IMG/VR virus record: IMGVR_UViG_3300025840_000015
Coordinates: 32,001 to 96,000 of that record
Strand: one strand, 5' to 3'
Source: a virus
Length of the DNA stretch: 64,000 bases
In this document: positions 1 through 64,000 of the stretch, piece after piece
How positions within the stretch are numbered: the stretch's first letter is position 1
Layout of the letters: every line of letters starts with the position of its first letter
Notes under the pieces: generated by a model
Seen by the model: the letters and a program-made list of their open reading frames with translations, nothing else
What the model was told of the DNA's origin: nothing
Database searches by the model: none
Made by a program: the position numbers and the translations under genes

Positions 1-1634
1 TTAATATCAGAAATACTATATGAAACTGCTGTGGAAATAATATAATTTGTTTCAAAACCATTAATTATTAACTTTTCACCAGAAGAAAATTTTCCAGAAG
101 TTTGCGATAGTAATATAGTAGATGATCCTCCACCAGAAGTAACTGCATATCCAGTTGCACTACTATCTGCTCCTTTTACAAATGAAGATTCTGGCAATTC
201 AGCATTAGATATTGTTCCACTAGTCAACGTTATCTTAGTGTATGTCTGAATATCATAAAGATAAAGATCCCAACTAGATTCTGGTCCAGTATATTTTGCA
301 TCTGTCAATGAAAAACTATAAATTTTAGCTTCTCCAATTTTACTGGTAGTAAATGGATTGCCAGCAGTTCTTCTTGCATTATGCAACTCTACAATATAAT
401 TTAATCTTGGTGCTCCATAAACATTATTTACTCTAATTAAATTTCCAAAATCAAAAGTAACTATTTGAGATTCTACTTTTTGCGTTTTTCTTGGTTTATT
501 GGCATCAATTATTGTAGTGACTGGTTTGTCAATATCAAATCCTCTTACATATGCCTTTCCTGGTGATAATTTTAGGCACATTAAATCATCTGAAGGTATA
601 TTACCCTCATCGGTAAATTCATTTTGGAAAAATAATCCTTCACTATCAATATTATTATTTAAAGAGTTGTGTAGTGATAATTTGAATGGTGCTACAGAAT
701 AATTTCCAGATTCTTCAAATGTTCTTTTTGCCAGATAGTCTCTAATTAATGAATATTGGTTCTTTACTGTAATTTTCTTTATATCTCCACCATCTATTCT
801 GAGAATTTCTATAAAATCGACATCAGATTCTACTGTTCCTAATTCTTTCTTATCTAAAGTTAATGTCAATTTAAATCTATCTGATCCTGGTGCTGAATAA
901 TTATTAAATCCTTTAGCATTATCATACAATTGATTATCATCTTTAGCACTTACAATTTCTTCAGATACTTGAAGACCAACCCTGTATGATGGAGTATTTG
1001 TATAATAATCTAAAATTAAAGTTTGTTTATATACCTTTGCAAATGTCCCTCGTATGAAGTATATTCCATCAGTTATTGATACTGCAGACCCAATAGCGGT
1101 AGCGTCTACTTCCAATAAAGTTGCAAATGGAGTATCTTCATTAATTACAGTATTTTCACTATAAGTAATTGCTACGTTTGATATTAACGATTCTCCATCT
1201 TCAAAAGAACTAATAACATTATCATTATTAGCATCAAGATATTTTACATATAGTGTAATATAATCTAAATTGTTGGTTTCATTTGGAAATTCTATTCTCT
1301 GAACTATTGCAGTTACTCCAGAGGTTTCCCCTTCAATTTGCTTTCCTATATATTGCTCAATATATGATCGAATATCAATATTCGAGTATGTTTGATTTAA
1401 TTTAACAGCAAAATATTGAGGATCATATGTAACACTTCCAGGTATTACTAATGAACCCTCTTTAAATATATGACTTCCAAAGGATTCAATTTGATTTTGT
1501 AGTATTGACTGGAGATTATTTAATTCTCTAGACTGAATGGGAGTCCCAGGCTTAAATAATACTTTATAATAATTATCTTCAGCATCGAAATCATCAAAAT
1601 AAGGACTTACATTTAAATTAGTTTTTTGTGCCAT
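1..1634 (-). CDS. vrlC: VrlC-like (DUF4815) virion structural protein, 5' part (runs off window)
   Basis: ATG at 1634; reads MAQKTNLNVSPYFDDFDAEDNYYKVLFKPGTPIQSRELNNLQSILQNQIESFGSHIFKEGS, the N-terminus of the cyanophage VrlC family that follows gp8; absent from the ORF track because it is truncated. Confidence 0.85.
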   Translation of the reverse strand, partial: MAQKTNLNVSPYFDDFDAEDNYYKVLFKPGTPIQSRELNNLQSILQNQIESFGSHIFKEGSLVIPGSVTYDPQYFAVKLNQTYSNIDIRSYIEQYIGKQIEGETSGVTAIVQRIEFPNETNNLDYITLYVKYLDANNDNVISSFEDGESLISNVAITYSENTVINEDTPFATLLEVDATAIGSAVSITDGIYFIRGTFAKVYKQTLILDYYTNTPSYRVGLQVSEEIVSAKDDNQLYDNAKGFNNYSAPGSDRFKLTLTLDKKELGTVESDVDFIEILRIDGGDIKKITVKNQYSLIRDYLAKRTFEESGNYSVAPFKLSLHNSLNNNIDSEGLFFQNEFTDEGNIPSDDLMCLKLSPGKAYVRGFDIDKPVTTIIDANKPRKTQKVESQIVTFDFGNLIRVNNVYGAPRLNYIVELHNARRTAGNPFTTSKIGEAKIYSFSLTDAKYTGPESSWDLYLYDIQTYTKITLTSGTISNAELPESSFVKGADSSATGYAVTSGGGSSTILLSQTSGKFSSGEKLIINGFETNYIISTAVSYSISDI

Positions 1635-1637
1635 TGG

Positions 1638-3209
1638 TTAAAATTCGAGAATGATTTTGATGTCTTCTTTTTGTCTTTCATTTCTATAGACTAGAGGTCT
1701 ATTGTCAATATATAAAATATCCCCCGTTCTTTTATTTATCTCTGAAGAAGCAAGTCCTTCAGTAAAATTGACTCCCAGATTTACAATTGAATTTTGGATG
1801 TTTGTAGTTATTCCAGAGAAATTTAAAATACTTCCAGAAAAACCACTAGATTCTCCAATTACGTTTAATCCTGCATTGGTAAAATCTATATTTCTCCCAT
1901 CAACAGAAACACCAATATAATCAGTTTCATCATTAGAATCACCATTATAAAGAGATCTATCAGTAAAATACTTTAAAACCTTAGTATCGTCATCATAAGA
2001 TGCTACATATCCAACTGCAGTCCCAACTCCAGTAATTGTTTGTTTAATTTTTTCTCCAACTGTTGGAGAAAATTCATTTACGCTATCAAAAATAATTGAT
2101 TGTAAATTTGAAAATTCTCCACCATAATAAATTTGATCCGATGCATATTCTTTTGGATTTTTTACAATACCAATTTGACAAAATCTAGAATTTACTGGAA
2201 AATCTCTAGTTGAAGAATCAAATCTAGTATATAATAATACCTTATCTGCACCCAATTCGGTGTAAATATCATACCCATGACCTTTTGATGGTGGGATAAT
2301 TGGAATTAATTTTGCTGGATTGGATATATTTCCAATTGGTTGTAAATTTCCTAAGTCAACAATACCATATGAATATCCAGAACCTCCGGAAGTTACGGTA
2401 GTATTAATTATTTCTCCTGCGGAATTTGTTTCTATTGAAACTTTAGCTCCAGAACCATCACCTAAGATTGAAACTTCACCTGAAGTATATCCTGAACCAC
2501 TTTCAGCAATAAAAACAGTTTTAATCTGATTTTCATTTAAATCAGAATTGCCATATTCTCTTACACTTACAATATTTGAGTCAGTTGATGTTGACCAGTC
2601 GTTTGGTAATGGTATATATTCTGTAGAATCAAATTTTATAATATCTGAAGGTGAAATAGTAAACAAATATTTCCACACATATCCATCTGAACCATTTCCT
2701 GCAGCAGATGGTTCTAAATCAGTAAATTTTGGTTCATATTGAGATTGATTTGCCTGATTATTTCCTGCACCACTTCCATTTTTTATGCAAATATACACAT
2801 TATATTCACTATTAATTACATAAAATTCAGAATCGAATAATCTTGGTCTTTTTGATACTGTAGTTAGATTTGAAAAACTATAATCATGTCTATACATATC
2901 ATATTTTTTACCTCTAACCCAATCAACTCTCTTCACAACTCTTCTTACACTAGAAGAAGTTACTCTTTTTCCAAAAAGTAGAGTATCTTTATATTGATTC
3001 AAATAGCTAAGATTATCAACTGGATTTGGGACAAAACCTTCAGAAACACCTGGAGATCCCTGCCAGTTTTCATTTCTAGCAAATCCAGTATAAACACTTG
3101 GATTTGGCAATCCAACCCAGATATAATAAGAATTTGTAGAATCTTTTATAGATTCTACAAAATTCGAAGAATTTTCAATTCTAAATTGATCTGTTACAAG
3201 TGCGGACAT
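1638..3209 (-). CDS. gp8: baseplate wedge subunit gp8
   Basis: MSALVTDQFRI start, YDMYRHDYS, DGYVWKYLF and C-terminal QKEDIKIILEF motifs; synteny gp25-gp6-gp7-gp8. Confidence 0.92.
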   Translation of the reverse strand: MSALVTDQFRIENSSNFVESIKDSTNSYYIWVGLPNPSVYTGFARNENWQGSPGVSEGFVPNPVDNLSYLNQYKDTLLFGKRVTSSSVRRVVKRVDWVRGKKYDMYRHDYSFSNLTTVSKRPRLFDSEFYVINSEYNVYICIKNGSGAGNNQANQSQYEPKFTDLEPSAAGNGSDGYVWKYLFTISPSDIIKFDSTEYIPLPNDWSTSTDSNIVSVREYGNSDLNENQIKTVFIAESGSGYTSGEVSILGDGSGAKVSIETNSAGEIINTTVTSGGSGYSYGIVDLGNLQPIGNISNPAKLIPIIPPSKGHGYDIYTELGADKVLLYTRFDSSTRDFPVNSRFCQIGIVKNPKEYASDQIYYGGEFSNLQSIIFDSVNEFSPTVGEKIKQTITGVGTAVGYVASYDDDTKVLKYFTDRSLYNGDSNDETDYIGVSVDGRNIDFTNAGLNVIGESSGFSGSILNFSGITTNIQNSIVNLGVNFTEGLASSEINKRTGDILYIDNRPLVYRNERQKEDIKIILEF

Positions 3210-3228
3210 CTATATAACTTTTTTCTTA

Positions 3229-3236
3229 TATTTATA
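3229..3236 (-). promoter_or_regulatory. T4-type late promoter TATAAATA
   Basis: exact TATAAATA about 20 nt upstream of the gp8 start. Confidence 0.8.
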
Positions 3237-6200
3237 CTATTAGAGCACCACTATCTCTGAATCCAAAGTTTCTTCTCTGAATGATGGGATATGTTGATAA
3301 TCCAGAATTATATGAATCAGATGTCATACCAACACTAGAAGTATATCCCATTATATCAATATCTAGTGGATCAACAGATCTTCTCTGGAATCCAGAAAGT
3401 CTTCCCCAAGAAAGTTTTCCTACAGGATAATTTAATGTTCCTGAAGTTGTTATTCCAGAAAGATTTGATCCGGAATCGACATTGCATACTATAGTTCCAG
3501 TTGAAGAATTGAAAGATGCAACTTGATAAATGTTATTGACAAATGATGTGGATATTGATAAAGTATTTGATCCAGAATTATCTAAGGAAATGACTCCCTG
3601 TCCAACATTAGTCTCAGTAATATAAAATACTGTTCCAACAGTAAAATTAGTGAACGTGAATGGGTCTCTACTAATTACAAATTCAATTCCATCAGCAGCA
3701 CCAATTCCAGAAGTTGGAGATATGCTAGTTACACTAGCATTAAATCCTTCTAGATTATTTACGCCAGAAATTAATTCATAATTTTTTGATGGTATAGTTG
3801 TTCCAACTCCAACAGCGTTTGTAAATACAAGAGCATCAAAATTAATTATAGTTTCATCCTCATAATCAAATAAACTAATATCATCAACATATATTTCTGT
3901 TGAATTTGCATCAAAATTACTTATAATATTGGCAGTTGGATATACTTGAGATGATTTTAATCTTCTTGCTTTTGATAATTCCTCATTATTAAGTATTAAG
4001 TCAGATTTTTGTTTTGTCCAATGCAATGGCTTATAATTTTGATCATCTATACCAACATACTGATATATATTTGTCTGGAAAACATCAGAGCTTGTTATGG
4101 AATAAACAATTCTTTCATCTTGAGTTTTTGTATTTTCAATTTCATTGTTTAATACAATTTGAACAGTATCTCCAATTTGTATAGTTTCATCAATATCAAA
4201 TTGAAGACTATCTTCACCTCTAGTTCCTCTATAGAAGAAGACCTTAACGTCATCAGATTCTTTTGGCGGGAAAGTAAATGTGAATGTAGATCCACCATTA
4301 AATTGATATGATTTTATTGGTTCTTGTAAAACTCCATTTATAAAGATAACTAAAACATTGTTCAAATCAATCAATTCAGACTCTTCGTCAAGTTCATCAG
4401 TCTCAAAAGTTAAGTTTTCTCCTCTGTAAATTAGTGGGAATCTGACTCTCTTTCCATCTTGATATGGTGCTAAAGAATCTATATAATCAAGTTCCCCAAT
4501 CTGAATAGCACTAAATTCATCAGAAAATGTATCTACCACAGTAATTTCAAAATCATATATTGGAGCAGATAGATTTCTATCAGTAACTAGACCAATTGGT
4601 TTAAATACATCGCCTCTTCTAAAACCATAACCATTTCTAACAATATTAAATCCTTTAACTTCGTAAAGAGTAGAACCAATACCAACAGAATCACTTGGTC
4701 CTACATCTAAAGTTATAAGAGCACCAAATCCAGAGTCTGTTGTAGGTCCCTCTGATAGTCTAGAAACACCAATTATAGAGAGATTGCTATAAGATGGTGA
4801 TCCAACATTTATAAATGGATTTACATAACCTGTTCCACCGAAGACAACATCAAATGCCAGTGTTCCACCAGCACCAACAATTGCATTAATAATAGCATCA
4901 TCACCATTATGATCAGGATCGATAATTTCTACTGAAGGAATTTCATAATAACCAGAACCAATCTCATCAGATGGTTGTTCTCCTACAGAGATTATTGAAC
5001 CAGAATTTAAAACTGCTGTTACTGATGCTCCAACTAGAGGTGCAAAACCAAGTCCTGCAGTTGATCCATATGATACAATAACACCTCCTCTTGGAAGTTT
5101 ATTCTGATTTATATCAATTTCAGATAAGAAATCATTTTCTTCAAATGTTATTCCAGTGAAGGTGATACTAGATATTCCAAGATTGAGATCTTCCTCAATA
5201 ATATAATTATTATCGGAATTATTTTCAGTAGTTGGTGATTGGAAGACACCATTAATGAATACTAGTCCATTACCACCACTAGTTCCTAAACCTACAGTGT
5301 TTATTCCTTGAGCAGTTAATGTGAATGTTTGTCCAATTCCAGTAAATTGATCTGAAATGTCATCATATACTTCATTACTTTCATAACTCTTTCTCAAGAA
5401 TACTCTACCATTAAAACTATCTCGATCTATAGATAGATTACTTTCACTAGCACGAACTAAATCTAAATTATTTCCTTTTGGTGGATCAATGAAGTATATT
5501 TTATTTCCATTGATATTATATGCACCCCTATAGATTTGACAATTAGTTCCATCTAGATGAGATAACGCCTTAGATCCAAAAGATCCTCTAGAAACTTCAA
5601 CTAAAGGTTCATTTCCGGAGAATGTTATGGGACCTACACTTTCAGTTCCATATCCAACATTTTCAACTATTGCATATTCATCTTCAATCCTCAATACATC
5701 TTTAGGTCTAATTGAACTTATTCCACTAAGAGCAAAAGTAGTGGCACCAGCAGAAATTTGACCAGAATTGTTTGCAAGAACATGACTAATGTAGGTATAT
5801 GAAATTGGACTTTGAACTAAATTATTAATTGAAATTAAAGATTTTTCATTTTTCTTTACCATCTCAATTTGATGATAATTACCAATTCCAACAGAAGTAA
5901 ATGTAACACCATATCCGGCAGTAGCATATTCCTTTCTAGTTGCTACTCTAAATGTATCATTATCATCTCTAATAGCATATAATGTAGATGGTAGAAGATC
6001 AGTTAATACTCCAACATTATCCTCAGTTTCAACTATTCCTATAGGAGAACTTCCAATTCCTACAAACGTTGATCCTGGAGTATATTTTAATTCTTCCCCA
6101 GTATTAAATAAATGATCTTTAATATTGAATGAATTAGTAGAAAAATCTACTACACTAGTATTTGATGGATCAAAAGATTTTGCAAATATTGGAGAACCTT

Positions 6201-9200
6201 TATAATTCATTTCAAAATCAACTTTATATCCCAAATCTACATTGTTTCCATAATAATTTGCTAAACTTAGAGATTCATTAACTGGGGAATAATTCAAATC
6301 TAATGGTTGATTAATTTCATCGTAATCTTTATAGAAGCATTGATTAAAGGAAATAATTTCAACATCATCTGGGTATGAATAAGGTTTAAACGATAATTTA
6401 AACTGTCCAAGAGAAAAATCTCCAATAAATGTTCCTACACCAACTTCACTTCTAGCAGATAAGAATGGATATTCGGAAACATATACGTCAGAACCATCAA
6501 ATAATGAAATAACTTGATGGACTGAGCTAGTTTGACCAGTGCTTACCTTGACAGTTGATTTGACCGCAGAGAATAAATTAGAATCTATAGAGAATACTTC
6601 TCCAGTTCCTGATGTTATTGTATCAAATTGAGATTGATATAGAGCAGTTCTTTCGGATCCATCTGGTTGATTTTCTGAAAGGAATCTGTATGTCCCAATT
6701 CCCAAAGATGTAGATCCAAATGCAACACTTCTACTTCTAATAGTTAAGTTTTCCTCAGTGTTACTTGTATAATTTAATGATAACTCTCCGCCATCTAAAG
6801 ATGGTTCAAATTGCCCTAGTGAAGAGAAACTAAATCCATCTTCAGAATCAAAATAATATTGATTTATAAAAGTATCATTTCCATCATGTGAAACATAAAT
6901 TTCAACATAATTCATCTTAGATTTGTCATCATTCAATATTTGAATACTAGAATGGACAGCAGAGTAATCGTTAGTGTCTAAATTATAGACACTAGTAGAT
7001 ATGCCAGATTCTGCCTCCACATTGCTAGACAGTAATGAAATGCAACCTAATTCATTTGAATTTGATCCTACAAAATCATTAATAAATGTTTCCTTCAATA
7101 TTTTGAACGATATTGCAGAATTATCAGGATCTACTGGAAATGCATCAAGTATATAATTAAAGTTCACATCATATGATGGAATAATACTTTCTAATATATT
7201 TTCTCCGTTTGAAATTTGAGTTTTAAATAGAGAATATACACTTTCATCATCATTAAGTGAAATTATTTCATTAAATTGAATTTTTCCACTGATAATATCT
7301 TTGGAAAGTATTAAAAATTTATTATAATAATTTGAAGAATTTATTGATATAATTGTTTCATTTTCTTTTCTTTTATCATTTTTGCTTGAAAAATCATCAC
7401 TTATATCATCAATATCCAAAACTCTATTAGATTTGCAAAGAACAAAATCTAGCAAATATGTATTATTAAGTTTTACTGATCTAGAAACATCACTAGATCC
7501 ATTTTTAGTAACGTTTACATCTATTGCCAAATCAAAATCATTAATTCTATCAACTCTAAGCTCCGAGAAGAAACTATTTTTCAGTTCAAATTCAGTTTTT
7601 GACTCAGTAGATATTCCAGAATCTGCTTTACCAGTTATTTGAACATCTGCAAAATCTTTTAATCCACTTATATGGACTAATGGATTAATTACTGAAGATA
7701 TTTCATCCCATGTCTTGGTGCTCTTCACAGAATAAGACATTTTCTGATAATAATCATTATCAGAAAATACTTGGAAACTTTCACTTAATTTTCCAGTATT
7801 AAATGTCCACCCAAGATCTTTAACTATGGTCCAGGAAGAATTGTATACAGCATCACTAGATTTTATGTATGAAACTGTCCCTACACTTGAAGTATTTTCT
7901 CCCTTTAATATATCACCAATTTTTGGAGTAAAATTGCCCAATACTCTAATATTGGAAGTATTTGCCTTTGTAACTTTCAGTCCCGAATTTTCAAATCCAT
8001 TTCCACGATTTATAAGTAGATTTTCACCTTCAAAGAAAGATGAAAGAGATTTATCTATAGAGAATCTTGGGTAATTATCATATTTGATTATAGATGCAGA
8101 TCCTTCTTGAACTTGTTTAGGTGTTCCTGGATTATTTGAATAATTTGAAATATTAAATTCAACTTTTACTGGATTTGTATCAAAATATTGACTTACAGTA
8201 AAGAAGTTGTATCCATAATTCTCAGAATTGAATCCCGTTCCATCTGAAGATTGCTTTTCAATTCCTTCAACATATATTTTTTCTCCCAACTCAAATAATG
8301 GAGATGAGAATCCTGCAATTGGTGTTGTTATTGTGCAAGTTACTGTTCCAGATGGAGAATATTCTACTCGATCAATATTAACACCATTACTGTTATTAAT
8401 GGATCTAATTAATACTTCTCCATCTGGAAGACCGGCAGGAGATATGTTAATATCTACACTAGATATTGAAGATCCGGACATTATTGGATCTAAAAATCCA
8501 GAGTTTATAACTTCACCATTCTGTGGGTCAACTATTATCAATATTGGAGCAAAACTGTAATCAGATCCTCCATTCAATACACTTACAGAATTTATTTTAT
8601 TGGTATTTGTTAGATATAAAGATTTTGGAACACTAGCTACAGGTCTAATAGTATTATCTGATGAGTAATCAAAACCTTCATTTGTAATTCTGCTACTTAA
8701 TATCTTTCCGATAGATTTTGATGTTGGAACTAAGAATGCCCCTTTACCAAGAGAGCTGCTCACTGATAAGAATGAAGGTAAATTCTTAAGAGGGTAACCT
8801 TGATTAACTACGAATAGTTTTTTAATTGGACCTCTTGCACTTAATGATGTAGTGCTATATTCTAAACGATCACAGTCTGAAGAATTGTATGATAATCTTT
8901 CAGGTATTCTTGGTATACAAATATCAAAAGATTGATCAGTTATACCAATGATTGGAAATTCTCCATTATAAATGCTAGATTTATATGTTATTTGAGAATA
9001 TTGTTTTACATCTTTATCTGTAGTTGATACTGGAATTCCAGATTCTGTCAAATTGTAATACAATATTGCTGGAGTTTTATCAGTGTAATCTAAAATTAAT
9101 GCAGCATCAGTGGAAACACCTACAGTTCCAATTCCAGAAACTGCAAATAATCCATCATCTTTTATTGCATTAAATACATTTTCATATCCATCATCAGTGT

Positions 9201-12200
9201 AAACATTAAAACCATAACCAGACAATGAAGTATCTGATAGATCAAATACTAAATTATTATTCCTATAATTTGAAATTGGTGGATTTATTGAACTTATTAT
9301 CTGTAGATTTCCCCCAACAGATCCAAATGAAACTACAGTTGGTGGAGTTGAAATTGATTCTAAATATGTTTCTGACAATTTGATATTGTCATCATCAATT
9401 TTATATACGAAATATTCTCCAGTAGATAGTCCAGATATTACATTGTCTTCGGAGTCATAGAATATTTTTTGTCCGGTATGGAAATTATGTTGGTATATTG
9501 ATAATATATTATCAATATTGTTTACTTCTGAAGAAGTAAACTTGATTTCATTTATCAATAGATTTCCATCTTTATACTTAACTCTTATGGACGTGCTTGT
9601 TCCTATACCAACATTTAAATCTGGTCTAACATTTAATTTTACTTTATCACCAACTTGCAAATTATGAGAAGTTGAAATTGATACTGTGGTTGTAATTCTA
9701 TTAGAATCTGCAGTTATTTGATCCTCAACTGTAGTAAATTGATATCCATAATCATTTGAACCACCATCTAAGAAAAATAATCCATTCGAAAAAGTTGTAA
9801 GACCAACATTAGTTACAATTCCAATAAAATCAATTGATTTTTTAACAACATAAAATTCATTTACATCATCAGGGATATTAAATTCTGCATTTGTTTCAGG
9901 ACTTTTGACAGAAATTGGTAACGATGATGATTCTTTACTTAATATTATCTTGTCCGCAGTATTTAACTTATTATTTTGTAAAAGTATTGACTGTGATGGA
10001 ATAAATGTATTATAATTAGAATTTCCTATATTATAGGATACAGTAACGCCAAAACCAGTATTTACGCCTACAGAAAGGGCAATATTGGGATTGAAATATA
10101 AATTCCTAGATTTATTGGAAATAAATTTATCAACGGATTTTTCTATGGTAAAATAATCGGGCAAAAATTCTATATTAGCACCACTAGTATGTGCAGTTCC
10201 AGATACTGATCTTTCTACTTTTGCAATAGAAAATGTATTATAAAAATCTAGAATTTTAAATAATTCATCATCAATTCTTATGCTATTTCCAACTGATACA
10301 TTTTCTGGAATATAGCTCAAATATATGTCTGTAACTATTCCAGTAGTTGAATAATCACCGATAGATTCAAATAAGGTTGAATTTATAGTATCAAATTTAA
10401 CTTTATATGTATCATTTATTTTCAAACTATCAGTTGATAATCCACTAATTGTAATTATATCATCTACATTATATTCATGATATGGGAAAACATTGACTCT
10501 AATATAGTTTTTATCTTCCCATGAAAGAACTGAATTTGGATATGATATTAATTCTGTATCAATACTAGAAACTTCTTTTCCGGAAATTTCAGATACTTTT
10601 ACAAATGGTTTGTTTCTTAAATCTTCAACATCTTCAAAAACTACAGTATCATTTACTGAGTAATTATCTCCAGGTTCAATTATAGTCATTCCATCAATAC
10701 CACCGGTCGATATTGATTCTATTATAGATTCTTGATATGTTAATTTATTGGATTCTGATATAAAATCATTTGTTGAAAACTTATCACCAATTCCATATGG
10801 ATATGTATTTCTTAGTAATTTTGAACTATTAAAATCAAATGACTGATTTAAATTTTGATTTATTTTTAAATACTTCGATTTAAATTTATTTCCTATAAAA
10901 TATGGAAATTTTCCAATTATTCCTTCATCCACATTCAATTCGGTAGTTGCAAAATAAGCATAAACTCCATTTGGAAAATCTATAGTTTTTCCAAATCTAC
11001 CATTAAATTCATCTAAATCAGAATCTACAGAATATACATAGTCTTCTACAAAGTATCCTAAGGGGAAAATATCTTCAGAAGGTCTATTATCAATTGTAGT
11101 TAATTCGTAACCACTATTCAATAGTTTTATGTCGGAATTTATATCTTCTGGATCCGAATATCCATAAGATCCATAAATTGGATTTCCATCATATGCCCAT
11201 CCAATAATTTCTGAATGAGAACCATTAGTTCCACTAACATCATTTAATTTATTCTTAAGAGTATCTGAATAACTTACAACAGCATATTGCAAATTATTTC
11301 TACCTCTTATTAATAATTCTGATGATGGATCTCTATAGAAGTTATTCTGAATTCCATATCTAAAAGATATGTTTGGAGTTAGAGATCTTATATTTGCCCT
11401 TAAAACTGTTCCAGCACCAGGATTTAAAATGGTTACTGTAGTATCTGCTTGAGCATATCCACTTCCAGAATTCAGAACAGATACGCTGACAATTTTATTA
11501 TCTGAAAGTGTTGCTCTTAATACTGCACCAATTCCGGAACCATTCACTACCAAATCTGGAATTGAATAATAATTAGATCCTCCAAATAATACCTTAACAG
11601 AACTTATTTTTCCATCAACGATTACTGGATCAAGTATTGCACCAGAACCATTTTTAACTAAAATAGGTGGTCTATTATTAAAATTGAGACTATTTGATCC
11701 ATAGTCAGATCCACCATCATAAACATAAATCTGAGAGATTTCTCCTCTTATAATTGGAAATCCTTTCAATACAGTTTGAGTATTTCCAATTCCAGGAGAT
11801 GAATATCTAATATTAACACTAAATTCTGGATCACTGAAGATCTGATCACCAGATCCGGAATCGAATAATCTTGCCCTATATCTCCTCGAATAGTCGGTAA
11901 TATCTTTACCATCTTCACCAGCATATGCTAGTCCAAATGTATCATCATCAACTTTTAATACTCTATATTTGTCAGATGTTGATATTCCAGATATTGATGT
12001 TATTTCTGATTCGTAATTTACAATATCTCCATCAGAGAATCCATGATTTTTGTAGTTTATTGTGTTACTAAAAGTTGAAATTCCAGATGAAGATACTTTT
12101 AATCTTCTATTAGTATAATTAGAACCACCACTAACTACTAATATTTCAGATAGTTTATTTCTACCTGAAGATAAGAACTTATGAGTTCCCAAATCAGTTA

Positions 12201-15200
12201 CAGTTGTAAATCCTACTGGATTTAATTGTTGATAGTAGTTATTTAAACTATCATACAACTCAATTTTACTTCTATCCAATATTCTTGGATAGTATATTGC
12301 ATTATTAACTAATTTCTTAAATTCAAAAGCATTTACTGGAGTTCCATAATGATAAACTTTTCCAGTTCTTACTCCTGGTTCTCTTGCTCCAACTATAATT
12401 CTCCCACTTCCTATGGCAAGAGCAAATCCAAACTGATCTGATGCGGTAGAGTCTGTTGGAATTAATGTTGATAATAAATTTCCAGTAATATCATAAACAA
12501 AAACCTTTCCAGCAAAGGAATTGTAACCAAATGAAGATGTAACTATTCTTCCACTATTAATTTTGACATTTCTTCCCATATAATCTTGGGCAACACCAGC
12601 AGAATCTGTGAGTATATTCAACTCATTTCCTTCATAATCAAATAAGTAAATTGCACCTTTTTCTCCATCTCTATATGGAGCACCAACAGCGATTAAGTCT
12701 TCTTTTATACTTATTGAAGTTCCAAATCTATCTCCTATAGTAACACCACCACCAGATCCATCAGATGGAACAATCCTCCTAATAAAGTTTCCATTTACAT
12801 CATAAAGATATATTGCACCGATAAAATCAGCATAACCTACAGCACCAACGGCAATTAAATTATCGTTTATATCAACTGAAAAACCAAAGACTAAAGTAGC
12901 TTCTGGATCTGAAGGATATATTTTGTTTATTATATTTCCTTCTAAATCATAAATGTATGCAGCACCAGTTTGTAATCCATAATCATCATCATAACGAGAA
13001 CCAACTACAATTCTATCATTTCCAATAGCAATACTAAATCCAAATTGATCACCATCAGCAGCATCAAATGCCGTTATTTTACTCTTAAAATTGCCTTCAT
13101 AATCAAATAAGTATACAGCACCTCTACTTGTTGACTCAAATACTGCAGTAACTGCTATTACACCCTGTCCTATTGCAACTGCAGATCCAAACTGAGCATT
13201 GGTCTGCAAATCTGCTTCTGGGGCACTTAAAAGAATATATTCACTTCCATTTAAATCTGTAATGTATGCTTTACCAGCACCAGCATAAAGAGTAGCACCA
13301 ACAAATATTTCTGCTAAAGGGGCACCAATCACAACCTTATCAGAATCTATTGCTACAGATCCTCCAAATTGATCAAGACTAACTGCATCAAAAATATATT
13401 GATTTCTAAATGATGGTGTTGTGGTAGAATCTAATATTCTAGTTTTAATATTTACTTCAGAAAGTCCATTTGAGTTATATACAATTTCTTGACCATTAAT
13501 CAATCCATGGGCATTTTTAAAGGTTATGGTTCTTTCTTTTTTATCGATTCCTCCACCATCAGATACCAATCTAGTATCAAAATCAAGATTTCTTTCAACT
13601 TTTTCTACAACTGGTCTAAATTTTGCACCAGAACCGTTTCCACCATTAAATTCAATTGAAGTAATGTTATCAAAATCAAAGAAAGATTGGTCAATTAAAA
13701 TTTTATTTACTGATCCAGAAACTACTGGATAAAATTCTGCAGAACCATATGCAGGTTCGATCAGTGGTGGATTTGAAACATCATAATTGGATCCACCATT
13801 TAGAACATCTACACTTTCAATAGGTCCATAATAAACTTTATCATTAGTCTTATAACTGTAGATTTCTACACCATTTTTCAATATCCCTATTGGTCCAGGT
13901 TCAACTTCTGTTGGAAGACTACTATCAATAGTTTGGGATAGATTAATTTTATTTAATACTTTTTGTGGATACAATAATCCTTCTCTTTGATCAAAAAGAA
14001 CCAATCTATTTTCATTTTCTGGGAGAGTATCACCCAATGAAAGTCCAAAATATAAAAAGTCTTCGGAAGGAACATTAACTCCACTTTGATATAGTTTTAA
14101 ACTCTTTTTATCTTCTAATACTTCGACAAAATAAAATCCTTCTTCAAGATTAGTTATTGTCAGTGAAGGGTCTGGATAATAAAAAACTTTATCGCCAGTT
14201 AAGAATGAAATTGGAGTATCAAAGACGATAGTAGAATATTCTCTTTTAATTCCATCAAATCCACCAAACTTTTTAATCTTATACTCAAATGGTTTGATGT
14301 CTATTGGATATGATGGCAATGAGTTTGAAGCAATGTATGCAATATCAGAACCATCTTCATCATCAAAATATACATTTTGAATATCTGATGATATTACATC
14401 ATTTCCATATTTTACTGGAACATATTCTGAAGTTGCCTTATTCAGCAATCTTCTAGCATCATAAGTAAGATTTCTATTTAAATTTGATGTGCTTACACTT
14501 AAAGATATACTACCATCACTAGAAATTGATTGTATATTTACGTGCTCATACCCAGGAATTGCAAATTCAGTTCCTCTAGATAAGATTTCAACATAATCTC
14601 CAACTTTCAATGGAGTTTCTAAAACATTTGATGATATTCTTATCGTATTTCCACTATAAAAATTGATTTGATATCTTGAATTTGTATTATATACTAATGA
14701 ATTTGCAAATATCTCTTTCTTAGAAATTCCTTTAGTTACAATCTGACCAATACTTTCTGGATAAAGTGAGTCTCCAATTTCAAAATTGAAATCATCATTT
14801 TTTAAATCAAAATCTGAAAGGATTCCTGTAATTATAAAATCAACTCTTCTAGAGGTATCACCCTCTTCATAACCATAATAAGTATTGGTTCCGTAAATAA
14901 AATCAGTTTTATTTACAGTTACTGGGAAATCTCCATTAATATGGCATCCTAAAAATTGATTTACTGTTTTTTCAGTGTAGAAAATCTCAGTATTTCCTTT
15001 AAAGATACTTCCAGACTCTTCGAATCCTACAGTAGAATCTACAGTAATTGCAACTAAATCTGTATTCGATACTACTACAGTTTCTGAAACTCTACTATTT
15101 GTAGTGATATTGAAATTTCCGGTGATCGATGGATATGTATCATCATATCCTACAAATAAATTTAATCTATAATACTTGACTCCATTCTTGGTAAATGTAT

Positions 15201-16032
15201 CTATTTCAGATACAGATGCTGTTGTAAGATCATCTAAGTTCTTCAGAATAGTTTGACCTTCAAGGAGAGAAATGTCACCTGATATTGGTATTACAGTTAC
15301 TGATGATCTTTTTTTGTATGATGCATCAGATGGTTTAATTAGGAAATCTTCAAGATTGATTATACTTGGTGTTTCATTGTATAAGATATTAAACAGAATT
15401 CTAAAAGATTCATATGTTCCTTTAGATTCATAAAGACTTCTTGCCTCTTTTATAAAATTAGATACATTAAGTTCTACAGAAAAATCTAGGTCTTCTAGTC
15501 CTGGTGCCAAAGAAAACTTTAATTTTTTATAAAATTCTTTTAAAAATAGTGAGCTTAAATTCTTTACAGAACTATTTACAGTATGTGCAGATGCAGAAGA
15601 TTTTTCAAATACTAATTCTTCCTTATTGATTTCTTGATGGTAATCAGTAATACCACTAAATCCTCTTATACATCCAATAAATGAAGTCTCATCGGAATCA
15701 AGATAAGTGATAATTTCATTGTCAATTTTTAAAAGACCATATTTTTTTGGAAATGATTTTGTGCTTGATACATTGATAGTAGTTGACTGAGAAGTAATTG
15801 AAGTTGTTAAAGTTACTTCTCCAACAATAACCTCAGTAGTTAGATTATCTAACTTAATATATTGGTCCAGATTTTCTGCAATATCTACAGGACCACCTTG
15901 ATGTTCCTGCGAAATATAATATTGATTTAAGAATTCTACGAACTTTGGATTTTCATCTGCTATAAATTCTGGGAGTTGACTTCTTATTAAGTCTTGAATT
16001 TTTATTCTAGTATCAAAATTTGCTCTTTGCAT
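3232..16032 (-). CDS. gp7: baseplate wedge initiator gp7 (4266 aa) with inserted FG-GAP propeller and YHYH-like domain
   Basis: N-terminal QLPEFIADENPKFVEFLNQYYISQE, YESKGT motif, GWAYDGNPIYG/DLDEFNGRF segment, DNDYYQKMSY; lies between gp6 and gp8. Confidence 0.88.
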   Translation of the reverse strand: MQRANFDTRIKIQDLIRSQLPEFIADENPKFVEFLNQYYISQEHQGGPVDIAENLDQYIKLDNLTTEVIVGEVTLTTSITSQSTTINVSSTKSFPKKYGLLKIDNEIITYLDSDETSFIGCIRGFSGITDYHQEINKEELVFEKSSASAHTVNSSVKNLSSLFLKEFYKKLKFSLAPGLEDLDFSVELNVSNFIKEARSLYESKGTYESFRILFNILYNETPSIINLEDFLIKPSDASYKKRSSVTVIPISGDISLLEGQTILKNLDDLTTASVSEIDTFTKNGVKYYRLNLFVGYDDTYPSITGNFNITTNSRVSETVVVSNTDLVAITVDSTVGFEESGSIFKGNTEIFYTEKTVNQFLGCHINGDFPVTVNKTDFIYGTNTYYGYEEGDTSRRVDFIITGILSDFDLKNDDFNFEIGDSLYPESIGQIVTKGISKKEIFANSLVYNTNSRYQINFYSGNTIRISSNVLETPLKVGDYVEILSRGTEFAIPGYEHVNIQSISSDGSISLSVSTSNLNRNLTYDARRLLNKATSEYVPVKYGNDVISSDIQNVYFDDEDGSDIAYIASNSLPSYPIDIKPFEYKIKKFGGFDGIKREYSTIVFDTPISFLTGDKVFYYPDPSLTITNLEEGFYFVEVLEDKKSLKLYQSGVNVPSEDFLYFGLSLGDTLPENENRLVLFDQREGLLYPQKVLNKINLSQTIDSSLPTEVEPGPIGILKNGVEIYSYKTNDKVYYGPIESVDVLNGGSNYDVSNPPLIEPAYGSAEFYPVVSGSVNKILIDQSFFDFDNITSIEFNGGNGSGAKFRPVVEKVERNLDFDTRLVSDGGGIDKKERTITFKNAHGLINGQEIVYNSNGLSEVNIKTRILDSTTTPSFRNQYIFDAVSLDQFGGSVAIDSDKVVIGAPLAEIFVGATLYAGAGKAYITDLNGSEYILLSAPEADLQTNAQFGSAVAIGQGVIAVTAVFESTSRGAVYLFDYEGNFKSKITAFDAADGDQFGFSIAIGNDRIVVGSRYDDDYGLQTGAAYIYDLEGNIINKIYPSDPEATLVFGFSVDINDNLIAVGAVGYADFIGAIYLYDVNGNFIRRIVPSDGSGGGVTIGDRFGTSISIKEDLIAVGAPYRDGEKGAIYLFDYEGNELNILTDSAGVAQDYMGRNVKINSGRIVTSSFGYNSFAGKVFVYDITGNLLSTLIPTDSTASDQFGFALAIGSGRIIVGAREPGVRTGKVYHYGTPVNAFEFKKLVNNAIYYPRILDRSKIELYDSLNNYYQQLNPVGFTTVTDLGTHKFLSSGRNKLSEILVVSGGSNYTNRRLKVSSSGISTFSNTINYKNHGFSDGDIVNYESEITSISGISTSDKYRVLKVDDDTFGLAYAGEDGKDITDYSRRYRARLFDSGSGDQIFSDPEFSVNIRYSSPGIGNTQTVLKGFPIIRGEISQIYVYDGGSDYGSNSLNFNNRPPILVKNGSGAILDPVIVDGKISSVKVLFGGSNYYSIPDLVVNGSGIGAVLRATLSDNKIVSVSVLNSGSGYAQADTTVTILNPGAGTVLRANIRSLTPNISFRYGIQNNFYRDPSSELLIRGRNNLQYAVVSYSDTLKNKLNDVSGTNGSHSEIIGWAYDGNPIYGSYGYSDPEDINSDIKLLNSGYELTTIDNRPSEDIFPLGYFVEDYVYSVDSDLDEFNGRFGKTIDFPNGVYAYFATTELNVDEGIIGKFPYFIGNKFKSKYLKINQNLNQSFDFNSSKLLRNTYPYGIGDKFSTNDFISESNKLTYQESIIESISTGGIDGMTIIEPGDNYSVNDTVVFEDVEDLRNKPFVKVSEISGKEVSSIDTELISYPNSVLSWEDKNYIRVNVFPYHEYNVDDIITISGLSTDSLKINDTYKVKFDTINSTLFESIGDYSTTGIVTDIYLSYIPENVSVGNSIRIDDELFKILDFYNTFSIAKVERSVSGTAHTSGANIEFLPDYFTIEKSVDKFISNKSRNLYFNPNIALSVGVNTGFGVTVSYNIGNSNYNTFIPSQSILLQNNKLNTADKIILSKESSSLPISVKSPETNAEFNIPDDVNEFYVVKKSIDFIGIVTNVGLTTFSNGLFFLDGGSNDYGYQFTTVEDQITADSNRITTTVSISTSHNLQVGDKVKLNVRPDLNVGIGTSTSIRVKYKDGNLLINEIKFTSSEVNNIDNILSIYQHNFHTGQKIFYDSEDNVISGLSTGEYFVYKIDDDNIKLSETYLESISTPPTVVSFGSVGGNLQIISSINPPISNYRNNNLVFDLSDTSLSGYGFNVYTDDGYENVFNAIKDDGLFAVSGIGTVGVSTDAALILDYTDKTPAILYYNLTESGIPVSTTDKDVKQYSQITYKSSIYNGEFPIIGITDQSFDICIPRIPERLSYNSSDCDRLEYSTTSLSARGPIKKLFVVNQGYPLKNLPSFLSVSSSLGKGAFLVPTSKSIGKILSSRITNEGFDYSSDNTIRPVASVPKSLYLTNTNKINSVSVLNGGSDYSFAPILIIVDPQNGEVINSGFLDPIMSGSSISSVDINISPAGLPDGEVLIRSINNSNGVNIDRVEYSPSGTVTCTITTPIAGFSSPLFELGEKIYVEGIEKQSSDGTGFNSENYGYNFFTVSQYFDTNPVKVEFNISNYSNNPGTPKQVQEGSASIIKYDNYPRFSIDKSLSSFFEGENLLINRGNGFENSGLKVTKANTSNIRVLGNFTPKIGDILKGENTSSVGTVSYIKSSDAVYNSSWTIVKDLGWTFNTGKLSESFQVFSDNDYYQKMSYSVKSTKTWDEISSVINPLVHISGLKDFADVQITGKADSGISTESKTEFELKNSFFSELRVDRINDFDLAIDVNVTKNGSSDVSRSVKLNNTYLLDFVLCKSNRVLDIDDISDDFSSKNDKRKENETIISINSSNYYNKFLILSKDIISGKIQFNEIISLNDDESVYSLFKTQISNGENILESIIPSYDVNFNYILDAFPVDPDNSAISFKILKETFINDFVGSNSNELGCISLLSSNVEAESGISTSVYNLDTNDYSAVHSSIQILNDDKSKMNYVEIYVSHDGNDTFINQYYFDSEDGFSFSSLGQFEPSLDGGELSLNYTSNTEENLTIRSRSVAFGSTSLGIGTYRFLSENQPDGSERTALYQSQFDTITSGTGEVFSIDSNLFSAVKSTVKVSTGQTSSVHQVISLFDGSDVYVSEYPFLSARSEVGVGTFIGDFSLGQFKLSFKPYSYPDDVEIISFNQCFYKDYDEINQPLDLNYSPVNESLSLANYYGNNVDLGYKVDFEMNYKGSPIFAKSFDPSNTSVVDFSTNSFNIKDHLFNTGEELKYTPGSTFVGIGSSPIGIVETEDNVGVLTDLLPSTLYAIRDDNDTFRVATRKEYATAGYGVTFTSVGIGNYHQIEMVKKNEKSLISINNLVQSPISYTYISHVLANNSGQISAGATTFALSGISSIRPKDVLRIEDEYAIVENVGYGTESVGPITFSGNEPLVEVSRGSFGSKALSHLDGTNCQIYRGAYNINGNKIYFIDPPKGNNLDLVRASESNLSIDRDSFNGRVFLRKSYESNEVYDDISDQFTGIGQTFTLTAQGINTVGLGTSGGNGLVFINGVFQSPTTENNSDNNYIIEEDLNLGISSITFTGITFEENDFLSEIDINQNKLPRGGVIVSYGSTAGLGFAPLVGASVTAVLNSGSIISVGEQPSDEIGSGYYEIPSVEIIDPDHNGDDAIINAIVGAGGTLAFDVVFGGTGYVNPFINVGSPSYSNLSIIGVSRLSEGPTTDSGFGALITLDVGPSDSVGIGSTLYEVKGFNIVRNGYGFRRGDVFKPIGLVTDRNLSAPIYDFEITVVDTFSDEFSAIQIGELDYIDSLAPYQDGKRVRFPLIYRGENLTFETDELDEESELIDLNNVLVIFINGVLQEPIKSYQFNGGSTFTFTFPPKESDDVKVFFYRGTRGEDSLQFDIDETIQIGDTVQIVLNNEIENTKTQDERIVYSITSSDVFQTNIYQYVGIDDQNYKPLHWTKQKSDLILNNEELSKARRLKSSQVYPTANIISNFDANSTEIYVDDISLFDYEDETIINFDALVFTNAVGVGTTIPSKNYELISGVNNLEGFNASVTSISPTSGIGAADGIEFVISRDPFTFTNFTVGTVFYITETNVGQGVISLDNSGSNTLSISTSFVNNIYQVASFNSSTGTIVCNVDSGSNLSGITTSGTLNYPVGKLSWGRLSGFQRRSVDPLDIDIMGYTSSVGMTSDSYNSGLSTYPIIQRRNFGFRDSGALIV

Positions 16033-16033
16033 A

Positions 16034-17980
16034 TTATGACCTCGTTAAACTCCCGTTGGAATAGCTTGAACTATAATAATTTTTATTGAAAATGATTCCA
16101 GAATTATCTTCACCAGATGAAATGGTATCTTTAATCATATTTATTTTACTTTTTGAAATATCAAATGAAACATAAAGATCCTTTAATCCGAGAACATCAT
16201 TTGATTCTGGGAATGCTTGAATCTCAATAATATTATTTGTCAGTGCAGTTTCTGTAATGATAATATTATTAATTATAATTTCTCCAGTTTCATAATTAAC
16301 TGATCCTGCAGACTTAACAACAACAGTTGGTGCAAATTCATCTGAAGCATTTTCTTGTATTTCATTTGATGGTTTTACAATTGATAATACACCAGTCTTT
16401 TTATCTGAATTTGGTGTATCAGTAAAGTAAACAGTGTCAAGTTCATTCAAAATTTTAAATCCAGTTGATTTAATATTATACTTATCATTCACATGGAATT
16501 TATTACCAAAGCAAATTTCATATTGTGCAAATGTATTGATTAGAGCTTTTAAGTCTCTTCTAATAATTACCTTTGTAATATTGGATGTAATTGCAGAATC
16601 TGTATTATCAATAATCTGCAATACTTTACTATACTTGAATCTTCCACCAAATTTATTCAAATCTACTGATTTCGAATAAGAAGTTAGTGATGATATTACT
16701 TTACTATTCAGATCAGATACGTTAGAAATTCTATTAAAGTTATAATATACTGAACTATTAATTTCAACATATAGAATCTTAAGATCAACTATTTTCTGAT
16801 TAATTCCAGAAATGCTATATCTCTTAAGTTCTGATAGAATCTGCTCTTTATCAAAGTCAGATACAAACGTTCCATTTTTTGGTTTTATACTAATCAAAAC
16901 ATTTCCATATTGAGGAGGATCTAGTTCTTCTCCACCAACAACAGAAACAGATTCTGCATTCTTGTAGATTTTAGATTTTATAATAGTTTCATAGTCAGTG
17001 CTGGTTACTGCTCTATTTTGTGAAGAATATAATCTTGGTGCAAAATATCGAACAGAATCAATGCTTTCAATATCAGATCCATTAATTGATTTTCTATTTG
17101 TAGTTACATTAACCGTATTTGTTGGTATTGCAATATTATCTCTATCATCTCTCAAAGTTCCCGCAAATGAGAATGAATCTACTCCATTACCATCTTTACC
17201 CGATGTTATAATGTAATTTGCAGTTATTACATCTGCATTTTGAAGTTCTTTTCCAAATATACCATTACCAAACAGTAATTGATACTTTTCACCCTCTACT
17301 TCTTGTAGGAGATAAACTAAAGAGTTTCTATCAACATCGACAATATTTTCTACTAATCTATATTGATCACCAAGACCGACATCATTTGCTGATCTAACAT
17401 AAGTTCTTATAGTTGTTGAGTCAATAAAAGAGTTATCTAAAATAAATTTTTGATCTATGGAAGAATCTACTGTAAATCTTTTGGTTAAAAGTGTTCCTTC
17501 CTTAATATCAATATTATTAAATGATGCAACACCATTTGTTACTGTCGTTGTGATACTTTCACTAATTGAAAATACAAATGAAGAAGATCTTACAGTTCCT
17601 GTGCAAACTAGTCCAGGTCTTAATGTAAGTGTTGCAGGATAAATTGGAGTATTATCCGCAAGAAATTCTACCGGATCCACTTCAATATTGAAAGATACAT
17701 TTGCAGTTGCCGCTTTTCTTGAACTTGGAACATATCCAATATTTCTTGCAAGAGCAACAACGTTTTGCCTTAATGTTGCAGAGTCTAAAAAGGACTCATT
17801 AACAATCATACTGCTATTAAATGCAGTGATGTAGGTGTTGTATGCTAGTGTATCGATTAAAACTGAAAAATTAGATCCCTCAAAGTCAAAATCAGTAAAT
17901 GTTGAGTTTGCTCTAAGATAATCTTTGATGGAATCTCTTATTTGGTCGAAATCGAGATTTGTAAATTTGGTAAAAGGCAT
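16034..17980 (-). CDS. gp6: baseplate wedge subunit gp6
   Basis: LDFDQIRDSIKDYLR, DFDFEGSNFSVLIDTLAYNT, QNRAVTSTDY motifs. Confidence 0.95.
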   Translation of the reverse strand: MPFTKFTNLDFDQIRDSIKDYLRANSTFTDFDFEGSNFSVLIDTLAYNTYITAFNSSMIVNESFLDSATLRQNVVALARNIGYVPSSRKAATANVSFNIEVDPVEFLADNTPIYPATLTLRPGLVCTGTVRSSSFVFSISESITTTVTNGVASFNNIDIKEGTLLTKRFTVDSSIDQKFILDNSFIDSTTIRTYVRSANDVGLGDQYRLVENIVDVDRNSLVYLLQEVEGEKYQLLFGNGIFGKELQNADVITANYIITSGKDGNGVDSFSFAGTLRDDRDNIAIPTNTVNVTTNRKSINGSDIESIDSVRYFAPRLYSSQNRAVTSTDYETIIKSKIYKNAESVSVVGGEELDPPQYGNVLISIKPKNGTFVSDFDKEQILSELKRYSISGINQKIVDLKILYVEINSSVYYNFNRISNVSDLNSKVISSLTSYSKSVDLNKFGGRFKYSKVLQIIDNTDSAITSNITKVIIRRDLKALINTFAQYEICFGNKFHVNDKYNIKSTGFKILNELDTVYFTDTPNSDKKTGVLSIVKPSNEIQENASDEFAPTVVVKSAGSVNYETGEIIINNIIITETALTNNIIEIQAFPESNDVLGLKDLYVSFDISKSKINMIKDTISSGEDNSGIIFNKNYYSSSYSNGSLTRS

Positions 17981-17984
17981 TTTT

Positions 17985-18386
17985 TTATCTTGTTGCCTCT
18001 AGGATGAATGAGAACTGTTGTGTTGGAATTTCTTGTCCAATGACATCAAATATAATTGTAACTTCAAAAGTGTTTTCATCTGGTGATGGTTCCACTTCAA
18101 CATCGATATTTTCAACTCTTGGTTCATAATTTATGATAACTTCCTTTATTTTTTCCTGAATTTCAATGGCAGTTCCATAATCTACGAAGTCAAAGAGACT
18201 ACTCCTTACATCTGAACCAAGATCCGAGTTAAAAAAGCGCTCATTTTTCATTGTTTCAATCAAATTTCGAACCGAACGTATGATTGCATTACGATCTTTG
18301 ATAATTGGGATGTCTTTTGTTACCGGATGTGGATCAAAGGATAGACTAATATCTTTAAAAGATCTAGATACCCTAGTTACTGCCAT
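17985..18386 (-). CDS. gp25: baseplate wedge subunit gp25
   Basis: FKDISLSF, ERFFNSDLGS, NYEPRV motifs (GPW/gp25 family). Confidence 0.93.
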   Translation of the reverse strand: MAVTRVSRSFKDISLSFDPHPVTKDIPIIKDRNAIIRSVRNLIETMKNERFFNSDLGSDVRSSLFDFVDYGTAIEIQEKIKEVIINYEPRVENIDVEVEPSPDENTFEVTIIFDVIGQEIPTQQFSFILEATR

Positions 18387-18405
18387 TTTTTAGAAAGTTT
18401 TTAAA

Positions 18406-18413
18406 TATTTATC
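18406..18413 (-). promoter_or_regulatory. late promoter (GATAAATA) for the gp25-gp6-gp7 operon
   Basis: NATAAATA about 20 nt upstream of the gp25 ATG. Confidence 0.65.
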
Positions 18414-18423
18414 AACTATTTTC

Positions 18424-18765
18424 TCATCTATCCATCTGTCGATAACAGTAATTGTAAGAATCTAGGTATTTTAGCAGTTCAATTGCAATAATTCCGGGAT
18501 TTTTTTCGCCACAAGTGTAAATATCGATCGCTAAACAACCGTTTTCGGGCCAGGTGTGACAAGAAACATGACTTTCTGCAAGTGTAATGACGACTGTGCA
18601 ACCTTGTGGTATGAAACAATGTGAAAAAACGTTCAAAATGGTCATGCCAGAACGATTTATGCCGTCGATCATGACTTTTTTGAGCGAATCTATGTCATTT
18701 AATGTGTCAAATTTGACATCATATACCTCTAAGAGTATATGCTTACCCATGGAAATGTTTTTCAA
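18424..18765 (-). CDS. speD: S-adenosylmethionine decarboxylase proenzyme
   Basis: GKHILLE, F.PQG.T, LAESH autocleavage motif, HTWPE, DIYTCG. Confidence 0.92.
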   Translation of the reverse strand: MKNISMGKHILLEVYDVKFDTLNDIDSLKKVMIDGINRSGMTILNVFSHCFIPQGCTVVITLAESHVSCHTWPENGCLAIDIYTCGEKNPGIIAIELLKYLDSYNYCYRQMDR

Positions 18766-18787
18766 TTCGATGATGCTCTAAAAATTT

Positions 18788-18836
18788 TATTTATTCTTGA
18801 TTTTGCACAAAAAAATCCCCCCAAAAGGGAGGATTT
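18788..18836 (-). terminator. intrinsic terminator followed by late promoter AATAAATA upstream of speD
   Basis: - strand AAATCCTCCC-TTTT-GGGGGGATTT-TTTT (18809-18836); NATAAATA at 18788-18795. Confidence 0.7.
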
Positions 18837-18842
18837 GAAGAA

Positions 18843-18995
18843 TTATTTGCCTTGTCCCCGGTATTTTTTACGAGCTTTATTACGAGCGGTAGCGGCATAC
18901 TTGGTTCCATCACCATCTCCCTGACGAGTCTTCTTAGGAGGACCCGGAGAATATGAGGTTTTGTAGAGTCCACTGCCAACTTTTGATCTTGCCAT
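18843..18995 (-). CDS. small basic cyanophage protein (50 aa)
   Basis: hand-translated MARSKVGSGLYKTSYSPGPPKKTRQGDGDGTKYAATARNKARKKYRGQGK; the PKKTRQG...KYRGQG pattern is typical of cyanophages; below the ORF-track cutoff. Confidence 0.8.
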   Translation of the reverse strand: MARSKVGSGLYKTSYSPGPPKKTRQGDGDGTKYAATARNKARKKYRGQGK

Positions 18996-18999
18996 GATT

Positions 19000-19170
19000 T
19001 TAGTCCTCGATTAGTGTAATTTTTGTTTCAATAGAGTCGGGAGATGGACATCCTGTCTTATAAAATTGCTCTGAGAGGATGTCCATGGTGTCAAAATACT
19101 CATCTTCGGTCAGATTTGTGTATAAAACCTGACCATCACTGAGAATTGAGTATCTTTCTCTGTCTGTCAT
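19000..19170 (-). CDS. hypothetical protein (56 aa)
   Basis: MTDRERYSILSDGQVLYTNLTEDEYFDTMDILSEQFYKTGCPSPDSIETKITLIED; start overlaps the upstream stop. Confidence 0.75.
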   Translation of the reverse strand: MTDRERYSILSDGQVLYTNLTEDEYFDTMDILSEQFYKTGCPSPDSIETKITLIED

Positions 19171-19934
19171 CAGATAACGCGAGTCTTTTCGTGTCCAACG
19201 CGAATGCGAGGATCACACCAAATCTCAAAACCTGCTGAGATTGCATCCAGACAGAAGGATACGTCCTCTCCACACATGTCCTGAACGTTACCAGACTCAA
19301 ATACTTGCATCTTGGGAGCAAACCAGGGATACTTCATCTCTTCGTGCTCAAATACTCCGTTCTTAATCAGGACCCATCCAAATCCTGTGTAGTCAACAGT
19401 GAATGGTTTGCGGCGCTTGGAGATACTCTCAAGCGTTTCGTGATTCATCACACCACCATTGCCACGGAAGTCCTCTTCGTCCAGCCAATGAGCAACTGAT
19501 GTGGTGCGACCGTCCTCAGTGCAATACCAACCTGCTGCAATTTCTTTGTCCATCAGAACCAATTGATAAAGTTTTTCTGTGTTGAAAACAATATCAGAAT
19601 CAATCCAAAGTTGATAATCATAATTAAGTTTTCCATCCCACGGAAGTTGATCAGGTCCACGCAGAACGTTCGCTCCTAAACACTTGCAACGTGCAAAGTT
19701 TACCATTGACGAATAATCCTGCGAGATCTGGATAGATGCTCCGCACTTCACCAAGTCAAATGCCATCTGCACAAAGGACTTGAGGAATTGATATGAAACT
19801 CCACGTCCTGGGAGACAAAATACGATTGTCTTGCCCCTCAGCATTTCTTTTGCCTGCTCATAATCCCACGTGGTGGCGGCGGAATCTGAATTCGTGGCAG
19901 GCGTTTTTGCTTTTACTGTAAATCCTTTAGACAT
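19170..19934 (-). CDS. GT-A fold glycosyltransferase-like protein
   Basis: SMVNFARC, WIDSD (DxD), TGFGWVLI, GEDVSFC, RVGH motifs. Confidence 0.8.
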   Translation of the reverse strand: MSKGFTVKAKTPATNSDSAATTWDYEQAKEMLRGKTIVFCLPGRGVSYQFLKSFVQMAFDLVKCGASIQISQDYSSMVNFARCKCLGANVLRGPDQLPWDGKLNYDYQLWIDSDIVFNTEKLYQLVLMDKEIAAGWYCTEDGRTTSVAHWLDEEDFRGNGGVMNHETLESISKRRKPFTVDYTGFGWVLIKNGVFEHEEMKYPWFAPKMQVFESGNVQDMCGEDVSFCLDAISAGFEIWCDPRIRVGHEKTRVI

Positions 19935-19956
19935 AATAGAAAGTTGTTACTGCAAT

Positions 19957-19985
19957 ATCATACGGTATTATGTAGGTTTTGTCAA
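19957..19985 (-). promoter_or_regulatory. sigma70-type promoter
   Basis: TTGACA-17 nt-TATGAT upstream of the glycosyltransferase. Confidence 0.8.
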
Positions 19986-20158
19986 CCTCGGTCAGTCACG
20001 ATCAGACAATCTCCATCAACCTCGATGTTTAGGTTTGTGCCCTCATACCATCCCTTCTCATCGAGAATCCACTGGGGAATTGTGATAAAAAATTCACCGC
20101 TAACTGTATCCACCTCTACGGTTGTTAAATTTTCTGCGCGATTTTTTTTCATTTTCAT
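19982..20158 (-). CDS. AbrB/MazE-like swapped-hairpin DNA-binding protein (58 aa)
   Basis: GEFFITIPQWILDEKGWYEGTNLNIEVDGDCLIV pattern; likely start is the ATG at 20158, not the track's upstream start. Confidence 0.75.
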   Translation of the reverse strand: MKMKKNRAENLTTVEVDTVSGEFFITIPQWILDEKGWYEGTNLNIEVDGDCLIVTDRG

Positions 20159-20359
20159 GTTTTCTTCTCTAGTTTTTATATAGGACTTTGAGGATTTTTG
20201 TGGGCACGAAAAATTTTTTGAATCGAGAAGCGTTTTATATTTACTTCGCGATCGTAACACTTTATAGATTAGGGTAGTTAGGGGTTTTATATACGGGGGG
20301 GGCATGGATCGGATCATCGGCGCCCCGCCCGCGCGGGGCACTGTGTTTTACGAAGATTG

Positions 20360-20388
20360 GGGCGGCAGGGTATAAAGAACTGCCGCCC
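20360..20388. terminator. GC-rich hairpin downstream of the last early gene
   Basis: GGGCGGCAG / CTGCCGCCC 9-bp stem with loop GGTATAAAGAA; no clear U-tract. Confidence 0.5.
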
Positions 20389-20400
20389 GCTAAGTGTAAC

Positions 20401-20820
20401 TTAGAGTCCGAACTTTTCCCGACAGATAGGACCGATTCCTAACTCTATTGAAAGAGGGTTAGTTAGTTCACGAGCGCAACACGAGCAGGTGCCAGTATTC
20501 TGCCCGTAAAGTTTAGCGGCAGAGTAAGGATCAGCGGCGACGGATTGCACCCGTTTGATTAGATCAACCTCACCCAGATTAGTGGCGTTAGAAGTGATCC
20601 AACCCAGATAAATGTTGCTCATTGTGCCCCACTGATTAACCTCTTTATCGTGAGAAAAAACATACATTTTTCCCTGATATTTCGAGGGTTTAACTATAAA
20701 GTCTTGGAATCGCATTGTGATTCGCTTAAGACCGCGATTCTGTGCCTCTTCAATTGCATTAATGATCCCGCTAAAGTTATGGGCGGGAATGGCATTGTGG
20801 CGGATGATGGGATGGCGCAT
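20401..20820 (-). CDS. DUF6011-like zinc-binding phage protein
   Basis: C-terminal GTCSCCARELTNPLSIELGIGPIC motif. Confidence 0.75.
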   Translation of the reverse strand: MRHPIIRHNAIPAHNFSGIINAIEEAQNRGLKRITMRFQDFIVKPSKYQGKMYVFSHDKEVNQWGTMSNIYLGWITSNATNLGEVDLIKRVQSVAADPYSAAKLYGQNTGTCSCCARELTNPLSIELGIGPICREKFGL

Positions 20821-20915
20821 GATGCTTACCGGTGGTTTGGTTGGTGCGGGTTCTGCCCCGCGTGATCTAATGGTAAAGAGTAAGGGGGGGAGAATGCCCC
20901 CCCGTTAACATTAGT

Positions 20916-21215
20916 TCACACTCCCAGGAACCGGGCGATCCGCTCACGCTTGCGAAGCGGCAGGAGGCGTTTGTAGGAAACAAAGGAGCGGCGCCCAATG
21001 CTGTATTCATAGCGGCGCACCATCCCTTGTGCCGCCATCTCCTTAAGAAGGATGGAAACGGTGGTGCGTGCCTCCTTGGGCATCCCCAGCGCCCGGTTGA
21101 TCTCAGAGGGTCCAAGACCGTGGCGGGTTTTGTCCCCATCCATCGGCAGAACCGACAGGATCGCCCATTGGTAGGTTGCGCCGAATGCCTTGCGATCGGT
21201 GATGGTGGTGAACAT
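20916..21215 (-). CDS. winged-helix DNA-binding protein (putative)
   Basis: LGPSEINRALGM...TVSILLKEMAAQGMVRR followed by a beta-wing; has its own promoter (TTGGCA-17-TAATTT). Confidence 0.6.
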   Translation of the reverse strand: MFTTITDRKAFGATYQWAILSVLPMDGDKTRHGLGPSEINRALGMPKEARTTVSILLKEMAAQGMVRRYEYSIGRRSFVSYKRLLPLRKRERIARFLGV

Positions 21216-21314
21216 GGTTCAGTGGTGGTGAACGACCCCCATAAATTACCGGATCCACAGGAACCTGCCAACGTGGGGTTGTGACACCTTTAGGATTGGC
21301 ACAACCCCAGTTTG

Positions 21315-21509
21315 TATAAAGAATAAAACAAGGATTGCAAGATATAAAGAATAAGACAGGACTGAATGTAAAGAATAAACCACACCACTGACCAATAGTT
21401 TACATTCAATCCTGTGTTATTCTTTATACTCAGAGAAAATATAAAGAATAAAGAACTGATTAGGATTCATTCTTTATTCTTTATACTCAGTGTTAAGTAT
21501 AAAGATTAA
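21315..21509. repeat. AT-rich array of TATAAAGAATAA motifs in both orientations
   Basis: copies at 21315, 21343, 21367, 21440, 21498 (+) and 21417, 21474 (-); perfect 16-bp inverted repeat 21440-21455/21470-21485. Confidence 0.8.
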
Positions 21510-21512
21510 GAT

Positions 21513-21623
21513 TTATTTCTTTTTCCTCCTTTTGTTTGCTGATTGTTTCTTCGGTGTTAGAATGTTCTTAAACCTTTTATCAGGACGTGATTTACCATCC
21601 CGATGAATCCATTTGTTTGCCAT
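21513..21623 (-). CDS. small basic protein (36 aa)
   Basis: MANKWIHRDGKSRPDKRFKNILTPKKQSANKRRKKK, hand-translated. Confidence 0.55.
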   Translation of the reverse strand: MANKWIHRDGKSRPDKRFKNILTPKKQSANKRRKKK

Positions 21624-21628
21624 GTTCT

Positions 21629-21793
21629 TTATACAAACTGTGCAGGTGAACCACAAGACTGATAGAATCTAATCATTCTCTCTGCCTCTTCCTTTGTAGT
21701 GAAAGATTGTGTTCGCCATTGGCATTCATTATATGGTGATATGTATTTAATTGTGAAACCAATTGAATTAATTTGTTTTTGATTGTTGTTCAT
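21629..21793 (-). CDS. hypothetical protein (54 aa)
   Basis: MNNNQKQINSIGFTIKYISPYNECQWRTQSFTTKEEAERMIRFYQSCGSPAQFV; downstream of a TACAAT box. Confidence 0.7.
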   Translation of the reverse strand: MNNNQKQINSIGFTIKYISPYNECQWRTQSFTTKEEAERMIRFYQSCGSPAQFV

Positions 21794-21839
21794 TGTTTGG
21801 TGTTTGTTTTAATGTTGTTTTATTGTATTGTGCGCACAC

Positions 21840-21878
21840 ATCTCGTCGAGATTCTGTATGCGCACATCTCGTCGAGAT
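21840..21878. promoter_or_regulatory. pair of ATCTCGTCGAGAT palindromes (operator-like)
   Basis: 13-bp interrupted palindromes at 21840-21852 and 21866-21878. Confidence 0.65.
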
Positions 21879-21880
21879 TT

Positions 21881-22015
21881 CTATACTTCCTCAACCTCCA
21901 ATCCAAGGAGTTGATCAACAGTAACCTCCAAAAGTGCTGCCAATTCTTCATCACTCATCCATGTGATGTCGATCGGCATTTCTTCGATCTGTGCGGTGGT
22001 GGTGAAGTGATCCAT
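21881..22015 (-). CDS. small acidic protein (44 aa)
   Basis: MDHFTTTAQIEEMPIDITWMSDEELAALLEVTVDQLLGLEVEEV; has its own promoter and leader cassette. Confidence 0.65.
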   Translation of the reverse strand: MDHFTTTAQIEEMPIDITWMSDEELAALLEVTVDQLLGLEVEEV

Positions 22016-22101
22016 GGTTTCTGGTGGTGGTGCGGGTTCCTGTCCCGCTTGCTCTAATGGTAAAGGGTAATGGGGGCGTTGCCGCCCCCCTGGCAGACGG
22101 T

Positions 22102-22311
22102 TCAGCGATTGGCACGACGGCGGCGGATCTCATCGCCATAGGTGTGCGCCTCATCGTCGTAACGACCCTCAGCGATGGGGTTCCATCCCCGCATTGCCTC
22201 AGCGGCGCGGCGGGCATCCTGGGCGCTCCAGAGCAGCGCCTCATCGCTCATGCTCTTGGCACGTGCCTCCCAAGTGGCGAAATCAGCGGCGGTGGCGTAA
22301 GTGGCGATCAT
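22102..22311 (-). CDS. hypothetical early protein (69 aa)
   Basis: MIATYATAADFATWEARAK...; ATG at 22311 just downstream of TACAAT (22336-22341). Confidence 0.7.
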   Translation of the reverse strand: MIATYATAADFATWEARAKSMSDEALLWSAQDARRAAEAMRGWNPIAEGRYDDEAHTYGDEIRRRRANR

Positions 22312-22452
22312 GGTCCGGTGGTGTGAACTGCGATAATTGTAGCAGATAATTGGGGGGGGAGAGAGGAGGAGATCGATCGAATCCCCATTGTGACGATTTA
22401 TGAACAGTCCACCGATTGTCTGATTCTGGCGCCGGGCGCGTGTAGAATAAGG

Positions 22453-22511
22453 GGACAATCAGATGAGGGGTGGGGTAACCCCGTTGATGAAATGGTCGCC
22501 ACGCCCCCTGC
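22453..22511 (+). ncRNA. candidate structured small RNA, copy A
   Basis: follows TAGAAT (22443); similar in sequence and fold to 24622-24682 with compensatory changes. Confidence 0.55.
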
Positions 22512-22606
22512 GCAATTTTATTTGCGAACAATTGTGAAATGTGTTGACCCGACCGGATCCCCTATGCTAGGATTGGGGTAGAACCTTTTGTATGTTACGG
22601 ATTGTT

Positions 22607-22631
22607 AAAGAAAGGGGGCGTTGCCGCCCCG
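22607..22631 (-). terminator. intrinsic terminator
   Basis: - strand GGGGCG-GCAA-CGCCCC-CTTTCTTT just after the stop at 22639. Confidence 0.75.
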
Positions 22632-22638
22632 TTGTGGT

Positions 22639-22926
22639 TCAATGGAAAAAGTCGTAAGGCGTTTGCTCTGTCGGATCATATCCCTCCCAGAGCATTGCTA
22701 CAGTGCTAGCAATGCTGCGCTCTGCCTTCCAGCAGTCTAGGATGACATCCAGTGCCCAACCGTCATCAAGGGTGGCAGGGGGGCATTCCTGCGCCTCCAC
22801 AGCATCCCAGAACTCTCCAAAGGACTCATCCTGCCAGCAGGATTCGGAATCCAGCGCCATGCGCCGGTTGTATTCTTGGCGCTCTTGGCGCTCCATCTCT
22901 GCAAGGGTGCTGTTGTGAAAATCCAT
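22639..22926 (-). CDS. acidic early protein (95 aa)
   Basis: MDFHNSTLAEMERQ...; TTGACC-17-TATACT promoter at 22956-22984 places the start at 22926. Confidence 0.7.
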   Translation of the reverse strand: MDFHNSTLAEMERQERQEYNRRMALDSESCWQDESFGEFWDAVEAQECPPATLDDGWALDVILDCWKAERSIASTVAMLWEGYDPTEQTPYDFFH

Positions 22927-23001
22927 GGTTCCGGTGTGGTGCGGTTTGCTTTGAAAGTATAGAGGCAAAGGGAGCAGGGGTCAACCTGCCCCCCGTAGGG
23001 A

Positions 23002-23175
23002 TCAGACCGTCTGATCCTTAATGGCATCATGTACCTCTCCCAGCATGTCATACCAACGGGTTAGACCTTTTTGACCCATTTCGTGCCCTTTGGCGGACAG
23101 GAGCGCGATTCGGATCGTATCCCAATCGCCTGCGGCAAGGGTGACGGTTTTGTTTTTGGTGGTGGTGGTGCTCAT
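23002..23175 (-). CDS. hypothetical early protein (57 aa)
   Basis: MSTTTTKNKTVTLAAGDWDTIRIALLSAKGHEMGQKGLTRWYDMLGEVHDAIKDQTV; has its own promoter cassette. Confidence 0.7.
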   Translation of the reverse strand: MSTTTTKNKTVTLAAGDWDTIRIALLSAKGHEMGQKGLTRWYDMLGEVHDAIKDQTV

Positions 23176-23264
23176 CAGTCTCGGGTGTGGTGCGGGTTCC
23201 TGTCCCGCTTGAGCATATCCTACATCAGAAGGGGGGATCCGTCATCCCCCCCAGTGGACGGTGG

Positions 23265-23927
23265 TCAGACCGTCACAATCCTGTCTGCCTTTTTCTTTGC
23301 TGTTCCATGCGACGGAAAACATACAATAACGTTACGGTCGGAGTTAGCACAAATGCCGCAAGTTGCACATGTAACATTATCATGAATCTTTGCAGGGCAG
23401 ACTACACATTTGCGACCGTTGGTTGTTGTGAAGAACCGGCGCGATTCTGTGGAGGGAACAACAGCAACGGCAGGGATTCCGTGCTCTGTCATCACTTTAT
23501 CAGCAACCTCTACAGACTCACAGGATGCAGAGATTGTGAAACCTTTGCTGTTTGCTTCCTTGATAATTTCAAGGTTCTCAGTGTTGAGAACGTGGTGAGT
23601 GTAAGTGTAACCTTTGCGCCCTTTGTTTGCTGCCACCAGATCAGCAACACTGGCGCGATCGATGTTCCCATCAACATGGGGCAGATCACCGGATACGTTG
23701 TGGCGCCAGATCTGACCGCGTGCAATCCGGCGAACCTTAGAGAGGAATTCCTCCCATACAATGCCGGTTTCGGATACCTTGCGCCATGCCGCGCCCTGGA
23801 AGTGGAATTTGGCGTAGCACGCTTCCGCCATGGGGCAGGTAGCGGGGCAGGATGCCTGTTCAGTGGTGCTGGCAGGGATCCTGCCAAGTTGGGCGTTGCT
23901 GCTGGCGGGGTTGAAAGAGACGCGCAT
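23265..23927 (-). CDS. Cys-rich GP88/DUF7227-like protein (possible Fe-S, radical-SAM-related)
   Basis: SCPATCP...CYA, RHNVSGD, YTYTH, CPA...TCATCGIC...HG motifs. Confidence 0.7.
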   Translation of the reverse strand: MRVSFNPASSNAQLGRIPASTTEQASCPATCPMAEACYAKFHFQGAAWRKVSETGIVWEEFLSKVRRIARGQIWRHNVSGDLPHVDGNIDRASVADLVAANKGRKGYTYTHHVLNTENLEIIKEANSKGFTISASCESVEVADKVMTEHGIPAVAVVPSTESRRFFTTTNGRKCVVCPAKIHDNVTCATCGICANSDRNVIVCFPSHGTAKKKADRIVTV

Positions 23928-23997
23928 TGGTGTGGTTGCGACTGATCAAACAATAACAGGGGGGAGAGCGCCTGCCAACCCCCCTAGTGGACGGTTA

Positions 23998-24477
23998 TCA
24001 GATCGCCACACCATCCTGGCGAAGGCGATCCACAAGACGGGATGCCATGGCGCCACAATGGGGGCACTTTGTGGCGTATTTGATCTCTGATTTAATTTTA
24101 TGATCTTTCACCCGTGCGAACTTATAACGATAAACTTTGCTAAGTGTAAGCATTGCCTGCCTTTTTGTAATGTCGTTTTCATCAATCTCACGGTAGATTG
24201 TCACCAGATTGTGATAGGACAGGGTAGGATTACGGCGGATTTGATTCAATCGTGAAACTGCAAGTTTGGCGAATACTGCATCACCAGTAGTTTCAGTGAC
24301 TACATCAATCAGATAATCGTGAAAAGCAATAAGTTCTTCTTCTTTCTTTTGCTGCTGTTCTTTCTGTTCTTCCTCTTTCTTGATTGATTCGATCTGGGAG
24401 GTAATTTCCCGGAAAGATTCCACGAACTGCTTCTGCAGTTCGTTCAGGTTTGCGGTGAGAGTTTGGAGGTCGCTCAT
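23998..24477 (-). CDS. hypothetical early protein with N-terminal coiled coil (159 aa)
   Basis: start MSDLQTL at 24477 after the leader and promoter; C-terminal CPHC. Confidence 0.7.
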   Translation of the reverse strand: MSDLQTLTANLNELQKQFVESFREITSQIESIKKEEEQKEQQQKKEEELIAFHDYLIDVVTETTGDAVFAKLAVSRLNQIRRNPTLSYHNLVTIYREIDENDITKRQAMLTLSKVYRYKFARVKDHKIKSEIKYATKCPHCGAMASRLVDRLRQDGVAI

Positions 24478-24621
24478 TGTTCTGGGTTGGGGTGGAATCG
24501 GATCCGTTTGTCCGATGGGCACAGTATGCCCCGGCAAGACGGGGCAGATCAACCAACCCTGTGCCACTACCAGAACCGTCCACAAGGGCGTTGTAAGGTC
24601 TTAAAATGCTCTATTGTATGG

Positions 24622-24682
24622 GGACAATCGAAAGAGGGGAGGGGTATCCCTGTAGACGACAATACATCGCCACCGCCCCTGC
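24622..24682 (+). ncRNA. candidate structured small RNA, copy B
   Basis: follows TATTGT (24612); homologous to 22453-22511. Confidence 0.55.
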
Positions 24683-24707
24683 CATAAAATAATTGTTTCA
24701 ATATGTT

Positions 24708-24738
24708 AAAAAAAAGGATCCCGCACCACCAGGATCCT
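24708..24738 (-). terminator. intrinsic terminator with UGGUGGUGC loop
   Basis: - strand AGGATCC-TGGTGGTGCG-GGATCCT followed by a T run. Confidence 0.7.
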
Positions 24739-24882
24739 CTAGACTCCAATCACCAGATACGCTATACCCATATTTTATCTTAACGTTCTCGCAGAGTGAC
24801 TTTTTTTTTCTTTACAATGTGGGCAAACTCCTTCCCACACGGATAACTTTATTTTAGAGAGGCAAATCCCTTCCTCTTAAGA

Positions 24883-25077
24883 TTATTGTATCATCCAATG
24901 TGGGTCATTGTCAAGTGCAACCCAGAAAAAGTTACGATTGTTTGCACTTCTTAAGAATAGTTTGTTGTTCACGATTTGTTCAATAATGCATACAGAATCG
25001 CGTGCCATTAAATTGGCGAATCTGTTTTTTGCTTTTGATGAAATCGGTTTGACTTGAATGGTTTCCATGATGTCCAT
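24883..25077 (-). CDS. conserved cyanophage hypothetical protein
   Basis: VKPISSKAKNRFANLM...FFWV...DPHW; TATAAT box at 25090-25095. Confidence 0.75.
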   Translation of the reverse strand: MDIMETIQVKPISSKAKNRFANLMARDSVCIIEQIVNNKLFLRSANNRNFFWVALDNDPHWMIQ

Positions 25078-25107
25078 TGCAATGTGTTCATTATAATGGA
25101 TGGTGAT

Positions 25108-25162
25108 AATCTCGTCGAGATTGTGTGTGCCAATTGTTATGGTGTCACAATCTCGACGAGAT
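25108..25162. promoter_or_regulatory. pair of ATCTCGWCGAGAT palindromes flanking the GTG..CAC early-promoter dyad
   Basis: palindromes at 25108-25122 and 25150-25162; dyad GTGCCAATTGTTATGGTGTCAC at 25127-25148. Confidence 0.65.
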
Positions 25163-25171
25163 CCTTTTAGA

Positions 25172-25393
25172 TCACTGCTTGACGAGAGTCAGTTGATTCT
25201 CACGCAGTGCATTGTTGAAAAACTTACCAACGCTACCATCAGAATTGATGGTTTCCGTCAGAGTCGAAATAAACTGTTCTGCATTAACCACACCGTAGGT
25301 ATAGTCTCGACCACCAGTAAAGGTGACGGTCACTTGATCATCGACAACATCAGAGATAGATTCGATGGCGGAAGAAGTGAACTTAGGGAACAT
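25172..25393 (-). CDS. KTSC-like domain protein
   Basis: SSAIESI...VTVTFTGGRDYTY...SVGKFFN pattern. Confidence 0.7.
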   Translation of the reverse strand: MFPKFTSSAIESISDVVDDQVTVTFTGGRDYTYGVVNAEQFISTLTETINSDGSVGKFFNNALRENQLTLVKQ

Positions 25394-25464
25394 GATTTAG
25401 AATTGTGTAAAGGAACAGATGGAGTCTTTAGGGCGCTGCCGTTCCCTGTGTGATCAGTCTAGCA

Positions 25465-25611
25465 TCAGAACTCGATGGTGTCTAGTGTAGGACAAACAGT
25501 TTCGCCAGATTCACAAGTGTCACTCCCATCACAGAGAACATCAAGAATTCGAAGGATTTCTGATCCATTGGAACCTTTGCGGAGTGCGTGGATGTAAAGT
25601 TCTTTAGTCAT
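25465..25611 (-). CDS. hypothetical protein (48 aa)
   Basis: MTKELYIHALRKGSNGSEILRILD...; TAGAAT box at 25635-25640. Confidence 0.65.
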   Translation of the reverse strand: MTKELYIHALRKGSNGSEILRILDVLCDGSDTCESGETVCPTLDTIEF

Positions 25612-25681
25612 TGTTGCCTTTGGTTGACTCTGTAATTCTAAGGGCATGGCGGGGACATTGCTGCCCCCCTTGTGCCACTGC

Positions 25682-26188
25682 TCAGACTGTCATAAGGAGA
25701 GCAGGTTGTTCTGTAACGAAATCATACTCTTGGGTGTTAGTGTCACCCCAACCCAGTTTCCAACACTGCCATCCCAAACCAGGAGTAAACAGATAGCACC
25801 ATTCCTCTCCACAATCACCTGAGAGAAACTCATCGAAGTTGCTCATCCTAGGAGGAGCATCTTCACCTCGCTCACTATAATACAGTGGAGCAGGTTTTGC
25901 TTTTACTGGAGAATAGACCCACTGTTCATTATCAGTGGTGATATATTCTACAGTTCTGTTACCCTCAGAATCATAGATCTCTTTTTTGAGAGGAACAGAA
26001 TCCCAACGATGTGTGGTGTGCAACTGCCCCATATCACCACCGTTGATGAGTTCTTCTACCTGTTCTTTATACAGGTAGTTGTCAATAAGTTGGCGACCAT
26101 TGTGTTGAATGTAACCATCATAATGACAGTAAACACTAATGATTTGATCGGGTCCGAGAGCAAGACCGATGCGAGAGCGAGTTCCCAT
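25682..26188 (-). CDS. conserved phage hypothetical protein (YCHxDGY family)
   Basis: MGTRSRIG...SVYCHYDGY...EELINGGDM...EWCYLF. Confidence 0.75.
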   Translation of the reverse strand: MGTRSRIGLALGPDQIISVYCHYDGYIQHNGRQLIDNYLYKEQVEELINGGDMGQLHTTHRWDSVPLKKEIYDSEGNRTVEYITTDNEQWVYSPVKAKPAPLYYSERGEDAPPRMSNFDEFLSGDCGEEWCYLFTPGLGWQCWKLGWGDTNTQEYDFVTEQPALLMTV

Positions 26189-26254
26189 GGTGTGTTGGGT
26201 GAACTGAGATCAGTGTAGCAGGTTTGGGGGATGCTGTCATCCCCCTGTCAGGAA

Positions 26255-26431
26255 TCAGTAACTCAGATCCTCCAGATATTCTGTGAAGATTTCTGACACT
26301 TCATCCCATTGGGCGTCCGTCAGAAAACCGCACTGATCCTCCATCCAGTTGGAAACCATAGACCAGTCTGCATCCATCTCTTGGATGAACTGGGGCAGGG
26401 ACTGGAGAGCACTGATGAAATTAGAAGTCAT
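26255..26431 (-). CDS. hyperacidic small protein (58 aa)
   Basis: MTSNFISALQSLPQFIQEMDADWSMVSNWMEDQCGFLTDAQWDEVSEIFTEYLEDLSY; no Lys or Arg. Confidence 0.65.
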   Translation of the reverse strand: MTSNFISALQSLPQFIQEMDADWSMVSNWMEDQCGFLTDAQWDEVSEIFTEYLEDLSY

Positions 26432-26555
26432 GGTCGGAGTTGAGTTCCTGTTGAAAGTCTAGCATGGATTCCTGCATTTCGGGGATGTCGAAGATCTCAC
26501 CCGGAGAATCCATGATCTCATTCCAGAGATCAGTGTCGATCAGATCAAATTCCAT
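26421..26555 (-). CDS. hyperacidic small protein (44 aa)
   Basis: MEFDLIDTDLWNEIMDSPGEIFDIPEMQESMLDFQQELNSDHDF; overlaps both neighbours as in a coupled operon. Confidence 0.65.
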   Translation of the reverse strand: MEFDLIDTDLWNEIMDSPGEIFDIPEMQESMLDFQQELNSDHDF

Positions 26556-26739
26556 GAAGATTCTTAAGGTCTTGGATGGTGTGAGAGAGACCTGCCTTGC
26601 AGTATCCTACAGCATATGGGTAGGAACAGTCAAGATCACAGTCAGGTTTTGTTAGGTCTTGGGGACGTGCTGAGTATAGAACTTTTTGCATCCATTCCAG
26701 TTCCTGAATGATTTTTTCCAGTTTGGTTTTGTCGGTCAT
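26545..26739 (-). CDS. hypothetical protein
   Basis: ORF track; SYPYAVGY motif; promoter cassette at 26764-26822. Confidence 0.7.
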   Translation of the reverse strand: MTDKTKLEKIIQELEWMQKVLYSARPQDLTKPDCDLDCSYPYAVGYCKAGLSHTIQDLKNLHGI

Positions 26740-26818
26740 TGGAGTTGGGTTCCGAACAAACGAATCATCTCACGGATTCCGGAGGGATGCAACGTGCCAG
26801 TGGACAGTCTATAAAGTG

Positions 26819-26944
26819 TCACCTGCGATAGGGAGAACTCCACCATTTGCGGTATGCAGTGTAAAGAATCACTGCAGTCGAAACGATACCGACCAGACCC
26901 AGAACTGTCACAGGGTCGCCGGAGAAATCATAAGTGTCTGGCAT
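26819..26944 (-). CDS. small membrane protein (41 aa)
   Basis: MPDTYDFSGDPVTVLGLVGIVSTAVILYTAYRKWWSSPYRR; one hydrophobic helix. Confidence 0.6.
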   Translation of the reverse strand: MPDTYDFSGDPVTVLGLVGIVSTAVILYTAYRKWWSSPYRR

Positions 26945-26950
26945 AATGAA

Positions 26951-27103
26951 TCAAAAAAACGGATCAACTTCGCGAATTGTAACATCAACTTCCTCTCCAC
27001 CTTCAAGACCTAAAAGGTCTCTCCAGTCGAGTTTGTCAATGTCCAGATCATCATAACATGCAATGTCAAGTGTGACTGTGACTAAACGCTTTTGTGCTAG
27101 CAT
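26951..27103 (-). CDS. hypothetical protein (50 aa)
   Basis: MLAQKRLVTVTLDIACYDDLDIDKLDWRDLLGLEGGEEVDVTIREVDPFF. Confidence 0.65.
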   Translation of the reverse strand: MLAQKRLVTVTLDIACYDDLDIDKLDWRDLLGLEGGEEVDVTIREVDPFF

Positions 27104-27133
27104 GTGTCTTATGAGTATTGTTGATGTATTGTA

Positions 27134-27301
27134 TCATGCATAATGCTTATATGCAAGATCCTGATAGTCATTGTCACACCTATCATAATCCTCATCATTG
27201 TCGTCATAAGACTCAAGACGAGAATAATGTTCGTAGTATGAGTCTTCGTCAAGACAATGATCATTGATGGTGATGTAGTCGAGATCGTAGTCGTCGTACA
27301 T
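27134..27301 (-). CDS. Asp/Tyr-rich micro-protein (55 aa)
   Basis: MYDDYDLDYITINDHCLDEDSYYEHYSRLESYDDNDEDYDRCDNDYQDLAYKHYA; first gene after TTGTAT-17-TACAAT. Confidence 0.6.
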   Translation of the reverse strand: MYDDYDLDYITINDHCLDEDSYYEHYSRLESYDDNDEDYDRCDNDYQDLAYKHYA

Positions 27302-27303
27302 AA

Positions 27304-27389
27304 CTCGTCGAGATTCTACTGTTTACTTGTGTATTGTAGCATGATTCTCGTCGAGATACAACTAATTGCCTGATATATTCTCGTCGAGA
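27304..27389. promoter_or_regulatory. three CTCGTCGAG palindromes overlapping the leftward promoter
   Basis: 27304-27312, 27346-27356 (in the promoter spacer) and 27379-27389. Confidence 0.65.
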
Positions 27390-27476
27390 TCTCATACCAT
27401 ATATGTATAAAAACGTCAAGGAATTGTGTGGATTTGCAAATTTTTATGTCTGGATGTGAAGATTTTTGCCGGGCGC

Positions 27477-27505
27477 TTGACATTTTCGGCGTCTTGTGAT
27501 AGTGC
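27477..27505 (+). promoter_or_regulatory. putative rightward sigma70 promoter firing into the repeat array
   Basis: TTGACA-17 nt-TAGTGC with extended TG; the -10 match is weak. Confidence 0.45.
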
Positions 27506-27533
27506 GCACGCCAAACTCACAAGACCTGGGCAC

Positions 27534-27643
27534 ATTACCATAAGATATAAGAGTTATTACCATAAGATACCAGGCACATTACCATAAGATATAAGAACCA
27601 TTATCATAAGATATAAAAGTTATTATCATAAGATATAAGAGTT
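27534..27643 (+). repeat. 5 x 22-bp tandem repeat (iteron-like)
   Basis: ATTAYCATAAGATA plus 8 semi-variable nt, units starting at 27534, 27556, 27578, 27600, 27622. Confidence 0.9.
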
Positions 27644-27774
27644 CAAAACCCTTTATTTATACAATTTAACTTCATTTTAATCTCTTATATCCTGATTTCA
27701 ACAAAAAATGCCCAAAAAAGCACTGTTACAATATAAATTACATACATACAATACAGTTAAACACTATTGCCCCA

Positions 27775-28479
27775 ATGTCAGGCGCCATTTACCTCATAAT
27801 CAACAAACAAAATGGACACAAATACATAGGAAAAACCACAGATTCAATAGATTCTGCCTGGAAAGAGCATATTATCCTATCAAATCGTATGGATAGGAAT
27901 CCACTACATCTTGCTCTTCGTAAGTATAAACCTCACATGTTTTTACTTAAACCAATAGAGGATGTAGATAATAATTTAGATGAAAGATATGATTATTGGT
28001 TAGATAGATATAATCCAGAATACAATTCTAACTCCTTTACTGATGAGAATACTGAAGTTAAAACAATTGAAGTAAAGAAAGAAATAGTTTCTACCCCCAA
28101 AAAGAAGTCTAAAAGACCAGAAAAAACCAAGGGATACACAATACAAGGTATGAATCTGGCAACTGGTGAGATTAGAACATGGGAATCTGCCAGGGAGGCA
28201 GCACGTGATATTACTGGTGATGCAAAGAAGAATTCAAATATATTACGATGTGCTCGTAATGGATATAAGTATTATGATCATGTATGGAAAATTATTGAAG
28301 ACTTTAGATTCAGAAAAGTGAAGGCGGTAAATAGAAAAACATGGCAGGAATTTCACTTTGACAATATAGCAGATGTATTTAAAAAGACCGGTGTTAAAAG
28401 AGATCCACGTTTAAAGAAAGTATTAGAAAGTAATGGTAGATTAACATGGAAAGGATATATGTGGTTCTATACGGAGTAA
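27775..28479 (+). CDS. GIY-YIG domain protein with two NUMOD1-like HTH domains (probably catalytically impaired)
   Basis: GAIYLIINKQNGHKYIGKT...EYN; WESAREAAR and FDNIADV repeats. Confidence 0.85.
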   Translation: MSGAIYLIINKQNGHKYIGKTTDSIDSAWKEHIILSNRMDRNPLHLALRKYKPHMFLLKPIEDVDNNLDERYDYWLDRYNPEYNSNSFTDENTEVKTIEVKKEIVSTPKKKSKRPEKTKGYTIQGMNLATGEIRTWESAREAARDITGDAKKNSNILRCARNGYKYYDHVWKIIEDFRFRKVKAVNRKTWQEFHFDNIADVFKKTGVKRDPRLKKVLESNGRLTWKGYMWFYTE

Positions 28480-28483
28480 ACAA

Positions 28484-28654
28484 ATGAAACGCCCATTAAA
28501 CACATGTTTTGATTGCGACTATACATGGTATCCACGTGGTCATTATATAAGTAAACACTGTCCCCATTGTGGTTCTAATAACGTAGGCATACAATACATA
28601 CAAATAATCCCACTACTGTTAATAGTGGGACTACTGTTGTTTATTTTAATTTAA
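28484..28654 (+). CDS. zinc-ribbon plus transmembrane small protein (56 aa)
   Basis: MKRPLNTCFDCDYTW...CPHCGS...IIPLLLIVGLLLFILI. Confidence 0.6.
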   Translation: MKRPLNTCFDCDYTWYPRGHYISKHCPHCGSNNVGIQYIQIIPLLLIVGLLLFILI

Positions 28655-28656
28655 TT

Positions 28657-28884
28657 TCAATCCTCGAACCTTTCGTTCCATTTACCATGAAACTTTTGCA
28701 TAATACCCTCAATCATTTTGTGCCTTTTGGAAAGATATGATTCTGGGTCCATGTTATGCAGTTCGGTGATATTACCAAATGAAAAGAACATAGAATCCAG
28801 TGTATGACACATGATCTCATTCATAATCTCATGTTCTTCAACAGTAAATGTGAGCGCAATGTCATGCTCTTTCATGGTCTTCAT
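28657..28884 (-). CDS. hypothetical protein
   Basis: ORF track; tiles with neighbours. Confidence 0.65.
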   Translation of the reverse strand: MKTMKEHDIALTFTVEEHEIMNEIMCHTLDSMFFSFGNITELHNMDPESYLSKRHKMIEGIMQKFHGKWNERFED

Positions 28885-29095
28885 GTTTAGATTTCCTTGA
28901 TTTTGTTTTAACTAATTGGTCAATTTGATTCCGATAACATAATACCAGAACATGATACTTTTGATGTATGGATGGATCCGGCATTGGCGTTGTTGAAACT
29001 TCTATCGTAATATATTCAGTTCCAACATGATAAACCCATCCCTCAATGTTTTGTTGTTCCCAGACAACATAATCATTTTCTTTTGGACTATACAT
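28862..29095 (-). CDS. conserved cyanophage hypothetical protein
   Basis: YSPKENDYVVW...EGWVY...YITIE. Confidence 0.7.
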   Translation of the reverse strand: MYSPKENDYVVWEQQNIEGWVYHVGTEYITIEVSTTPMPDPSIHQKYHVLVLCYRNQIDQLVKTKSRKSKHEDHERA

Positions 29096-29255
29096 CCCTC
29101 ACTGCACGTAGATAATTAGGATTAATTCCACGTCCAACATATTCTGACAATAGTGCATCACATCGTTCCCGTGTTAATTGTCTTGCAGATGGATCAATTA
29201 GTTCCCATCCATTCGTATAAAGTTCTTCAATACGATAAAGAATTGTTTCAGTCAT
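29088..29255 (-). CDS. hypothetical protein (55 aa)
   Basis: MTETILYRIEELYTNGWELID...GINPNYLRAVRDV; fills the gap between track ORFs. Confidence 0.7.
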   Translation of the reverse strand: MTETILYRIEELYTNGWELIDPSARQLTRERCDALLSEYVGRGINPNYLRAVRDV

Positions 29256-29482
29256 GTCGTAAACTCCGATACAATACCAGACTCATGATCACCATCCAAG
29301 GGATACACTAGAGCACTCTGAATACTTGGCATGATGTTATGCACATAGGTATCATCATAAGTATCTGACGACGAGAGAATATCAAATACCTCCGAATCGT
29401 TCTCTCCAATTACGGCAACAATACCGCCATATTCAGAACTTGGAAATGGAACCCAATAATCCACCAGATAGATGTTTTTCAT
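29252..29482 (-). CDS. conserved cyanophage hypothetical protein
   Basis: YLVDYWVPFPSSEYGG motif. Confidence 0.75.
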   Translation of the reverse strand: MKNIYLVDYWVPFPSSEYGGIVAVIGENDSEVFDILSSSDTYDDTYVHNIMPSIQSALVYPLDGDHESGIVSEFTT

Positions 29483-29530
29483 TAGTTCAGTTAAATTACC
29501 ATGTCAGTTTAGTTTAGTTTGTTTGATTTG

Positions 29531-29707
29531 TCAAATAATGAATTCGGACAAATAATAATCAACGGTGATCTCCAGTTTTTCCGCCTGGCGTTCATAGAAC
29601 ATCTTCATCTCTTGACGATCATGATAATCATCAATCTCCTGTTCGGCATGTTCCATGAAGTCCTGCCATGCACGAATGAACATTTCAATTTCCTTTTGTT
29701 CCATCAT
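29531..29707 (-). CDS. hypothetical protein
   Basis: C-terminal AEKLEITVDYYLSEF; likely start MMEQKE. Confidence 0.6.
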   Translation of the reverse strand: MMEQKEIEMFIRAWQDFMEHAEQEIDDYHDRQEMKMFYERQAEKLEITVDYYLSEFII

Positions 29708-30113
29708 TAAATTGTTTGTAAAGAACAGTTTCAAGTAGTGCCGCCTCTTTTTCATGTGGTTGATCCTCATATGAAAGATCCTCCACACTGACCAGATTAT
29801 AACACAATCTACCACGTCGGTAGGTCAGTTTACCATCAATCCATTGTGATACATGCACCATCTCATGTAACAATACCCGAACATAATCCTCGGCATCCAG
29901 ATAGGTCTGAATCTCAATTAGAAAATCTCTGGGATTCTTGGATTTGGCATCAACCACATCACAATAACCCCAGACATGTTCACGCTTTAATCCACGGTGC
30001 AATACATTAATCGTCACAAAATAATCGGGATAATAAGTTTCCAAATACCATGCAATTACATTCTCACATAGTTTCTTGGAATAACCATATCCCTCATGTA
30101 AAATTAATGTCAT
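29685..30113 (-). CDS. HExxH zinc metallopeptidase-like protein
   Basis: LLHEMVHVSQ plus downstream YEDQPHEKEA. Confidence 0.75.
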   Translation of the reverse strand: MTLILHEGYGYSKKLCENVIAWYLETYYPDYFVTINVLHRGLKREHVWGYCDVVDAKSKNPRDFLIEIQTYLDAEDYVRVLLHEMVHVSQWIDGKLTYRRGRLCYNLVSVEDLSYEDQPHEKEAALLETVLYKQFNDGTKGN

Positions 30114-30204
30114 GTTAAAATGGCGAAAAACAATCGTGTCATCCAGTTCATGAAAATAAAGAAACTGGAAACAAACATAATCTTTTCAAGTCGTGATAAC
30201 ATCA

Positions 30205-30459
30205 TTAGTAATAGTGCCTTCTACAGGGAACATTTTCATACCATGTTCTTACATAACCCGATCTCCATCTGTTACCGGGAATATATTCCTCCCGGCGGAC
30301 TCTCTTGGTGCAATGAACATGACGATGATGATGACGATGACGTGATCTGTGATCACTATCCTCCTCTACAAATGGTTCCCAAAATTGTTGCCATGTGATG
30401 GCATTTGCCGGGGAACATAAAAGAATACCCGAAATTGCCAGGACTAATAGTTTTTCCAT
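30205..30459 (-). CDS. signal-peptide-bearing hypothetical protein
   Basis: MEKLLVLAISGILLCSPANA signal; His/Arg tract; paired Cys. Confidence 0.7.
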   Translation of the reverse strand: MEKLLVLAISGILLCSPANAITWQQFWEPFVEEDSDHRSRHRHHHRHVHCTKRVRREEYIPGNRWRSGYVRTWYENVPCRRHYY

Positions 30460-30761
30460 TTATCATCCAAATGATCTAAATGATTTAGTCTGGAACTGAA
30501 CAGTGAAAAACATGCCCATGCAACTCCAAGTGAAATGATCAGAAAATAGATCATGCGGCATCATCCATGTGATCATCAACCAGTGATGAATCAGGAAGAT
30601 TGTTGATCCGAGACTTCATTCGATTCATCTTGGAAATCTCCCATCCGTTCATTTCTGCATCATGCACCACACCATCCAATTGGCGGCGCTCGCTTTCCGT
30701 ATGATAATGACGATAATCGTTCATGATTCATCTCCTCAGATAACATGTTCATTATAACACA

Positions 30762-31253
30762 TCATTTCTGATAAAGGTATCCTCCAGACCAATCGGCATT
30801 TTCAAACAGATACTCACGATCTTCGATCAATCGCAAATCATAACGAACTCCCTTGGCAGGAGACTTCCATGATGCAGACTTATAAACTTCACCGGTCTTA
30901 CGATCCACAAAACAATGCACGGAACGTTGACCACCACCATCAATGAATACAATCTTGTGATATTTCTTACCGCTCACAATCTCATAATCAATGTCACATC
31001 CACCATTCTTCAGTTCAACAATCTTATTAAGATGATACTGATACGTGGCAGAATTAGGATCCTGCTCCGGTGCGGCAGCATTTAGAATAGAACGCTCGTG
31101 ACCACGAATTGCATAATCACGATAGTTATCCTTCAGGGCATCAATCAGCATCAGAGACCACTTACGAACATTCAGTTCAATGGTGTTCCTGGCATCCTGC
31201 TGGGATGCATATTCTGCGAAGGTTGGATTGGGAAGTGAGATCATGGTGATCAC
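30762..31253 (-). CDS. conserved T4-like phage hypothetical protein
   Basis: KKYHKI...SVHCFVDRKTGEVYKSASWKSPAKGVRY motif. Confidence 0.8.
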   Translation of the reverse strand: MITMISLPNPTFAEYASQQDARNTIELNVRKWSLMLIDALKDNYRDYAIRGHERSILNAAAPEQDPNSATYQYHLNKIVELKNGGCDIDYEIVSGKKYHKIVFIDGGGQRSVHCFVDRKTGEVYKSASWKSPAKGVRYDLRLIEDREYLFENADWSGGYLYQK

Positions 31254-31269
31254 CCTTGATTACCTCCAT

Positions 31270-31329
31270 ATTATAAGGACTCACAAGGCGCTTCGGCAAT
31301 GCCGTTGTGACAGTTCTTCATGTGGACAC
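31270..31329 (-). promoter_or_regulatory. early promoter with GTG..CAC dyad
   Basis: TATAAT at 31270-31275; dyad GTGACAGTTCTTCATGTGGACAC at 31307-31329, 31 bp upstream. Confidence 0.7.
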
Positions 31330-31330
31330 T

Positions 31331-31364
31331 AAAAAGCGCCCTGAAGAGTCTCAGAGCGCTTTTT
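31331..31364. terminator. bidirectional intrinsic terminator
   Basis: AAAAAGCGC...GCGCTTTTT. Confidence 0.7.
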
Positions 31365-31373
31365 GTGGAAGGA

Positions 31374-31520
31374 TTAGCGAGCATATCTACATTTTGGATT
31401 CTCCATCTGTTCGGCACAAATAGAATCATATGCATCCAACATCTTCATATCTCTATTTGAGAGAAATGAATTATACATCAAAATACCAATTACGGCAAGA
31501 AAAATGTAAGAGGTTTTCAT
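31374..31520 (-). CDS. small membrane-anchored protein (48 aa)
   Basis: MKTSYIFLAVIGILMYNSFLSNRDMKMLDAYD... Confidence 0.6.
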   Translation of the reverse strand: MKTSYIFLAVIGILMYNSFLSNRDMKMLDAYDSICAEQMENPKCRYAR

Positions 31521-31522
31521 TT

Positions 31523-31681
31523 TCAATCAATGTCGGTGTAAAGAAACTTGTTATCTGGAAAAATACCCATTTCTTCGCATCGCACTTCATAGGCAATTCG
31601 CTTTAGCAACTGCAAATCATAATTTTCAATGCTTTTAATCATGGTGCGACGAATCTGGGCAGTTTGAGTGTCGTCTTTCAT
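31523..31681 (-). CDS. hypothetical protein (52 aa)
   Basis: MKDDTQTAQIRRTMIKSIENYDLQLLKRIAYEVRCEEMGIFPD... Confidence 0.65.
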   Translation of the reverse strand: MKDDTQTAQIRRTMIKSIENYDLQLLKRIAYEVRCEEMGIFPDNKFLYTDID

Positions 31682-31684
31682 GGT

Positions 31685-31849
31685 TCAGAGAGATTCGATG
31701 ATGGCGCGACGTGCTTGCATCGCGGTAAATTGATTGGGGAAAGTTGCGATCTTGGTGAAATCGTCTCTCCAGTATAGTGCCCATTTGGAGGTTCCCAGCA
31801 TTGCTTGAACCTTGATGGGATTGTCGATTCCCAGTGGATAGGGTTTCAT
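31685..31849 (-). CDS. hypothetical protein (54 aa)
   Basis: MKPYPLGIDNPIKVQAMLGTSKWALYWRDDFTKIATF... Confidence 0.65.
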   Translation of the reverse strand: MKPYPLGIDNPIKVQAMLGTSKWALYWRDDFTKIATFPNQFTAMQARRAIIESL

Positions 31850-31980
31850 GGGGTTGCCTCCCTTGATTTCCTAATAATACATGATCCATGCCATGCCACA
31901 ACCACCAATGGACCAGTCCAAAAACTGGCACAAAAAAAGGAAGACTCTCGCCTTCCTCTGATAATGATTTCAGTAAAGAA

Positions 31981-32145
31981 TTACCGATTATGCAACTCTT
32001 TAAGAGACCGAACATAGAATTCCGTAAACCTTTCCATTCTTGTTGGACAAACAGTGCTTGGATCAAAATTGATGGCATTTTTAAGTGCCATCATCTCAAT
32101 CATTTCATCATCCGTTAATTGACCTGCTTTTATAGGAAGAGACAT
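31981..32145 (-). CDS. hypothetical protein (54 aa)
   Basis: MSLPIKAGQLTDDEMIEMMALKNAINFDPSTVCPTRMERFTE... Confidence 0.6.
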   Translation of the reverse strand: MSLPIKAGQLTDDEMIEMMALKNAINFDPSTVCPTRMERFTEFYVRSLKELHNR

Positions 32146-32243
32146 GGTGGAATGCCCGATTGTGTTGAAATCATAACATTAGTTATGCATAATGGACTGT
32201 TTCTTAATAATCATTTAATTATATTGTTACAGTCCTTAATAAT

Positions 32244-32510
32244 TTATACAACTACCCCTATTTTTGAATTGTAATACTTATTGATCACTCTGGTTACAAA
32301 CTCATAACACTTTATATCACAAAAACCATAATCATGGCAATTGTCTTCAAGATATGCATATATCTTCTCCTGTGCTCTTACAGGAGAAGTAGTTGTATTG
32401 AATACTTCTAAAATATATTCGTTTATTTCTTTTATAGTTAAGTTAGAAACATCGCGTGAACACTGCCACTCCTCTCTGGCAATTAGAATCTTATTTTTGG
32501 AAATGATCAT
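32244..32510 (-). CDS. hypothetical protein
   Basis: ORF track. Confidence 0.6.
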   Translation of the reverse strand: MIISKNKILIAREEWQCSRDVSNLTIKEINEYILEVFNTTTSPVRAQEKIYAYLEDNCHDYGFCDIKCYEFVTRVINKYYNSKIGVVV

Positions 32511-32549
32511 GACTGTAATATATCTTTAAAATTATATATTTAATTGCAA

Positions 32550-33161
32550 TCAATTATTAAAAAGATTCATAAAAATACCATCAGCACAATACATCCAACC
32601 TGTAGAAATATATTTTGTATTGGAAATTGGAGGAAGTCCTTGATGATGATATTCCCAAGTTGCCGGAAACAACAATATTTTTCCTTCTTTTGGTTTTACT
32701 GACTTTCCATTAATAAATTGAGTTTTTCCTCCTTCATAAACATCATTCAAATACCAAATATAGGTTAAAAATCTCCATCCCGGCGCTTCAGTAGCAGAAT
32801 CATGATGTATTTTATAAAATTCATTAACTTTTGTTCTCTGTATCTGATATCCACTATCAGATTGCATTCCATAATCTGGAACTTTAAAATTGGGATTTAG
32901 TGATTTTACTTTATCTCTATACTCTCCAACAGCATCTAGTAAAGAATTATAAAAAATCTCATCTTCTTCTTCCCAACCATCAAGATTAGTAATTAAAAGA
33001 TCCCATGATCTTTTAATATCAAGATCTACTCCTTTACCTGTAAGTCCTTGAAATTTACGTTCATCCTTTTCAAATTTATCAATTACATGTGAACAAAAAT
33101 CAGAATCAAGTGAATTTTTTTTCGTAAAAATAAGTTCAGAGAAATAATCAATTTTACTCAT
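32550..33161 (-). CDS. 2OG-Fe(II) oxygenase (prolyl-4-hydroxylase-like)
   Basis: HHD, RFLTYIWYLNDV.EGGKT.F, LLFPATW.Y.H.G, KYI.TGW. Confidence 0.9.
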   Translation of the reverse strand: MSKIDYFSELIFTKKNSLDSDFCSHVIDKFEKDERKFQGLTGKGVDLDIKRSWDLLITNLDGWEEEDEIFYNSLLDAVGEYRDKVKSLNPNFKVPDYGMQSDSGYQIQRTKVNEFYKIHHDSATEAPGWRFLTYIWYLNDVYEGGKTQFINGKSVKPKEGKILLFPATWEYHHQGLPPISNTKYISTGWMYCADGIFMNLFNN

Positions 33162-33376
33162 AATTTACCATCAACTGTTCCACTATATGATGATGAATCT
33201 CCCCAACCATCTTGTTTTGCCTTAAGATAAAATCTTGTTGCTTTAACACAGTTTTCTTTCTTAAGAGATGTTAGTATTGGATTTCCTTCTTTATCGTATG
33301 AGTTCCACATTTTCCAACGTGATTCTTCCACGTAAAATGCACCATCATCAAAGTATTCTTTTAGATCATCCATCAT
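33158..33376 (-). CDS. conserved cyanophage hypothetical protein
   Basis: ATRFYLKAKQ...YSGTVDGKL C-terminus. Confidence 0.75.
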   Translation of the reverse strand: MMDDLKEYFDDGAFYVEESRWKMWNSYDKEGNPILTSLKKENCVKATRFYLKAKQDGWGDSSSYSGTVDGKL

Positions 33377-33792
33377 TTATGCTCCCAAAAATCATCCCAT
33401 TCTTTCTTGGTAGTGATATCTAATTTAGCACGTTGATTGTAGTATTCTGCTTCACGAAGATTATACTCTTGACACTGTTGTTTTTCCTGATCCGATGCTG
33501 CTTTATCGCACATTGCATTCAGTTCTTCTTCAGTATAATTAAAGTGCGTAATGTTACTATCAGAACATGTAATACCTCCAGTTAAATTATCAGAAGGTCC
33601 ATTAATAAATGCCAAAACTGCTGCTGCTTTATCTTGTTTTTGCTTATGATAATCTTTCCATTCTTTTACAGCTTCATTTAGATCATAAACAAATGTCAAA
33701 AAAGAATAGTTATCATCATCAAGATACTCTCCAACTATATCAGCAAGACGATCCTTTATTTGTTGATGATGCAAATCAATTTCCTTTTTCAT
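33373..33792 (-). CDS. hypothetical protein
   Basis: ORF track; likely start MKKEID at 33792. Confidence 0.65.
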   Translation of the reverse strand: MKKEIDLHHQQIKDRLADIVGEYLDDDNYSFLTFVYDLNEAVKEWKDYHKQKQDKAAAVLAFINGPSDNLTGGITCSDSNITHFNYTEEELNAMCDKAASDQEKQQCQEYNLREAEYYNQRAKLDITTKKEWDDFWEHK

Positions 33793-34228
33793 TGAGTTTC
33801 TCCTCAAGTTCATCAATTCTAACATAAAGATCTTCAATTAGCGAAGTAAGGTTGTAGAAGTTGACTTTACCAACCTCATAGTATCCATTATCTGCTGTAA
33901 CTTCACTGAAGATTTGTCTCCATTGTGGTGTTCTTTCAGTCATTACAAGTGCCCATAGTTTTGTTGATAATAAAGAAATCTTTGCATTGATGGTTTAACA
34001 TTTAAACTTTCACAACATCTCAAATATGAAATGAATTCATACCAAGGTGCTGTAGGATCTGTGTCACTCATTATTTCAACCTTTGAGATTCTAAACCTGT
34101 TACTTCTACTCCTCTGGAGATCATTTTCATCATTGCTTGTTGGGCAGTTTGTAATTCAAAATAAACTGCCCATTTTTGCTCATCCATGTATTTGTAACCT
34201 ACTTTAGAAAATTCAACAGGAGATTTCA

Positions 34229-34456
34229 TCAATCGTCGTAAATTTTACATTCAAGTGCATTTGGATTTGCATCACAATACAATTCTAGTGGAGTTGGATC
34301 ATGAGTATCATCTGGATGATTCAACTTATATGCTTCAAGTTGTTCCAGTTCAGACTCAATGTGACGGCGACGTTGTGCAGAAATGTTAGGATTCTCCAGT
34401 TCATCCTTGTCCATTTCAATGTGTTTGTTGATATTTTCCATTGTTTGTATCGACAT
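34229..34456 (-). CDS. cp12: CP12 Calvin-cycle inhibitor (auxiliary metabolic gene)
   Basis: C-terminal PTPLELYCDANPNALECKIYDD signature. Confidence 0.92.
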   Translation of the reverse strand: MSIQTMENINKHIEMDKDELENPNISAQRRRHIESELEQLEAYKLNHPDDTHDPTPLELYCDANPNALECKIYDD

Positions 34457-34461
34457 AATAC

Positions 34462-34686
34462 TTATTTATTAAAAAACATACCAAAATTGCCACTATCTCC
34501 CTTTTTTCTAGACTCAAGTTTATCTAGAATATCATCAGTTGATCTGAGAGTTTCAATTTCAAAAATTAGTTTTGATAGTGTTGTGCATATTATAGGACGT
34601 TCTTGTCTTGCTGCAAATGCAAGAGCATTTCTGAGAGATGCTTCTGCTTCTTTCAAAGAATCATCTACAGTTTTACTAATTGCCAT
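34462..34686 (-). CDS. conserved cyanophage hypothetical protein
   Basis: SLKEAEASLRNALAFAARQERP. Confidence 0.75.
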   Translation of the reverse strand: MAISKTVDDSLKEAEASLRNALAFAARQERPIICTTLSKLIFEIETLRSTDDILDKLESRKKGDSGNFGMFFNK

Positions 34687-34808
34687 TTCAATTTCTCCAG
34701 TTTTTAATTTCTTCTTGAATGATGAGTTTCAGTTCTTCATCTGACATTTCATTCATCCATGACCACATTGGATCTTCTCGATCCCAATCAAAAGTAAATG
34801 ATCCATCA

Positions 34809-35165
34809 TCATTCAATGTTATCTTTAGACTGTTTTTCACGCTTTCTGACTGATTTTAGTGATTTAAGTTCAATTTTGATATTTTGATATGCTGTTTCAG
34901 CATCAATCTTACCACCAAGTTCCATGGCGCAAATCATATCGACTCTTGTCCCAAAATGTGCAAGTGCTCTTTCAAAATTGTCTAGATCTTCATACATACT
35001 GATTACAGGATTAACTTCATTATACAGAATATCTATACGTGAATCAAGTGAGTTTTCAAGACGATACAATTCATTGGTTGTTCCAACATTTTCCTCCTCA
35101 AGAATTTCTACTCTCCTTTCAAGTTGTGTTAATTTATTTCTCCAGAGAGATTTCCATTTTATCAT
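34809..35165 (-). CDS. conserved hypothetical protein (cyanobacterial-type family)
   Basis: FGTRVDMICAMELGGKIDAETAYQNIK; start uncertain. Confidence 0.7.
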   Translation of the reverse strand: MIKWKSLWRNKLTQLERRVEILEEENVGTTNELYRLENSLDSRIDILYNEVNPVISMYEDLDNFERALAHFGTRVDMICAMELGGKIDAETAYQNIKIELKSLKSVRKREKQSKDNIE

Positions 35166-35185
35166 AGCACTTTAAATCCAATAGG

Positions 35186-35371
35186 TCAAGTTGTTTTGTT
35201 TGATATCTTATACTGATTCTTCCTAAGTTTTAATGACTTAATATACTTTTGCCTGTGTTCCTCACATTGAAAGTAACATGTCTTTTCATTTCCATGATCA
35301 TTAAATACCAACTTCCATGTCATTGATGGATATGGAAACTTATCTTCTTTTGCTTTTCTAGTCATTTTCAA
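35186..35371 (-). CDS. hypothetical protein
   Basis: KTCYFQCEEHRQKYI motif. Confidence 0.7.
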   Translation of the reverse strand: MKMTRKAKEDKFPYPSMTWKLVFNDHGNEKTCYFQCEEHRQKYIKSLKLRKNQYKISNKTT

Positions 35372-35609
35372 GGTCCTTTAAATAATCAATCCACCATTGA
35401 GGATCTTTGGTTTTTTTCCAATTAGGAACTTCCATTCCTTTCTCAGAATAATATTCAAACAGAGCACTATCTATAATCTGTGCGGTCTCCATATTCTTCT
35501 TCCTCCTCATCAACGTCAGCATATGGATTTTCCACATAGGGTCCTCTTCTTCGTAAAGGTTCTTTTCTGACATAGGACTGTTCTTGATTGACTGCAGCAA
35601 TCCATACAC
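35358..35609 (-). CDS. hypothetical protein (true start probably METAQ)
   Basis: VPNWK...DPQWWIDYL. Confidence 0.55.
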   Translation of the reverse strand: MYGLLQSIKNSPMSEKNLYEEEDPMWKIHMLTLMRRKKNMETAQIIDSALFEYYSEKGMEVPNWKKTKDPQWWIDYLKDLEND

Positions 35610-35694
35610 TGAGTTTCATTATAATCCATATGATTGCTATTGGAAAAAAACAGGAAAGAAGAATTAATGTTTTCATCCGTCCAACTCCCAACAC
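35467..35694 (-). CDS. membrane protein
   Basis: hydrophobic N-terminus, acidic tail. Confidence 0.6.
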   Translation of the reverse strand: MLGVGRMKTLILLSCFFPIAIIWIIMKLSVWIAAVNQEQSYVRKEPLRRRGPYVENPYADVDEEEEEYGDRTDYR

Positions 35695-35873
35695 TTGTTA
35701 AATCTATCTCTTAATTGATTTAGTTTAACTTTTTCTTGATATTCTAAAATGTAACCATTTATTAACTTTTCTTGTTCAGTAAGTGAAATACGATGTCTGA
35801 GTTTAATGTCAATCAAATGAACCATATCCATGTAGAATTCATTTCCTTTTGCAATAAACTCATCGTAGTTCAT
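35673..35873 (-). CDS. hypothetical protein
   Basis: ORF track; overlapping start/stop coupling. Confidence 0.65.
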   Translation of the reverse strand: MNYDEFIAKGNEFYMDMVHLIDIKLRHRISLTEQEKLINGYILEYQEKVKLNQLRDRFNKCWELDG

Positions 35874-36118
35874 ATGATCTCTCTATTTTGAAAATATTGA
35901 AGAGTTTCTTTTAGACTTCCAATATGCTCATGATTGATTGTAATCTGAGGATATTCTGCATCTTTACCAAACTCTGCACGAAACTGACGATCACTAAAGT
36001 GAACACCAAGTTCATATTCAAGATATTCTCCACCTAAACTCTTGAGTAACATACGAATTCTCTCACATTCCTGACTACCGTCAGTATAAAGAATTGCACT
36101 AATCTTTTTATCAGTCAC
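35870..36118 (-). CDS. glutaredoxin-like protein (SxxC)
   Basis: LYTDGSQECER...YPQITIN.EHIG; probable GTG start at 36118. Confidence 0.75.
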   Translation of the reverse strand: MTDKKISAILYTDGSQECERIRMLLKSLGGEYLEYELGVHFSDRQFRAEFGKDAEYPQITINHEHIGSLKETLQYFQNREII

Positions 36119-36428
36119 GTTGCCTCCAATCATCTGGTCTTTCTTGACTAAACCATTCAGCAATTTCATCTGCAGATTTGAAACCAGTTTTATGGTTAGA
36201 TGGATCTGGATCTCCCAGACCCATCTTATTCATAAAATCATCCAAATCTCCCTCAACCATATCAGGATTAGATGCAGTTCTCCTTGCTTTATTCAACCAT
36301 TCTCTTGCAGTTGTATTTGACTTGGCAAGTTTTTCTGCCCAAATCATTTCATCTAGAGAAACTTCTTCTTGATTTACAATTTTATTACAAATTGCTTCAA
36401 GTTGAAGTCTATATTTCGTGGATAACAT
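36111..36428 (-). CDS. conserved cyanophage hypothetical protein
   Basis: MLSTKYRL...GLGDPDPSNH...DWRQRD. Confidence 0.8.
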   Translation of the reverse strand: MLSTKYRLQLEAICNKIVNQEEVSLDEMIWAEKLAKSNTTAREWLNKARRTASNPDMVEGDLDDFMNKMGLGDPDPSNHKTGFKSADEIAEWFSQERPDDWRQRD

Positions 36429-36447
36429 AATTCTTCTCTTGTTAAAT

Positions 36448-36723
36448 TTATTTATTTTGATATTCTTTCATAATTTCTTCTGCCATTTTAATTGATCTCC
36501 TCCAAATAATATATTTGACAATTGGATTCTTTGGATTGTTTAAAATCCACCAAATATGCTTTTTAAAGTAGAAACTAATTATCTTACTGGTGTAAGTTAC
36601 AAAAGATGCTACACTATTATCAGTAACAATTAAGTAAAGAAATATACTAAAAGTAAAATAACAAAAATAAATGTAATTGCTATTCATCTGTTCCCCCATA
36701 TAATCCGACTTCTTCCTCATCAA
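36448..36723 (-). CDS. membrane protein
   Basis: aromatic/hydrophobic N-terminal helix, NPIVKY motif. Confidence 0.6.
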   Translation of the reverse strand: MMRKKSDYMGEQMNSNYIYFCYFTFSIFLYLIVTDNSVASFVTYTSKIISFYFKKHIWWILNNPKNPIVKYIIWRRSIKMAEEIMKEYQNK

Positions 36724-36889
36724 TATTGTAAAGATATTCCAATACTTCTTTTCTCAAATCCATCAATTCTTGAAAACATCCTTGAGAGTATGCACATTGC
36801 CTAAGTTCAGAGTCTGGTTTTAACACGCTTTCAATGAAAAGTGCTCTTGCAAGAGATTTCTTTTGTTTTTTGTCCATGTTGGAAATCAT
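36680..36889 (-). CDS. hypothetical protein
   Basis: ESVLKPDSELRQCA...C..EL. Confidence 0.7.
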   Translation of the reverse strand: MISNMDKKQKKSLARALFIESVLKPDSELRQCAYSQGCFQELMDLRKEVLEYLYNIDEEEVGLYGGTDE

Positions 36890-37116
36890 CCTTTAGATTT
36901 GGATTTGAGTTGTTTTTTGATGTAAGAAACTGCCGATGGATAATTCTTAGCAGTATGCCACTGCTTACCATTATGTAGGATAATGAACTTTTTTGATCCA
37001 CCGATACTTAATGCAACCCATTCTCCATTTTTGGTAATGTATCCGTTAGGATACCCAGGAATAGGATCCAAAAGAGTTTCGTTTTGAACGTGCCAACCAT
37101 CCATATCAATAAACAA
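36886..37116 (-). CDS. hypothetical protein
   Basis: GYITKNGEW...FIILHNGKQ. Confidence 0.65.
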   Translation of the reverse strand: MFIDMDGWHVQNETLLDPIPGYPNGYITKNGEWVALSIGGSKKFIILHNGKQWHTAKNYPSAVSYIKKQLKSKSKG

Positions 37117-37246
37117 TAGTAGAGGACATTACCCGTGCATTTGGGTATTGAGAAAGAGCAACGCGAATCGCTTCATCACGATTTCGAGCATAACACTCCA
37201 CGTAAAAGGTTTGACCGCTAACCATGCACATGACACGATGCCTCAT
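37106..37246 (-). CDS. hypothetical protein (46 aa)
   Basis: MRHRVMCMVSGQTFYVECYARNRDEAIRVALSQYPNARV. Confidence 0.65.
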   Translation of the reverse strand: MRHRVMCMVSGQTFYVECYARNRDEAIRVALSQYPNARVMSSTIVY

Positions 37247-37257
37247 GATTCAAATCC

Positions 37258-38484
37258 TCACTTGTTGATTGTAGAGATGATGGGTTCGCCATGGACAAAG
37301 ATGGTATCAGACACTGCCTGAACCCTCCTTGCTGTCCCGATCCCAGTGTTATTATACACCGGAACATGGACGAAACCATAGGGTTTTACAAATTCTTCAC
37401 TTTTGTCTGGAGTCAAGGAACCTTCTGAGAGGCGCCTAGAATCGTCTGGATGAAGGCGGATTACCCTACCAATGGTTTGTGCCATGGCAATGTAATCAAG
37501 GTTCCTCATGAGGATACAGGATGTCAATCCAGGGCAATCAATACCCTCTGAAAGAATACTGTAATGAAGAACAACAAACTTCCTACCGTTTTCTTTGCCA
37601 TAAGACTTCAATGTATCGAAGAATACATCACGATCTACTTTATTTCCATTGATAAATGCGCCATACTTTGCAGTAATCCAGAACAAATCATATCCAAAAG
37701 ACTGAATCTCTTTCATGAAATCAGTCTCTGCAAGCATACGAATCAAAACCTTAGTATTTGGTGCTGCTACAAGAACCTTATCCATATTGTCTTCATTGAC
37801 AATTGTATCAAGAAGAGTCATACAATCACGTTCTGCACCGAACTCCTTGTCCCTAACAGAATTGATGGTATGAGTCTTAATCTTTGGCGAAACAATATGT
37901 CCCTTAGAAACCATCTCTGGTGCAGATACATTCACAATAATCTGACCATAAACATCACTACGATTCATTCCTGGTTTATTTGCCTTCAAAGAATACTTTG
38001 GTGTTGCAGTGTATGAATAGAAACGATCACAAGACTTGGAAAGTTGCTCAACTGCAGGAAAGAAATTCTTCTGGATAGAATTATGTGCTTCATCAATATG
38101 TGCAGTATCTACCTTGATACCAGACTCAATAATACGATGAAGAGAATGATATGTGGTAAAGATCAGTTTATGACCTTCTGTTTTATCAAACCAGTTCTTG
38201 ATTACTTTTGGATTTGTTGAAGACTTATGCTTAGTCTCTCCACTATGGCAATGAAATACCGAAGCATTGGTAATAAACTCCAAATACTCATTAGAAAGTT
38301 GATTTGCAAGCATCAACCTAGGAGCAACCACAACAACAGTTTGTGATTCTTCCTTCTTGAACTCACGAATAGTGTCATAAACACCAATAAGAGTCTTACC
38401 TGCACCAGTCACAGCGCAAATGATTCCCTTATGGTAGACAGTCATTTTATTGGTAGCATCAGTCTGATGATCACGGAGAATCAT
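37258..38484 (-). CDS. superfamily 2 DExH helicase (ResIII-like)
   Basis: LRDHQ Q-motif, TGAGKT, DEAH, TATP, LSEGID, QTIGRVIR; start taken as MILRD because the -10 box overlaps the track's ATG. Confidence 0.9.
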   Translation of the reverse strand: MILRDHQTDATNKMTVYHKGIICAVTGAGKTLIGVYDTIREFKKEESQTVVVVAPRLMLANQLSNEYLEFITNASVFHCHSGETKHKSSTNPKVIKNWFDKTEGHKLIFTTYHSLHRIIESGIKVDTAHIDEAHNSIQKNFFPAVEQLSKSCDRFYSYTATPKYSLKANKPGMNRSDVYGQIIVNVSAPEMVSKGHIVSPKIKTHTINSVRDKEFGAERDCMTLLDTIVNEDNMDKVLVAAPNTKVLIRMLAETDFMKEIQSFGYDLFWITAKYGAFINGNKVDRDVFFDTLKSYGKENGRKFVVLHYSILSEGIDCPGLTSCILMRNLDYIAMAQTIGRVIRLHPDDSRRLSEGSLTPDKSEEFVKPYGFVHVPVYNNTGIGTARRVQAVSDTIFVHGEPIISTINK

Positions 38485-38509
38485 GGTGGTAATTGGATCA
38501 ACTGAAGAC

Positions 38510-38630
38510 ATTATAGCAATAAAAAAGGATACCGTGTGGTATCCTGTGACACTTATTAAACTGTCTTAAAGCTATTATTTCTCTTCAACCGGGACAAACC
38601 TAGTCTATAGAGGTTTTAACGATCTGTCAA
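38510..38630 (-). promoter_or_regulatory. tandem promoters with intervening terminator
   Basis: TTGACA-17-TAGACT (38602-38630); dyad half GTGTCAC at 38546; hairpin AGGATACC/GGTATCCT plus T-run; TATAAT at 38510-38515. Confidence 0.7.
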
Positions 38631-38633
38631 GTC

Positions 38634-40655
38634 TTATGATAGTGGGATGATTGCACTACCAATTCCAGCAACATTTATGATAAGATCAGTTCCATCTAGA
38701 ATGAAATCAATCTGTGAAAAGACATTTGATGGATCTGGTGTTGCAATGTTAAAGGTAAGACCACCATCAGTGCTTTGGTCATAATATGAGAATGAAAGAT
38801 TATTATCATTTCCATTATCAATTCCACTAGAATATAGTGAATAACCTGCAGTTACAAACGAATTAGCATTTACTGTTCCTCCAGTGCTAACAGTTCCAGG
38901 AGTTGAGAGAGTTATGCTGGTTCCAGTAATGTCTCCATAAGAATTAGCACTAACTTGATTGAAGTTTGCTGTTCCTGTTGATGCAGTTATTGATCCTCCA
39001 ATCAAAGTAATATCTGTTCCTACAATTGATCCAAAAGAATTGCAATCAATGTTTGCAGCAGTTAAAGTTCCTTGAATATCAGCATCATTTAATACTGTTA
39101 ATTCAGTGGCAGAAATAGAATTGTTTACAGAAAGTGCATCTGCGAAAACACTTCCACCAAGTTCTAAACCTCCAGATGCTTTGATGTTCCCTAAGGAACT
39201 AATTCCAACACCATCTTGAGTTTGAGGATCATTACCAACTTGCAAATCATATGCAATTGGAATAGAATCACCAGAAACTGCTAATTTCTTCTTAATTATA
39301 GAATTATTATTTGTAGTTGAGTCTCCAGTGATTATTTCATTAAATGATGAAACTCCGAAGAAGTCTGCATTTCCATTTACACTTAATAATGTATTTGGAT
39401 TAGTGTCATTTAATCCCAAATATCCATTATTTGTTACCGTAAATATCTCAGAAAGTGCTGGATTGAAGATTTTAAGTGATCCAGAACCTGCACCACCTGG
39501 ATTTAAATAGAAATTAATATCGCCATTACTATAGTTGATTATATCTAGAGATGTATCATTACTATCTGGGAATGAACCATCAGTGCTTCCATATCTCAAT
39601 TGAGCATTATTAGATGTCTTATTTTCCAATCTACCAAAAGTAATAGTAGATTGATTTGTTCCGTCACTGGTTAATTGAAGTGAAGACTCTCCATTCTTTC
39701 TAATGTGAAGTTGTGAATTTGGAGTATCTGTTCCCAAACCAAACTGATTATCAACAATAAGAGTATCAGTTATTGTTGATACTCCAGAAGTTGAATATTG
39801 ACTATTGATAGAATTTACACTTACATCTGCTGTTGGTTCAATATCACTAGCTACAGATGCAGTTCCAGATAAATCTCCTACAAAAGTTGTTGCTTTGAAA
39901 GAACTTGCGGTAACTATTCCTGTATAGTATCCATTTCCTTGAACATATAGTTTAGATGATGGTAAATTTGTTCCTATACCAACGTTCTGTTCTTTAGATA
40001 ATACAAGTAATGGTATTTCTGGGAAGTCTTGACTAAATTGCTCTCTTACATTAAAATTGAGATCACAGTTATCAATATCTAAAGTAGTGTTTATTAACGC
40101 CCCTAGGACACTTGTTCCATTATTTGCATATCTAACATCAAATCCTATTCCAGATCTTTTACTGTCTCCAGTAATATCACTAGTATTTTCAATTCCATCA
40201 AAAGCATTGATAATGATGTGTCCATCATTCAACCTCAGTGTTGAACCTATTGCAACATCTCCATTGACTTCAAATTTAAAGTCTGATGTATCAGTTCCTA
40301 TTCCAACACTAGATGTTGTTGATATAAATGAACCACCAGAAGTTACATGCCATCCATCAACTGCAATTGCAAATATATCAGTCAATCCAAGAGCACTTCC
40401 TTCAAATCTAGTTGCTGTAAGAACACCAACAACTGTTCCACCCTCAGTAGAATCAATGTATCTTGTAGTAATTTGATCAGATATTACTTCATTTGTTATT
40501 GTTGCTCCACTTACCTGAGCATTTCCATAAACATCTAATAATTGTGTTGGAATTGATGTTCCAATTCCAACCAATCCATTGTTATTGATAACAAAATTAT
40601 CATTATCTACCTGAACACCATTCCTAAAATTGAATGATTTGTTAAAATTTGCCAT
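38634..40655 (-). CDS. tail fibre-related structural protein with GIGT repeats
   Basis: MANFNKSFNFRNGVQVD; repeated VGIGT..P...L.V.G; late promoter at 40673-40680. Confidence 0.8.
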   Translation of the reverse strand: MANFNKSFNFRNGVQVDNDNFVINNNGLVGIGTSIPTQLLDVYGNAQVSGATITNEVISDQITTRYIDSTEGGTVVGVLTATRFEGSALGLTDIFAIAVDGWHVTSGGSFISTTSSVGIGTDTSDFKFEVNGDVAIGSTLRLNDGHIIINAFDGIENTSDITGDSKRSGIGFDVRYANNGTSVLGALINTTLDIDNCDLNFNVREQFSQDFPEIPLLVLSKEQNVGIGTNLPSSKLYVQGNGYYTGIVTASSFKATTFVGDLSGTASVASDIEPTADVSVNSINSQYSTSGVSTITDTLIVDNQFGLGTDTPNSQLHIRKNGESSLQLTSDGTNQSTITFGRLENKTSNNAQLRYGSTDGSFPDSNDTSLDIINYSNGDINFYLNPGGAGSGSLKIFNPALSEIFTVTNNGYLGLNDTNPNTLLSVNGNADFFGVSSFNEIITGDSTTNNNSIIKKKLAVSGDSIPIAYDLQVGNDPQTQDGVGISSLGNIKASGGLELGGSVFADALSVNNSISATELTVLNDADIQGTLTAANIDCNSFGSIVGTDITLIGGSITASTGTANFNQVSANSYGDITGTSITLSTPGTVSTGGTVNANSFVTAGYSLYSSGIDNGNDNNLSFSYYDQSTDGGLTFNIATPDPSNVFSQIDFILDGTDLIINVAGIGSAIIPLS

Positions 40656-40678
40656 TTTTTATGGTTTTTAGTTATTTA

Positions 40679-43600
40679 TTATGAAATTCTAATTAAGTAG
40701 ATCATTCCCATGTATGGAGGTAAATTCTTACCAGTTCCATTTTGCCCTTCTTGAGAAGTGACATAACTGTGAGAATGACTTGTGCTATTTTCTTGTGTAA
40801 TGAATGGATGCTGGTGTTTAGTTGTGTTTGGACCAGTAGTGAATGGGTGTTGGTGTTTATTTGAAGCACCACCAGTTCCAAATGAATTTGGTCCTGAAGT
40901 ATTGTTTAGATTTCCAAATCTATAATACCACCAATAATAATAACTATTTGCAGTGTATGGTATATCATGAGTATGATCTGGAGTATCATCATCTGTAGTT
41001 CCTTGGTGAATGTGGTCAACATTGTTGAATCCACTAACTCCTTGGTGAGTATGTTTTTCACTTTCTGCCGAAGTATTTCCATTATGACTGTGCTGAACAA
41101 GAACTGCATCTGCACTTCCTCCAGTTTGACCAATTGTATAATTGCTTCCAGTTCCAACAACAAATCTATTTGTCATGTTGGGTAGTCTAAATCTTGTTCC
41201 AACATTTGCACCATATGGGAAAGTGGTCCCATTATTGGTTAGAATGTTATAACAATCAGTATAATCTGCAATTTCTAATAATGCTCCATTACATACTCTC
41301 CAGTTATCTGGGAAGTTTGATAATGAACCAGGCCACAATAATATTCCACCAATTGGATTGATGTTTGGTGCTACAAGATAGTTTGCACTTATTCTACCTT
41401 CACTTTGACTTGACTTAGTTAAGTCTAAGTTTCCATATATGTCTACTCCAGTGGTTGTAGTCTCAAGTTTCTTAGAATTATTATGATATACTTCAATGCC
41501 AGCATCTGGAATTGCTTTTAAGATTGGTTCATATGATGCAAGAGGACCTTTTCCAATCAAAATTCCATTTGGACCATTAGAAAGTATTCTAAGATCCCCA
41601 GAACCAGAATCTTCAATTATGGAATTGGATCCATTATGATATATCTTTAGATCACTGTCATTTCCAATAAAAATACCTTTATCATCATTAATGGTTAAAT
41701 CTCCACCAATATTCAAATTACTACCAACAGATAATTCACCTCCAATAATACCACTACCAAAGACATCTAGTGCATTTGAACTTGTATCTTTGATTCTGAC
41801 ATTTTTACTGAAAATAGAAGTATCTTTGAATCTAGTTTGTTTGTTGAATGTTACTGGACCATCAAATTGAGATAGAACCGTTCCAGACTCTCCACCTTCA
41901 ACAACTAACCTTTCTTTTACTGTAAGTTCATCAAATAGAGCACTTGATTTGGATGGACTATCACCAGTAATAGTTGGTTTTGGAATATCATATGATGTAA
42001 TTTGACCAGATGAAGATGATGTCTTAGTGTTTCCATTGAAGAAATCACCTTGATTATTCATTCCAGTATATACTACAATTCCACCAGATCTTTCTTGAGA
42101 CTGAACTAAGAAACTTTCTCTTTCAGAAAGTGACTTAAATTGAACTTGTGGAAGTGAAGTTGAATAATTTCCTGGACCATAACCAAGATATTCAAATGTA
42201 TGTCCAGAAGCACGAAGAATAGAAGGTCTACGGAATTCTACTGCAATTGGTTTTATCTTTTTAATCAATGAATCTGCAGGATGTGATTGTTTTCTTGTCC
42301 CTAAAGATCCACGAATTACAGTCAATTGAGTGGTGTTTGCAGATGAAACAACTCTCATAATTTCATCCCTAATTTGGATATATGTTCCAATTGGGAATCT
42401 ATTGTTTACTCCACCACCAGTTGTAAGTTCGGATATTGAAAGTATATTTGAAGTTACTGAGTCGTTAATTGCAGAAGATAATCTTAATGCATCATTTCCA
42501 TATAGTGTAAAGTGTCTTGCTGCAATATTTTCCTCTCTAATATCAGATATTCCTTGGTTTGATGAGTAACCGTGCTTCAATACATATCCATTAACCAGTG
42601 ATAGATCTTGTGATACTACTGTAAATTGAGTTACACTAAGTCTATCTTTAACTAAGTAATCTCCAAGATTATTTGAAGATGAATCAGTCAATCTAATTTT
42701 ATTTCCAGAAACTAATCCATGTGGAGTAGATGTGGTAATCGTAATAAGATTATTAGAATATGACTTTGAAGAAATTTGAGAAGATGGTCCAACAACAAGA
42801 GCATATTGACCAACAACTGGTGTTGGATCACCAGCAGTTTTTGCAATGGAAACTTTTTGACTGCTAACAAGAGATGTTATTCTATAATAACCATCTTCTT
42901 GATTTCCATCTCCTGTTATTTGAACAACGTCACCAATAAATCTAGATAAACCGTTTGAGGTTATAGTGTAAGTTCCGTTATTTCCAGATCCAATTACAGA
43001 GGTATCAAAATAAAGAACATCCGATACTGAATAATCTGATCCGGAAGAAACTATATTTACGGAGGAAATATTGCCACCAGCAGCAACAGTAACATTTGCC
43101 GTAGCACCATTCCAAACAGTAAGTCCAGAATTTGAATATAATTTTACATCATAATATGTTCCTGGCGTAAATCCAGATGATGAACCAATAGCACCCTCAA
43201 CAACACCTGCAAATTCATGCTGTCTATCAAATTTTATATCTGCAGAGGATCCAGAATCAGTTACACTAATAATTTCTTTTCCTAATCCAAATGATTTAGT
43301 AAATTTATCAATACTTTCTCTTGTTGTGCTTCTCTTAAGATCATTTGTAACTACATCTCCAATTGGAGATCTTAGTGCAAATGTGGTTGATGCAGGTGGA
43401 TTAGAGTCAAAATTATCTCTATCAAGTTGTGGATACAGATCAGTTGTGTTTTGAGAATATTTTAGACCTGTAAATTCTTCTGTTATTGTATTGCTAGCAT
43501 TTAAAAGATATAAGTGGTATATTCCATCTTGTGATCCTTCGATGTAGTTTGAGATAACTTCATTTCTATAGATGTAAAGATTTGATTGCAAATCACTTCT

Positions 43601-46390
43601 CTCATATCTTGGAAGAAGACCAATTTCAGATGGAGTTGATCTTAAATTTATGTCATTGGTGCTTTCTAATCCTACAACATGAACATTTCCAAAGATATCT
43701 GTAGTTTTATATTCAAACTCATAATCTGATGATGATGTCACAAAGAATTTTCCATTATATCCAATATTAAAATCACCATCAACATTAATCGAATCAGTAA
43801 TATTTCTGATAACTACAATATCACCAACATTTAGATTATTTTTGGTGCAGGTTTCTACAGTAATTGTTTCGGCAGAATCAAAACTAGTTCTTCTTATGAA
43901 TTTTTGATTTCTCTTATATTCATAATCAGTGCTATCAATAGTTGTTAATGTGAAATCTCCACTTCTAGCACCGGTAGATCCAGATTCTTGCAATATAAAT
44001 CCTTCTTCAGGATCTTTTGCTCCTGATAACTCTTTTGGTATTACAACTCTTAATTTGTATAACTTTTCATCCAAACTTCTATCATCAACTACTCTCTTTA
44101 CATATGCTAAATCTGTAAAGATATCTAAAGTCGATTGATTTGCTACTAAGTATGGATATATTGTATTTGAGGAATCTACATTAATATACCAATTTTCATT
44201 GGCAGCATCATATTGAATTGGAGACCCAAGTTCACCAGAAATTCTGTCTGATACTCTACTATAAACAACTAATGAACTGCCACCAGAAATATCAAGACTT
44301 TCCTCATTCAAAGCATTGGTGAATGAAGTTGCCAATTTAATTTTGTTGGCATTTATTCTAATTGCATAATAAACAATATGTGGAGTTACATTTTCAGGCA
44401 AATCTCCAATACTGCTGTTTATAATTATTTTTTCTCCAGTAGAAAGATTGTGAGCACCAATACTCAAAACAGAAGCACTGTTTACATTTCCTACAGTATA
44501 AACTTTAGATGATGAAGATCCATCATCCATGTAAATACTTGCATTAAGTTCAGAACCATTGAGTTTTACATATAGTTTATCATCATTTCTTGCTCCAATC
44601 CTATATCCTTGAGAGATATGTGAAGGAACATCATCAACCAGAGTAAATCCATACAGATATAATCTAGTTGGATCGGCAACACTTACAGTCTTTGTTACAT
44701 CAATTGATAACCATTCAATATCTTCTTCTACATTGACATCAACTTCTCTTGGTGGAATTACTGAAGTGATGAAACCTTTATCATCTTTATCAAATGCTTC
44801 AGATTTAAATCCTTCTGAACTTAATGAAATTTGACCGAAGTTTGAATTGGAGTTTGTTATTGAAGCATCGCCACCAGATTGAATATCAAAATGCTTATTA
44901 AATCCAATAGCAAAAACAGATACTATTTGTATAAATGCATCATTTGAAACTTTAATATGACTGGTTTCCCAACCATTTCTATAAATTGCAGATTGATCTA
45001 AGTGATATATTTTTCCAGTATCAGTTTGTGATGCTTCTAATGGCAATGATGCGCCATAAACAGTTGTAAAGTTTACACCTTCATATGATCTAGAAACTGG
45101 ATCATACTTTACAAATGCTCTATCATCTTTTTGAAGTGAAACAGCGGTAAACTGTGCCACAACCATTGAACGGAAACCAGATGCTTTGCTACCATCTGCG
45201 TGCATTCCATTCATACCCCAAACTGATCTCAATGAGCAGTTGAAAATATATGGAGATGCTCCAGATACAGTATCAGTTTCTACTGTTACTGTAGATCCAG
45301 AAGAACTTGGACTTGCATTTAAATTGATTGGATATGATGGTAGTAAATATGTAAATGTAAAGTCATCAATTACACTTTGAACACTTGTTGAAACATTATA
45401 ATTCTGAACACCAACACCTCTAATCTTAATTGGAGTTCCTACATTTAAATCATGTGCAATTGAAGTTCTTACAGTAATTAGATTGGATGCAGTTATACCA
45501 TTTCCAGAGAAAATACTCTCAATTGCTACTGGATCTGTTGCAAATGCACCAACAATTTGCCATTCTGGATCTCTCTTTGCAAAACTAGTTAGACTATTTG
45601 GAAACTTCTCTGATGAAGGAATTTCTCTAAATGTATTAAAAGCATTCGATAATTTGCTATAATACATATCCAGATCAGTGAGATTATACCTGGAATCAAT
45701 GTTTACACCATCTGCATATTCAAAGCATGATAGTTTGTGGTGTGAAAATCTTGGAGTTGATTTGTATGCAGAACTAAAGAATGTTGGATGAGTATATACT
45801 AAATCGCTATCATCACCATCAAAGAATGAGAATTGCCAGAAGTAACAAGCACCAGTTACCCTGAATATTGATGATTTTTGTGCGAATGGATCTGTTGGGT
45901 TTGGAACATACTTTGGTCTTATCTTTGTCTTTCTTAGATCTAAACCAACAATAGAAGTTCCTCTTGGAATTATTACTCCACCATTGATACTATTGAATTT
46001 GTAGAGTATATTATCTTCTTGAGATAGATCAAATACACTATCTAATTCCAAAGAAAGTGTAGAAAGTGCGGGAGAACCTACTCCTCCCGATGGTGGAACA
46101 GAATATGCAATTCCATTGTTGTCATATATTGCATATCCAGGTCTATTATCTATAACGTGTTCTGCAGGAAATACTAGAATTGTAGTTTTTTCTACTAGAT
46201 CGTTTCCACTACCACTGATATATGAAAATCTTGCTGATTCTAATAATGCTCTTTGAATTGTCTTAAACGGTTGAGCAAGAGAATTACCTGTATTTGTAAT
46301 TGAATCGCTAGAATCCAAATCATTTGGATTTACATATAAAATACGGCCATCAGTGTTCTTAATGAAGTTTTGTAACTTATTCAGTGGCAT
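40679..46390 (-). CDS. tail fibre with N-terminal pectin-lyase-like region and C-terminal collar plus HxH needle
   Basis: PFKTIQRAL motif; PIGGILLW...W.VCNG...FRLPNM...F collar; seven HxH; NLPPY end; late promoter at 46423-46430. Confidence 0.85.
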   Translation of the reverse strand: MPLNKLQNFIKNTDGRILYVNPNDLDSSDSITNTGNSLAQPFKTIQRALLESARFSYISGSGNDLVEKTTILVFPAEHVIDNRPGYAIYDNNGIAYSVPPSGGVGSPALSTLSLELDSVFDLSQEDNILYKFNSINGGVIIPRGTSIVGLDLRKTKIRPKYVPNPTDPFAQKSSIFRVTGACYFWQFSFFDGDDSDLVYTHPTFFSSAYKSTPRFSHHKLSCFEYADGVNIDSRYNLTDLDMYYSKLSNAFNTFREIPSSEKFPNSLTSFAKRDPEWQIVGAFATDPVAIESIFSGNGITASNLITVRTSIAHDLNVGTPIKIRGVGVQNYNVSTSVQSVIDDFTFTYLLPSYPINLNASPSSSGSTVTVETDTVSGASPYIFNCSLRSVWGMNGMHADGSKASGFRSMVVAQFTAVSLQKDDRAFVKYDPVSRSYEGVNFTTVYGASLPLEASQTDTGKIYHLDQSAIYRNGWETSHIKVSNDAFIQIVSVFAIGFNKHFDIQSGGDASITNSNSNFGQISLSSEGFKSEAFDKDDKGFITSVIPPREVDVNVEEDIEWLSIDVTKTVSVADPTRLYLYGFTLVDDVPSHISQGYRIGARNDDKLYVKLNGSELNASIYMDDGSSSSKVYTVGNVNSASVLSIGAHNLSTGEKIIINSSIGDLPENVTPHIVYYAIRINANKIKLATSFTNALNEESLDISGGSSLVVYSRVSDRISGELGSPIQYDAANENWYINVDSSNTIYPYLVANQSTLDIFTDLAYVKRVVDDRSLDEKLYKLRVVIPKELSGAKDPEEGFILQESGSTGARSGDFTLTTIDSTDYEYKRNQKFIRRTSFDSAETITVETCTKNNLNVGDIVVIRNITDSINVDGDFNIGYNGKFFVTSSSDYEFEYKTTDIFGNVHVVGLESTNDINLRSTPSEIGLLPRYERSDLQSNLYIYRNEVISNYIEGSQDGIYHLYLLNASNTITEEFTGLKYSQNTTDLYPQLDRDNFDSNPPASTTFALRSPIGDVVTNDLKRSTTRESIDKFTKSFGLGKEIISVTDSGSSADIKFDRQHEFAGVVEGAIGSSSGFTPGTYYDVKLYSNSGLTVWNGATANVTVAAGGNISSVNIVSSGSDYSVSDVLYFDTSVIGSGNNGTYTITSNGLSRFIGDVVQITGDGNQEDGYYRITSLVSSQKVSIAKTAGDPTPVVGQYALVVGPSSQISSKSYSNNLITITTSTPHGLVSGNKIRLTDSSSNNLGDYLVKDRLSVTQFTVVSQDLSLVNGYVLKHGYSSNQGISDIREENIAARHFTLYGNDALRLSSAINDSVTSNILSISELTTGGGVNNRFPIGTYIQIRDEIMRVVSSANTTQLTVIRGSLGTRKQSHPADSLIKKIKPIAVEFRRPSILRASGHTFEYLGYGPGNYSTSLPQVQFKSLSERESFLVQSQERSGGIVVYTGMNNQGDFFNGNTKTSSSSGQITSYDIPKPTITGDSPSKSSALFDELTVKERLVVEGGESGTVLSQFDGPVTFNKQTRFKDTSIFSKNVRIKDTSSNALDVFGSGIIGGELSVGSNLNIGGDLTINDDKGIFIGNDSDLKIYHNGSNSIIEDSGSGDLRILSNGPNGILIGKGPLASYEPILKAIPDAGIEVYHNNSKKLETTTTGVDIYGNLDLTKSSQSEGRISANYLVAPNINPIGGILLWPGSLSNFPDNWRVCNGALLEIADYTDCYNILTNNGTTFPYGANVGTRFRLPNMTNRFVVGTGSNYTIGQTGGSADAVLVQHSHNGNTSAESEKHTHQGVSGFNNVDHIHQGTTDDDTPDHTHDIPYTANSYYYWWYYRFGNLNNTSGPNSFGTGGASNKHQHPFTTGPNTTKHQHPFITQENSTSHSHSYVTSQEGQNGTGKNLPPYMGMIYLIRIS

Positions 46391-46425
46391 GGTATTAGAA
46401 CATCTACTTTTTTTCTATGATTTAT

Positions 46426-46731
46426 TTATCCCATAAAATCTTCCTCATCATAATAATATGCTAAATCATCAGGCAAAATATCTGGATTCAATATCTCTAT
46501 GGGATCAAAGTATGGATGGCAACTTTCCATAATTAAATAGTTTGATCCTTTATAAACATCATCAATTTGATATTTTCTATTACTACTGGCAGATAAAACT
46601 AATTCTTTATCATAAAGATGTCCATCAGGATATTCATCAAAAGTAAAAGGAACATCATTTAAAAAATACATCTTTACGATGATCCTTTCATTGTCATACC
46701 AACAATTCTTAGCGCATATGGTATAAGACAT
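46426..46731 (-). CDS. conserved cyanophage hypothetical protein
   Basis: IVKMYFLNDVPFTFDE...YLIMESCHP; late promoter at 46751-46758. Confidence 0.75.
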   Translation of the reverse strand: MSYTICAKNCWYDNERIIVKMYFLNDVPFTFDEYPDGHLYDKELVLSASSNRKYQIDDVYKGSNYLIMESCHPYFDPIEILNPDILPDDLAYYYDEEDFMG

Positions 46732-46765
46732 AACATTTTCTGTTTAGTCTTATTTATTTTAGTAA

Positions 46766-46849
46766 TGCGAGTAGGGAGACTTGAACTCCCACGGGATTGC
46801 TCCCAACAGATTTTAAGTCTGGTGCGTCTACCGATTCCGCCACACTCGC
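46766..46849 (-). tRNA. trnL: tRNA-Leu(UAA), no encoded CCA
   Basis: cloverleaf GCGAGTG/TACTCGC, anticodon loop CTTAAAA, long variable arm, GTTCAAG. Confidence 0.95.
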
Positions 46850-46903
46850 TTGATGGTATTATGCTTTGAATGCTAATAAAAGCATTACAACCTGAATACC
46901 AAG

Positions 46904-46987
46904 TAGGAACGGAGAGACTTGAACTCTCACGGGCAATTGCCCAACAGATTTTAAGTCTGGTGCGTCTACCGATTCCGCCACGCTCCC
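46904..46987 (-). tRNA. trnL: tRNA-Leu(UAA), no encoded CCA
   Basis: cloverleaf GGGAGCG/CGTTCCT; same D and anticodon arms as the neighbour. Confidence 0.95.
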
Positions 46988-46994
46988 ATTTGTT

Positions 46995-47069
46995 TGGTAG
47001 GACTGGAGGGAATTGAACCCTCTTCACACCGTTATAAGCAGTGGGCCTTAACCAATAGGCGACAGTCCC
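46995..47069 (-). tRNA. trnI: tRNA-Ile(UAU) with CCA
   Basis: GGGACTG/CAGTCCT acceptor; CACTG-CTTATAA-CGGTG anticodon arm. Confidence 0.9.
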
Positions 47070-47072
47070 ATT

Positions 47073-47147
47073 TGGTAGGAATACTGGGAGTTGAACCCAG
47101 ACTAACCCGTTATAAGCAGGCCGCTCTAACCATTAAGCTATATTCCC
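47073..47147 (-). tRNA. trnI: tRNA-Ile(UAU) with CCA
   Basis: GGGAATA/TATTCCT acceptor; GCCTG-CTTATAA-CGGGT anticodon arm. Confidence 0.92.
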
Positions 47148-47164
47148 TTAAAAGTTACTCAACA

Positions 47165-47193
47165 ATCATAAGACATAAACCTCAGATTGTCAA
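47165..47193 (-). promoter_or_regulatory. sigma70 promoter of the tRNA operon
   Basis: TTGACA-17-TATGAT. Confidence 0.85.
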
Positions 47194-47202
47194 GTGATTG
47201 TA

Positions 47203-47409
47203 TCAGACCTCGTAAGTTGGTGGATGATACTTGAGATACTCAAGGAAAGTCATTTTCATTTCCTTATGAGTCATTCCACAGTGCCTTGCCGCTGTGGGTA
47301 GATTCATTGTAGCATAGAATAATGCCTTGTTTGCTTCTTCTACATTTTCTGGTGTGGTTTTCACACGATGTTCAATCAAAGAATTTTGATCAACTTTTTT
47401 GAAAATCAT
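47203..47409 (-). CDS. small HTH-like protein
   Basis: MNLPTAARHCGMTHKEMK helix-turn-helix pattern. Confidence 0.7.
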   Translation of the reverse strand: MIFKKVDQNSLIEHRVKTTPENVEEANKALFYATMNLPTAARHCGMTHKEMKMTFLEYLKYHPPTYEV

Positions 47410-47588
47410 AGTGGACTTGAATAGGAAATTGAGTTTTCATCCAATGTTTCTCGGACAAATTGTAGCACGTTCATGAACTGATCGACGGTTTCGCAGGACA
47501 CTTCCTTTTCTGACCCTTCACTCGAATACAAATACACCTTTTTCCTAATAGGATCAAGGACGCATCGAGTCAGATACTCTTCAGTCAT
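47406..47588 (-). CDS. conserved cyanophage hypothetical protein
   Basis: LYSSEG..K.V.C.T..QFMNVL; TTGACA-17-TACCAT promoter at 47614-47642. Confidence 0.75.
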   Translation of the reverse strand: MTEEYLTRCVLDPIRKKVYLYSSEGSEKEVSCETVDQFMNVLQFVRETLDENSISYSSPL

Positions 47589-47652
47589 TTGGTTGCCGAT
47601 TGATTACCATGTAATGGTAGCACGCGCCACCTGGGTTGTCAAGCAAAAAAAA

Positions 47653-48381
47653 TCAATTTTCTGGAGACGTTGGCTTTTCTGCTGGTAGACTATTTAAATA
47701 ATCTCTTAATTCATATGGATCAAGAGTTAAATTGTTCAATACATCTTCAATAGTATCATGTCGGATCATATTTTGAAGAATCGCATCTTTAAAAGTAATA
47801 TTAAAGAACTGATTGAATGCTGCATTAATATCAGCGTCACCATCACTAACTTCAAGATAAGATTTTACCGTTTCTTTAGAAATATTAAATCTACTTAATA
47901 AAGAATTTAAACTTCCATTATAAGAATCTTTTAATTTATCTGAAATTTTCTCTACAAAATCATTAGTATTCAAATTCAATATTTTTCCAATTTTTTCCTC
48001 AAAACTCAGTTCTGCAAGAGATTTAATACCATCTTTTAATTTTTGTTCCCATTGAGTCCCATCCCAAATAATTTCATGATTACTATCTATTGGATCATGC
48101 GGACATAAATTTGTATATCCATCCATATTGCAACATGGATTGTCATTATTTACGATATTTTTCGTATCTATACAGTAATAACATCCTCTTTTATCTACAA
48201 CAACTTCCCAATATTCTTCTAATGGATTAAATACTGCAATACATCCATCAGAAAATTTTGGAGGTTCTAATGTAGTAGATCCTGGGGGCATAATATAATT
48301 TTGAGGATCATCAGGGTCTGCCTGGGCATAATCTTCCCCAAGGTAGAAATAATATTGCTGATCATATCTGTATATTTTCAT
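47653..48381 (-). CDS. tail fibre assembly chaperone (Tfa/gp38-like)
   Basis: IYRYD...YLG...MPPGSTTLEPP...AVF...WEVVVDKRG; directly downstream of a collar-type fibre. Confidence 0.75.
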   Translation of the reverse strand: MKIYRYDQQYYFYLGEDYAQADPDDPQNYIMPPGSTTLEPPKFSDGCIAVFNPLEEYWEVVVDKRGCYYCIDTKNIVNNDNPCCNMDGYTNLCPHDPIDSNHEIIWDGTQWEQKLKDGIKSLAELSFEEKIGKILNLNTNDFVEKISDKLKDSYNGSLNSLLSRFNISKETVKSYLEVSDGDADINAAFNQFFNITFKDAILQNMIRHDTIEDVLNNLTLDPYELRDYLNSLPAEKPTSPEN

Positions 48382-48417
48382 ATTTTTTAATTTATTCTAG
48401 AACATATTTATGAACTT

Positions 48418-51400
48418 TTATTCATACTTAATACAAGGAAGTAAAGCTAAATATGGTGGAATGTTGGGGTGTGCTTGACTATTGCCTGCATTGCCAGTGT
48501 TTCCAGTAATGTTAATTGCCACGTTTGCATTTGAGGTTAGATTCAATGAGTGATTGTGTTCTCCAGTGCCTCCAGTAGTAAATCCGCCGGTCAAAAAAGC
48601 GTTCCAGCAAGCTCTATTATCACCTTGTTTATTTCCAGCAGTATTTGGTCTTGCATAATTATGAGAGTGCCCTCCTCCAGTTAGAGTATAATTTGCATTT
48701 GAAGTTATATTTGCATCACTAGTAATATTTACTAAGGGGTGTGCGTGTTGTGGAATCTGATTTACGGTAAGTGTTACATTTTCAGATCCACCAGTATCTC
48801 CAACATCATATGTTCCACCAGGACCTTTACCTGCAATAAATCTTCTTTCTAAGTTAGGAAGTCTAAATTGAGATGCTGATTCTCCCCCAGTATTAAATCT
48901 TGTAGAAATAACTGAGAATAGATTAGCATAAATTCCACCATTAGAGAATACTGAACCATTACAAACAAGATATCCACTTGGAGCTGCAATTCCAGCAAAC
49001 CATATTACAGTTCCAATGGGAACTCCAAGACCACTAAGATCAATTGTTTCAGTAATAACTGAAGTTACTAGTCCCTTTTCATTTACGGTTATTTTAGGAA
49101 CTGTAGTAGAACTTCCAAATGTTCCAGTGGTAGAATTGACAGTTGCTAATGTTCCTGCTGCAGATACATTAGCAGACCCATCAAAATTGACATTCCAAGC
49201 CAAATCTCCAGTTATTGCAATATTTCTTGCATTTGTTAGTTTATCTGCTGATTGTGCGGCTCCGGTAACTGTTCCTATAAATGTATTTGCATAAACTTTA
49301 TCCCATTTAAGACCTGTGGAACCAAGATCCATGGTCCCATTTTGATTTCCTGGGTATAATCCAGCTTGAGTTAGAGTTAAATATCTTTGCGTTGCATTAT
49401 CAAGTGGAATAGCAGTTCCAGCTGCAACATTAGCAATCAAATAGAAAGACATTTGTGGATTTGATGTAGCATCCACGTTAACACTTATTCTTGCAGAATT
49501 TCCACTTCTATCTGGAGTCAATCTGGTATGATTAAAGCAAAGATTTGCATTTCCTCCACCATCATTTGTTGCCAATGATGTTTCTCCACTACCTCTTCCG
49601 GACGCAATAATACCACTAGCATATAAATCATTTTTAGATGCATCCCAATTTAAACTACCATCTACAAGAATATCATCATAATCTCCAGAAACTCCATTTT
49701 TAAGTAAGGCAGGTTGATAAATTGATCCGGCAGTATTTGATGCTCCCGAAACAAGTATTTTATCAGCTTTATCTGCAGTTCCACTAACTGCTCCATCAAA
49801 AGTAGTTGCATATATTGTTCTCCACTTCTTAGTTCCAGTTCCTATGTCGATTGCATTGGTAGTTTTTGGAACTATATTTCCTGTAAATGAGGATCTTATT
49901 ATAATATCAGTATTAGAATTTGCTCCAAGTGTGGAACCACCATTTACAGTTAAATTAGCATTTACAAGAACCTCTTTTATTGTCAATTTGCCCGCATTTG
50001 GATTGAATGAAATATCACCATCCGTAAATAATCCATTGTATTCTCCTACATTATTATTATCATCTACAAATGTGGGATAAAATGTGGCATTATCATTTTT
50101 AGTTATTGTTTTTATTAAATCTGCTTGAGATGCTGTTCCACTAAATGAACCATTAAATGTATTTGCAAATATGGTTCCAAATCTATTTCCTGCTGCACCA
50201 ATATTAATGCTATCTGATCTTGGTAGTAGAGTAGTATTTGCTTTTGCATTGAAGTTTAAATTATCATCACCATTACTTCCAAGGAATATATTTCCATTTA
50301 CTCTCAGAATATTGCCTATAGTTGCATTGCTAGTGGTTAAAAGATTTGTGCCAGGATTATATGATATTCCACCGTCAGTATATACGATTCTAGCTGCTCT
50401 AGTGCTACTATTTGTATCTACAAAAGTTAAAAAGTAAGAAGCATTTGTGTTAATGGATGCAGTTTCAATTTCTTTTGCCTTATCTGCTGTTCCATTGAAC
50501 GAACCATCAAAAGTAGTTGCATATACTGTTTTCCATCTTTTAGTAGATTCTCCAATATCGTAAGTATTATTTGCATCTGGAAGAACATTAGTGTCAATTG
50601 TTCCCGTAAGTGATAGGCTAGTAGATACATCTAGATTTGTGATTCCCGCATTTGTTACTGTTAATTTATTACCGTTTGGGTTATAGCTAATACTAGCATC
50701 GGTATAAAAACTATTTAAAGATGCAGTAGAGGCATTATCGTCTACAAAAGTTAAATAGAAAGAAGTATTTGACTGATTTCTAACAGTAAGTAATTTTTCT
50801 GCACCATCTGCTGTTCCAGTTACAGAACCATCAAAAGTATCAGCATAAACTGTTCCCCATCTTTGACTATTAGTTCCAAGATCAATTTTTGCCTCTGATG
50901 TTCTGGTAAATGTTGTAGAATTAAGACTAACACCAGAATCATAAGTAATAGGATTATCTTTTACATTTGAGATATTTTTATTTCTAACCCTAACTGTAAA
51001 TGCTCCATTTCCCCCATCAGATGTTAATTGAACTTTTGTTGCCCCTTGATTATCTACAGCATATTTTTCAGCACCATTGTAATAACATCCTGCTCTTATT
51101 GTTATATCTCCACCACCATCATTGAAAGAAATTCTCTTGGTTGCATCTTCTAGAAGAATAGCTCCACTAGCCCCAGATAACCATAATGCACCCCTATCTA
51201 ATTGTGTTGCACTAGGTGAAGATAGTCGTAAAACATTTAAATTTGGGTTATATTCAATACTGCCATCAGTATATAAATCCTCATCTGCACCTGGAGAATC
51301 ATTATCACTATTTACAAATGTTAAGAACTGATATGCATTAGTTGAATTTTTCTGAGTCTTTATCTTATTTGCATTATCTGCTCTATTTACAGTAATATTT

Positions 51401-54400
51401 GCATCAGTTGCCCAATTTATTCCAGTTCCAGTAGAAACTAAAACCTGACCTGAAGAACCTGGATCACCATCAGTATCTAATAATTTTTTACTTGGTTTAA
51501 AATCTCCATTTATTGTAACAGTTCCAGCTGCACCTGCCGGTGTATCATCTGGTTCTATTACAATTGATTGTTGTCCTAATATTTTACCTTCATCTAAAGG
51601 TCCGGTTAGTTTAATTCCAGCACTATCTGTTTGAAGTCTTAAAAGATCATTAAAGTAAAAATCTACTGTAGAATTTCTGTTGAATACTGCAAATTTTTCA
51701 TCACTAGTAGTTCCAAACTCCATTCCATAATCCTGTCCAGTTCCATTGAACTGGATATATCCCATATTCGTGGAATCAATAGTCTTCTGAATTCTAGTAT
51801 AAGCAGATTGCCAATTACTTCCGTTACTATCTCTCTGTTCTATTACATCTAAGTATGATGTATTATTATTATCTGCTATAAATGAAGCTAATTTTTGATT
51901 ATCTCCAGCATTTGATCCTAAAGAAACAGTTGGTTGAACTAATATACCTTCTCTTGGATTAACTTTAATTGATGTGCTACTGTATAAATCCTCATAAGAT
52001 GCCAGTGGAGGATCAACTGCTGGAGAATTATTTTCTTCAACGAAAGAAATATAATAATATTTATTATCATCTGCAGTTTCTGATAGTATCGTATCTGCAG
52101 TTGCCGCATTTCCTACGGTAATATCATCTGGATTTCCCCATTTAATTACGTCTCCGGTAGATAGTAATACTTGATTATTGAGTCCTTTACTGTCAAAACC
52201 ATCATACAGAGCACCATCTACACCAAGACTACCTCTAATATCTAAATTATATCTTGGACTATTTGAAGAAATGCCAATATTTCCATCAGTCTTTAAATAT
52301 AACTGATCTGGATTATTTCTAGTTCCTCCATTAGCACTGACATCTGTTTCAATTGAAATATCCTTTGGAGTTCCAGAAGTAGCAGATGCAGTATCAAGTC
52401 TTACATAATCTGCAGTTGAAAAAATTCTAAAATTATCCCAAGAGTTTAGATTTGAATAATAGTCATTTGTAAAGAATTCAAATTGAGAATTTCCATTTCC
52501 ATTTGGTATTACTCTTAATACCGTATGTTTATTAGTATTCAGATTTCTAAAAGTTGGACTTCCCTTCTGATTACCGTCTGCATCAGAAAATGCATAAAAA
52601 TGAAGATCTCCAACTCTAATTCCAGCATCATCACCATACTTTCTTAAATCCAACTGTTTTGATACTACAGTTGTTCCTATACCAACATCACCATCACCTT
52701 TAAGTGACAGTATAGGTGTAGATTGACCAACAGTTGCATTATGAACATCAAAGTTCATGTAATTTTCATCTATGACATTTGAATTGAATGTCTTGATGAA
52801 GAAAGGTCTATTTACATTATCTTCTCTGTTTATTTCTATCACACCCTCTCTTTCGAAGGTTGGCATCGTATCAAATATTACGCCACCTTTTACATGAATA
52901 GCTTGTTGAGGTTCTGAAGTTCCTACTCCCAATCTCTCATCTACATATGCCTTTTGTTTAAAAGTTGCAATTCCAGTAATTAATAAGTCTCTTGTTTTTA
53001 CAAATTCACTAAATTCACCGGTTCTTGCTTGCAGTTCATCATAAAATACATCATCCTTTACATATAAATCGCCACCAACATAAAGATCTCCACCAGTTGT
53101 AACAATTCCAGAATTCGTTGCTAAACTAACTTCATCTCCAACAAATAACTTTTTAGCAATTCCTACGCCACCAGGAGTATATAATGAACCATCATTGACA
53201 CCGGTAGAATCACTATTATCATGAACAAAAACTTTATCTTTTATTTCTACTATACCCTCAGAATCTATTACTAAATTTCCTTGTCCTGTTAAAATTGATA
53301 TAGTATTTGTGTCTAATTTGATATTGCCAATTGTTGTTATACCAGTGGCAGATATACTAGTAAAATCGGCAGGACCATCAAAATCTGCATAGTTAGATAC
53401 TGATAGATCTTTTAATTGAGTATCTTGATATACTTCTAGTCTTCCTGTTGTTGTAAGTCCGGTTATTTTAACATCTTGTAAAAATGTTGCAATACCAGTT
53501 ACATATAAATCATTAACATCTATACTTCCTTTAAATTTAGTAGCAGTTACAATTCCAGTAAATTCTGCAAATTTGCCTTCAATATTATCTAATGTTGAAG
53601 TATGATATACTGTCAGATCTCTAGATGTTGTTAGTCCAGATACTTTAAGATCTTTGGATGTAGTTACTCCAGTTACTTTTAAATTATCTATTGTCACTCC
53701 ACCACTGAATTGAGATTCTCCCAAAACATCCAACAATTTATTTGGAGTTGTGCTACCAATACCAATTCTATCTACTACATCATCATAAACGAAATTATCT
53801 GCTCCGTCTACAACACCTGCAGAATTTCTATACTGAACAGACTTATAGAATCCACCTGCAGCTGCTGGAAGTGTAGATGAGTCTACCCACAAAACTCCTT
53901 GAACACCAGCAATATCACCTCTAGTAAGAACTTGACCTACAGTTCCAGGTTCTTCTTCAATATCAATAATTGCTCCTCTGAGCCTGGTATTCCCATAGAC
54001 ATCTAGAGTATATGTTGGATCATTGGTTCCAATACCAACATAATATTGTTCATTAACAGAAAATACTGTTCCCCCGGCACCAATATAAACTCTATCACCA
54101 GCAGTAAGTAAAGAATCTGCTACGTCATATGTTAACTTACTTGATGTTGAAAAATCATTAGAAGAATTAAACTGAATTTCTCCCTCGTTTCCGGGAGCAA
54201 ATACAGTAATAGTTACTGCTGTTCCAGGATTTGTCATCCCGGTTCTATAACCTTCAGCAACTATAGCATTTCCCTTGATGATTAAATCTGTAGTGCTATT
54301 GGGTCCACCAACTAGTATGGTTTCATCAAATACACTAATTGAACCAGGAATTACTCCACCACCCCTTGGAATCCAGTATCTTTTTCCAGGAAAACCTTCA

Positions 54401-54564
54401 ACAGAAATTATTTGAAACTGCGGTCCAGCAGGAATAATATCACCACTTCCCGATGGATCACCAAGGTTTGGTTCTGCATCTCCAAGTGTTAGATAAGTAA
54501 ATCTATCATCTCGTAATTGACTTTGAGGAGTTCTTCTTGTTCTTCCCGATAAGTATCTTGGCAT
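48418..54564 (-). CDS. long tail fibre with collar domain
   Basis: GIGT repeats; repeated DIG....W.T.YA.TF.G modules; VPIGTVIWFAG...GYLVCNG collar; AHPNIPPYLAL end. Confidence 0.88.
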   Translation of the reverse strand: MPRYLSGRTRRTPQSQLRDDRFTYLTLGDAEPNLGDPSGSGDIIPAGPQFQIISVEGFPGKRYWIPRGGGVIPGSISVFDETILVGGPNSTTDLIIKGNAIVAEGYRTGMTNPGTAVTITVFAPGNEGEIQFNSSNDFSTSSKLTYDVADSLLTAGDRVYIGAGGTVFSVNEQYYVGIGTNDPTYTLDVYGNTRLRGAIIDIEEEPGTVGQVLTRGDIAGVQGVLWVDSSTLPAAAGGFYKSVQYRNSAGVVDGADNFVYDDVVDRIGIGSTTPNKLLDVLGESQFSGGVTIDNLKVTGVTTSKDLKVSGLTTSRDLTVYHTSTLDNIEGKFAEFTGIVTATKFKGSIDVNDLYVTGIATFLQDVKITGLTTTGRLEVYQDTQLKDLSVSNYADFDGPADFTSISATGITTIGNIKLDTNTISILTGQGNLVIDSEGIVEIKDKVFVHDNSDSTGVNDGSLYTPGGVGIAKKLFVGDEVSLATNSGIVTTGGDLYVGGDLYVKDDVFYDELQARTGEFSEFVKTRDLLITGIATFKQKAYVDERLGVGTSEPQQAIHVKGGVIFDTMPTFEREGVIEINREDNVNRPFFIKTFNSNVIDENYMNFDVHNATVGQSTPILSLKGDGDVGIGTTVVSKQLDLRKYGDDAGIRVGDLHFYAFSDADGNQKGSPTFRNLNTNKHTVLRVIPNGNGNSQFEFFTNDYYSNLNSWDNFRIFSTADYVRLDTASATSGTPKDISIETDVSANGGTRNNPDQLYLKTDGNIGISSNSPRYNLDIRGSLGVDGALYDGFDSKGLNNQVLLSTGDVIKWGNPDDITVGNAATADTILSETADDNKYYYISFVEENNSPAVDPPLASYEDLYSSTSIKVNPREGILVQPTVSLGSNAGDNQKLASFIADNNNTSYLDVIEQRDSNGSNWQSAYTRIQKTIDSTNMGYIQFNGTGQDYGMEFGTTSDEKFAVFNRNSTVDFYFNDLLRLQTDSAGIKLTGPLDEGKILGQQSIVIEPDDTPAGAAGTVTINGDFKPSKKLLDTDGDPGSSGQVLVSTGTGINWATDANITVNRADNANKIKTQKNSTNAYQFLTFVNSDNDSPGADEDLYTDGSIEYNPNLNVLRLSSPSATQLDRGALWLSGASGAILLEDATKRISFNDGGGDITIRAGCYYNGAEKYAVDNQGATKVQLTSDGGNGAFTVRVRNKNISNVKDNPITYDSGVSLNSTTFTRTSEAKIDLGTNSQRWGTVYADTFDGSVTGTADGAEKLLTVRNQSNTSFYLTFVDDNASTASLNSFYTDASISYNPNGNKLTVTNAGITNLDVSTSLSLTGTIDTNVLPDANNTYDIGESTKRWKTVYATTFDGSFNGTADKAKEIETASINTNASYFLTFVDTNSSTRAARIVYTDGGISYNPGTNLLTTSNATIGNILRVNGNIFLGSNGDDNLNFNAKANTTLLPRSDSINIGAAGNRFGTIFANTFNGSFSGTASQADLIKTITKNDNATFYPTFVDDNNNVGEYNGLFTDGDISFNPNAGKLTIKEVLVNANLTVNGGSTLGANSNTDIIIRSSFTGNIVPKTTNAIDIGTGTKKWRTIYATTFDGAVSGTADKADKILVSGASNTAGSIYQPALLKNGVSGDYDDILVDGSLNWDASKNDLYASGIIASGRGSGETSLATNDGGGNANLCFNHTRLTPDRSGNSARISVNVDATSNPQMSFYLIANVAAGTAIPLDNATQRYLTLTQAGLYPGNQNGTMDLGSTGLKWDKVYANTFIGTVTGAAQSADKLTNARNIAITGDLAWNVNFDGSANVSAAGTLATVNSTTGTFGSSTTVPKITVNEKGLVTSVITETIDLSGLGVPIGTVIWFAGIAAPSGYLVCNGSVFSNGGIYANLFSVISTRFNTGGESASQFRLPNLERRFIAGKGPGGTYDVGDTGGSENVTLTVNQIPQHAHPLVNITSDANITSNANYTLTGGGHSHNYARPNTAGNKQGDNRACWNAFLTGGFTTGGTGEHNHSLNLTSNANVAINITGNTGNAGNSQAHPNIPPYLALLPCIKYE

Positions 54565-54569
54565 AATTA

Positions 54570-55244
54570 TTATGTTGTGCTATTTTCTAGGATACTGCAA
54601 ATAAATTCCATTTGAAGTGGGGCAACTTTGCCACCAGTTGAATAATTGTGAATAATTCCAGAAACAGTTCCAGAATTAGTAACAAAAGTCTTTGATACAC
54701 CAACACCATCAGTAATGATAGATTCTACAATAAATGATTGTTGTGGTGAAGGAAATATGCTAGTTGTAAGTCCATAATTTCCTGGAGGACATGTAAACTC
54801 TAGTCCACTCATTGTTACATAATCATCCACAGCAAAATTATGTGGTGTTGTAGTTGTTACTGTAGTAACACCTGTCACATTATCATATTCGCAATTCTCT
54901 ACATCAAGAATTCCATCTTGAAATCCTTCAATAACAATAGAGTCTGTTATAATTGCCGTTCTTTCTAATACCAATCTACCATCAATGATTACCAAAGAAT
55001 CATTTGGTGGAATTTCAATATCTTTTATCACTCTTACGTTTCTGGTGTTACCAGCTGTTCTGGCAGAAGTGCTCTTTCTTCTGTGCGTAAAAGTTAATGT
55101 TGGATAAGTGTTTACTCCAACGTTTGCAACTTGTGCATATAGAACAATAGCAGAAACTCCAGTAGGAGTTGTATATACTGTTTGTTCTCCAGGAGCAACT
55201 GGAACAGCAACTGTTAAAAATTTATTAAGTGGTGCAACTGCCAT
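54570..55244 (-). CDS. virion structural protein (tail-fibre associated)
   Basis: VYTTPTGVSAIVLYAQVAN...SILEN; lies in the late cluster. Confidence 0.7.
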   Translation of the reverse strand: MAVAPLNKFLTVAVPVAPGEQTVYTTPTGVSAIVLYAQVANVGVNTYPTLTFTHRRKSTSARTAGNTRNVRVIKDIEIPPNDSLVIIDGRLVLERTAIITDSIVIEGFQDGILDVENCEYDNVTGVTTVTTTTPHNFAVDDYVTMSGLEFTCPPGNYGLTTSIFPSPQQSFIVESIITDGVGVSKTFVTNSGTVSGIIHNYSTGGKVAPLQMEFICSILENSTT

Positions 55245-55250
55245 ATTTTT

Positions 55251-58200
55251 TTACCTTAATGCTAGTATTAGAGGGGTAACTTCAGCTTGTATTGCCTTAC
55301 TAAAATCTCTTCCACGAATTGTTGATGTTGGTTGGTTAATTTGGAATCCCTCTCCAATATCAAAGTTTCCTTTTTGATCAGTGCTAGTAAATGGAACTTG
55401 TGCTCCATCTAAAGCAACAATCTCATTTTCCTTAATAGGAACAGCCCCTTGGAAAGGCGTTGAGTTATTTATATTAACACCCGTTCCAATATATTCAAAT
55501 GAATGTGAACTTGTTAGGATCCTACTTATCCTCTTGAAAGAAACTCTTTCATTTCCAAATAATTCATAAGGAATAAATTCATTAAATGTTACTGTTGTAA
55601 TTCCAACGCTAGTTCCTGATGTTCTGGTAGGTAAAGTTCCCAAATCAATGGCATCAGTAACTATTGCAAATAATGTATCAATAGAACTTTGGACATCTGC
55701 ACAAGATGCTGGATCTTGGTTTGATCCAGTAACAGGATCTGCAATGATGGATAGATCAATGACTTGTTCAAAAGTATTGATAGTAGTATAAGATTGTTTA
55801 GTTACAACAACATTGTTTATAATTGACTTTGCAAGATCTCTAGCATTATTAAATGTCTCAATAGATTCTGCTTCTTCTCCAGCCAAATATGCATTATCGA
55901 TATAAATTTTTCCAGCATCATATGCTTTATCATTTCCACCATATACTAAGTTATATGATATAGCATCTAAAACTAATTTCGTATCTTCAACACAACGATC
56001 ATTTCCACCAGGAATAGTAAACGATGGATTATTAAATAGCATTCTATCAACTGCTTCAGTAGCAATAAAATCTATGTTTCTTCTTATTAAAGATATTGCA
56101 TCAGCGTATCTACCTACTGCAGGAACTGGTTGTGTTGCAGAATCAACTGTATAATATATTGGTTGTGTTATTATTTCTGCCGAAGCTCCCACTGCAGCTC
56201 CACCATCAATAAAGACTTCAAGATTTTGAGATGGTAAATAATTTCTTCCACTATTTACAACATCTATTTCAACAATTGATCCTGTAATCTCATCAATTGT
56301 TGGACTCAATTCTGCAATAATTCCTTGTGGACCTTTTGGATCTTGTGTTAAATCGTCAGCATCTCTAATTATAACTGTTGGTGGAGCAGCAGGACTAAAA
56401 CCAGAACCACCATTGGTAACTACAATTTCTTGTATTTGGAGCATTGGTGTTGTTAATATAGAGGATGGCAATCCTGATACATAAGACTGATTGACATCTC
56501 CATAATTTGTGAGATCTATTTCAAAGAAAATTGCTTGACCATCATATGGTCTTCTAACATTATTGTATATGTCAGAAATATTTTTGAAAGTGACAACATC
56601 ACTGGCAGCATCAACTCCATCTGCAGTTCTTGATGGGGGATATCTTCCAACATTTGAAGTATATTCTGTTATACCTAAACCTACAGCATATAAACCATAG
56701 TTACCAAAAGATGAGTTGGAGTTTGTAAGATCGCATGATCCACCAGTATCTGCATAAATTCCAATATCAGAGTTAATTGTAAAAATAGAAACTAACTGAG
56801 CATATCCATTATTTGTGATCGATACTCCAATACCATTCTCATTATATTGAGTAAATGAGTCACAAACCATACATTTCAAATTATTTCCAATATTATTGAT
56901 GGGATCAGTAACAGATGCATGATCACCATCAATTCTCATACCAATACTGCCACTCATAAAGTTTGTGCAGTTTCTTATATATGGACTTCTCCACCTACCA
57001 CTTGGACCTTCAAGTGTTGGTCCAACTTCTATAAAACCAGTATTAGCAACTTTACTTGGATCTATTGGTGGAAATGCTATTGCTCCACATCCGGTATGAT
57101 TTACAGTAATACTTGTTCCGGCAAAGTTTATATTTTCAATTAAACATCCTCTTCTAACATGGAAAACATCTAGATTTGGATTTAATGGAGTTACAGTAAC
57201 CAATCTTAAATCTTGTCCTGTTACAGTAACATCATACCTCAATCCAATCGGATTATTCTCTACATATACTCCTGGTCTAATGACTATAGTATCCCCTGGT
57301 TCCGCAATCGCAGCAGCAGCACCTATAGTAGCTTTTGCATCTCCTTCCAGAAGTCCACTGTTAGCATCATCACCATCTTTGGTCACCCAGACAGTATTTT
57401 GAGTCTCTACTCCAGAAGGTCTCCACGAAACACCAGTTCCTACCGCAGATAATCTCCAATCTCTTTTAGTTTCTGCTCTAAAATCATTTATATCGACCAA
57501 ATATGAATCTAATTCTAACTCTCCGACTATTCTTGCATTACCCCCAACATTCAAATTCTCTTCAATTCCAACACCACCCTCAGTTACTATAGAACCAGTG
57601 TCTTTATCTATAGAGGTAGCATTGCTATTTACAGTAAGAATTCCATCAATAGTGACATTTAGATCAAATTGAGCATCTCCTCCAACATTCAATGTGGATT
57701 GTAGTGTTGTTGCACCTAAAACATCTAATGTAGATTGTAGTGATGTTGCATCTATAACATTCAATGTGGATTGTAGATTTGTTGCACCTACAACATCTAA
57801 TGTATCCTGAAGTGTTGTTGCTCCAAAAACATCTAGTGTATCCTGAAGTGTTGTTTCACCTACAACATCCAATGTGGATTGTAGATTTGTTGCACCTACA
57901 ACATCTAATGTATCTTGTAATTCAGTAGCACCACCTACGGTAAGAGTTAAGTCTAATTCAGTATCTCCTTGTACATTAAAATTTGATTCGACAAGTCCAT
58001 CTGAGGAAACACGAAGATTTCCCTCTACATCAAGTTTATATGCAGGATCACTTAAACCAATACCAACCCTATCATTAAATGCTACTGCTAAAGTTGGATT
58101 TGGGGATGCAAAAAGTGGATCAGCAGTATAAACTTCAAATGGATTTCCTGGAATAGAGCTATTAATTCCAACACTAGTATTTCTATAAACTGCTCCTCTA

Positions 58201-58394
58201 CTATCCCACCCCCACAAATCTTGAGTCTCAATATCAACTATCCATGATGGTGCATCTGGATTAGATAGGGGAGTTAAAGTATCTGTTCCTATGCCAAGAC
58301 TATTTACATTTTTAAAATTAAGAGCGGCGTAAGCTTGTGCTAACTGAGTAGTTGGCACATATGTTCCCTGATCTAAAATGTAAAAATATGCCAT
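55251..58394 (-). CDS. tail fibre/spike protein with 14-aa repeats and pectin-lyase-like domain
   Basis: WVTKDGDDANSG...TIGAA...GDTIVIRPGVY; RSPYIRNCT; TSTDQKGNF. Confidence 0.8.
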   Translation of the reverse strand: MAYFYILDQGTYVPTTQLAQAYAALNFKNVNSLGIGTDTLTPLSNPDAPSWIVDIETQDLWGWDSRGAVYRNTSVGINSSIPGNPFEVYTADPLFASPNPTLAVAFNDRVGIGLSDPAYKLDVEGNLRVSSDGLVESNFNVQGDTELDLTLTVGGATELQDTLDVVGATNLQSTLDVVGETTLQDTLDVFGATTLQDTLDVVGATNLQSTLNVIDATSLQSTLDVLGATTLQSTLNVGGDAQFDLNVTIDGILTVNSNATSIDKDTGSIVTEGGVGIEENLNVGGNARIVGELELDSYLVDINDFRAETKRDWRLSAVGTGVSWRPSGVETQNTVWVTKDGDDANSGLLEGDAKATIGAAAAIAEPGDTIVIRPGVYVENNPIGLRYDVTVTGQDLRLVTVTPLNPNLDVFHVRRGCLIENINFAGTSITVNHTGCGAIAFPPIDPSKVANTGFIEVGPTLEGPSGRWRSPYIRNCTNFMSGSIGMRIDGDHASVTDPINNIGNNLKCMVCDSFTQYNENGIGVSITNNGYAQLVSIFTINSDIGIYADTGGSCDLTNSNSSFGNYGLYAVGLGITEYTSNVGRYPPSRTADGVDAASDVVTFKNISDIYNNVRRPYDGQAIFFEIDLTNYGDVNQSYVSGLPSSILTTPMLQIQEIVVTNGGSGFSPAAPPTVIIRDADDLTQDPKGPQGIIAELSPTIDEITGSIVEIDVVNSGRNYLPSQNLEVFIDGGAAVGASAEIITQPIYYTVDSATQPVPAVGRYADAISLIRRNIDFIATEAVDRMLFNNPSFTIPGGNDRCVEDTKLVLDAISYNLVYGGNDKAYDAGKIYIDNAYLAGEEAESIETFNNARDLAKSIINNVVVTKQSYTTINTFEQVIDLSIIADPVTGSNQDPASCADVQSSIDTLFAIVTDAIDLGTLPTRTSGTSVGITTVTFNEFIPYELFGNERVSFKRISRILTSSHSFEYIGTGVNINNSTPFQGAVPIKENEIVALDGAQVPFTSTDQKGNFDIGEGFQINQPTSTIRGRDFSKAIQAEVTPLILALR
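57680..57940 (-). repeat. 42-bp coding tandem repeat (LQSTLDVVGATT-type)
   Basis: about six imperfect 14-aa units. Confidence 0.8.
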
Positions 58395-58415
58395 TCTTTT
58401 ATACTATTATATCCT

Positions 58416-58423
58416 TATTTATA
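58416..58423 (-). promoter_or_regulatory. late promoter TATAAATA
   Basis: exact match about 20 nt upstream of 58394. Confidence 0.8.
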
Positions 58424-58441
58424 AATTGGATTTGAGATAAT

Positions 58442-59080
58442 TTATGGATTAAAAATTGGAACTCCTTCATCAAGAATAAACATAAATGCAGTAGAAATTC
58501 CAGCTGGTCCATCTCCAGTAAAATCAGGTTCTCCTGGGGGTATATCACCAACTTGTGGAATCCATCTTATTCCACCAGCATCTCTTGAGAGTATATATGT
58601 CAATTTTCCAGGAGAATTTGCAGAGTCATATATTTGAGCATCAATTTTAACACTTCCGGCAACATCAAGTCTTTGCTCTGGAATATAACTACCTATACCT
58701 ATACTTTCAGTGGTTACTATAACTCCATTTACGTCTAAAGGTTGTTTTGGTTGAGTGCTGGCAATACCAACTCTACCATCAGCAGTATCTATTCTGAATA
58801 CTTCTCCACCGGTCTCCGGCCTACCAACATAAAATCTTTCAGTTACTGTTAATGTATCATAAAAATATGAAGGTCCAAAAAATCTTGAAGTTCCATAAAC
58901 ATCAAGATCATTTAAAGAAAGTTTATCATATTTGAAATAGTCAAATTTTAATTCACCATGAATTGTCACATTTTTATAGAAAATTACATCTCTATTAAAA
59001 TGTGCCTCCTGACCATAAAATTCAGCATCAGAAGCTGGTGTTTTAAAATTTTGTGCGTCCCAAGTAGAGCTAACTATCAT
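58442..59080 (-). CDS. tail/spike-associated structural protein
   Basis: VGIAS.QP...LDV.G repeats; QIYDSANSPG module shared with the fibres. Confidence 0.7.
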   Translation of the reverse strand: MIVSSTWDAQNFKTPASDAEFYGQEAHFNRDVIFYKNVTIHGELKFDYFKYDKLSLNDLDVYGTSRFFGPSYFYDTLTVTERFYVGRPETGGEVFRIDTADGRVGIASTQPKQPLDVNGVIVTTESIGIGSYIPEQRLDVAGSVKIDAQIYDSANSPGKLTYILSRDAGGIRWIPQVGDIPPGEPDFTGDGPAGISTAFMFILDEGVPIFNP

Positions 59081-59094
59081 TTTTTTTTCTCCTA

Positions 59095-60198
59095 TTAACC
59101 TACAATATCCCCAAGAATATCACCAATTGTTCCACCAGTGCTTCCTCCAATCAACCCCCCAACATCACCCAAAACACCACCAAAATCACCATCTAATACA
59201 CCTTCAATAATATTTCCAGTGTCACTTCCCAACACTCCACTTACGGCATTAGTGACTGCACCTTGAATATCTCCGGATAAAACACCACCGGCAATATCCC
59301 CAACTACACCACCAAGTCCACCACCCAAAACACCACCTGCAATATCTCCGATAGCACCACCGATTCCACCTCCACCTAATAATCCACCTGCAACATCGCC
59401 AATAGCACCACCGATTCCACCTCCACCTAATAATCCACCAGCAACATCTCCGATGGCACCACCGATTCCACCTCCACCTAATAATCCACCAGCAACATTA
59501 CCAATAGCACCACCAATTCCGCCACCACCTAATAATCCACCAGCAACATTACCAACTACACTACCAAGTCCACCTCCACCTAATAATCCACCAGCAACAG
59601 TGCCAAGAAGACCTCCACCAGGAATAACCTTATCAACTACATTATTGACAACATTGCTAACTATTCCTCCAGTAATGTTGTCAATGAAATCAATACCAAT
59701 AAAACTTCCAGCAAATGCCAATTTCGTAAAATCTTTTCCGAGTTGAGATATTAAGTTTCCAGAACTTCCCTCAATGTCAACTCTTCCACCATCAAGCATA
59801 ATTCTACCACCACCGGTAACCAAATTTATATTTCTTCCCGCTTTAAAATGTATATCTTTTTCAGCATCTATAAGTATGTCGGTGGCATGAATTCTAACCA
59901 TGCCTTGAGATGCAGTAATAGATATATTTCCACTATTACCTACAATAACAATATCCTCTCTTCCCTGACGATTTTTAGCACCACCAGATATTTCGATAGT
60001 CCTGTCATTATAAATTGAGAATAATCCAGAACTACTCAAACTCATTGAATTTTGAGTATCTTTAGTGTTAGTTACTGCATATATCTTATAGATATCAGTT
60101 CCTGATTCACCCATTAATGTGGAAGCAGTATCAATCCTAAAATTTGGATTAAAACTAACTAATTGTCTCTTAAAAATATTTTTATTTCTTGCTGGCAT
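59095..60198 (-). CDS. gp5 C-terminal beta-helix-like protein with glycine-zipper tail
   Basis: alternating IxIxA beta pattern in the N-terminal half; GGLLGGGGIGGAIGDVA repeats; follows gp5. Confidence 0.6.
   Translation of the reverse strand: MPARNKNIFKRQLVSFNPNFRIDTASTLMGESGTDIYKIYAVTNTKDTQNSMSLSSSGLFSIYNDRTIEISGGAKNRQGREDIVIVGNSGNISITASQGMVRIHATDILIDAEKDIHFKAGRNINLVTGGGRIMLDGGRVDIEGSSGNLISQLGKDFTKLAFAGSFIGIDFIDNITGGIVSNVVNNVVDKVIPGGGLLGTVAGGLLGGGGLGSVVGNVAGGLLGGGGIGGAIGNVAGGLLGGGGIGGAIGDVAGGLLGGGGIGGAIGDVAGGLLGGGGIGGAIGDIAGGVLGGGLGGVVGDIAGGVLSGDIQGAVTNAVSGVLGSDTGNIIEGVLDGDFGGVLGDVGGLIGGSTGGTIGDILGDIVG
59341..59595 (-). repeat. 5 x 51-bp coding tandem repeat
   Basis: units at 59341, 59392, 59443, 59494, 59545. 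Confidence 0.9.
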
Positions 60199-60202
60199 AA
60201 TT

Positions 60203-62299
60203 TTATGTTGGGCAATCTATAGATGTTACTGATTTTTGCTTGAAGAGATTAGAATCTGTAGATTCTATAGAATTATCTCCAGTAATGGTGCTTACCTGAG
60301 AACTATCAATAGTATTTACTGATAGTTGTCCATCATCATCTGTGGTTACTATAAGTTCTCTTACTGAACCCAATATTGGTCTAACAACGGCACCAGAACC
60401 AGTATCCGACAATACCTCAATAAGTGGAAGTCCATCCACATTAGTATTATTTATTGGGTCAATCTGTGTTATACTTCCATCTTCATCTAAGACAAATGTA
60501 TAATCATTACCTAGATCATCAAATATTTCAGTATTATCGTAAGTATATCCAGAACCACCATCTTCAATGTATACACCTGTGATGGAATAATCAAAAATAC
60601 TTCCTACAGAATATCCCTCACCTTCAGAAACCATGTATATCTGATCAATTCTACCATCATCAGTAATAGTGCATCTTGCGACGGCACCATATCCTTGATC
60701 CATTTCATCACATATTTCAACAAATGGTGGATAATCATACCCAAATCCAGGATCTACAAGTTGAATTCCAATAATACTAGCTGTAATTTCGCCATCATTA
60801 TCAGCAACAACATTTCCAAATATAGGAACTGCTTTACCACCTTCACCATCTCCACCTCCACCAAAAATGCAGATTTGTGGTGGTGGAGCTGGTTTTATAT
60901 CATCAGTCTTACATTTTTTCTTCTTTCTCCTCCTTCTCCTTTTTTTCTTAATATCTTTAGTAATTTCTCTTATATTCTCAAAAGTTCCTTGCATACTCTT
61001 TTCAATAGTAGAAGTTGATCCAGAATATCCAACTCCAAGAATCCATTCATTCGCCATTCGCGAATAGGATTTGGCTGATTGATTTGTAAAGAATCCAATT
61101 CCAAATTCAGACAGCATTCCAATCGAATCTCTAAGAGTATCTCCAAGATTGAAATTTGTAAAGAACTGTAATATTTTGAAAATTGCATCCAATGGTCCTT
61201 TCAAAAATCTTTCACATAATGAAATAATATCATTTAAGAAGCTTGCGGTAAATTGATCTGCTGCACATGAAACAAATCTCTTATAATTCTTAAGAGCATC
61301 TTTAAGAATTTTAGAAACTTTATTCTTAACTTTATCAACAATCAGACCAACTATTTGACTGAATGATTCTTCAAGAAGTTTTACTGGATATACCATTACT
61401 TCCTGAGCAGCAACTCCGGCAAGATGAGCTGCTACAGGATTTCCAGTTGCGGCAAGAACTTTAGCAAAAACTAATTTGTATAGTAGATTTAATCCTTCTT
61501 TTATAAGTTTTATAAGACCACCAAATCCTGATTTATTTCCTTTAATTAAAAATCTGAATAAAGTTCCAACAATATCATTCGCCATGTTTGTAATTTTATC
61601 AATGGCTTGATTTATTGATTCCTTTACTTTTTTTCTATTACCTTTAAGTGTCTTTAATGTATCAATTAAATTCTGAACTACAGATTTTATTCTATCAAAT
61701 ATAGTATTTTTTACTGGATTTGCAAGAGCAACTTTTTTACCAACTGAAGAACTTGAACTAAAAACTTTTTGTTGTGCTTTTTTAGATACTCTATCTAATT
61801 TTTTTGGTTTTAATGTTTGAGGAGTTCTATTACTATTCTCCTTTGGTTCATTAGATTCTGGAAATGGAGTTGTTAATGAAGATTGTGGTATTGCTTTTGA
61901 AAAACCAGTAAATGGGACAAATGGGGAATCATACTTTTCAGAACCAACAGCATCTGTTCTTCCAAATGTTGCCATAATTACTGGAACTTGTGCATTATCT
62001 CCATCAAGGAAGAAACCAAACACCATATCTCCTGGTTGCAATTGCACACCAGTCATCACATTTGCTGCACCACTTCCTGCAGTTGTAGGAATTAAAACCT
62101 GTGCCCAAGGCAAATCTTCATTTGGGAGTTCATCTTCATTAAAGGGATGATATCCCATTATTCGAACTTTAAATCTGTTTCCCCATCCACCACCTTTAGT
62201 CTGCTTCTTCATGGATTCGAGTGGTGGAATTTGTCCTATCCACCAAACAAACCCATCTCTACCTACAAAATTATTTTGGATCGTTGATTGGTCTAACAT
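60203..62299 (-). CDS. gp5: baseplate hub/central spike gp5 (OB-fold N-terminus)
   Basis: GRDGFVWWIG, RFKVRIMGYH, DLPWA, VFGFFLDGDNAQVPVIM. Confidence 0.88.
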   Translation of the reverse strand: MLDQSTIQNNFVGRDGFVWWIGQIPPLESMKKQTKGGGWGNRFKVRIMGYHPFNEDELPNEDLPWAQVLIPTTAGSGAANVMTGVQLQPGDMVFGFFLDGDNAQVPVIMATFGRTDAVGSEKYDSPFVPFTGFSKAIPQSSLTTPFPESNEPKENSNRTPQTLKPKKLDRVSKKAQQKVFSSSSSVGKKVALANPVKNTIFDRIKSVVQNLIDTLKTLKGNRKKVKESINQAIDKITNMANDIVGTLFRFLIKGNKSGFGGLIKLIKEGLNLLYKLVFAKVLAATGNPVAAHLAGVAAQEVMVYPVKLLEESFSQIVGLIVDKVKNKVSKILKDALKNYKRFVSCAADQFTASFLNDIISLCERFLKGPLDAIFKILQFFTNFNLGDTLRDSIGMLSEFGIGFFTNQSAKSYSRMANEWILGVGYSGSTSTIEKSMQGTFENIREITKDIKKKRRRRRKKKKCKTDDIKPAPPPQICIFGGGGDGEGGKAVPIFGNVVADNDGEITASIIGIQLVDPGFGYDYPPFVEICDEMDQGYGAVARCTITDDGRIDQIYMVSEGEGYSVGSIFDYSITGVYIEDGGSGYTYDNTEIFDDLGNDYTFVLDEDGSITQIDPINNTNVDGLPLIEVLSDTGSGAVVRPILGSVRELIVTTDDDGQLSVNTIDSSQVSTITGDNSIESTDSNLFKQKSVTSIDCPT

Positions 62300-62313
62300 T
62301 TAATTAATCTTTG

Positions 62314-63612
62314 TTATCTTTTGATTTTACCGAATACATCTCTTATCAATTTTAAAGAAGTATATGAACTGTCACTATCAAAGTGATGACAAAGTTCTTT
62401 AATAATATATAGACCACTTTGCTCTCTATCATATTCTTTTTTGTCACCTGAAGTTAGCAATGGAAAATAGCATTCAATACAATCACCTGCCTTCAAATTA
62501 GTATTAGAAGAAATCATTATATTCATATCTTGAGTGAAGATAGTATTATATCTCATTATTGATTGTGACTGATATTCAGTTGGATCATTATTTTCTTTTT
62601 TAGATACATTTCTATCGAAAGTTCCAATATCTTTTATAAAAGTCATATTTCTTGATGGTATATCACCAAGAGTTATATCTGAATTTTGAGATATAATTGG
62701 CAACTTTAATTTTTTGGAGAATGAAGTGTCAGAAACTTTAAATAGTTTTCTTTTTATTGAAAAATCAGTTGGATCGAAGAAAGTATGTTGACTTGCGTAA
62801 CTACCTATTCTTAATTTTTCTATTAAATTTTGATTTCTATTGGTAAAATAATTCAATATTTTAAAATCATTATCTATCTTTCTTGCATTTTCATCAAAAT
62901 TATCAGAAACATCCTTAACATAATATTTTGCAGATGGACTTTGAGAAAATAGTCCATCTAAAGATCTAAATTGAAATCCATTCTTATCTTCATAAAAAAC
63001 AAATCCTGCTTTTGCACTTCCGGAATTTTCTGGAATTGATTTAGATGCCAGTGAAGTTAGAATAGTAAAAGGTTTTCTCATATTACCTATGAATCCATAA
63101 GTATTTTTTGTAGTATCAATTGTTCCTATTTTTTTAGTCTTTAGATAATCTTTGAGGATTATATTTACAGAATCACTTATCCTTAAGGAAGGTTTAAACT
63201 TTATAGGAACTCTCGATGTCTCATTAGTAATTGCTTCCCTAGAAGTTAAGTGTAAGGTAAAACTTTCCCTATCCCCATCAATTATTACATCAGTAATAGA
63301 AGAAACATAAAAATATTTTTCTGCAATTTTGGAAAAATCTAACCCAGGATTTCTATTAGAATTTCCCGCAATTTTAACTACAACTCTTTCACCTCCTCTT
63401 AATGGCAATCCATTATAAATTGATTGAATATCACCCCTTTGATCTTTTATTACATTTCCACCCGCAACTATTTTTAATTTTGCAGTTATAATTGGTGAAA
63501 ATATATCTTCAAAATATTCAAATGCTATAGCGCCTCTCCTTAGATCAACTGTTCTAAGACCATCATTAGATTCTATTGTTAATACTTTATATACCGATTT
63601 TTTAGTTGACAT
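62314..63612 (-). CDS. baseplate hub protein (gp27-like)
   Basis: YFEDIFSP, LPLRGGE, FYE...GF.F.S.D.L, SGLYIIKELCH...T.LKL.RD. Confidence 0.65.
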   Translation of the reverse strand: MSTKKSVYKVLTIESNDGLRTVDLRRGAIAFEYFEDIFSPIITAKLKIVAGGNVIKDQRGDIQSIYNGLPLRGGERVVVKIAGNSNRNPGLDFSKIAEKYFYVSSITDVIIDGDRESFTLHLTSREAITNETSRVPIKFKPSLRISDSVNIILKDYLKTKKIGTIDTTKNTYGFIGNMRKPFTILTSLASKSIPENSGSAKAGFVFYEDKNGFQFRSLDGLFSQSPSAKYYVKDVSDNFDENARKIDNDFKILNYFTNRNQNLIEKLRIGSYASQHTFFDPTDFSIKRKLFKVSDTSFSKKLKLPIISQNSDITLGDIPSRNMTFIKDIGTFDRNVSKKENNDPTEYQSQSIMRYNTIFTQDMNIMISSNTNLKAGDCIECYFPLLTSGDKKEYDREQSGLYIIKELCHHFDSDSSYTSLKLIRDVFGKIKR

Positions 63613-64000
63613 TATAGGAAAGATAAATCTGTTAAAAGTTTTTTCTTAATGAAGTTATTTAACATATTAAACTCAGAAACTACTGGTCTATAACCAGCGC
63701 CACCACCACCAGAAGATGCTCCAGAAGATGGTGCTGATGGTTTTGTATCATCAATCATGATAATTTCAGATCCTTTTCTTTCCGGAGTGCTTATTCTTTG
63801 CGCATTTGGTGGTTTTGGAGAAATTGCAGCATCTTTCTCTTTGCGTTCAACAGATCCTCCAGATACATTTGATCCGGATACGAGTGTAGATATGTAATTT
63901 TGAATTACAGAGTCTGGTGCTTGAATATGAACATGAGTTCCTTCTGGTCCTGGTGGGACTGTTCTTCCACTGTGTCCTTGCAATCCTAAAATACTACCAA
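63612..64000 (-). CDS. C-terminal part of an M23-peptidase-domain tail/baseplate protein (5' end outside window)
   Basis: frame stays open to the window edge: GSILGLQGHSG...GTHVH (M23 HxH). Confidence 0.6.
   Translation of the reverse strand, partial: GSILGLQGHSGRTVPPGPEGTHVHIQAPDSVIQNYISTLVSGSNVSGGSVERKEKDAAISPKPPNAQRISTPERKGSEIIMIDDTKPSAPSSGASSGGGGAGYRPVVSEFNMLNNFIKKKLLTDLSFL

Follow-up and report, generated by a model that had tools for sequence, protein, structure and literature searches.

A putative small non-coding RNA family with two paralogous classes in freshwater T4-like cyanophages

Organization of the locus

Two copies of a short element lie on the plus strand of the window, the 64,000-nt stretch of phage DNA analysed here (positions 32,001 to 96,000 of IMG/VR record IMGVR_UViG_3300025840_000015). 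Copy A spans positions 22451-22514 and copy B positions 24620-24685, and the neighbouring genes in the window are all antisense to them. A pattern of 20 specified bases matched the window exactly twice, against 0.01 matches expected by chance, and A and B were the only copies in the whole 116-kb phage record. A sequence-only reading of this DNA had described both sequences, each with a -10 box 4 nt before it and a dyad upstream, and this description was borne out. Taken over its full length, the GC-rich island shows positive GC skew.

Copy A is a class I member of the family described below, with a short variable loop (nhmmer, 60.1 bits; CM R1, 74 bits, E 3e-13). A 24-bp dyad operator was located by pattern match at 22389-22412, upstream of the plus strand promoter, and the -10 hexamer TAGAAT occupies 22443-22448, with the transcript predicted to start at the A at 22455. 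Copy B, a class II member with a long variable loop (nhmmer, 70.3 bits; CM R1, 89.5 bits, E 1e-16), is preceded on the same strand by a 24-bp dyad, also found by pattern match (24560-24583), and by the -10 hexamer TATTGT (24612-24617); its transcript would begin at the A at 24624. The hexamers lie 30 nt (A) and 28 nt (B) past the dyads. Comparative evidence supports the earlier suggestion that these promoters are of the same dyad class as those of the surrounding minus strand genes, although they would fire in the opposite direction.

A GC hairpin that is terminator-like on both strands (22615-22630) lies 100 nt beyond the core of copy A. It is the terminator of the convergent minus strand gene, and possibly also the 3' end of RNA A. 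A second hairpin, 29 nt beyond the core of copy B (24713-24740), is a minus strand terminator (T8 on that strand) which carries the early-leader motif in its loop on the plus strand, and it could form a 3' module of RNA B. A downstream hairpin with a good plus strand U-run was found in only 17-26 of 62 cases, which leaves the 3' end of the predicted transcript uncertain. The neighbouring proteins g64, g159 and g69 contain no Pfam domain and no evident RNA-binding features.

No conserved open reading frame was found: the ATG of copy A is missing in copy B, and members of the family differ by indels of 1-3 nt. A small peptide was considered and rejected, as neither a start codon nor a frame is conserved among family members, in agreement with the earlier judgement that the copies hold no credible ORF.

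Distribution and conservation

Homologues were collected with three pattern scans of IMG/VR and an HMM search (nhmmer), which gave 126 matches in IMG/VR and 88 distinct sequences. Both copies first noticed in this DNA are real, and they are not a local pair: the family has at least 88 variants and two paralogous classes per genome. In GenBank, the element is carried by two Synechococcus phages, S-SRM01 (two copies, MW015081 88578-88649 and 90130-90209, on the minus strand of the record) and the metagenome-assembled DSL-LC03 (one copy). The element loci of both phages are without annotation, and the flanking coding sequences are all on the opposite strand.

Among 185,579 cellular genomes, the strict 20-base pattern gave a single match, on a phage-like and probably misbinned contig, and no CRISPR array containing the element, as would be looked for if it were an RNA anti-CRISPR or a solitary CRISPR repeat. 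Judged by these searches, the family is phage-specific. The sequence-only reading had not recognised the family, and a check of the window against Rfam 15 gave no match to the element at the gathering score, the only hits being four tRNAs elsewhere. At E<=10, the region 22300-24800 yielded a lone chance snoRNA match (24321-24346, minus strand) outside the element. No published description of the family was found in the literature. The element family is an undescribed, putative small non-coding RNA family of freshwater T4-like cyanophages (Kyanoviridae).

The two classes occur in a fixed order on at least 14 contigs. A genome usually has two paralogues, and the classes are ancient; where a genome holds both a class I and a class II copy, the two have diverged and are not near-identical repeats. 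Synteny and orientation, judged from homologous neighbouring genes and from GenBank annotation, are conserved among the homologues, and the convergent gene that faces the element is always phrog_1653 or DUF7227. Between homologues whose flanking proteins share 32-66% identity, the core, that of copy B included, retains an identity of about 90% or higher, a sign of selection.

The promoter is conserved along with the core. The sequence TAnnnT occupies a constant position, -22 to -17 relative to an invariant GAG, in 65 of 82 homologues, with a conserved A 7 nt downstream of the -10 hexamer. Dyads were found at the same position in 69-76 of the 82 (both half-sites in 69/82). A conserved -35 is absent, and the promoter consists of the -10 hexamer and a palindromic operator about 29 nt upstream.

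Conserved RNA structure

Structure tests on 85 aligned sequences support a hairpin, P1, composed of 5 bp and an RRGGUA loop and paired at 99.8% across the 85 sequences. Compensatory changes were found at four of its five pairs, in 42 cells, a result matched by none of 500 shuffles; slid controls collapse, and the RNAalifold consensus is exactly P1. In this hairpin it is the first rather than the second G-run that is joined to CCCY. In copy A, 22467-22471 pair with 22478-22482 around a loop at 22472-22477, and in copy B, 24636-24640 pair with 24647-24651 around a loop at 24641-24646, all on the plus strand. The difference between the two copies around GGGGTA (T...A versus A...T), previously ascribed to a loop, is really a compensatory base pair of P1.

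The sequence-only reading had folded both copies as a three-way junction, with covariation among homologues as the proposed test. That test came out in favour of the single hairpin P1 and against the junction, which we now consider highly improbable. In members that have a 3' C-run, the minimum-energy fold of the single sequence indeed places the first G-run opposite it. Nevertheless, the junction fails on the 85 homologues. It holds one compensatory cell in the entire structure, and column shuffles equal it overall. Its closing stem (AGGGG/CCCCU) is 68% paired, three of the five pairs each being broken in 25-42 of the 85 sequences; its second G-run varies without compensation, and 20 of 78 sequences cannot form the third pair of its YGA/UCG stem. 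The folds of the single sequences are not more stable than those of shuffled ones (z -0.2 and -1.0). The 3' segment is complementary to one strand of P1, as a C-run or a G-run, in 57 of 85 members. That it is a G-run in 16 members, and that in 28 it has no stretch of at least three C or G, speaks against the junction.

The five pairs of P1 are the only base pairs proven by comparison. When the 85 sequences are folded singly, P1 lies within the minimum-energy structure in just 23, and in the remainder competing pairings are favoured by 3.8 kcal/mol on average, which counts against the reading built on P1. A second helix (GAYGA/UCGYC) is 78% paired with zero compensatory changes and was rejected as unsupported. 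Alternative registers for a second hairpin, a pseudoknot joining GGU of the loop to GCC, and pairing of the leader with UCGC were also rejected, as each suits only some subtypes. An all-against-all scan of alignment columns found no second set of pairs; column pairs with high mutual information beyond the P1 closing pair are subtype markers and poorly paired.

The basal pair of P1 is G.U in 77 sequences and G-C in 8, and its closing pairs include U.G. Read on the minus strand, such pairs would become C.A mismatches. Because of these G.U pairs, the -10 hexamer at fixed distance and the conserved synteny, a plus strand transcript running against the flow of genes is predicted, and the comparative evidence supports the earlier view of a plus strand non-coding element antisense to its neighbours. 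The same evidence bears on whether the element might act as DNA, be it a mobile promoter cassette or recombination site, in the manner of the promoter-early stem-loops (PeSLs) of T4-type phages, or the site of a DNA-binding protein. Its setting would suit such a role, since it sits in a GC-rich hyperplastic island (GC 40-55% versus about 30% in the backbone) composed of promoter-hairpin-gene cassettes, and the direct repeats flank a gene cassette. However, strand-asymmetric pairing and the alternation of G.U with G-C would be unexpected for duplex DNA, and the copies, being diverged paralogues of different classes, do not resemble recombining near-identical repeats. We therefore hold a DNA-level role to be very unlikely.

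P1 is flanked by a kink-turn-like signature, the geometry of which is a prediction. The segment comprising GA, P1, a bulge and a second GA occupies 22465-22487 in copy A and 24634-24656 in copy B. As in the kink-turns Kt-7 and box C/D, a G paired to Y closes off the canonical stem. Exactly 3 nt separate P1 from the second GA in 85 of 85 sequences (22483-22485 in A, 24652-24654 in B), and the first of these is G in 81 of 85. At the level of sequence, the nucleotides for tandem sheared G.A pairs are likewise present: alignment columns G16 and A17 (22465-22466 in A, 24634-24635 in B) and G37 and A38 (22486-22487 and 24655-24656) are invariant in all 85. Past the G.A pairs, position 3b.3n varies, 4b.4n reads G.A in 73 of 85 sequences, and A.R stands at 5b.5n. 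Many members contain AUGAUGA, reminiscent of box C. A kink-turn would continue beyond the G.A pairs in a base-paired non-canonical stem, and at these positions neither Watson-Crick pairs nor covariation were seen. In contrast to the box C/D k-turn, the element has no box D CUGA and no guide region. A partner of the L7Ae/L30e type (PF01248) was absent from the five phage genomes searched, in which positive controls scored. Kink-turns can also fold without an L7Ae-type protein.

Other motif classes were rejected. A hammerhead ribozyme has three stems and a core in which CUGANGA precedes stem II and GAAA follows it; in the element, the counterparts of U4, A13 and A14 vary, and there is no Rfam hammerhead match. 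Likeness to box C/D, fluoride riboswitch and ZTP riboswitch was dismissed on the same grounds, with no Rfam match and variable core positions.

Possible function and significance

Copies A and B may be the class I and class II genes of a phage small non-coding RNA family with a protein-binding 5' domain that acts in trans, a reading to which we give about an even chance. The transcript would start at the conserved A in ACAA and open with a conserved 5' domain of about 60 nt built on P1, which the GA dinucleotides, arranged like a kink-turn, would clamp. Single-stranded blocks would come next, then a linker rich in A and a GC hairpin that also belongs to the convergent gene. The 5' domain would serve as a protein-binding platform, and the RNA would function in trans, whether as RNP, decoy or sponge. 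The earlier idea of a decoy for a protein is compatible with such a protein-binding RNA.

The conserved single-stranded blocks after the hairpin are GAYG, UCG-NN-AC and CNGCC. The order GA, G, 3-nt bulge, GA is kept in 85 of 85 sequences, and invariant positions are interleaved with free ones, a pattern more in keeping with an RNA that is folded or bound by protein than with a linear seed. The pattern also weighs against a base-pairing sRNA, in which a single-stranded block (e.g. UCGCCAC or the 5' leader) would pair with host or phage mRNAs and the hairpin would merely stabilise the molecule. Such an RNA would have the layout seen here, with promoter, conserved 5' domain, A/U-rich linker and a terminator-like hairpin at a constant spacing of about 29 nt. 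Moreover, CGCACCAC occurs in five early minus strand leaders, and RNA B would display CGCACCAC in the loop of its 3' hairpin. Yet the conserved blocks are at most 7 nt long and interrupted by free positions at fixed spacing, the 5' leader differs among subtypes, and no target was found. We consider a base-pairing sRNA unlikely.

The favoured reading, of a protein-binding RNA acting in trans, allows a more specific proposal that we put forward as doubtful. The two RNAs could be subunits of a new phage RNP assembled on the kink-turn-like hairpin. They would be made together with the island genes through the operator promoters, and would capture a host factor of translation, RNA decay or defence, or else a phage factor; the competing 3' segment may be a conformational switch.

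The non-coding RNAs of cyanophages covered in the reviews consulted are CfrI, PhotoRC-II, wcaG, manA, glnA and abiF; very few are known, and none of these six is a stand-alone RNA having both a promoter of its own and conservation throughout a phage lineage. The core of the element is more conserved than every surrounding protein gene, and its two ancient classes share their operator with a whole island of unknown genes. With this conservation, duplication and operator wiring, the element is a strong candidate to regulate the initial phase of infection by freshwater Synechococcus phages. As S-SRM01 and Synechococcus sp. KCZYC6 form a pair in culture, the prediction is directly testable. Rfam would also gain a family, and the annotation of viral metagenomes a clean covariance model.

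Comparison with known systems

CfrI of cyanophage S-PM2 is an antisense ncRNA of about 225 nt from a T4-like cyanophage, which runs against the neighbouring genes and is tied to psbA and a homing-endonuclease gene (PMC12197685). The element resembles CfrI and other phage sRNAs (OOP, sar) as a phage ncRNA opposing neighbouring genes. It differs from CfrI in lying in a cassette of unknown genes, in having its conserved part outside coding sequence and in its two paralogues.

The nutL and nutR sites of lambda (boxA plus boxB) and putL and putR of HK022 are also present in two copies per genome just after a regulated phage promoter, and likewise join a 5-bp hairpin with a purine-rich loop to conserved linear blocks. 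The likeness would suit a cis element of the antisense transcript, either one that lets polymerase read through terminators in the manner of nut or put and silences the convergent early genes, or an insulator against convergent transcription between gene cassettes. The constant presence of a facing convergent gene and the weak plus strand terminator tails would also agree with cis action. However, within at least 3.5 kb downstream in S-SRM01 and DSL-LC03, every annotated coding sequence lies on the opposite strand, with the same arrangement in the window, which leaves no same-strand genes there to be served by read-through, and some 60 nt of conserved RNA sequence would be superfluous in an insulator. 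The element further differs in its loop of 6 nt (RRGGUA), its lack of a boxA-like sequence, and the absence of sequence similarity or an Rfam match to these sites. Cis action thus seems improbable.

The T4 origins oriF and oriG consist of a promoter and an unwinding element, an AT-rich stretch that follows the promoter, together with a non-coding transcript for which a conserved RNA hairpin is not needed. The element shares the promoter and the AT-rich stretch, and by analogy its G-rich RNA could be an origin primer or R-loop transcript hybridised beside the stretch that unwinds. The two G-runs after the promoter, the A/T-rich linker of about 29 nt and the several copies per genome would agree. 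Unlike oriF and oriG, the element keeps an RNA hairpin: compensation preserves P1 and not G-richness (e.g. G-C to U-A or C-G). The AT-rich stretch is also short and doubles as the U-tract of the convergent terminator, and the cumulative GC skew does not turn clearly at either copy. We consider an origin transcript quite unlikely.

The PeSL cassettes in the hyperplastic regions of T4-type phages are repeated units of promoter and hairpin between small ORFs in a variable island; they are oriented with the genes and have no conserved transcribed domain. The region of the element is similarly made up of promoter-plus-hairpin units among the small ORFs of a variable island. In contrast to a PeSL, the element's unit opposes the genes, and about 60 nt of its predicted transcript appear to be under selection.

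Element copies and family distribution

Both copies that the sequence-only reading had placed in the early island are present at the positions it gave; the conserved core spans 22451-22514 in copy A (+, class I) and 24620-24685 in copy B (+, class II). Their 5' halves share a pattern of 20 specified bases that has two exact matches in the window, where 0.01 would be expected, and two in the 116-kb virus record as a whole. The window belongs to a T4-like myovirus and encodes baseplate wedge and hub proteins. Rfam returned no match for A or B, either above the gathering score or with a cut-off of E<=10.

Members were collected by three exact-pattern scans of IMG/VR; an HMM trained on the initial 15 distinct sequences was then run over all retrieved loci. 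The family comprises at least 126 HMM matches and at least 88 distinct element sequences among IMG/VR loci. In BLAST against deposited phage genomes, two freshwater Kyanoviridae proved to carry the element: the cultured Synechococcus phage S-SRM01, and DSL-LC03, assembled from a Dishui Lake metagenome (PMC10611076). Neither deposited record has any annotation at the element site. Our covariance model, R1, finds two copies in the window's genome, two in S-SRM01, one in DSL-LC03 and one or two in each of two long IMG/VR contigs. In one genome for each of 185,579 prokaryote species, the strict 20-base pattern matched only a 4.9-kb MAG contig (JAAXIF010000029.1, binned as Sphingobacteriales), which carries the full unit of dyad, -10 and element and is probably a misbinned piece of phage DNA.

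Conserved hairpin

The sequence-only reading had folded both copies as a three-way junction. Across the 85 distinct sequences that we aligned, the closing stem of this junction pairs in 68% of cells, the second G-run varies to GAGG, AGGG and AAGG without an answering change in CCCY, and the junction as a whole, with one compensatory cell, is matched by 472-499 of 500 shuffles. RNAalifold on the alignment gave a single hairpin, P1, in which the first G-run and the next base pair with CCCY and the base preceding CCC, enclosing an RRGGUA loop (+ strand; 22467-22471 with 22478-22482 in copy A, 24636-24640 with 24647-24651 in copy B). P1 is 99.8% paired, with compensatory changes at four of five pairs: the three inner G-C pairs are replaced by U-A, C-G or A-U among homologues, and at the closing position C-G, A-U, U-A, G-C and U.G are all seen. 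None of 500 shuffles reached these values, and the signal was lost when the partner was shifted by 1-3 columns. The covariation backs P1 and not the junction.

A second helix, GAYGA/UCGYC, is not supported, at 78% pairing with zero double changes, and an all-against-all column scan of the alignment gave no further helices. Folded singly, neither A nor B was more stable than shuffled sequence on either strand, and only 23 of the 85 sequences had P1 in their minimum-energy structure. Such folds often favor pairing of one P1 strand with the variable 3' segment, which has a run of at least three C in 38 members and of at least three G in 19, so a competing conformation is possible, though not conserved. 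In one member (L071:6909-6973) the variable region that follows P1, otherwise unstructured, contains a perfect inverted repeat of 7 bp (CTGTTGA / TCAACAG).

GA directly precedes P1 in 85/85 sequences, exactly 3 nt follow it in 85/85 (the first being G in 81), a second invariant GA comes next, and the basal pair joins G with Y throughout the 85. This layout is what we take to be the kink-turn sequence signature, with P1 as canonical stem, and a kink-turn here is a structural hypothesis that may equally prove right or wrong. The continuing non-canonical stem would consist of more G.A and mismatch pairs, without Watson-Crick support. A search of five phage genomes found no gene for an L7Ae-family protein.

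Strand and promoter

At the base of P1, 77 sequences have G.U and eight have G-C, and three closing pairs are U.G; read on the - strand, these G.U and U.G pairs become C.A mismatches. The difference between A and B of T...A against A...T is one of the compensatory P1 pairs. It is very improbable that the unit is a cassette acting at the DNA level.

When 82 sequences are aligned at the invariant GAG, 65 have TAnnnT (consensus TATAnT) at an identical set of six positions, 69 have both dyad half-sites at the expected position, and no -35 element is conserved. The -10 hexamers described earlier were confirmed 4 nt before each copy: TAGAAT (22443-22448, +) for A, 30 nt downstream of the dyad, and TATTGT (24612-24617, +) for B, 28 nt downstream. 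A conserved A within ACAA, 7 nt past the hexamer, is the likely transcript start (22455 in A, 24624 in B). The 24-bp operator dyads lie at 22389-22412, 23254-23277, 23987-24010, 24560-24583 and 26800-26823, and upstream of the elements in the other loci. They combine two interchangeable half-site types, TGTGCCA and TGTGGAC, as palindromes around a conserved TTC..GAA center. About 29 nt separate the operator's 3' end from the -10, so that the operator occupies roughly -65 to -42. The dyad also occurs on the - strand ahead of neighboring genes. Because hexamer, start A and dyad keep their positions, the element unit has a conserved promoter with an operator class shared with those genes. That this promoter is an early one is an assumption of the sequence-only reading.

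Genomic context

All window neighbors are on the - strand, as previously stated: ORFs of 69 aa (22102-22311), 95 aa (22639-22926) and 57 aa (23002-23175), DUF7227 (23265-23927; Pfam E 8e-73), a 159-aa ORF (23998-24477) and a phrog_1653 protein (24883-25077). In many other contigs the element is bordered by homologues of these genes, without exception on the opposite strand, and the GenBank annotation of S-SRM01 and DSL-LC03 is consistent with this. B-type elements lie between homologues of the 159-aa ORF and phrog_1653, and elements of the other class face either DUF7227 or small inserted ORFs. That the element works in cis within an antisense transcript is unlikely, a reading weakened by the lack of + strand genes downstream.

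Where flanking proteins share 32-66% identity, that of the RNA core is about 90% or higher, which argues that the element is under stronger constraint than its neighbors. Contigs with two copies have one of each class, 1-5 kb apart in constant orientation and order; the variable loop distinguishes the classes, being either short with GGUCG at its end or long with ACAUCG at its end. The elements lie in a GC-rich island (40-55%), whereas the genome has about 30% GC. In the window this island spans 18000-32000 and peaks at 55% at 22-24 kb; GC skew is slightly positive over about 20-28 kb despite the genes remaining on the - strand. Elsewhere, two baseplate-wedge genes enclose a single 4,266-aa ORF (3232-16032, -), which is followed by two more giant ORFs, one of 1,903 aa (40679-46390) and one of 2,048 aa (48418-54564); four tRNA genes form a cluster (46766-47147, -).

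3' end

The median distance from the core to the start of a GC hairpin is 29 nt. Of 62 cases, 48 have an A-run ahead of the hairpin and only 17-26 a T-rich tail behind it, so it is primarily the convergent gene's terminator, bidirectional in some phages. The constant spacing from the core points to the hairpin being part of the RNA unit, with a predicted RNA length of about 110-120 nt. About 185 nt is expected for copy A because of an extra insert of about 70 nt between core and terminator, found only there and in a close relative (L019). Within this insert, 22544-22573 (+) matches a sigma-70-like promoter (TTGACC, 18 nt, TAGGAT with TG).

In the hairpin 29 nt past class II elements (24713-24740 in the window; L005, L016, L050 and L017 among other loci), the loop form GCACCACC is retained while the stem changes completely between phages and so covaries. 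The exact 8-mer CGCACCAC occurs at five island sites on the - strand, three of them a short way ahead of early-gene starts (22015, 22926 and 23175), and once on the + strand, in the loop of the 24713-24740 hairpin. Either the loop of a - strand terminator would be antisense to those leaders, or RNA B would bear a leader mimic.

Function and comparison with known RNAs

A folded RNA that is bound by protein and acts in trans would account better than a linear antisense seed for three features: short invariant blocks at fixed spacing with free positions between them, a clamped hairpin and two ancient paralogues. We give an even chance to such an RNA; a small RNA acting by base pairing is doubtful, and an R-loop primer of a replication origin is more doubtful still. 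Our literature search found no published description of the element. Non-coding RNAs reported from cyanophages include CfrI, PhotoRC-II, wcaG, manA, glnA and abiF (PMC9964418, PMC12197685); the element would be a new family among phage-encoded small RNAs, which are themselves already known as a kind.

Follow-up and report, generated by a model that had tools for sequence, protein, structure and literature searches.

Many cyanophages carry a conserved, single-copy, phage-specific non-coding cassette that exists with or without a GIY-YIG gene beside it. The array of five 22-bp direct repeats in the present DNA belongs to one such cassette, next to a GIY-YIG gene whose product lacks two catalytic residues, and these iterons and the dead nuclease beside them are not a functional pair. 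The initial annotation had joined the two in a model in which a former homing endonuclease was domesticated to bind the repeats; of that model, the dead nuclease with an HTH tail and the origin-like layout stand, and the pairing of initiator with iterons does not. The interpretation we favor, with about even confidence, is that the array is the repeat segment of the cyanophage cassette, that the cassette would be an origin-like early control region working at the DNA level, and that the GIY-YIG gene would be a passenger or a secondary regulator.

T4-like cyanophages are major mortality agents of marine and freshwater picocyanobacteria, and we know of no replication origin or master early-control element that has been mapped in them. 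A look through the literature on cyanophage origins, DnaA boxes, and early non-coding RNAs found no description of the cassette.

The cassette in the window and in other phages

The window is the whole 64-kb stretch of DNA that was analyzed. Its source is a 116-kb IMG/VR virus record, about 54% complete, from a T4-like cyanomyovirus related to S-SRM01 and P-SSM2. The minus strand carries nearly all genes of the window, and the cassette is positioned between two minus-strand gene blocks. The features in and around it are these:

27134-27301, minus strand: first gene of the leftward unit diverging from the cassette, a 55-aa acidic protein (MYDDYDLDY...) from the ORF list
27302-27390: three copies of the 13-bp palindrome ATCTCGWCGAGAT, at 27302, 27345, and 27378, upstream of the cassette promoter
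27425-27467, plus strand: two 22-bp direct repeats with the conserved TGTGTGG(G/A)T, found by TRF, just upstream of the GC-rich block
27444-27538, plus strand: cassette core (upstream element, GC-rich block, promoter, leader), matched by profile R1
27477-27505, plus strand: predicted sigma-70-like promoter, homologous to the family consensus
27491-27525: inverted repeat of GTCTTGTGA (27491-27499) and TCACAAGAC (27517-27525), bracketing the -10, with a half-site resembling the array core
27534-27643, plus strand: five 22-bp direct repeats, the variable phased-repeat segment of the cassette (TRF, 5.0 copies, score 136)
27632-27691: 17-nt inverted repeat (27632-27648 / 27675-27691), 88% complementary, with a 26-nt AT-rich gap
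27654-27661, minus strand: candidate T4-type late promoter with the consensus TATAAATA, pointing back into the array
27732-27739, plus strand: candidate late-promoter-like TATAAATT, a consensus match 36 nt upstream of the GIY-YIG start codon
27775-28479, plus strand: GIY-YIG / double-HTH protein, 234 aa (Pfam PF01541, E = 2.3 × 10−5, above the cut-off; phrog_3404, E = 5.6 × 10−27)
28484-28654, plus strand: second gene of the plus-strand unit, a small 56-aa zinc-ribbon protein with a C-terminal membrane helix
28603-28635: 15-pair hairpin from the terminator scan and repeat search, at the end of the plus-strand unit where it meets convergent minus-strand genes

The credible plus-strand genes near the array are just two, the 234-aa GIY-YIG ORF and the 56-aa zinc-ribbon membrane protein. 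The earlier description of the former as the only sizeable plus-strand gene is roughly right; other long plus-strand ORFs overlap real minus-strand genes, and 34301-34744 (plus) is a candidate ORF. That transcription diverges here is correct on the left, where the minus-strand gene starts at 27301, but not on the right, where minus-strand genes converge on the module.

The same architecture was found in the upstream regions of 32 homologous loci. Its order is ATCTCGWCGAGAT palindromes, a TGTGTGGGT element, a GC-rich block, the promoter TTGACA-N14-TGn-TAnnnT, a conserved leader of ~25 nt, tandem repeats, and finally boxes, in most cases two or three ATTCTCAAT boxes in direct orientation and a single inverted one. 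Almost every related locus likewise has several ATCTCGWCGAGAT copies at this position, and in the window this palindrome has 9 matches versus 1.0 expected, with 9/9 intergenic. The TGTGTGG(G/A)T element is conserved in the alignment of related loci, as is, upstream of the cassette, the start sequence of the gene for the 55-aa acidic protein. Profile R1, a sequence-only profile made from 50 other loci with the window left out, has a single match in the window at 27444-27538, scoring 26.7 bits (E = 2.3 × 10−7) over model positions 7-104 of 107.

A scan of IMG/VR with the promoter pattern found at least 120 viral contigs with one copy each. Among 80 loci examined, half have a GIY-YIG gene 165-380 nt downstream; about 29 loci with sufficient downstream DNA have none, and in those the cassette abuts the same convergent minus-strand genes as the window module. 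Synteny around the cassette is kept on both sides. Four isolates have it, always in unannotated gaps: S-SRM01, DSL-LC03, P-SSM2, and the siphovirus S-SKS1, whose cassette has an array of its own (22-bp × 4.7). The pattern gave 38 chance-level matches in 596 Gb of prokaryote genomes, none of them cyanobacterial; mimicry of a host element was rejected on this chance-level count and the absence from cyanobacterial genomes. Two short MAG contigs hold the full cassette and are probably mis-binned phage.

The window promoter is predicted to have its -35 TTGACA at 27477-27482, a 17-nt spacer ending in TGn (27497-27499), and a -10 TAGTGC at 27500-27505, which is poor and without the final T; the predicted transcription start is near 27512. 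Of the two half-sites flanking the -10, the left one, TCTTATG, hardly varies among cassettes, and the right one, CAYAAGA, lies 23-26 nt from it in 50 of 90 cassettes, with none recognized in the remainder. The motif of the candidate late promoter, [AT]ATAAATA on the minus strand, is found in 17/55 gene-bearing versus 2/35 gene-less cassettes; its background rate is 0.019 per 270 nt.

TRF bears out the five direct 22-bp repeats that had been read by eye. All five copies share a 14-nt core, ATTAYCATAAGATA, without mismatch, the 8-nt linker is variable, and the second half of copy 2 is degenerate. Each 22-bp unit contains two ATAAGA cores 11 bp apart, giving two 11-bp half-periods of about one helical turn each, and the whole resembles the duplication of a 44-nt unit. 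Neither the rest of the window, where chance would give 0, nor the rest of the 116-kb record has anything like it; scanning IMG/VR with the array core ATTAYCATAAGATAYMARR gave 41 single scattered matches and no second array, so the exact unit is private to the window phage. A 20-nt array-like match inside the GIY-YIG gene, at 28262-28281, was judged to be chance. The single inverted core copy noted earlier, CTCTTATATC at 27682-27691, is confirmed as part of the 17-nt inverted repeat, whose left arm is the last array core and whose right arm is the one inverted copy. In relatives, the slot filled here by this inverted repeat has ATTCTCAAT boxes or DnaA boxes instead. The AT-rich tract reported to follow the array exists, but stability is lowest within the array, in its right half (27580-27680). 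With an AT fraction of 0.80-0.82, that segment is in the top 1% for low stability within the local GC-rich island at 18-32 kb, and only at the 2.4th percentile across the whole window.

A clear array is present in 37 of 90 distinct cassettes (41%) and missing from 53 (59%), hence the array cannot be essential to what the cassette does. The arrays occupy the same position in the cassette with periods of 10, 11, 20 (twelve times), 21-22 (seven times), 30-34, 40, and 66. They share a repeat core, GCATTTATAAG(A), whose enrichment across cassettes reaches 35-fold and whose spacing peaks at 10-11, 20, and 40.

The GIY-YIG gene and its relation to the array

Between the array and the GIY-YIG gene downstream of it are 131 bp, and both are on one strand behind a single predicted promoter. 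Alignment to the I-TevI catalytic domain via a profile of 19 relatives (1LN0/1MK0, E = 7 × 10−6) places Ala (DSAW) in the R27 column and Tyr (ERYDYW) in the E75 column, in agreement with the earlier claim that the catalytic Arg and Glu are replaced, while Y6, Y17, H31, and N90 remain. AlphaFold predicts an N-domain resembling that of I-TevI (Foldseek match to 1MK0, TM-score 0.70-0.72, rmsd 1.8-2.3 Å), a linker at residues 84-117 that is disordered with pLDDT below 50, and two beta-beta-alpha-alpha-beta modules at residues 123-173 and 182-233 with pLDDT about 85. In a model of the tail by itself, the first module scores Z = 8.0 to PDB ID: 8B6E, Z = 7.7 to the I-HmuI HTH, and Z = 5.6 to the I-TevI DNA-binding domain, with all other chains at Z ≤ 4. 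A PDB sequence search with the C-terminal half found nothing, and only structure comparison placed the modules. The initial annotation had called them NUMOD1-like; there are indeed two intact modules in the model, resembling I-HmuI and I-TevI, but Pfam NUMOD1 (PF07453) is not significant, with no match of the window protein at E ≤ 1 and sub-threshold matches (E = 0.03) in 2 of the 19 relatives. No zinc finger was detected. The modeling supports a protein derived from a homing endonuclease, without residues that are essential in I-TevI and with its modular DNA-binding tail intact.

The family provides 43 distinct complete proteins, of which 13 keep Y-Y-R-H-E-N and 30 have R27 and/or E75 replaced by many different residues. 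On the tree, the catalytic residues were lost at least 6 times independently. In the largest dead clade dN/dS is 0.22 for the nuclease domain and 0.21 for the tail, so this clade is maintained by purifying selection. The window protein is elsewhere, on a 1.67-substitution branch inside an intact clade (support 98/100). Compared with its nearest relatives, its nuclease domain has a dN/dS of 0.5-0.9, versus 0.14-0.22 within groups, and its tail about 0.3-0.4, values that are rough with dS near saturation. They fit a copy in which the nuclease half may be decaying or changing fast and the DNA-binding half is kept. Two family members, L087 and L135, were considered as N-terminally truncated proteins, and this was rejected on finding the upstream frame open; they probably use non-ATG starts.

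The initial annotation had proposed checking whether loss of Arg and Glu goes with an upstream array at a syntenic site. That check failed. The 90 distinct cassettes divide into 55 with the GIY-YIG gene and 35 without, and a clear array is found in 23/55 and 14/35, respectively (odds ratio 1.08, Fisher p = 1.0), so array and protein are not borne out as a linked pair. Nor does catalytic state matter to array presence, with clear arrays beside about 12 of 30 dead proteins versus 5 of 13 catalytically intact ones (a hand count from the residue table), and close protein relatives adjoin different arrays or none. A homologue of the protein is absent from the whole genomes of S-SRM01, DSL-LC03, and S-SKS1, which are complete isolates with the cassette present, and also from five gene-less contigs. 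A cognate initiator linked to the iterons and required along with them is not what this family presents.

What the gene looks like instead is an optional insertion, given that cassettes and arrays occur without it and complete genomes lack any homologue. Its presence or absence is polymorphic at one fixed intergenic site among related phages. A T-rich box is found in 19 gene-less cassettes versus 0 gene-bearing ones, and the same slot elsewhere has zinc-ribbon ORFs or HNH-like ORFs (the HNH assignment tentative at E = 0.0013). Zinc-ribbon homologues lie directly 3' of the cassette, with no GIY-YIG gene, in loci L112 and L121. This slot polymorphism, the loss of the T-rich box, and the other ORFs in the slot fit a free-standing homing-endonuclease gene at its landing site. 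Gene content agrees between nearest-neighbor cassettes in 71% of cases versus 53% when shuffled, and 29% of neighbors differ. Judging from these sequence comparisons, the GIY-YIG gene is an optional insertion of homing-endonuclease type that replaces the T-rich box.

Possible roles of the cassette

The evidence that turns attention to replication is in the box slot. In 15 of the 90 cassettes it has 2-4 perfect DnaA boxes by the pattern TTWTNCACA, mostly TTTTCCACA, versus an expectation of 0.038. DnaA boxes and ATTCTCAAT boxes (ATTCTCA type) are mutually exclusive, and both kinds come as direct copies with a single inverted one. These clusters of host DnaA boxes in the same slot of relatives make it plausible that the cassette has an origin-like role. 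The window cassette has 0 DnaA boxes and 0 ATTCTCAAT boxes, and consequently for the window phage the origin argument is borrowed from its relatives. The window does have the layout of an iteron origin, in which at least three phased direct repeats of ~17-22 bp adjoin AT-rich DNA (here 5 × 22 bp), and by sequence prediction it has the promoter consensus with AT-rich DNA downstream. GC skew and strand profiles of G000, S-SKS1, and S-SRM01 are uniform with no extremum at the cassette, a measure that is uninformative for T4-like phages.

The favored mechanism would run as follows. The sigma-70-type promoter would fire against the general gene direction, into the phased repeats and AT-rich DNA, and some protein would coat the repeats and boxes, the latter being host DnaA boxes in some relatives and copies of the array core in the window phage. 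As at T4 oriE/oriF, transcription from the promoter may then assist the opening of the meltable DNA next to it. The GIY-YIG gene would have entered the cassette at its 3' edge, taking the position of the T-rich box, and its product in the window would be a passenger or a secondary regulator and not a factor on which the array depends. In the window phage alone, the adjacent HTH protein may be a repeat binder.

Head-to-tail phasing of 10-11 bp is typical of response-regulator sites, and the same phasing in the cassettes suggests an alternative that we regard as unlikely: the cassette as a transcriptional switch only, where the repeats and the inverted repeat at the -10 are operators of a host or phage regulator, for example an OmpR-type response regulator, timing the divergent early genes, and there is no origin. 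The half-site-like inverted repeat bracketing the -10 and the many ATCTCGWCGAGAT palindromes just upstream are consistent with this, and some relatives have TTTACAAG repeats of 10-bp period close to the RpaB HLR1 motif. HLR1 has been reported in cyanophage genomes (PMC6525291). However, the repeats are downstream of the start site and in gene-less cassettes point away from any gene, and the DnaA-box variants point to a link with replication or an initiator. Most repeat units fit HLR1 poorly (by inspection, unscored). With a few relatives resembling HLR1 and most units not, the RpaB/HLR1 or PhoB-type identification of the repeats was set aside and is kept only within this alternative.

Distinctly unlikely is that the cassette is an early non-coding RNA gene, with a transcript of 200-250 nt through whose repeated UAUAAG-type motifs some factor of the host or the phage is sequestered or guided, and has no role in replication. 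The strongly conserved promoter followed by a conserved leader would suit such a gene, as would the orientation antisense to all neighboring genes and, in gene-less cassettes, a weak hairpin and T-runs within about 230 nt. Structure does not come to its aid. At the gathering threshold Rfam 15 has only tRNAs in the window, with no family matching 27300-27800 even at E ≤ 1, and the fold of the predicted window transcript is no more stable than that of shuffled sequences (z = -1.0). In relatives a helix could be proposed only for the ATTCTCAAT inverted repeat, which has 29 one-sided changes and 0 compensated ones; this rules out an RNA helix and makes the boxes DNA sites, as DnaA boxes also are. 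The sequence and length of the repeats vary freely, besides their absence as a clear array from 59% of cassettes.

We give little credence to the array being without function, as a minisatellite that is selectively neutral and prone to slippage, in a spacer where the cassette tolerates change. Close relatives do differ in the number of copies and in the length and sequence of the unit, 53/90 cassettes have no clear array, and the window array looks like a duplicated 44-nt unit, but neutral slippage does not predict the prevalence of periods that are multiples of 10-11 bp (among them 20 bp twelve times and 21-22 bp seven times) or a core that is shared and enriched across cassettes.

Two further readings would return a role to the protein. 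In one, which seems quite improbable, the cassette is an origin or early-timing switch with an exchangeable slot, and the 22-bp iterons of the window are read by the ex-homing endonuclease, recruited via its HTH modules as a lineage-specific initiator or regulator. Across T4-like and some siphovirus cyanophages, the contents of that slot would be ATTCTCAAT boxes in most lineages, host DnaA boxes in some, and 22-bp iterons in the window phage. Least probable, with a very slight chance, is the initial proposal that the dead GIY-YIG/HTH protein was domesticated as a specific binder of the 22-bp repeats in an initiator-plus-iteron origin or a packaging/segregation site. In its favor are the closeness of gene and array behind one promoter, the retention of two well-folded HTH modules despite the loss of R27 and E75, the array-core copies in place of the usual boxes, the selection on the large dead clade (dN/dS 0.22), meaning that some non-nuclease function is selected, and, going by the title of PDB ID: 1T2T, the binding of an operator by I-TevI itself as autorepressor; against it, arrays are equally common without the gene, including in complete genomes lacking a homologue, they track neither catalytic state nor protein clade, and the window protein is a long-branch offshoot with a near-neutral nuclease domain.

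Significance and comparison with known systems

A single-copy, phage-specific cassette common to Kyanoviridae myoviruses and the siphovirus S-SKS1, sometimes with DnaA boxes, is a concrete place for origin tests. It is also a landing site for homing-endonuclease genes, and a GIY-YIG family with at least six losses and a selected dead clade is a natural series on the decay of selfish nucleases or their recruitment as DNA-binding proteins. There is a corrective lesson as well, in that a striking neighborhood of iterons and dead nuclease turned out not to be a functional pair.

In its GIY-YIG fold, flexible linker, and C-terminal HTH modules, the window protein is like I-TevI and the free-standing GIY-YIG Seg proteins of T4, and its gene is like those of free-standing GIY-YIG homing endonucleases in being present or absent at a fixed intergenic site. 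The protein differs from them by Arg27 to Ala and Glu75 to Tyr, and by having two tandem HTH modules with no zinc finger detected. The best structural match of the HTH module is Paulinella sCTP-23166 (PDB ID: 8B6E; Z = 8.0, rmsd 1.7 Å over 52 residues), which binds DNA and has a fold equal to the HTH domains of I-HmuI and I-TevI (PMC10319021). However, sCTP-23166 is a stand-alone, eukaryote-encoded protein of 52 residues, and sequence identity is only about 15-21%.

Among phage origins, T4 oriE pairs direct repeats at even spacing with an early promoter (Kreuzer and Brister 2010, PMC3016281), and oriF and oriG pair an unwinding element with a promoter; the iterons at T4 origins have no proven role (PMC3016281). 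Like oriE, oriF, and oriG, the window cassette belongs to a T4-like phage and has a predicted early-type promoter directed toward phased repeats and DNA that melts easily. It has no sequence similarity to these origins, and its repeat period is 22 (11) bp versus 12 in T4. Host DnaA boxes are found in some cassette relatives and in none of the T4 origins. Unlike an oriC-like origin, the window cassette is without a DnaA box. Compared with iteron origins, there is no cognate Rep gene tied to the array, and members of the family can do without the one DNA-binding gene beside it. The cassette is nevertheless like R6K gamma, F, P1, and lambda ori in its helically phased direct repeats of ~20 bp, AT-rich DNA, and divergent promoter, and the inverted half-site pair overlapping the window promoter is reminiscent of Rep autoregulation in those origins.

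GC-rich island and its palindrome

The cassette, a gene-free probable control region of cyanophages with a predicted promoter and phased repeats, is housed together with small early-type genes in a GC-rich island at window positions 18000-32000, where GC is 0.40-0.55 versus about 0.30 in the structural genes on its flanks. Within the window, GC skew is at or above zero only in this island. A 13-bp palindrome, ATCTCGWCGAGAT, is matched 9 times in the window versus 1 expected, every match being intergenic and inside the island. In related phages, siphovirus S-SKS1 included, as many as about 10 copies precede the cassette promoter. The palindrome probably serves the leftward early genes as an operator or a promoter element.

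Palindrome sites listed for the window: 21840, 21866, 25109, 25150, 27302, 27345, 27378

The slot after the cassette

In two related loci, L113 and L150, the place directly after the cassette that is elsewhere taken by the GIY-YIG gene is filled by a different + strand ORF of 171 aa, which is HNH-like by a Pfam HNH_3 match at E = 0.0013, a score under that family's cut-off. Its presence there suggests that the slot is a landing site common to homing-endonuclease genes. Also encoded on the + strand after the cassette, whether or not the GIY-YIG gene is present, is a small protein that combines a zinc ribbon with a membrane helix at its C-terminus, found in the window and in loci L112 and L121. 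A minus-strand, late-promoter-like [AT]ATAAATA lies between +60 and +330 relative to the cassette promoter in 17 of 55 gene-bearing cassettes versus only 2 of 35 gene-less ones. This motif may move together with the gene cassette.

27654-27661, minus strand: late-promoter-like [AT]ATAAATA, consensus match
28484-28654, + strand: zinc-ribbon protein with membrane helix

Other features of the window

The window has three giant minus-strand ORFs, and neighboring structural-type genes contain coding tandem repeats. The 147-aa + strand ORF, which has no match in PHROG, may be a second genuine + strand gene or else spurious.

3232-16032, minus strand: giant ORF, 4266 aa
34301-34744, + strand: ORF, 147 aa
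40679-46390, minus strand: giant ORF, 1903 aa
46766-47147, minus strand: tandem tRNA genes, two tRNA-Leu(TAA) and two tRNA-Ile(TAT)
48418-54564, minus strand: giant ORF, 2048 aa
57679-57919 and 59279-59599: tandem repeats in coding sequence, with units of 36/108 nt and 51 nt

The cassette in cultured phages

Kyanoviridae myoviruses have the cassette in common with S-SKS1 (Llyrvirus), a siphovirus unrelated to them. The S-SKS1 cassette (HQ633071, about 151.2-151.5 kb) has an array of 4.7 copies of a 22-bp repeat followed by three perfect DnaA boxes. In isolate DSL-LC03, about 5 further DnaA boxes are found upstream of the cassette promoter.
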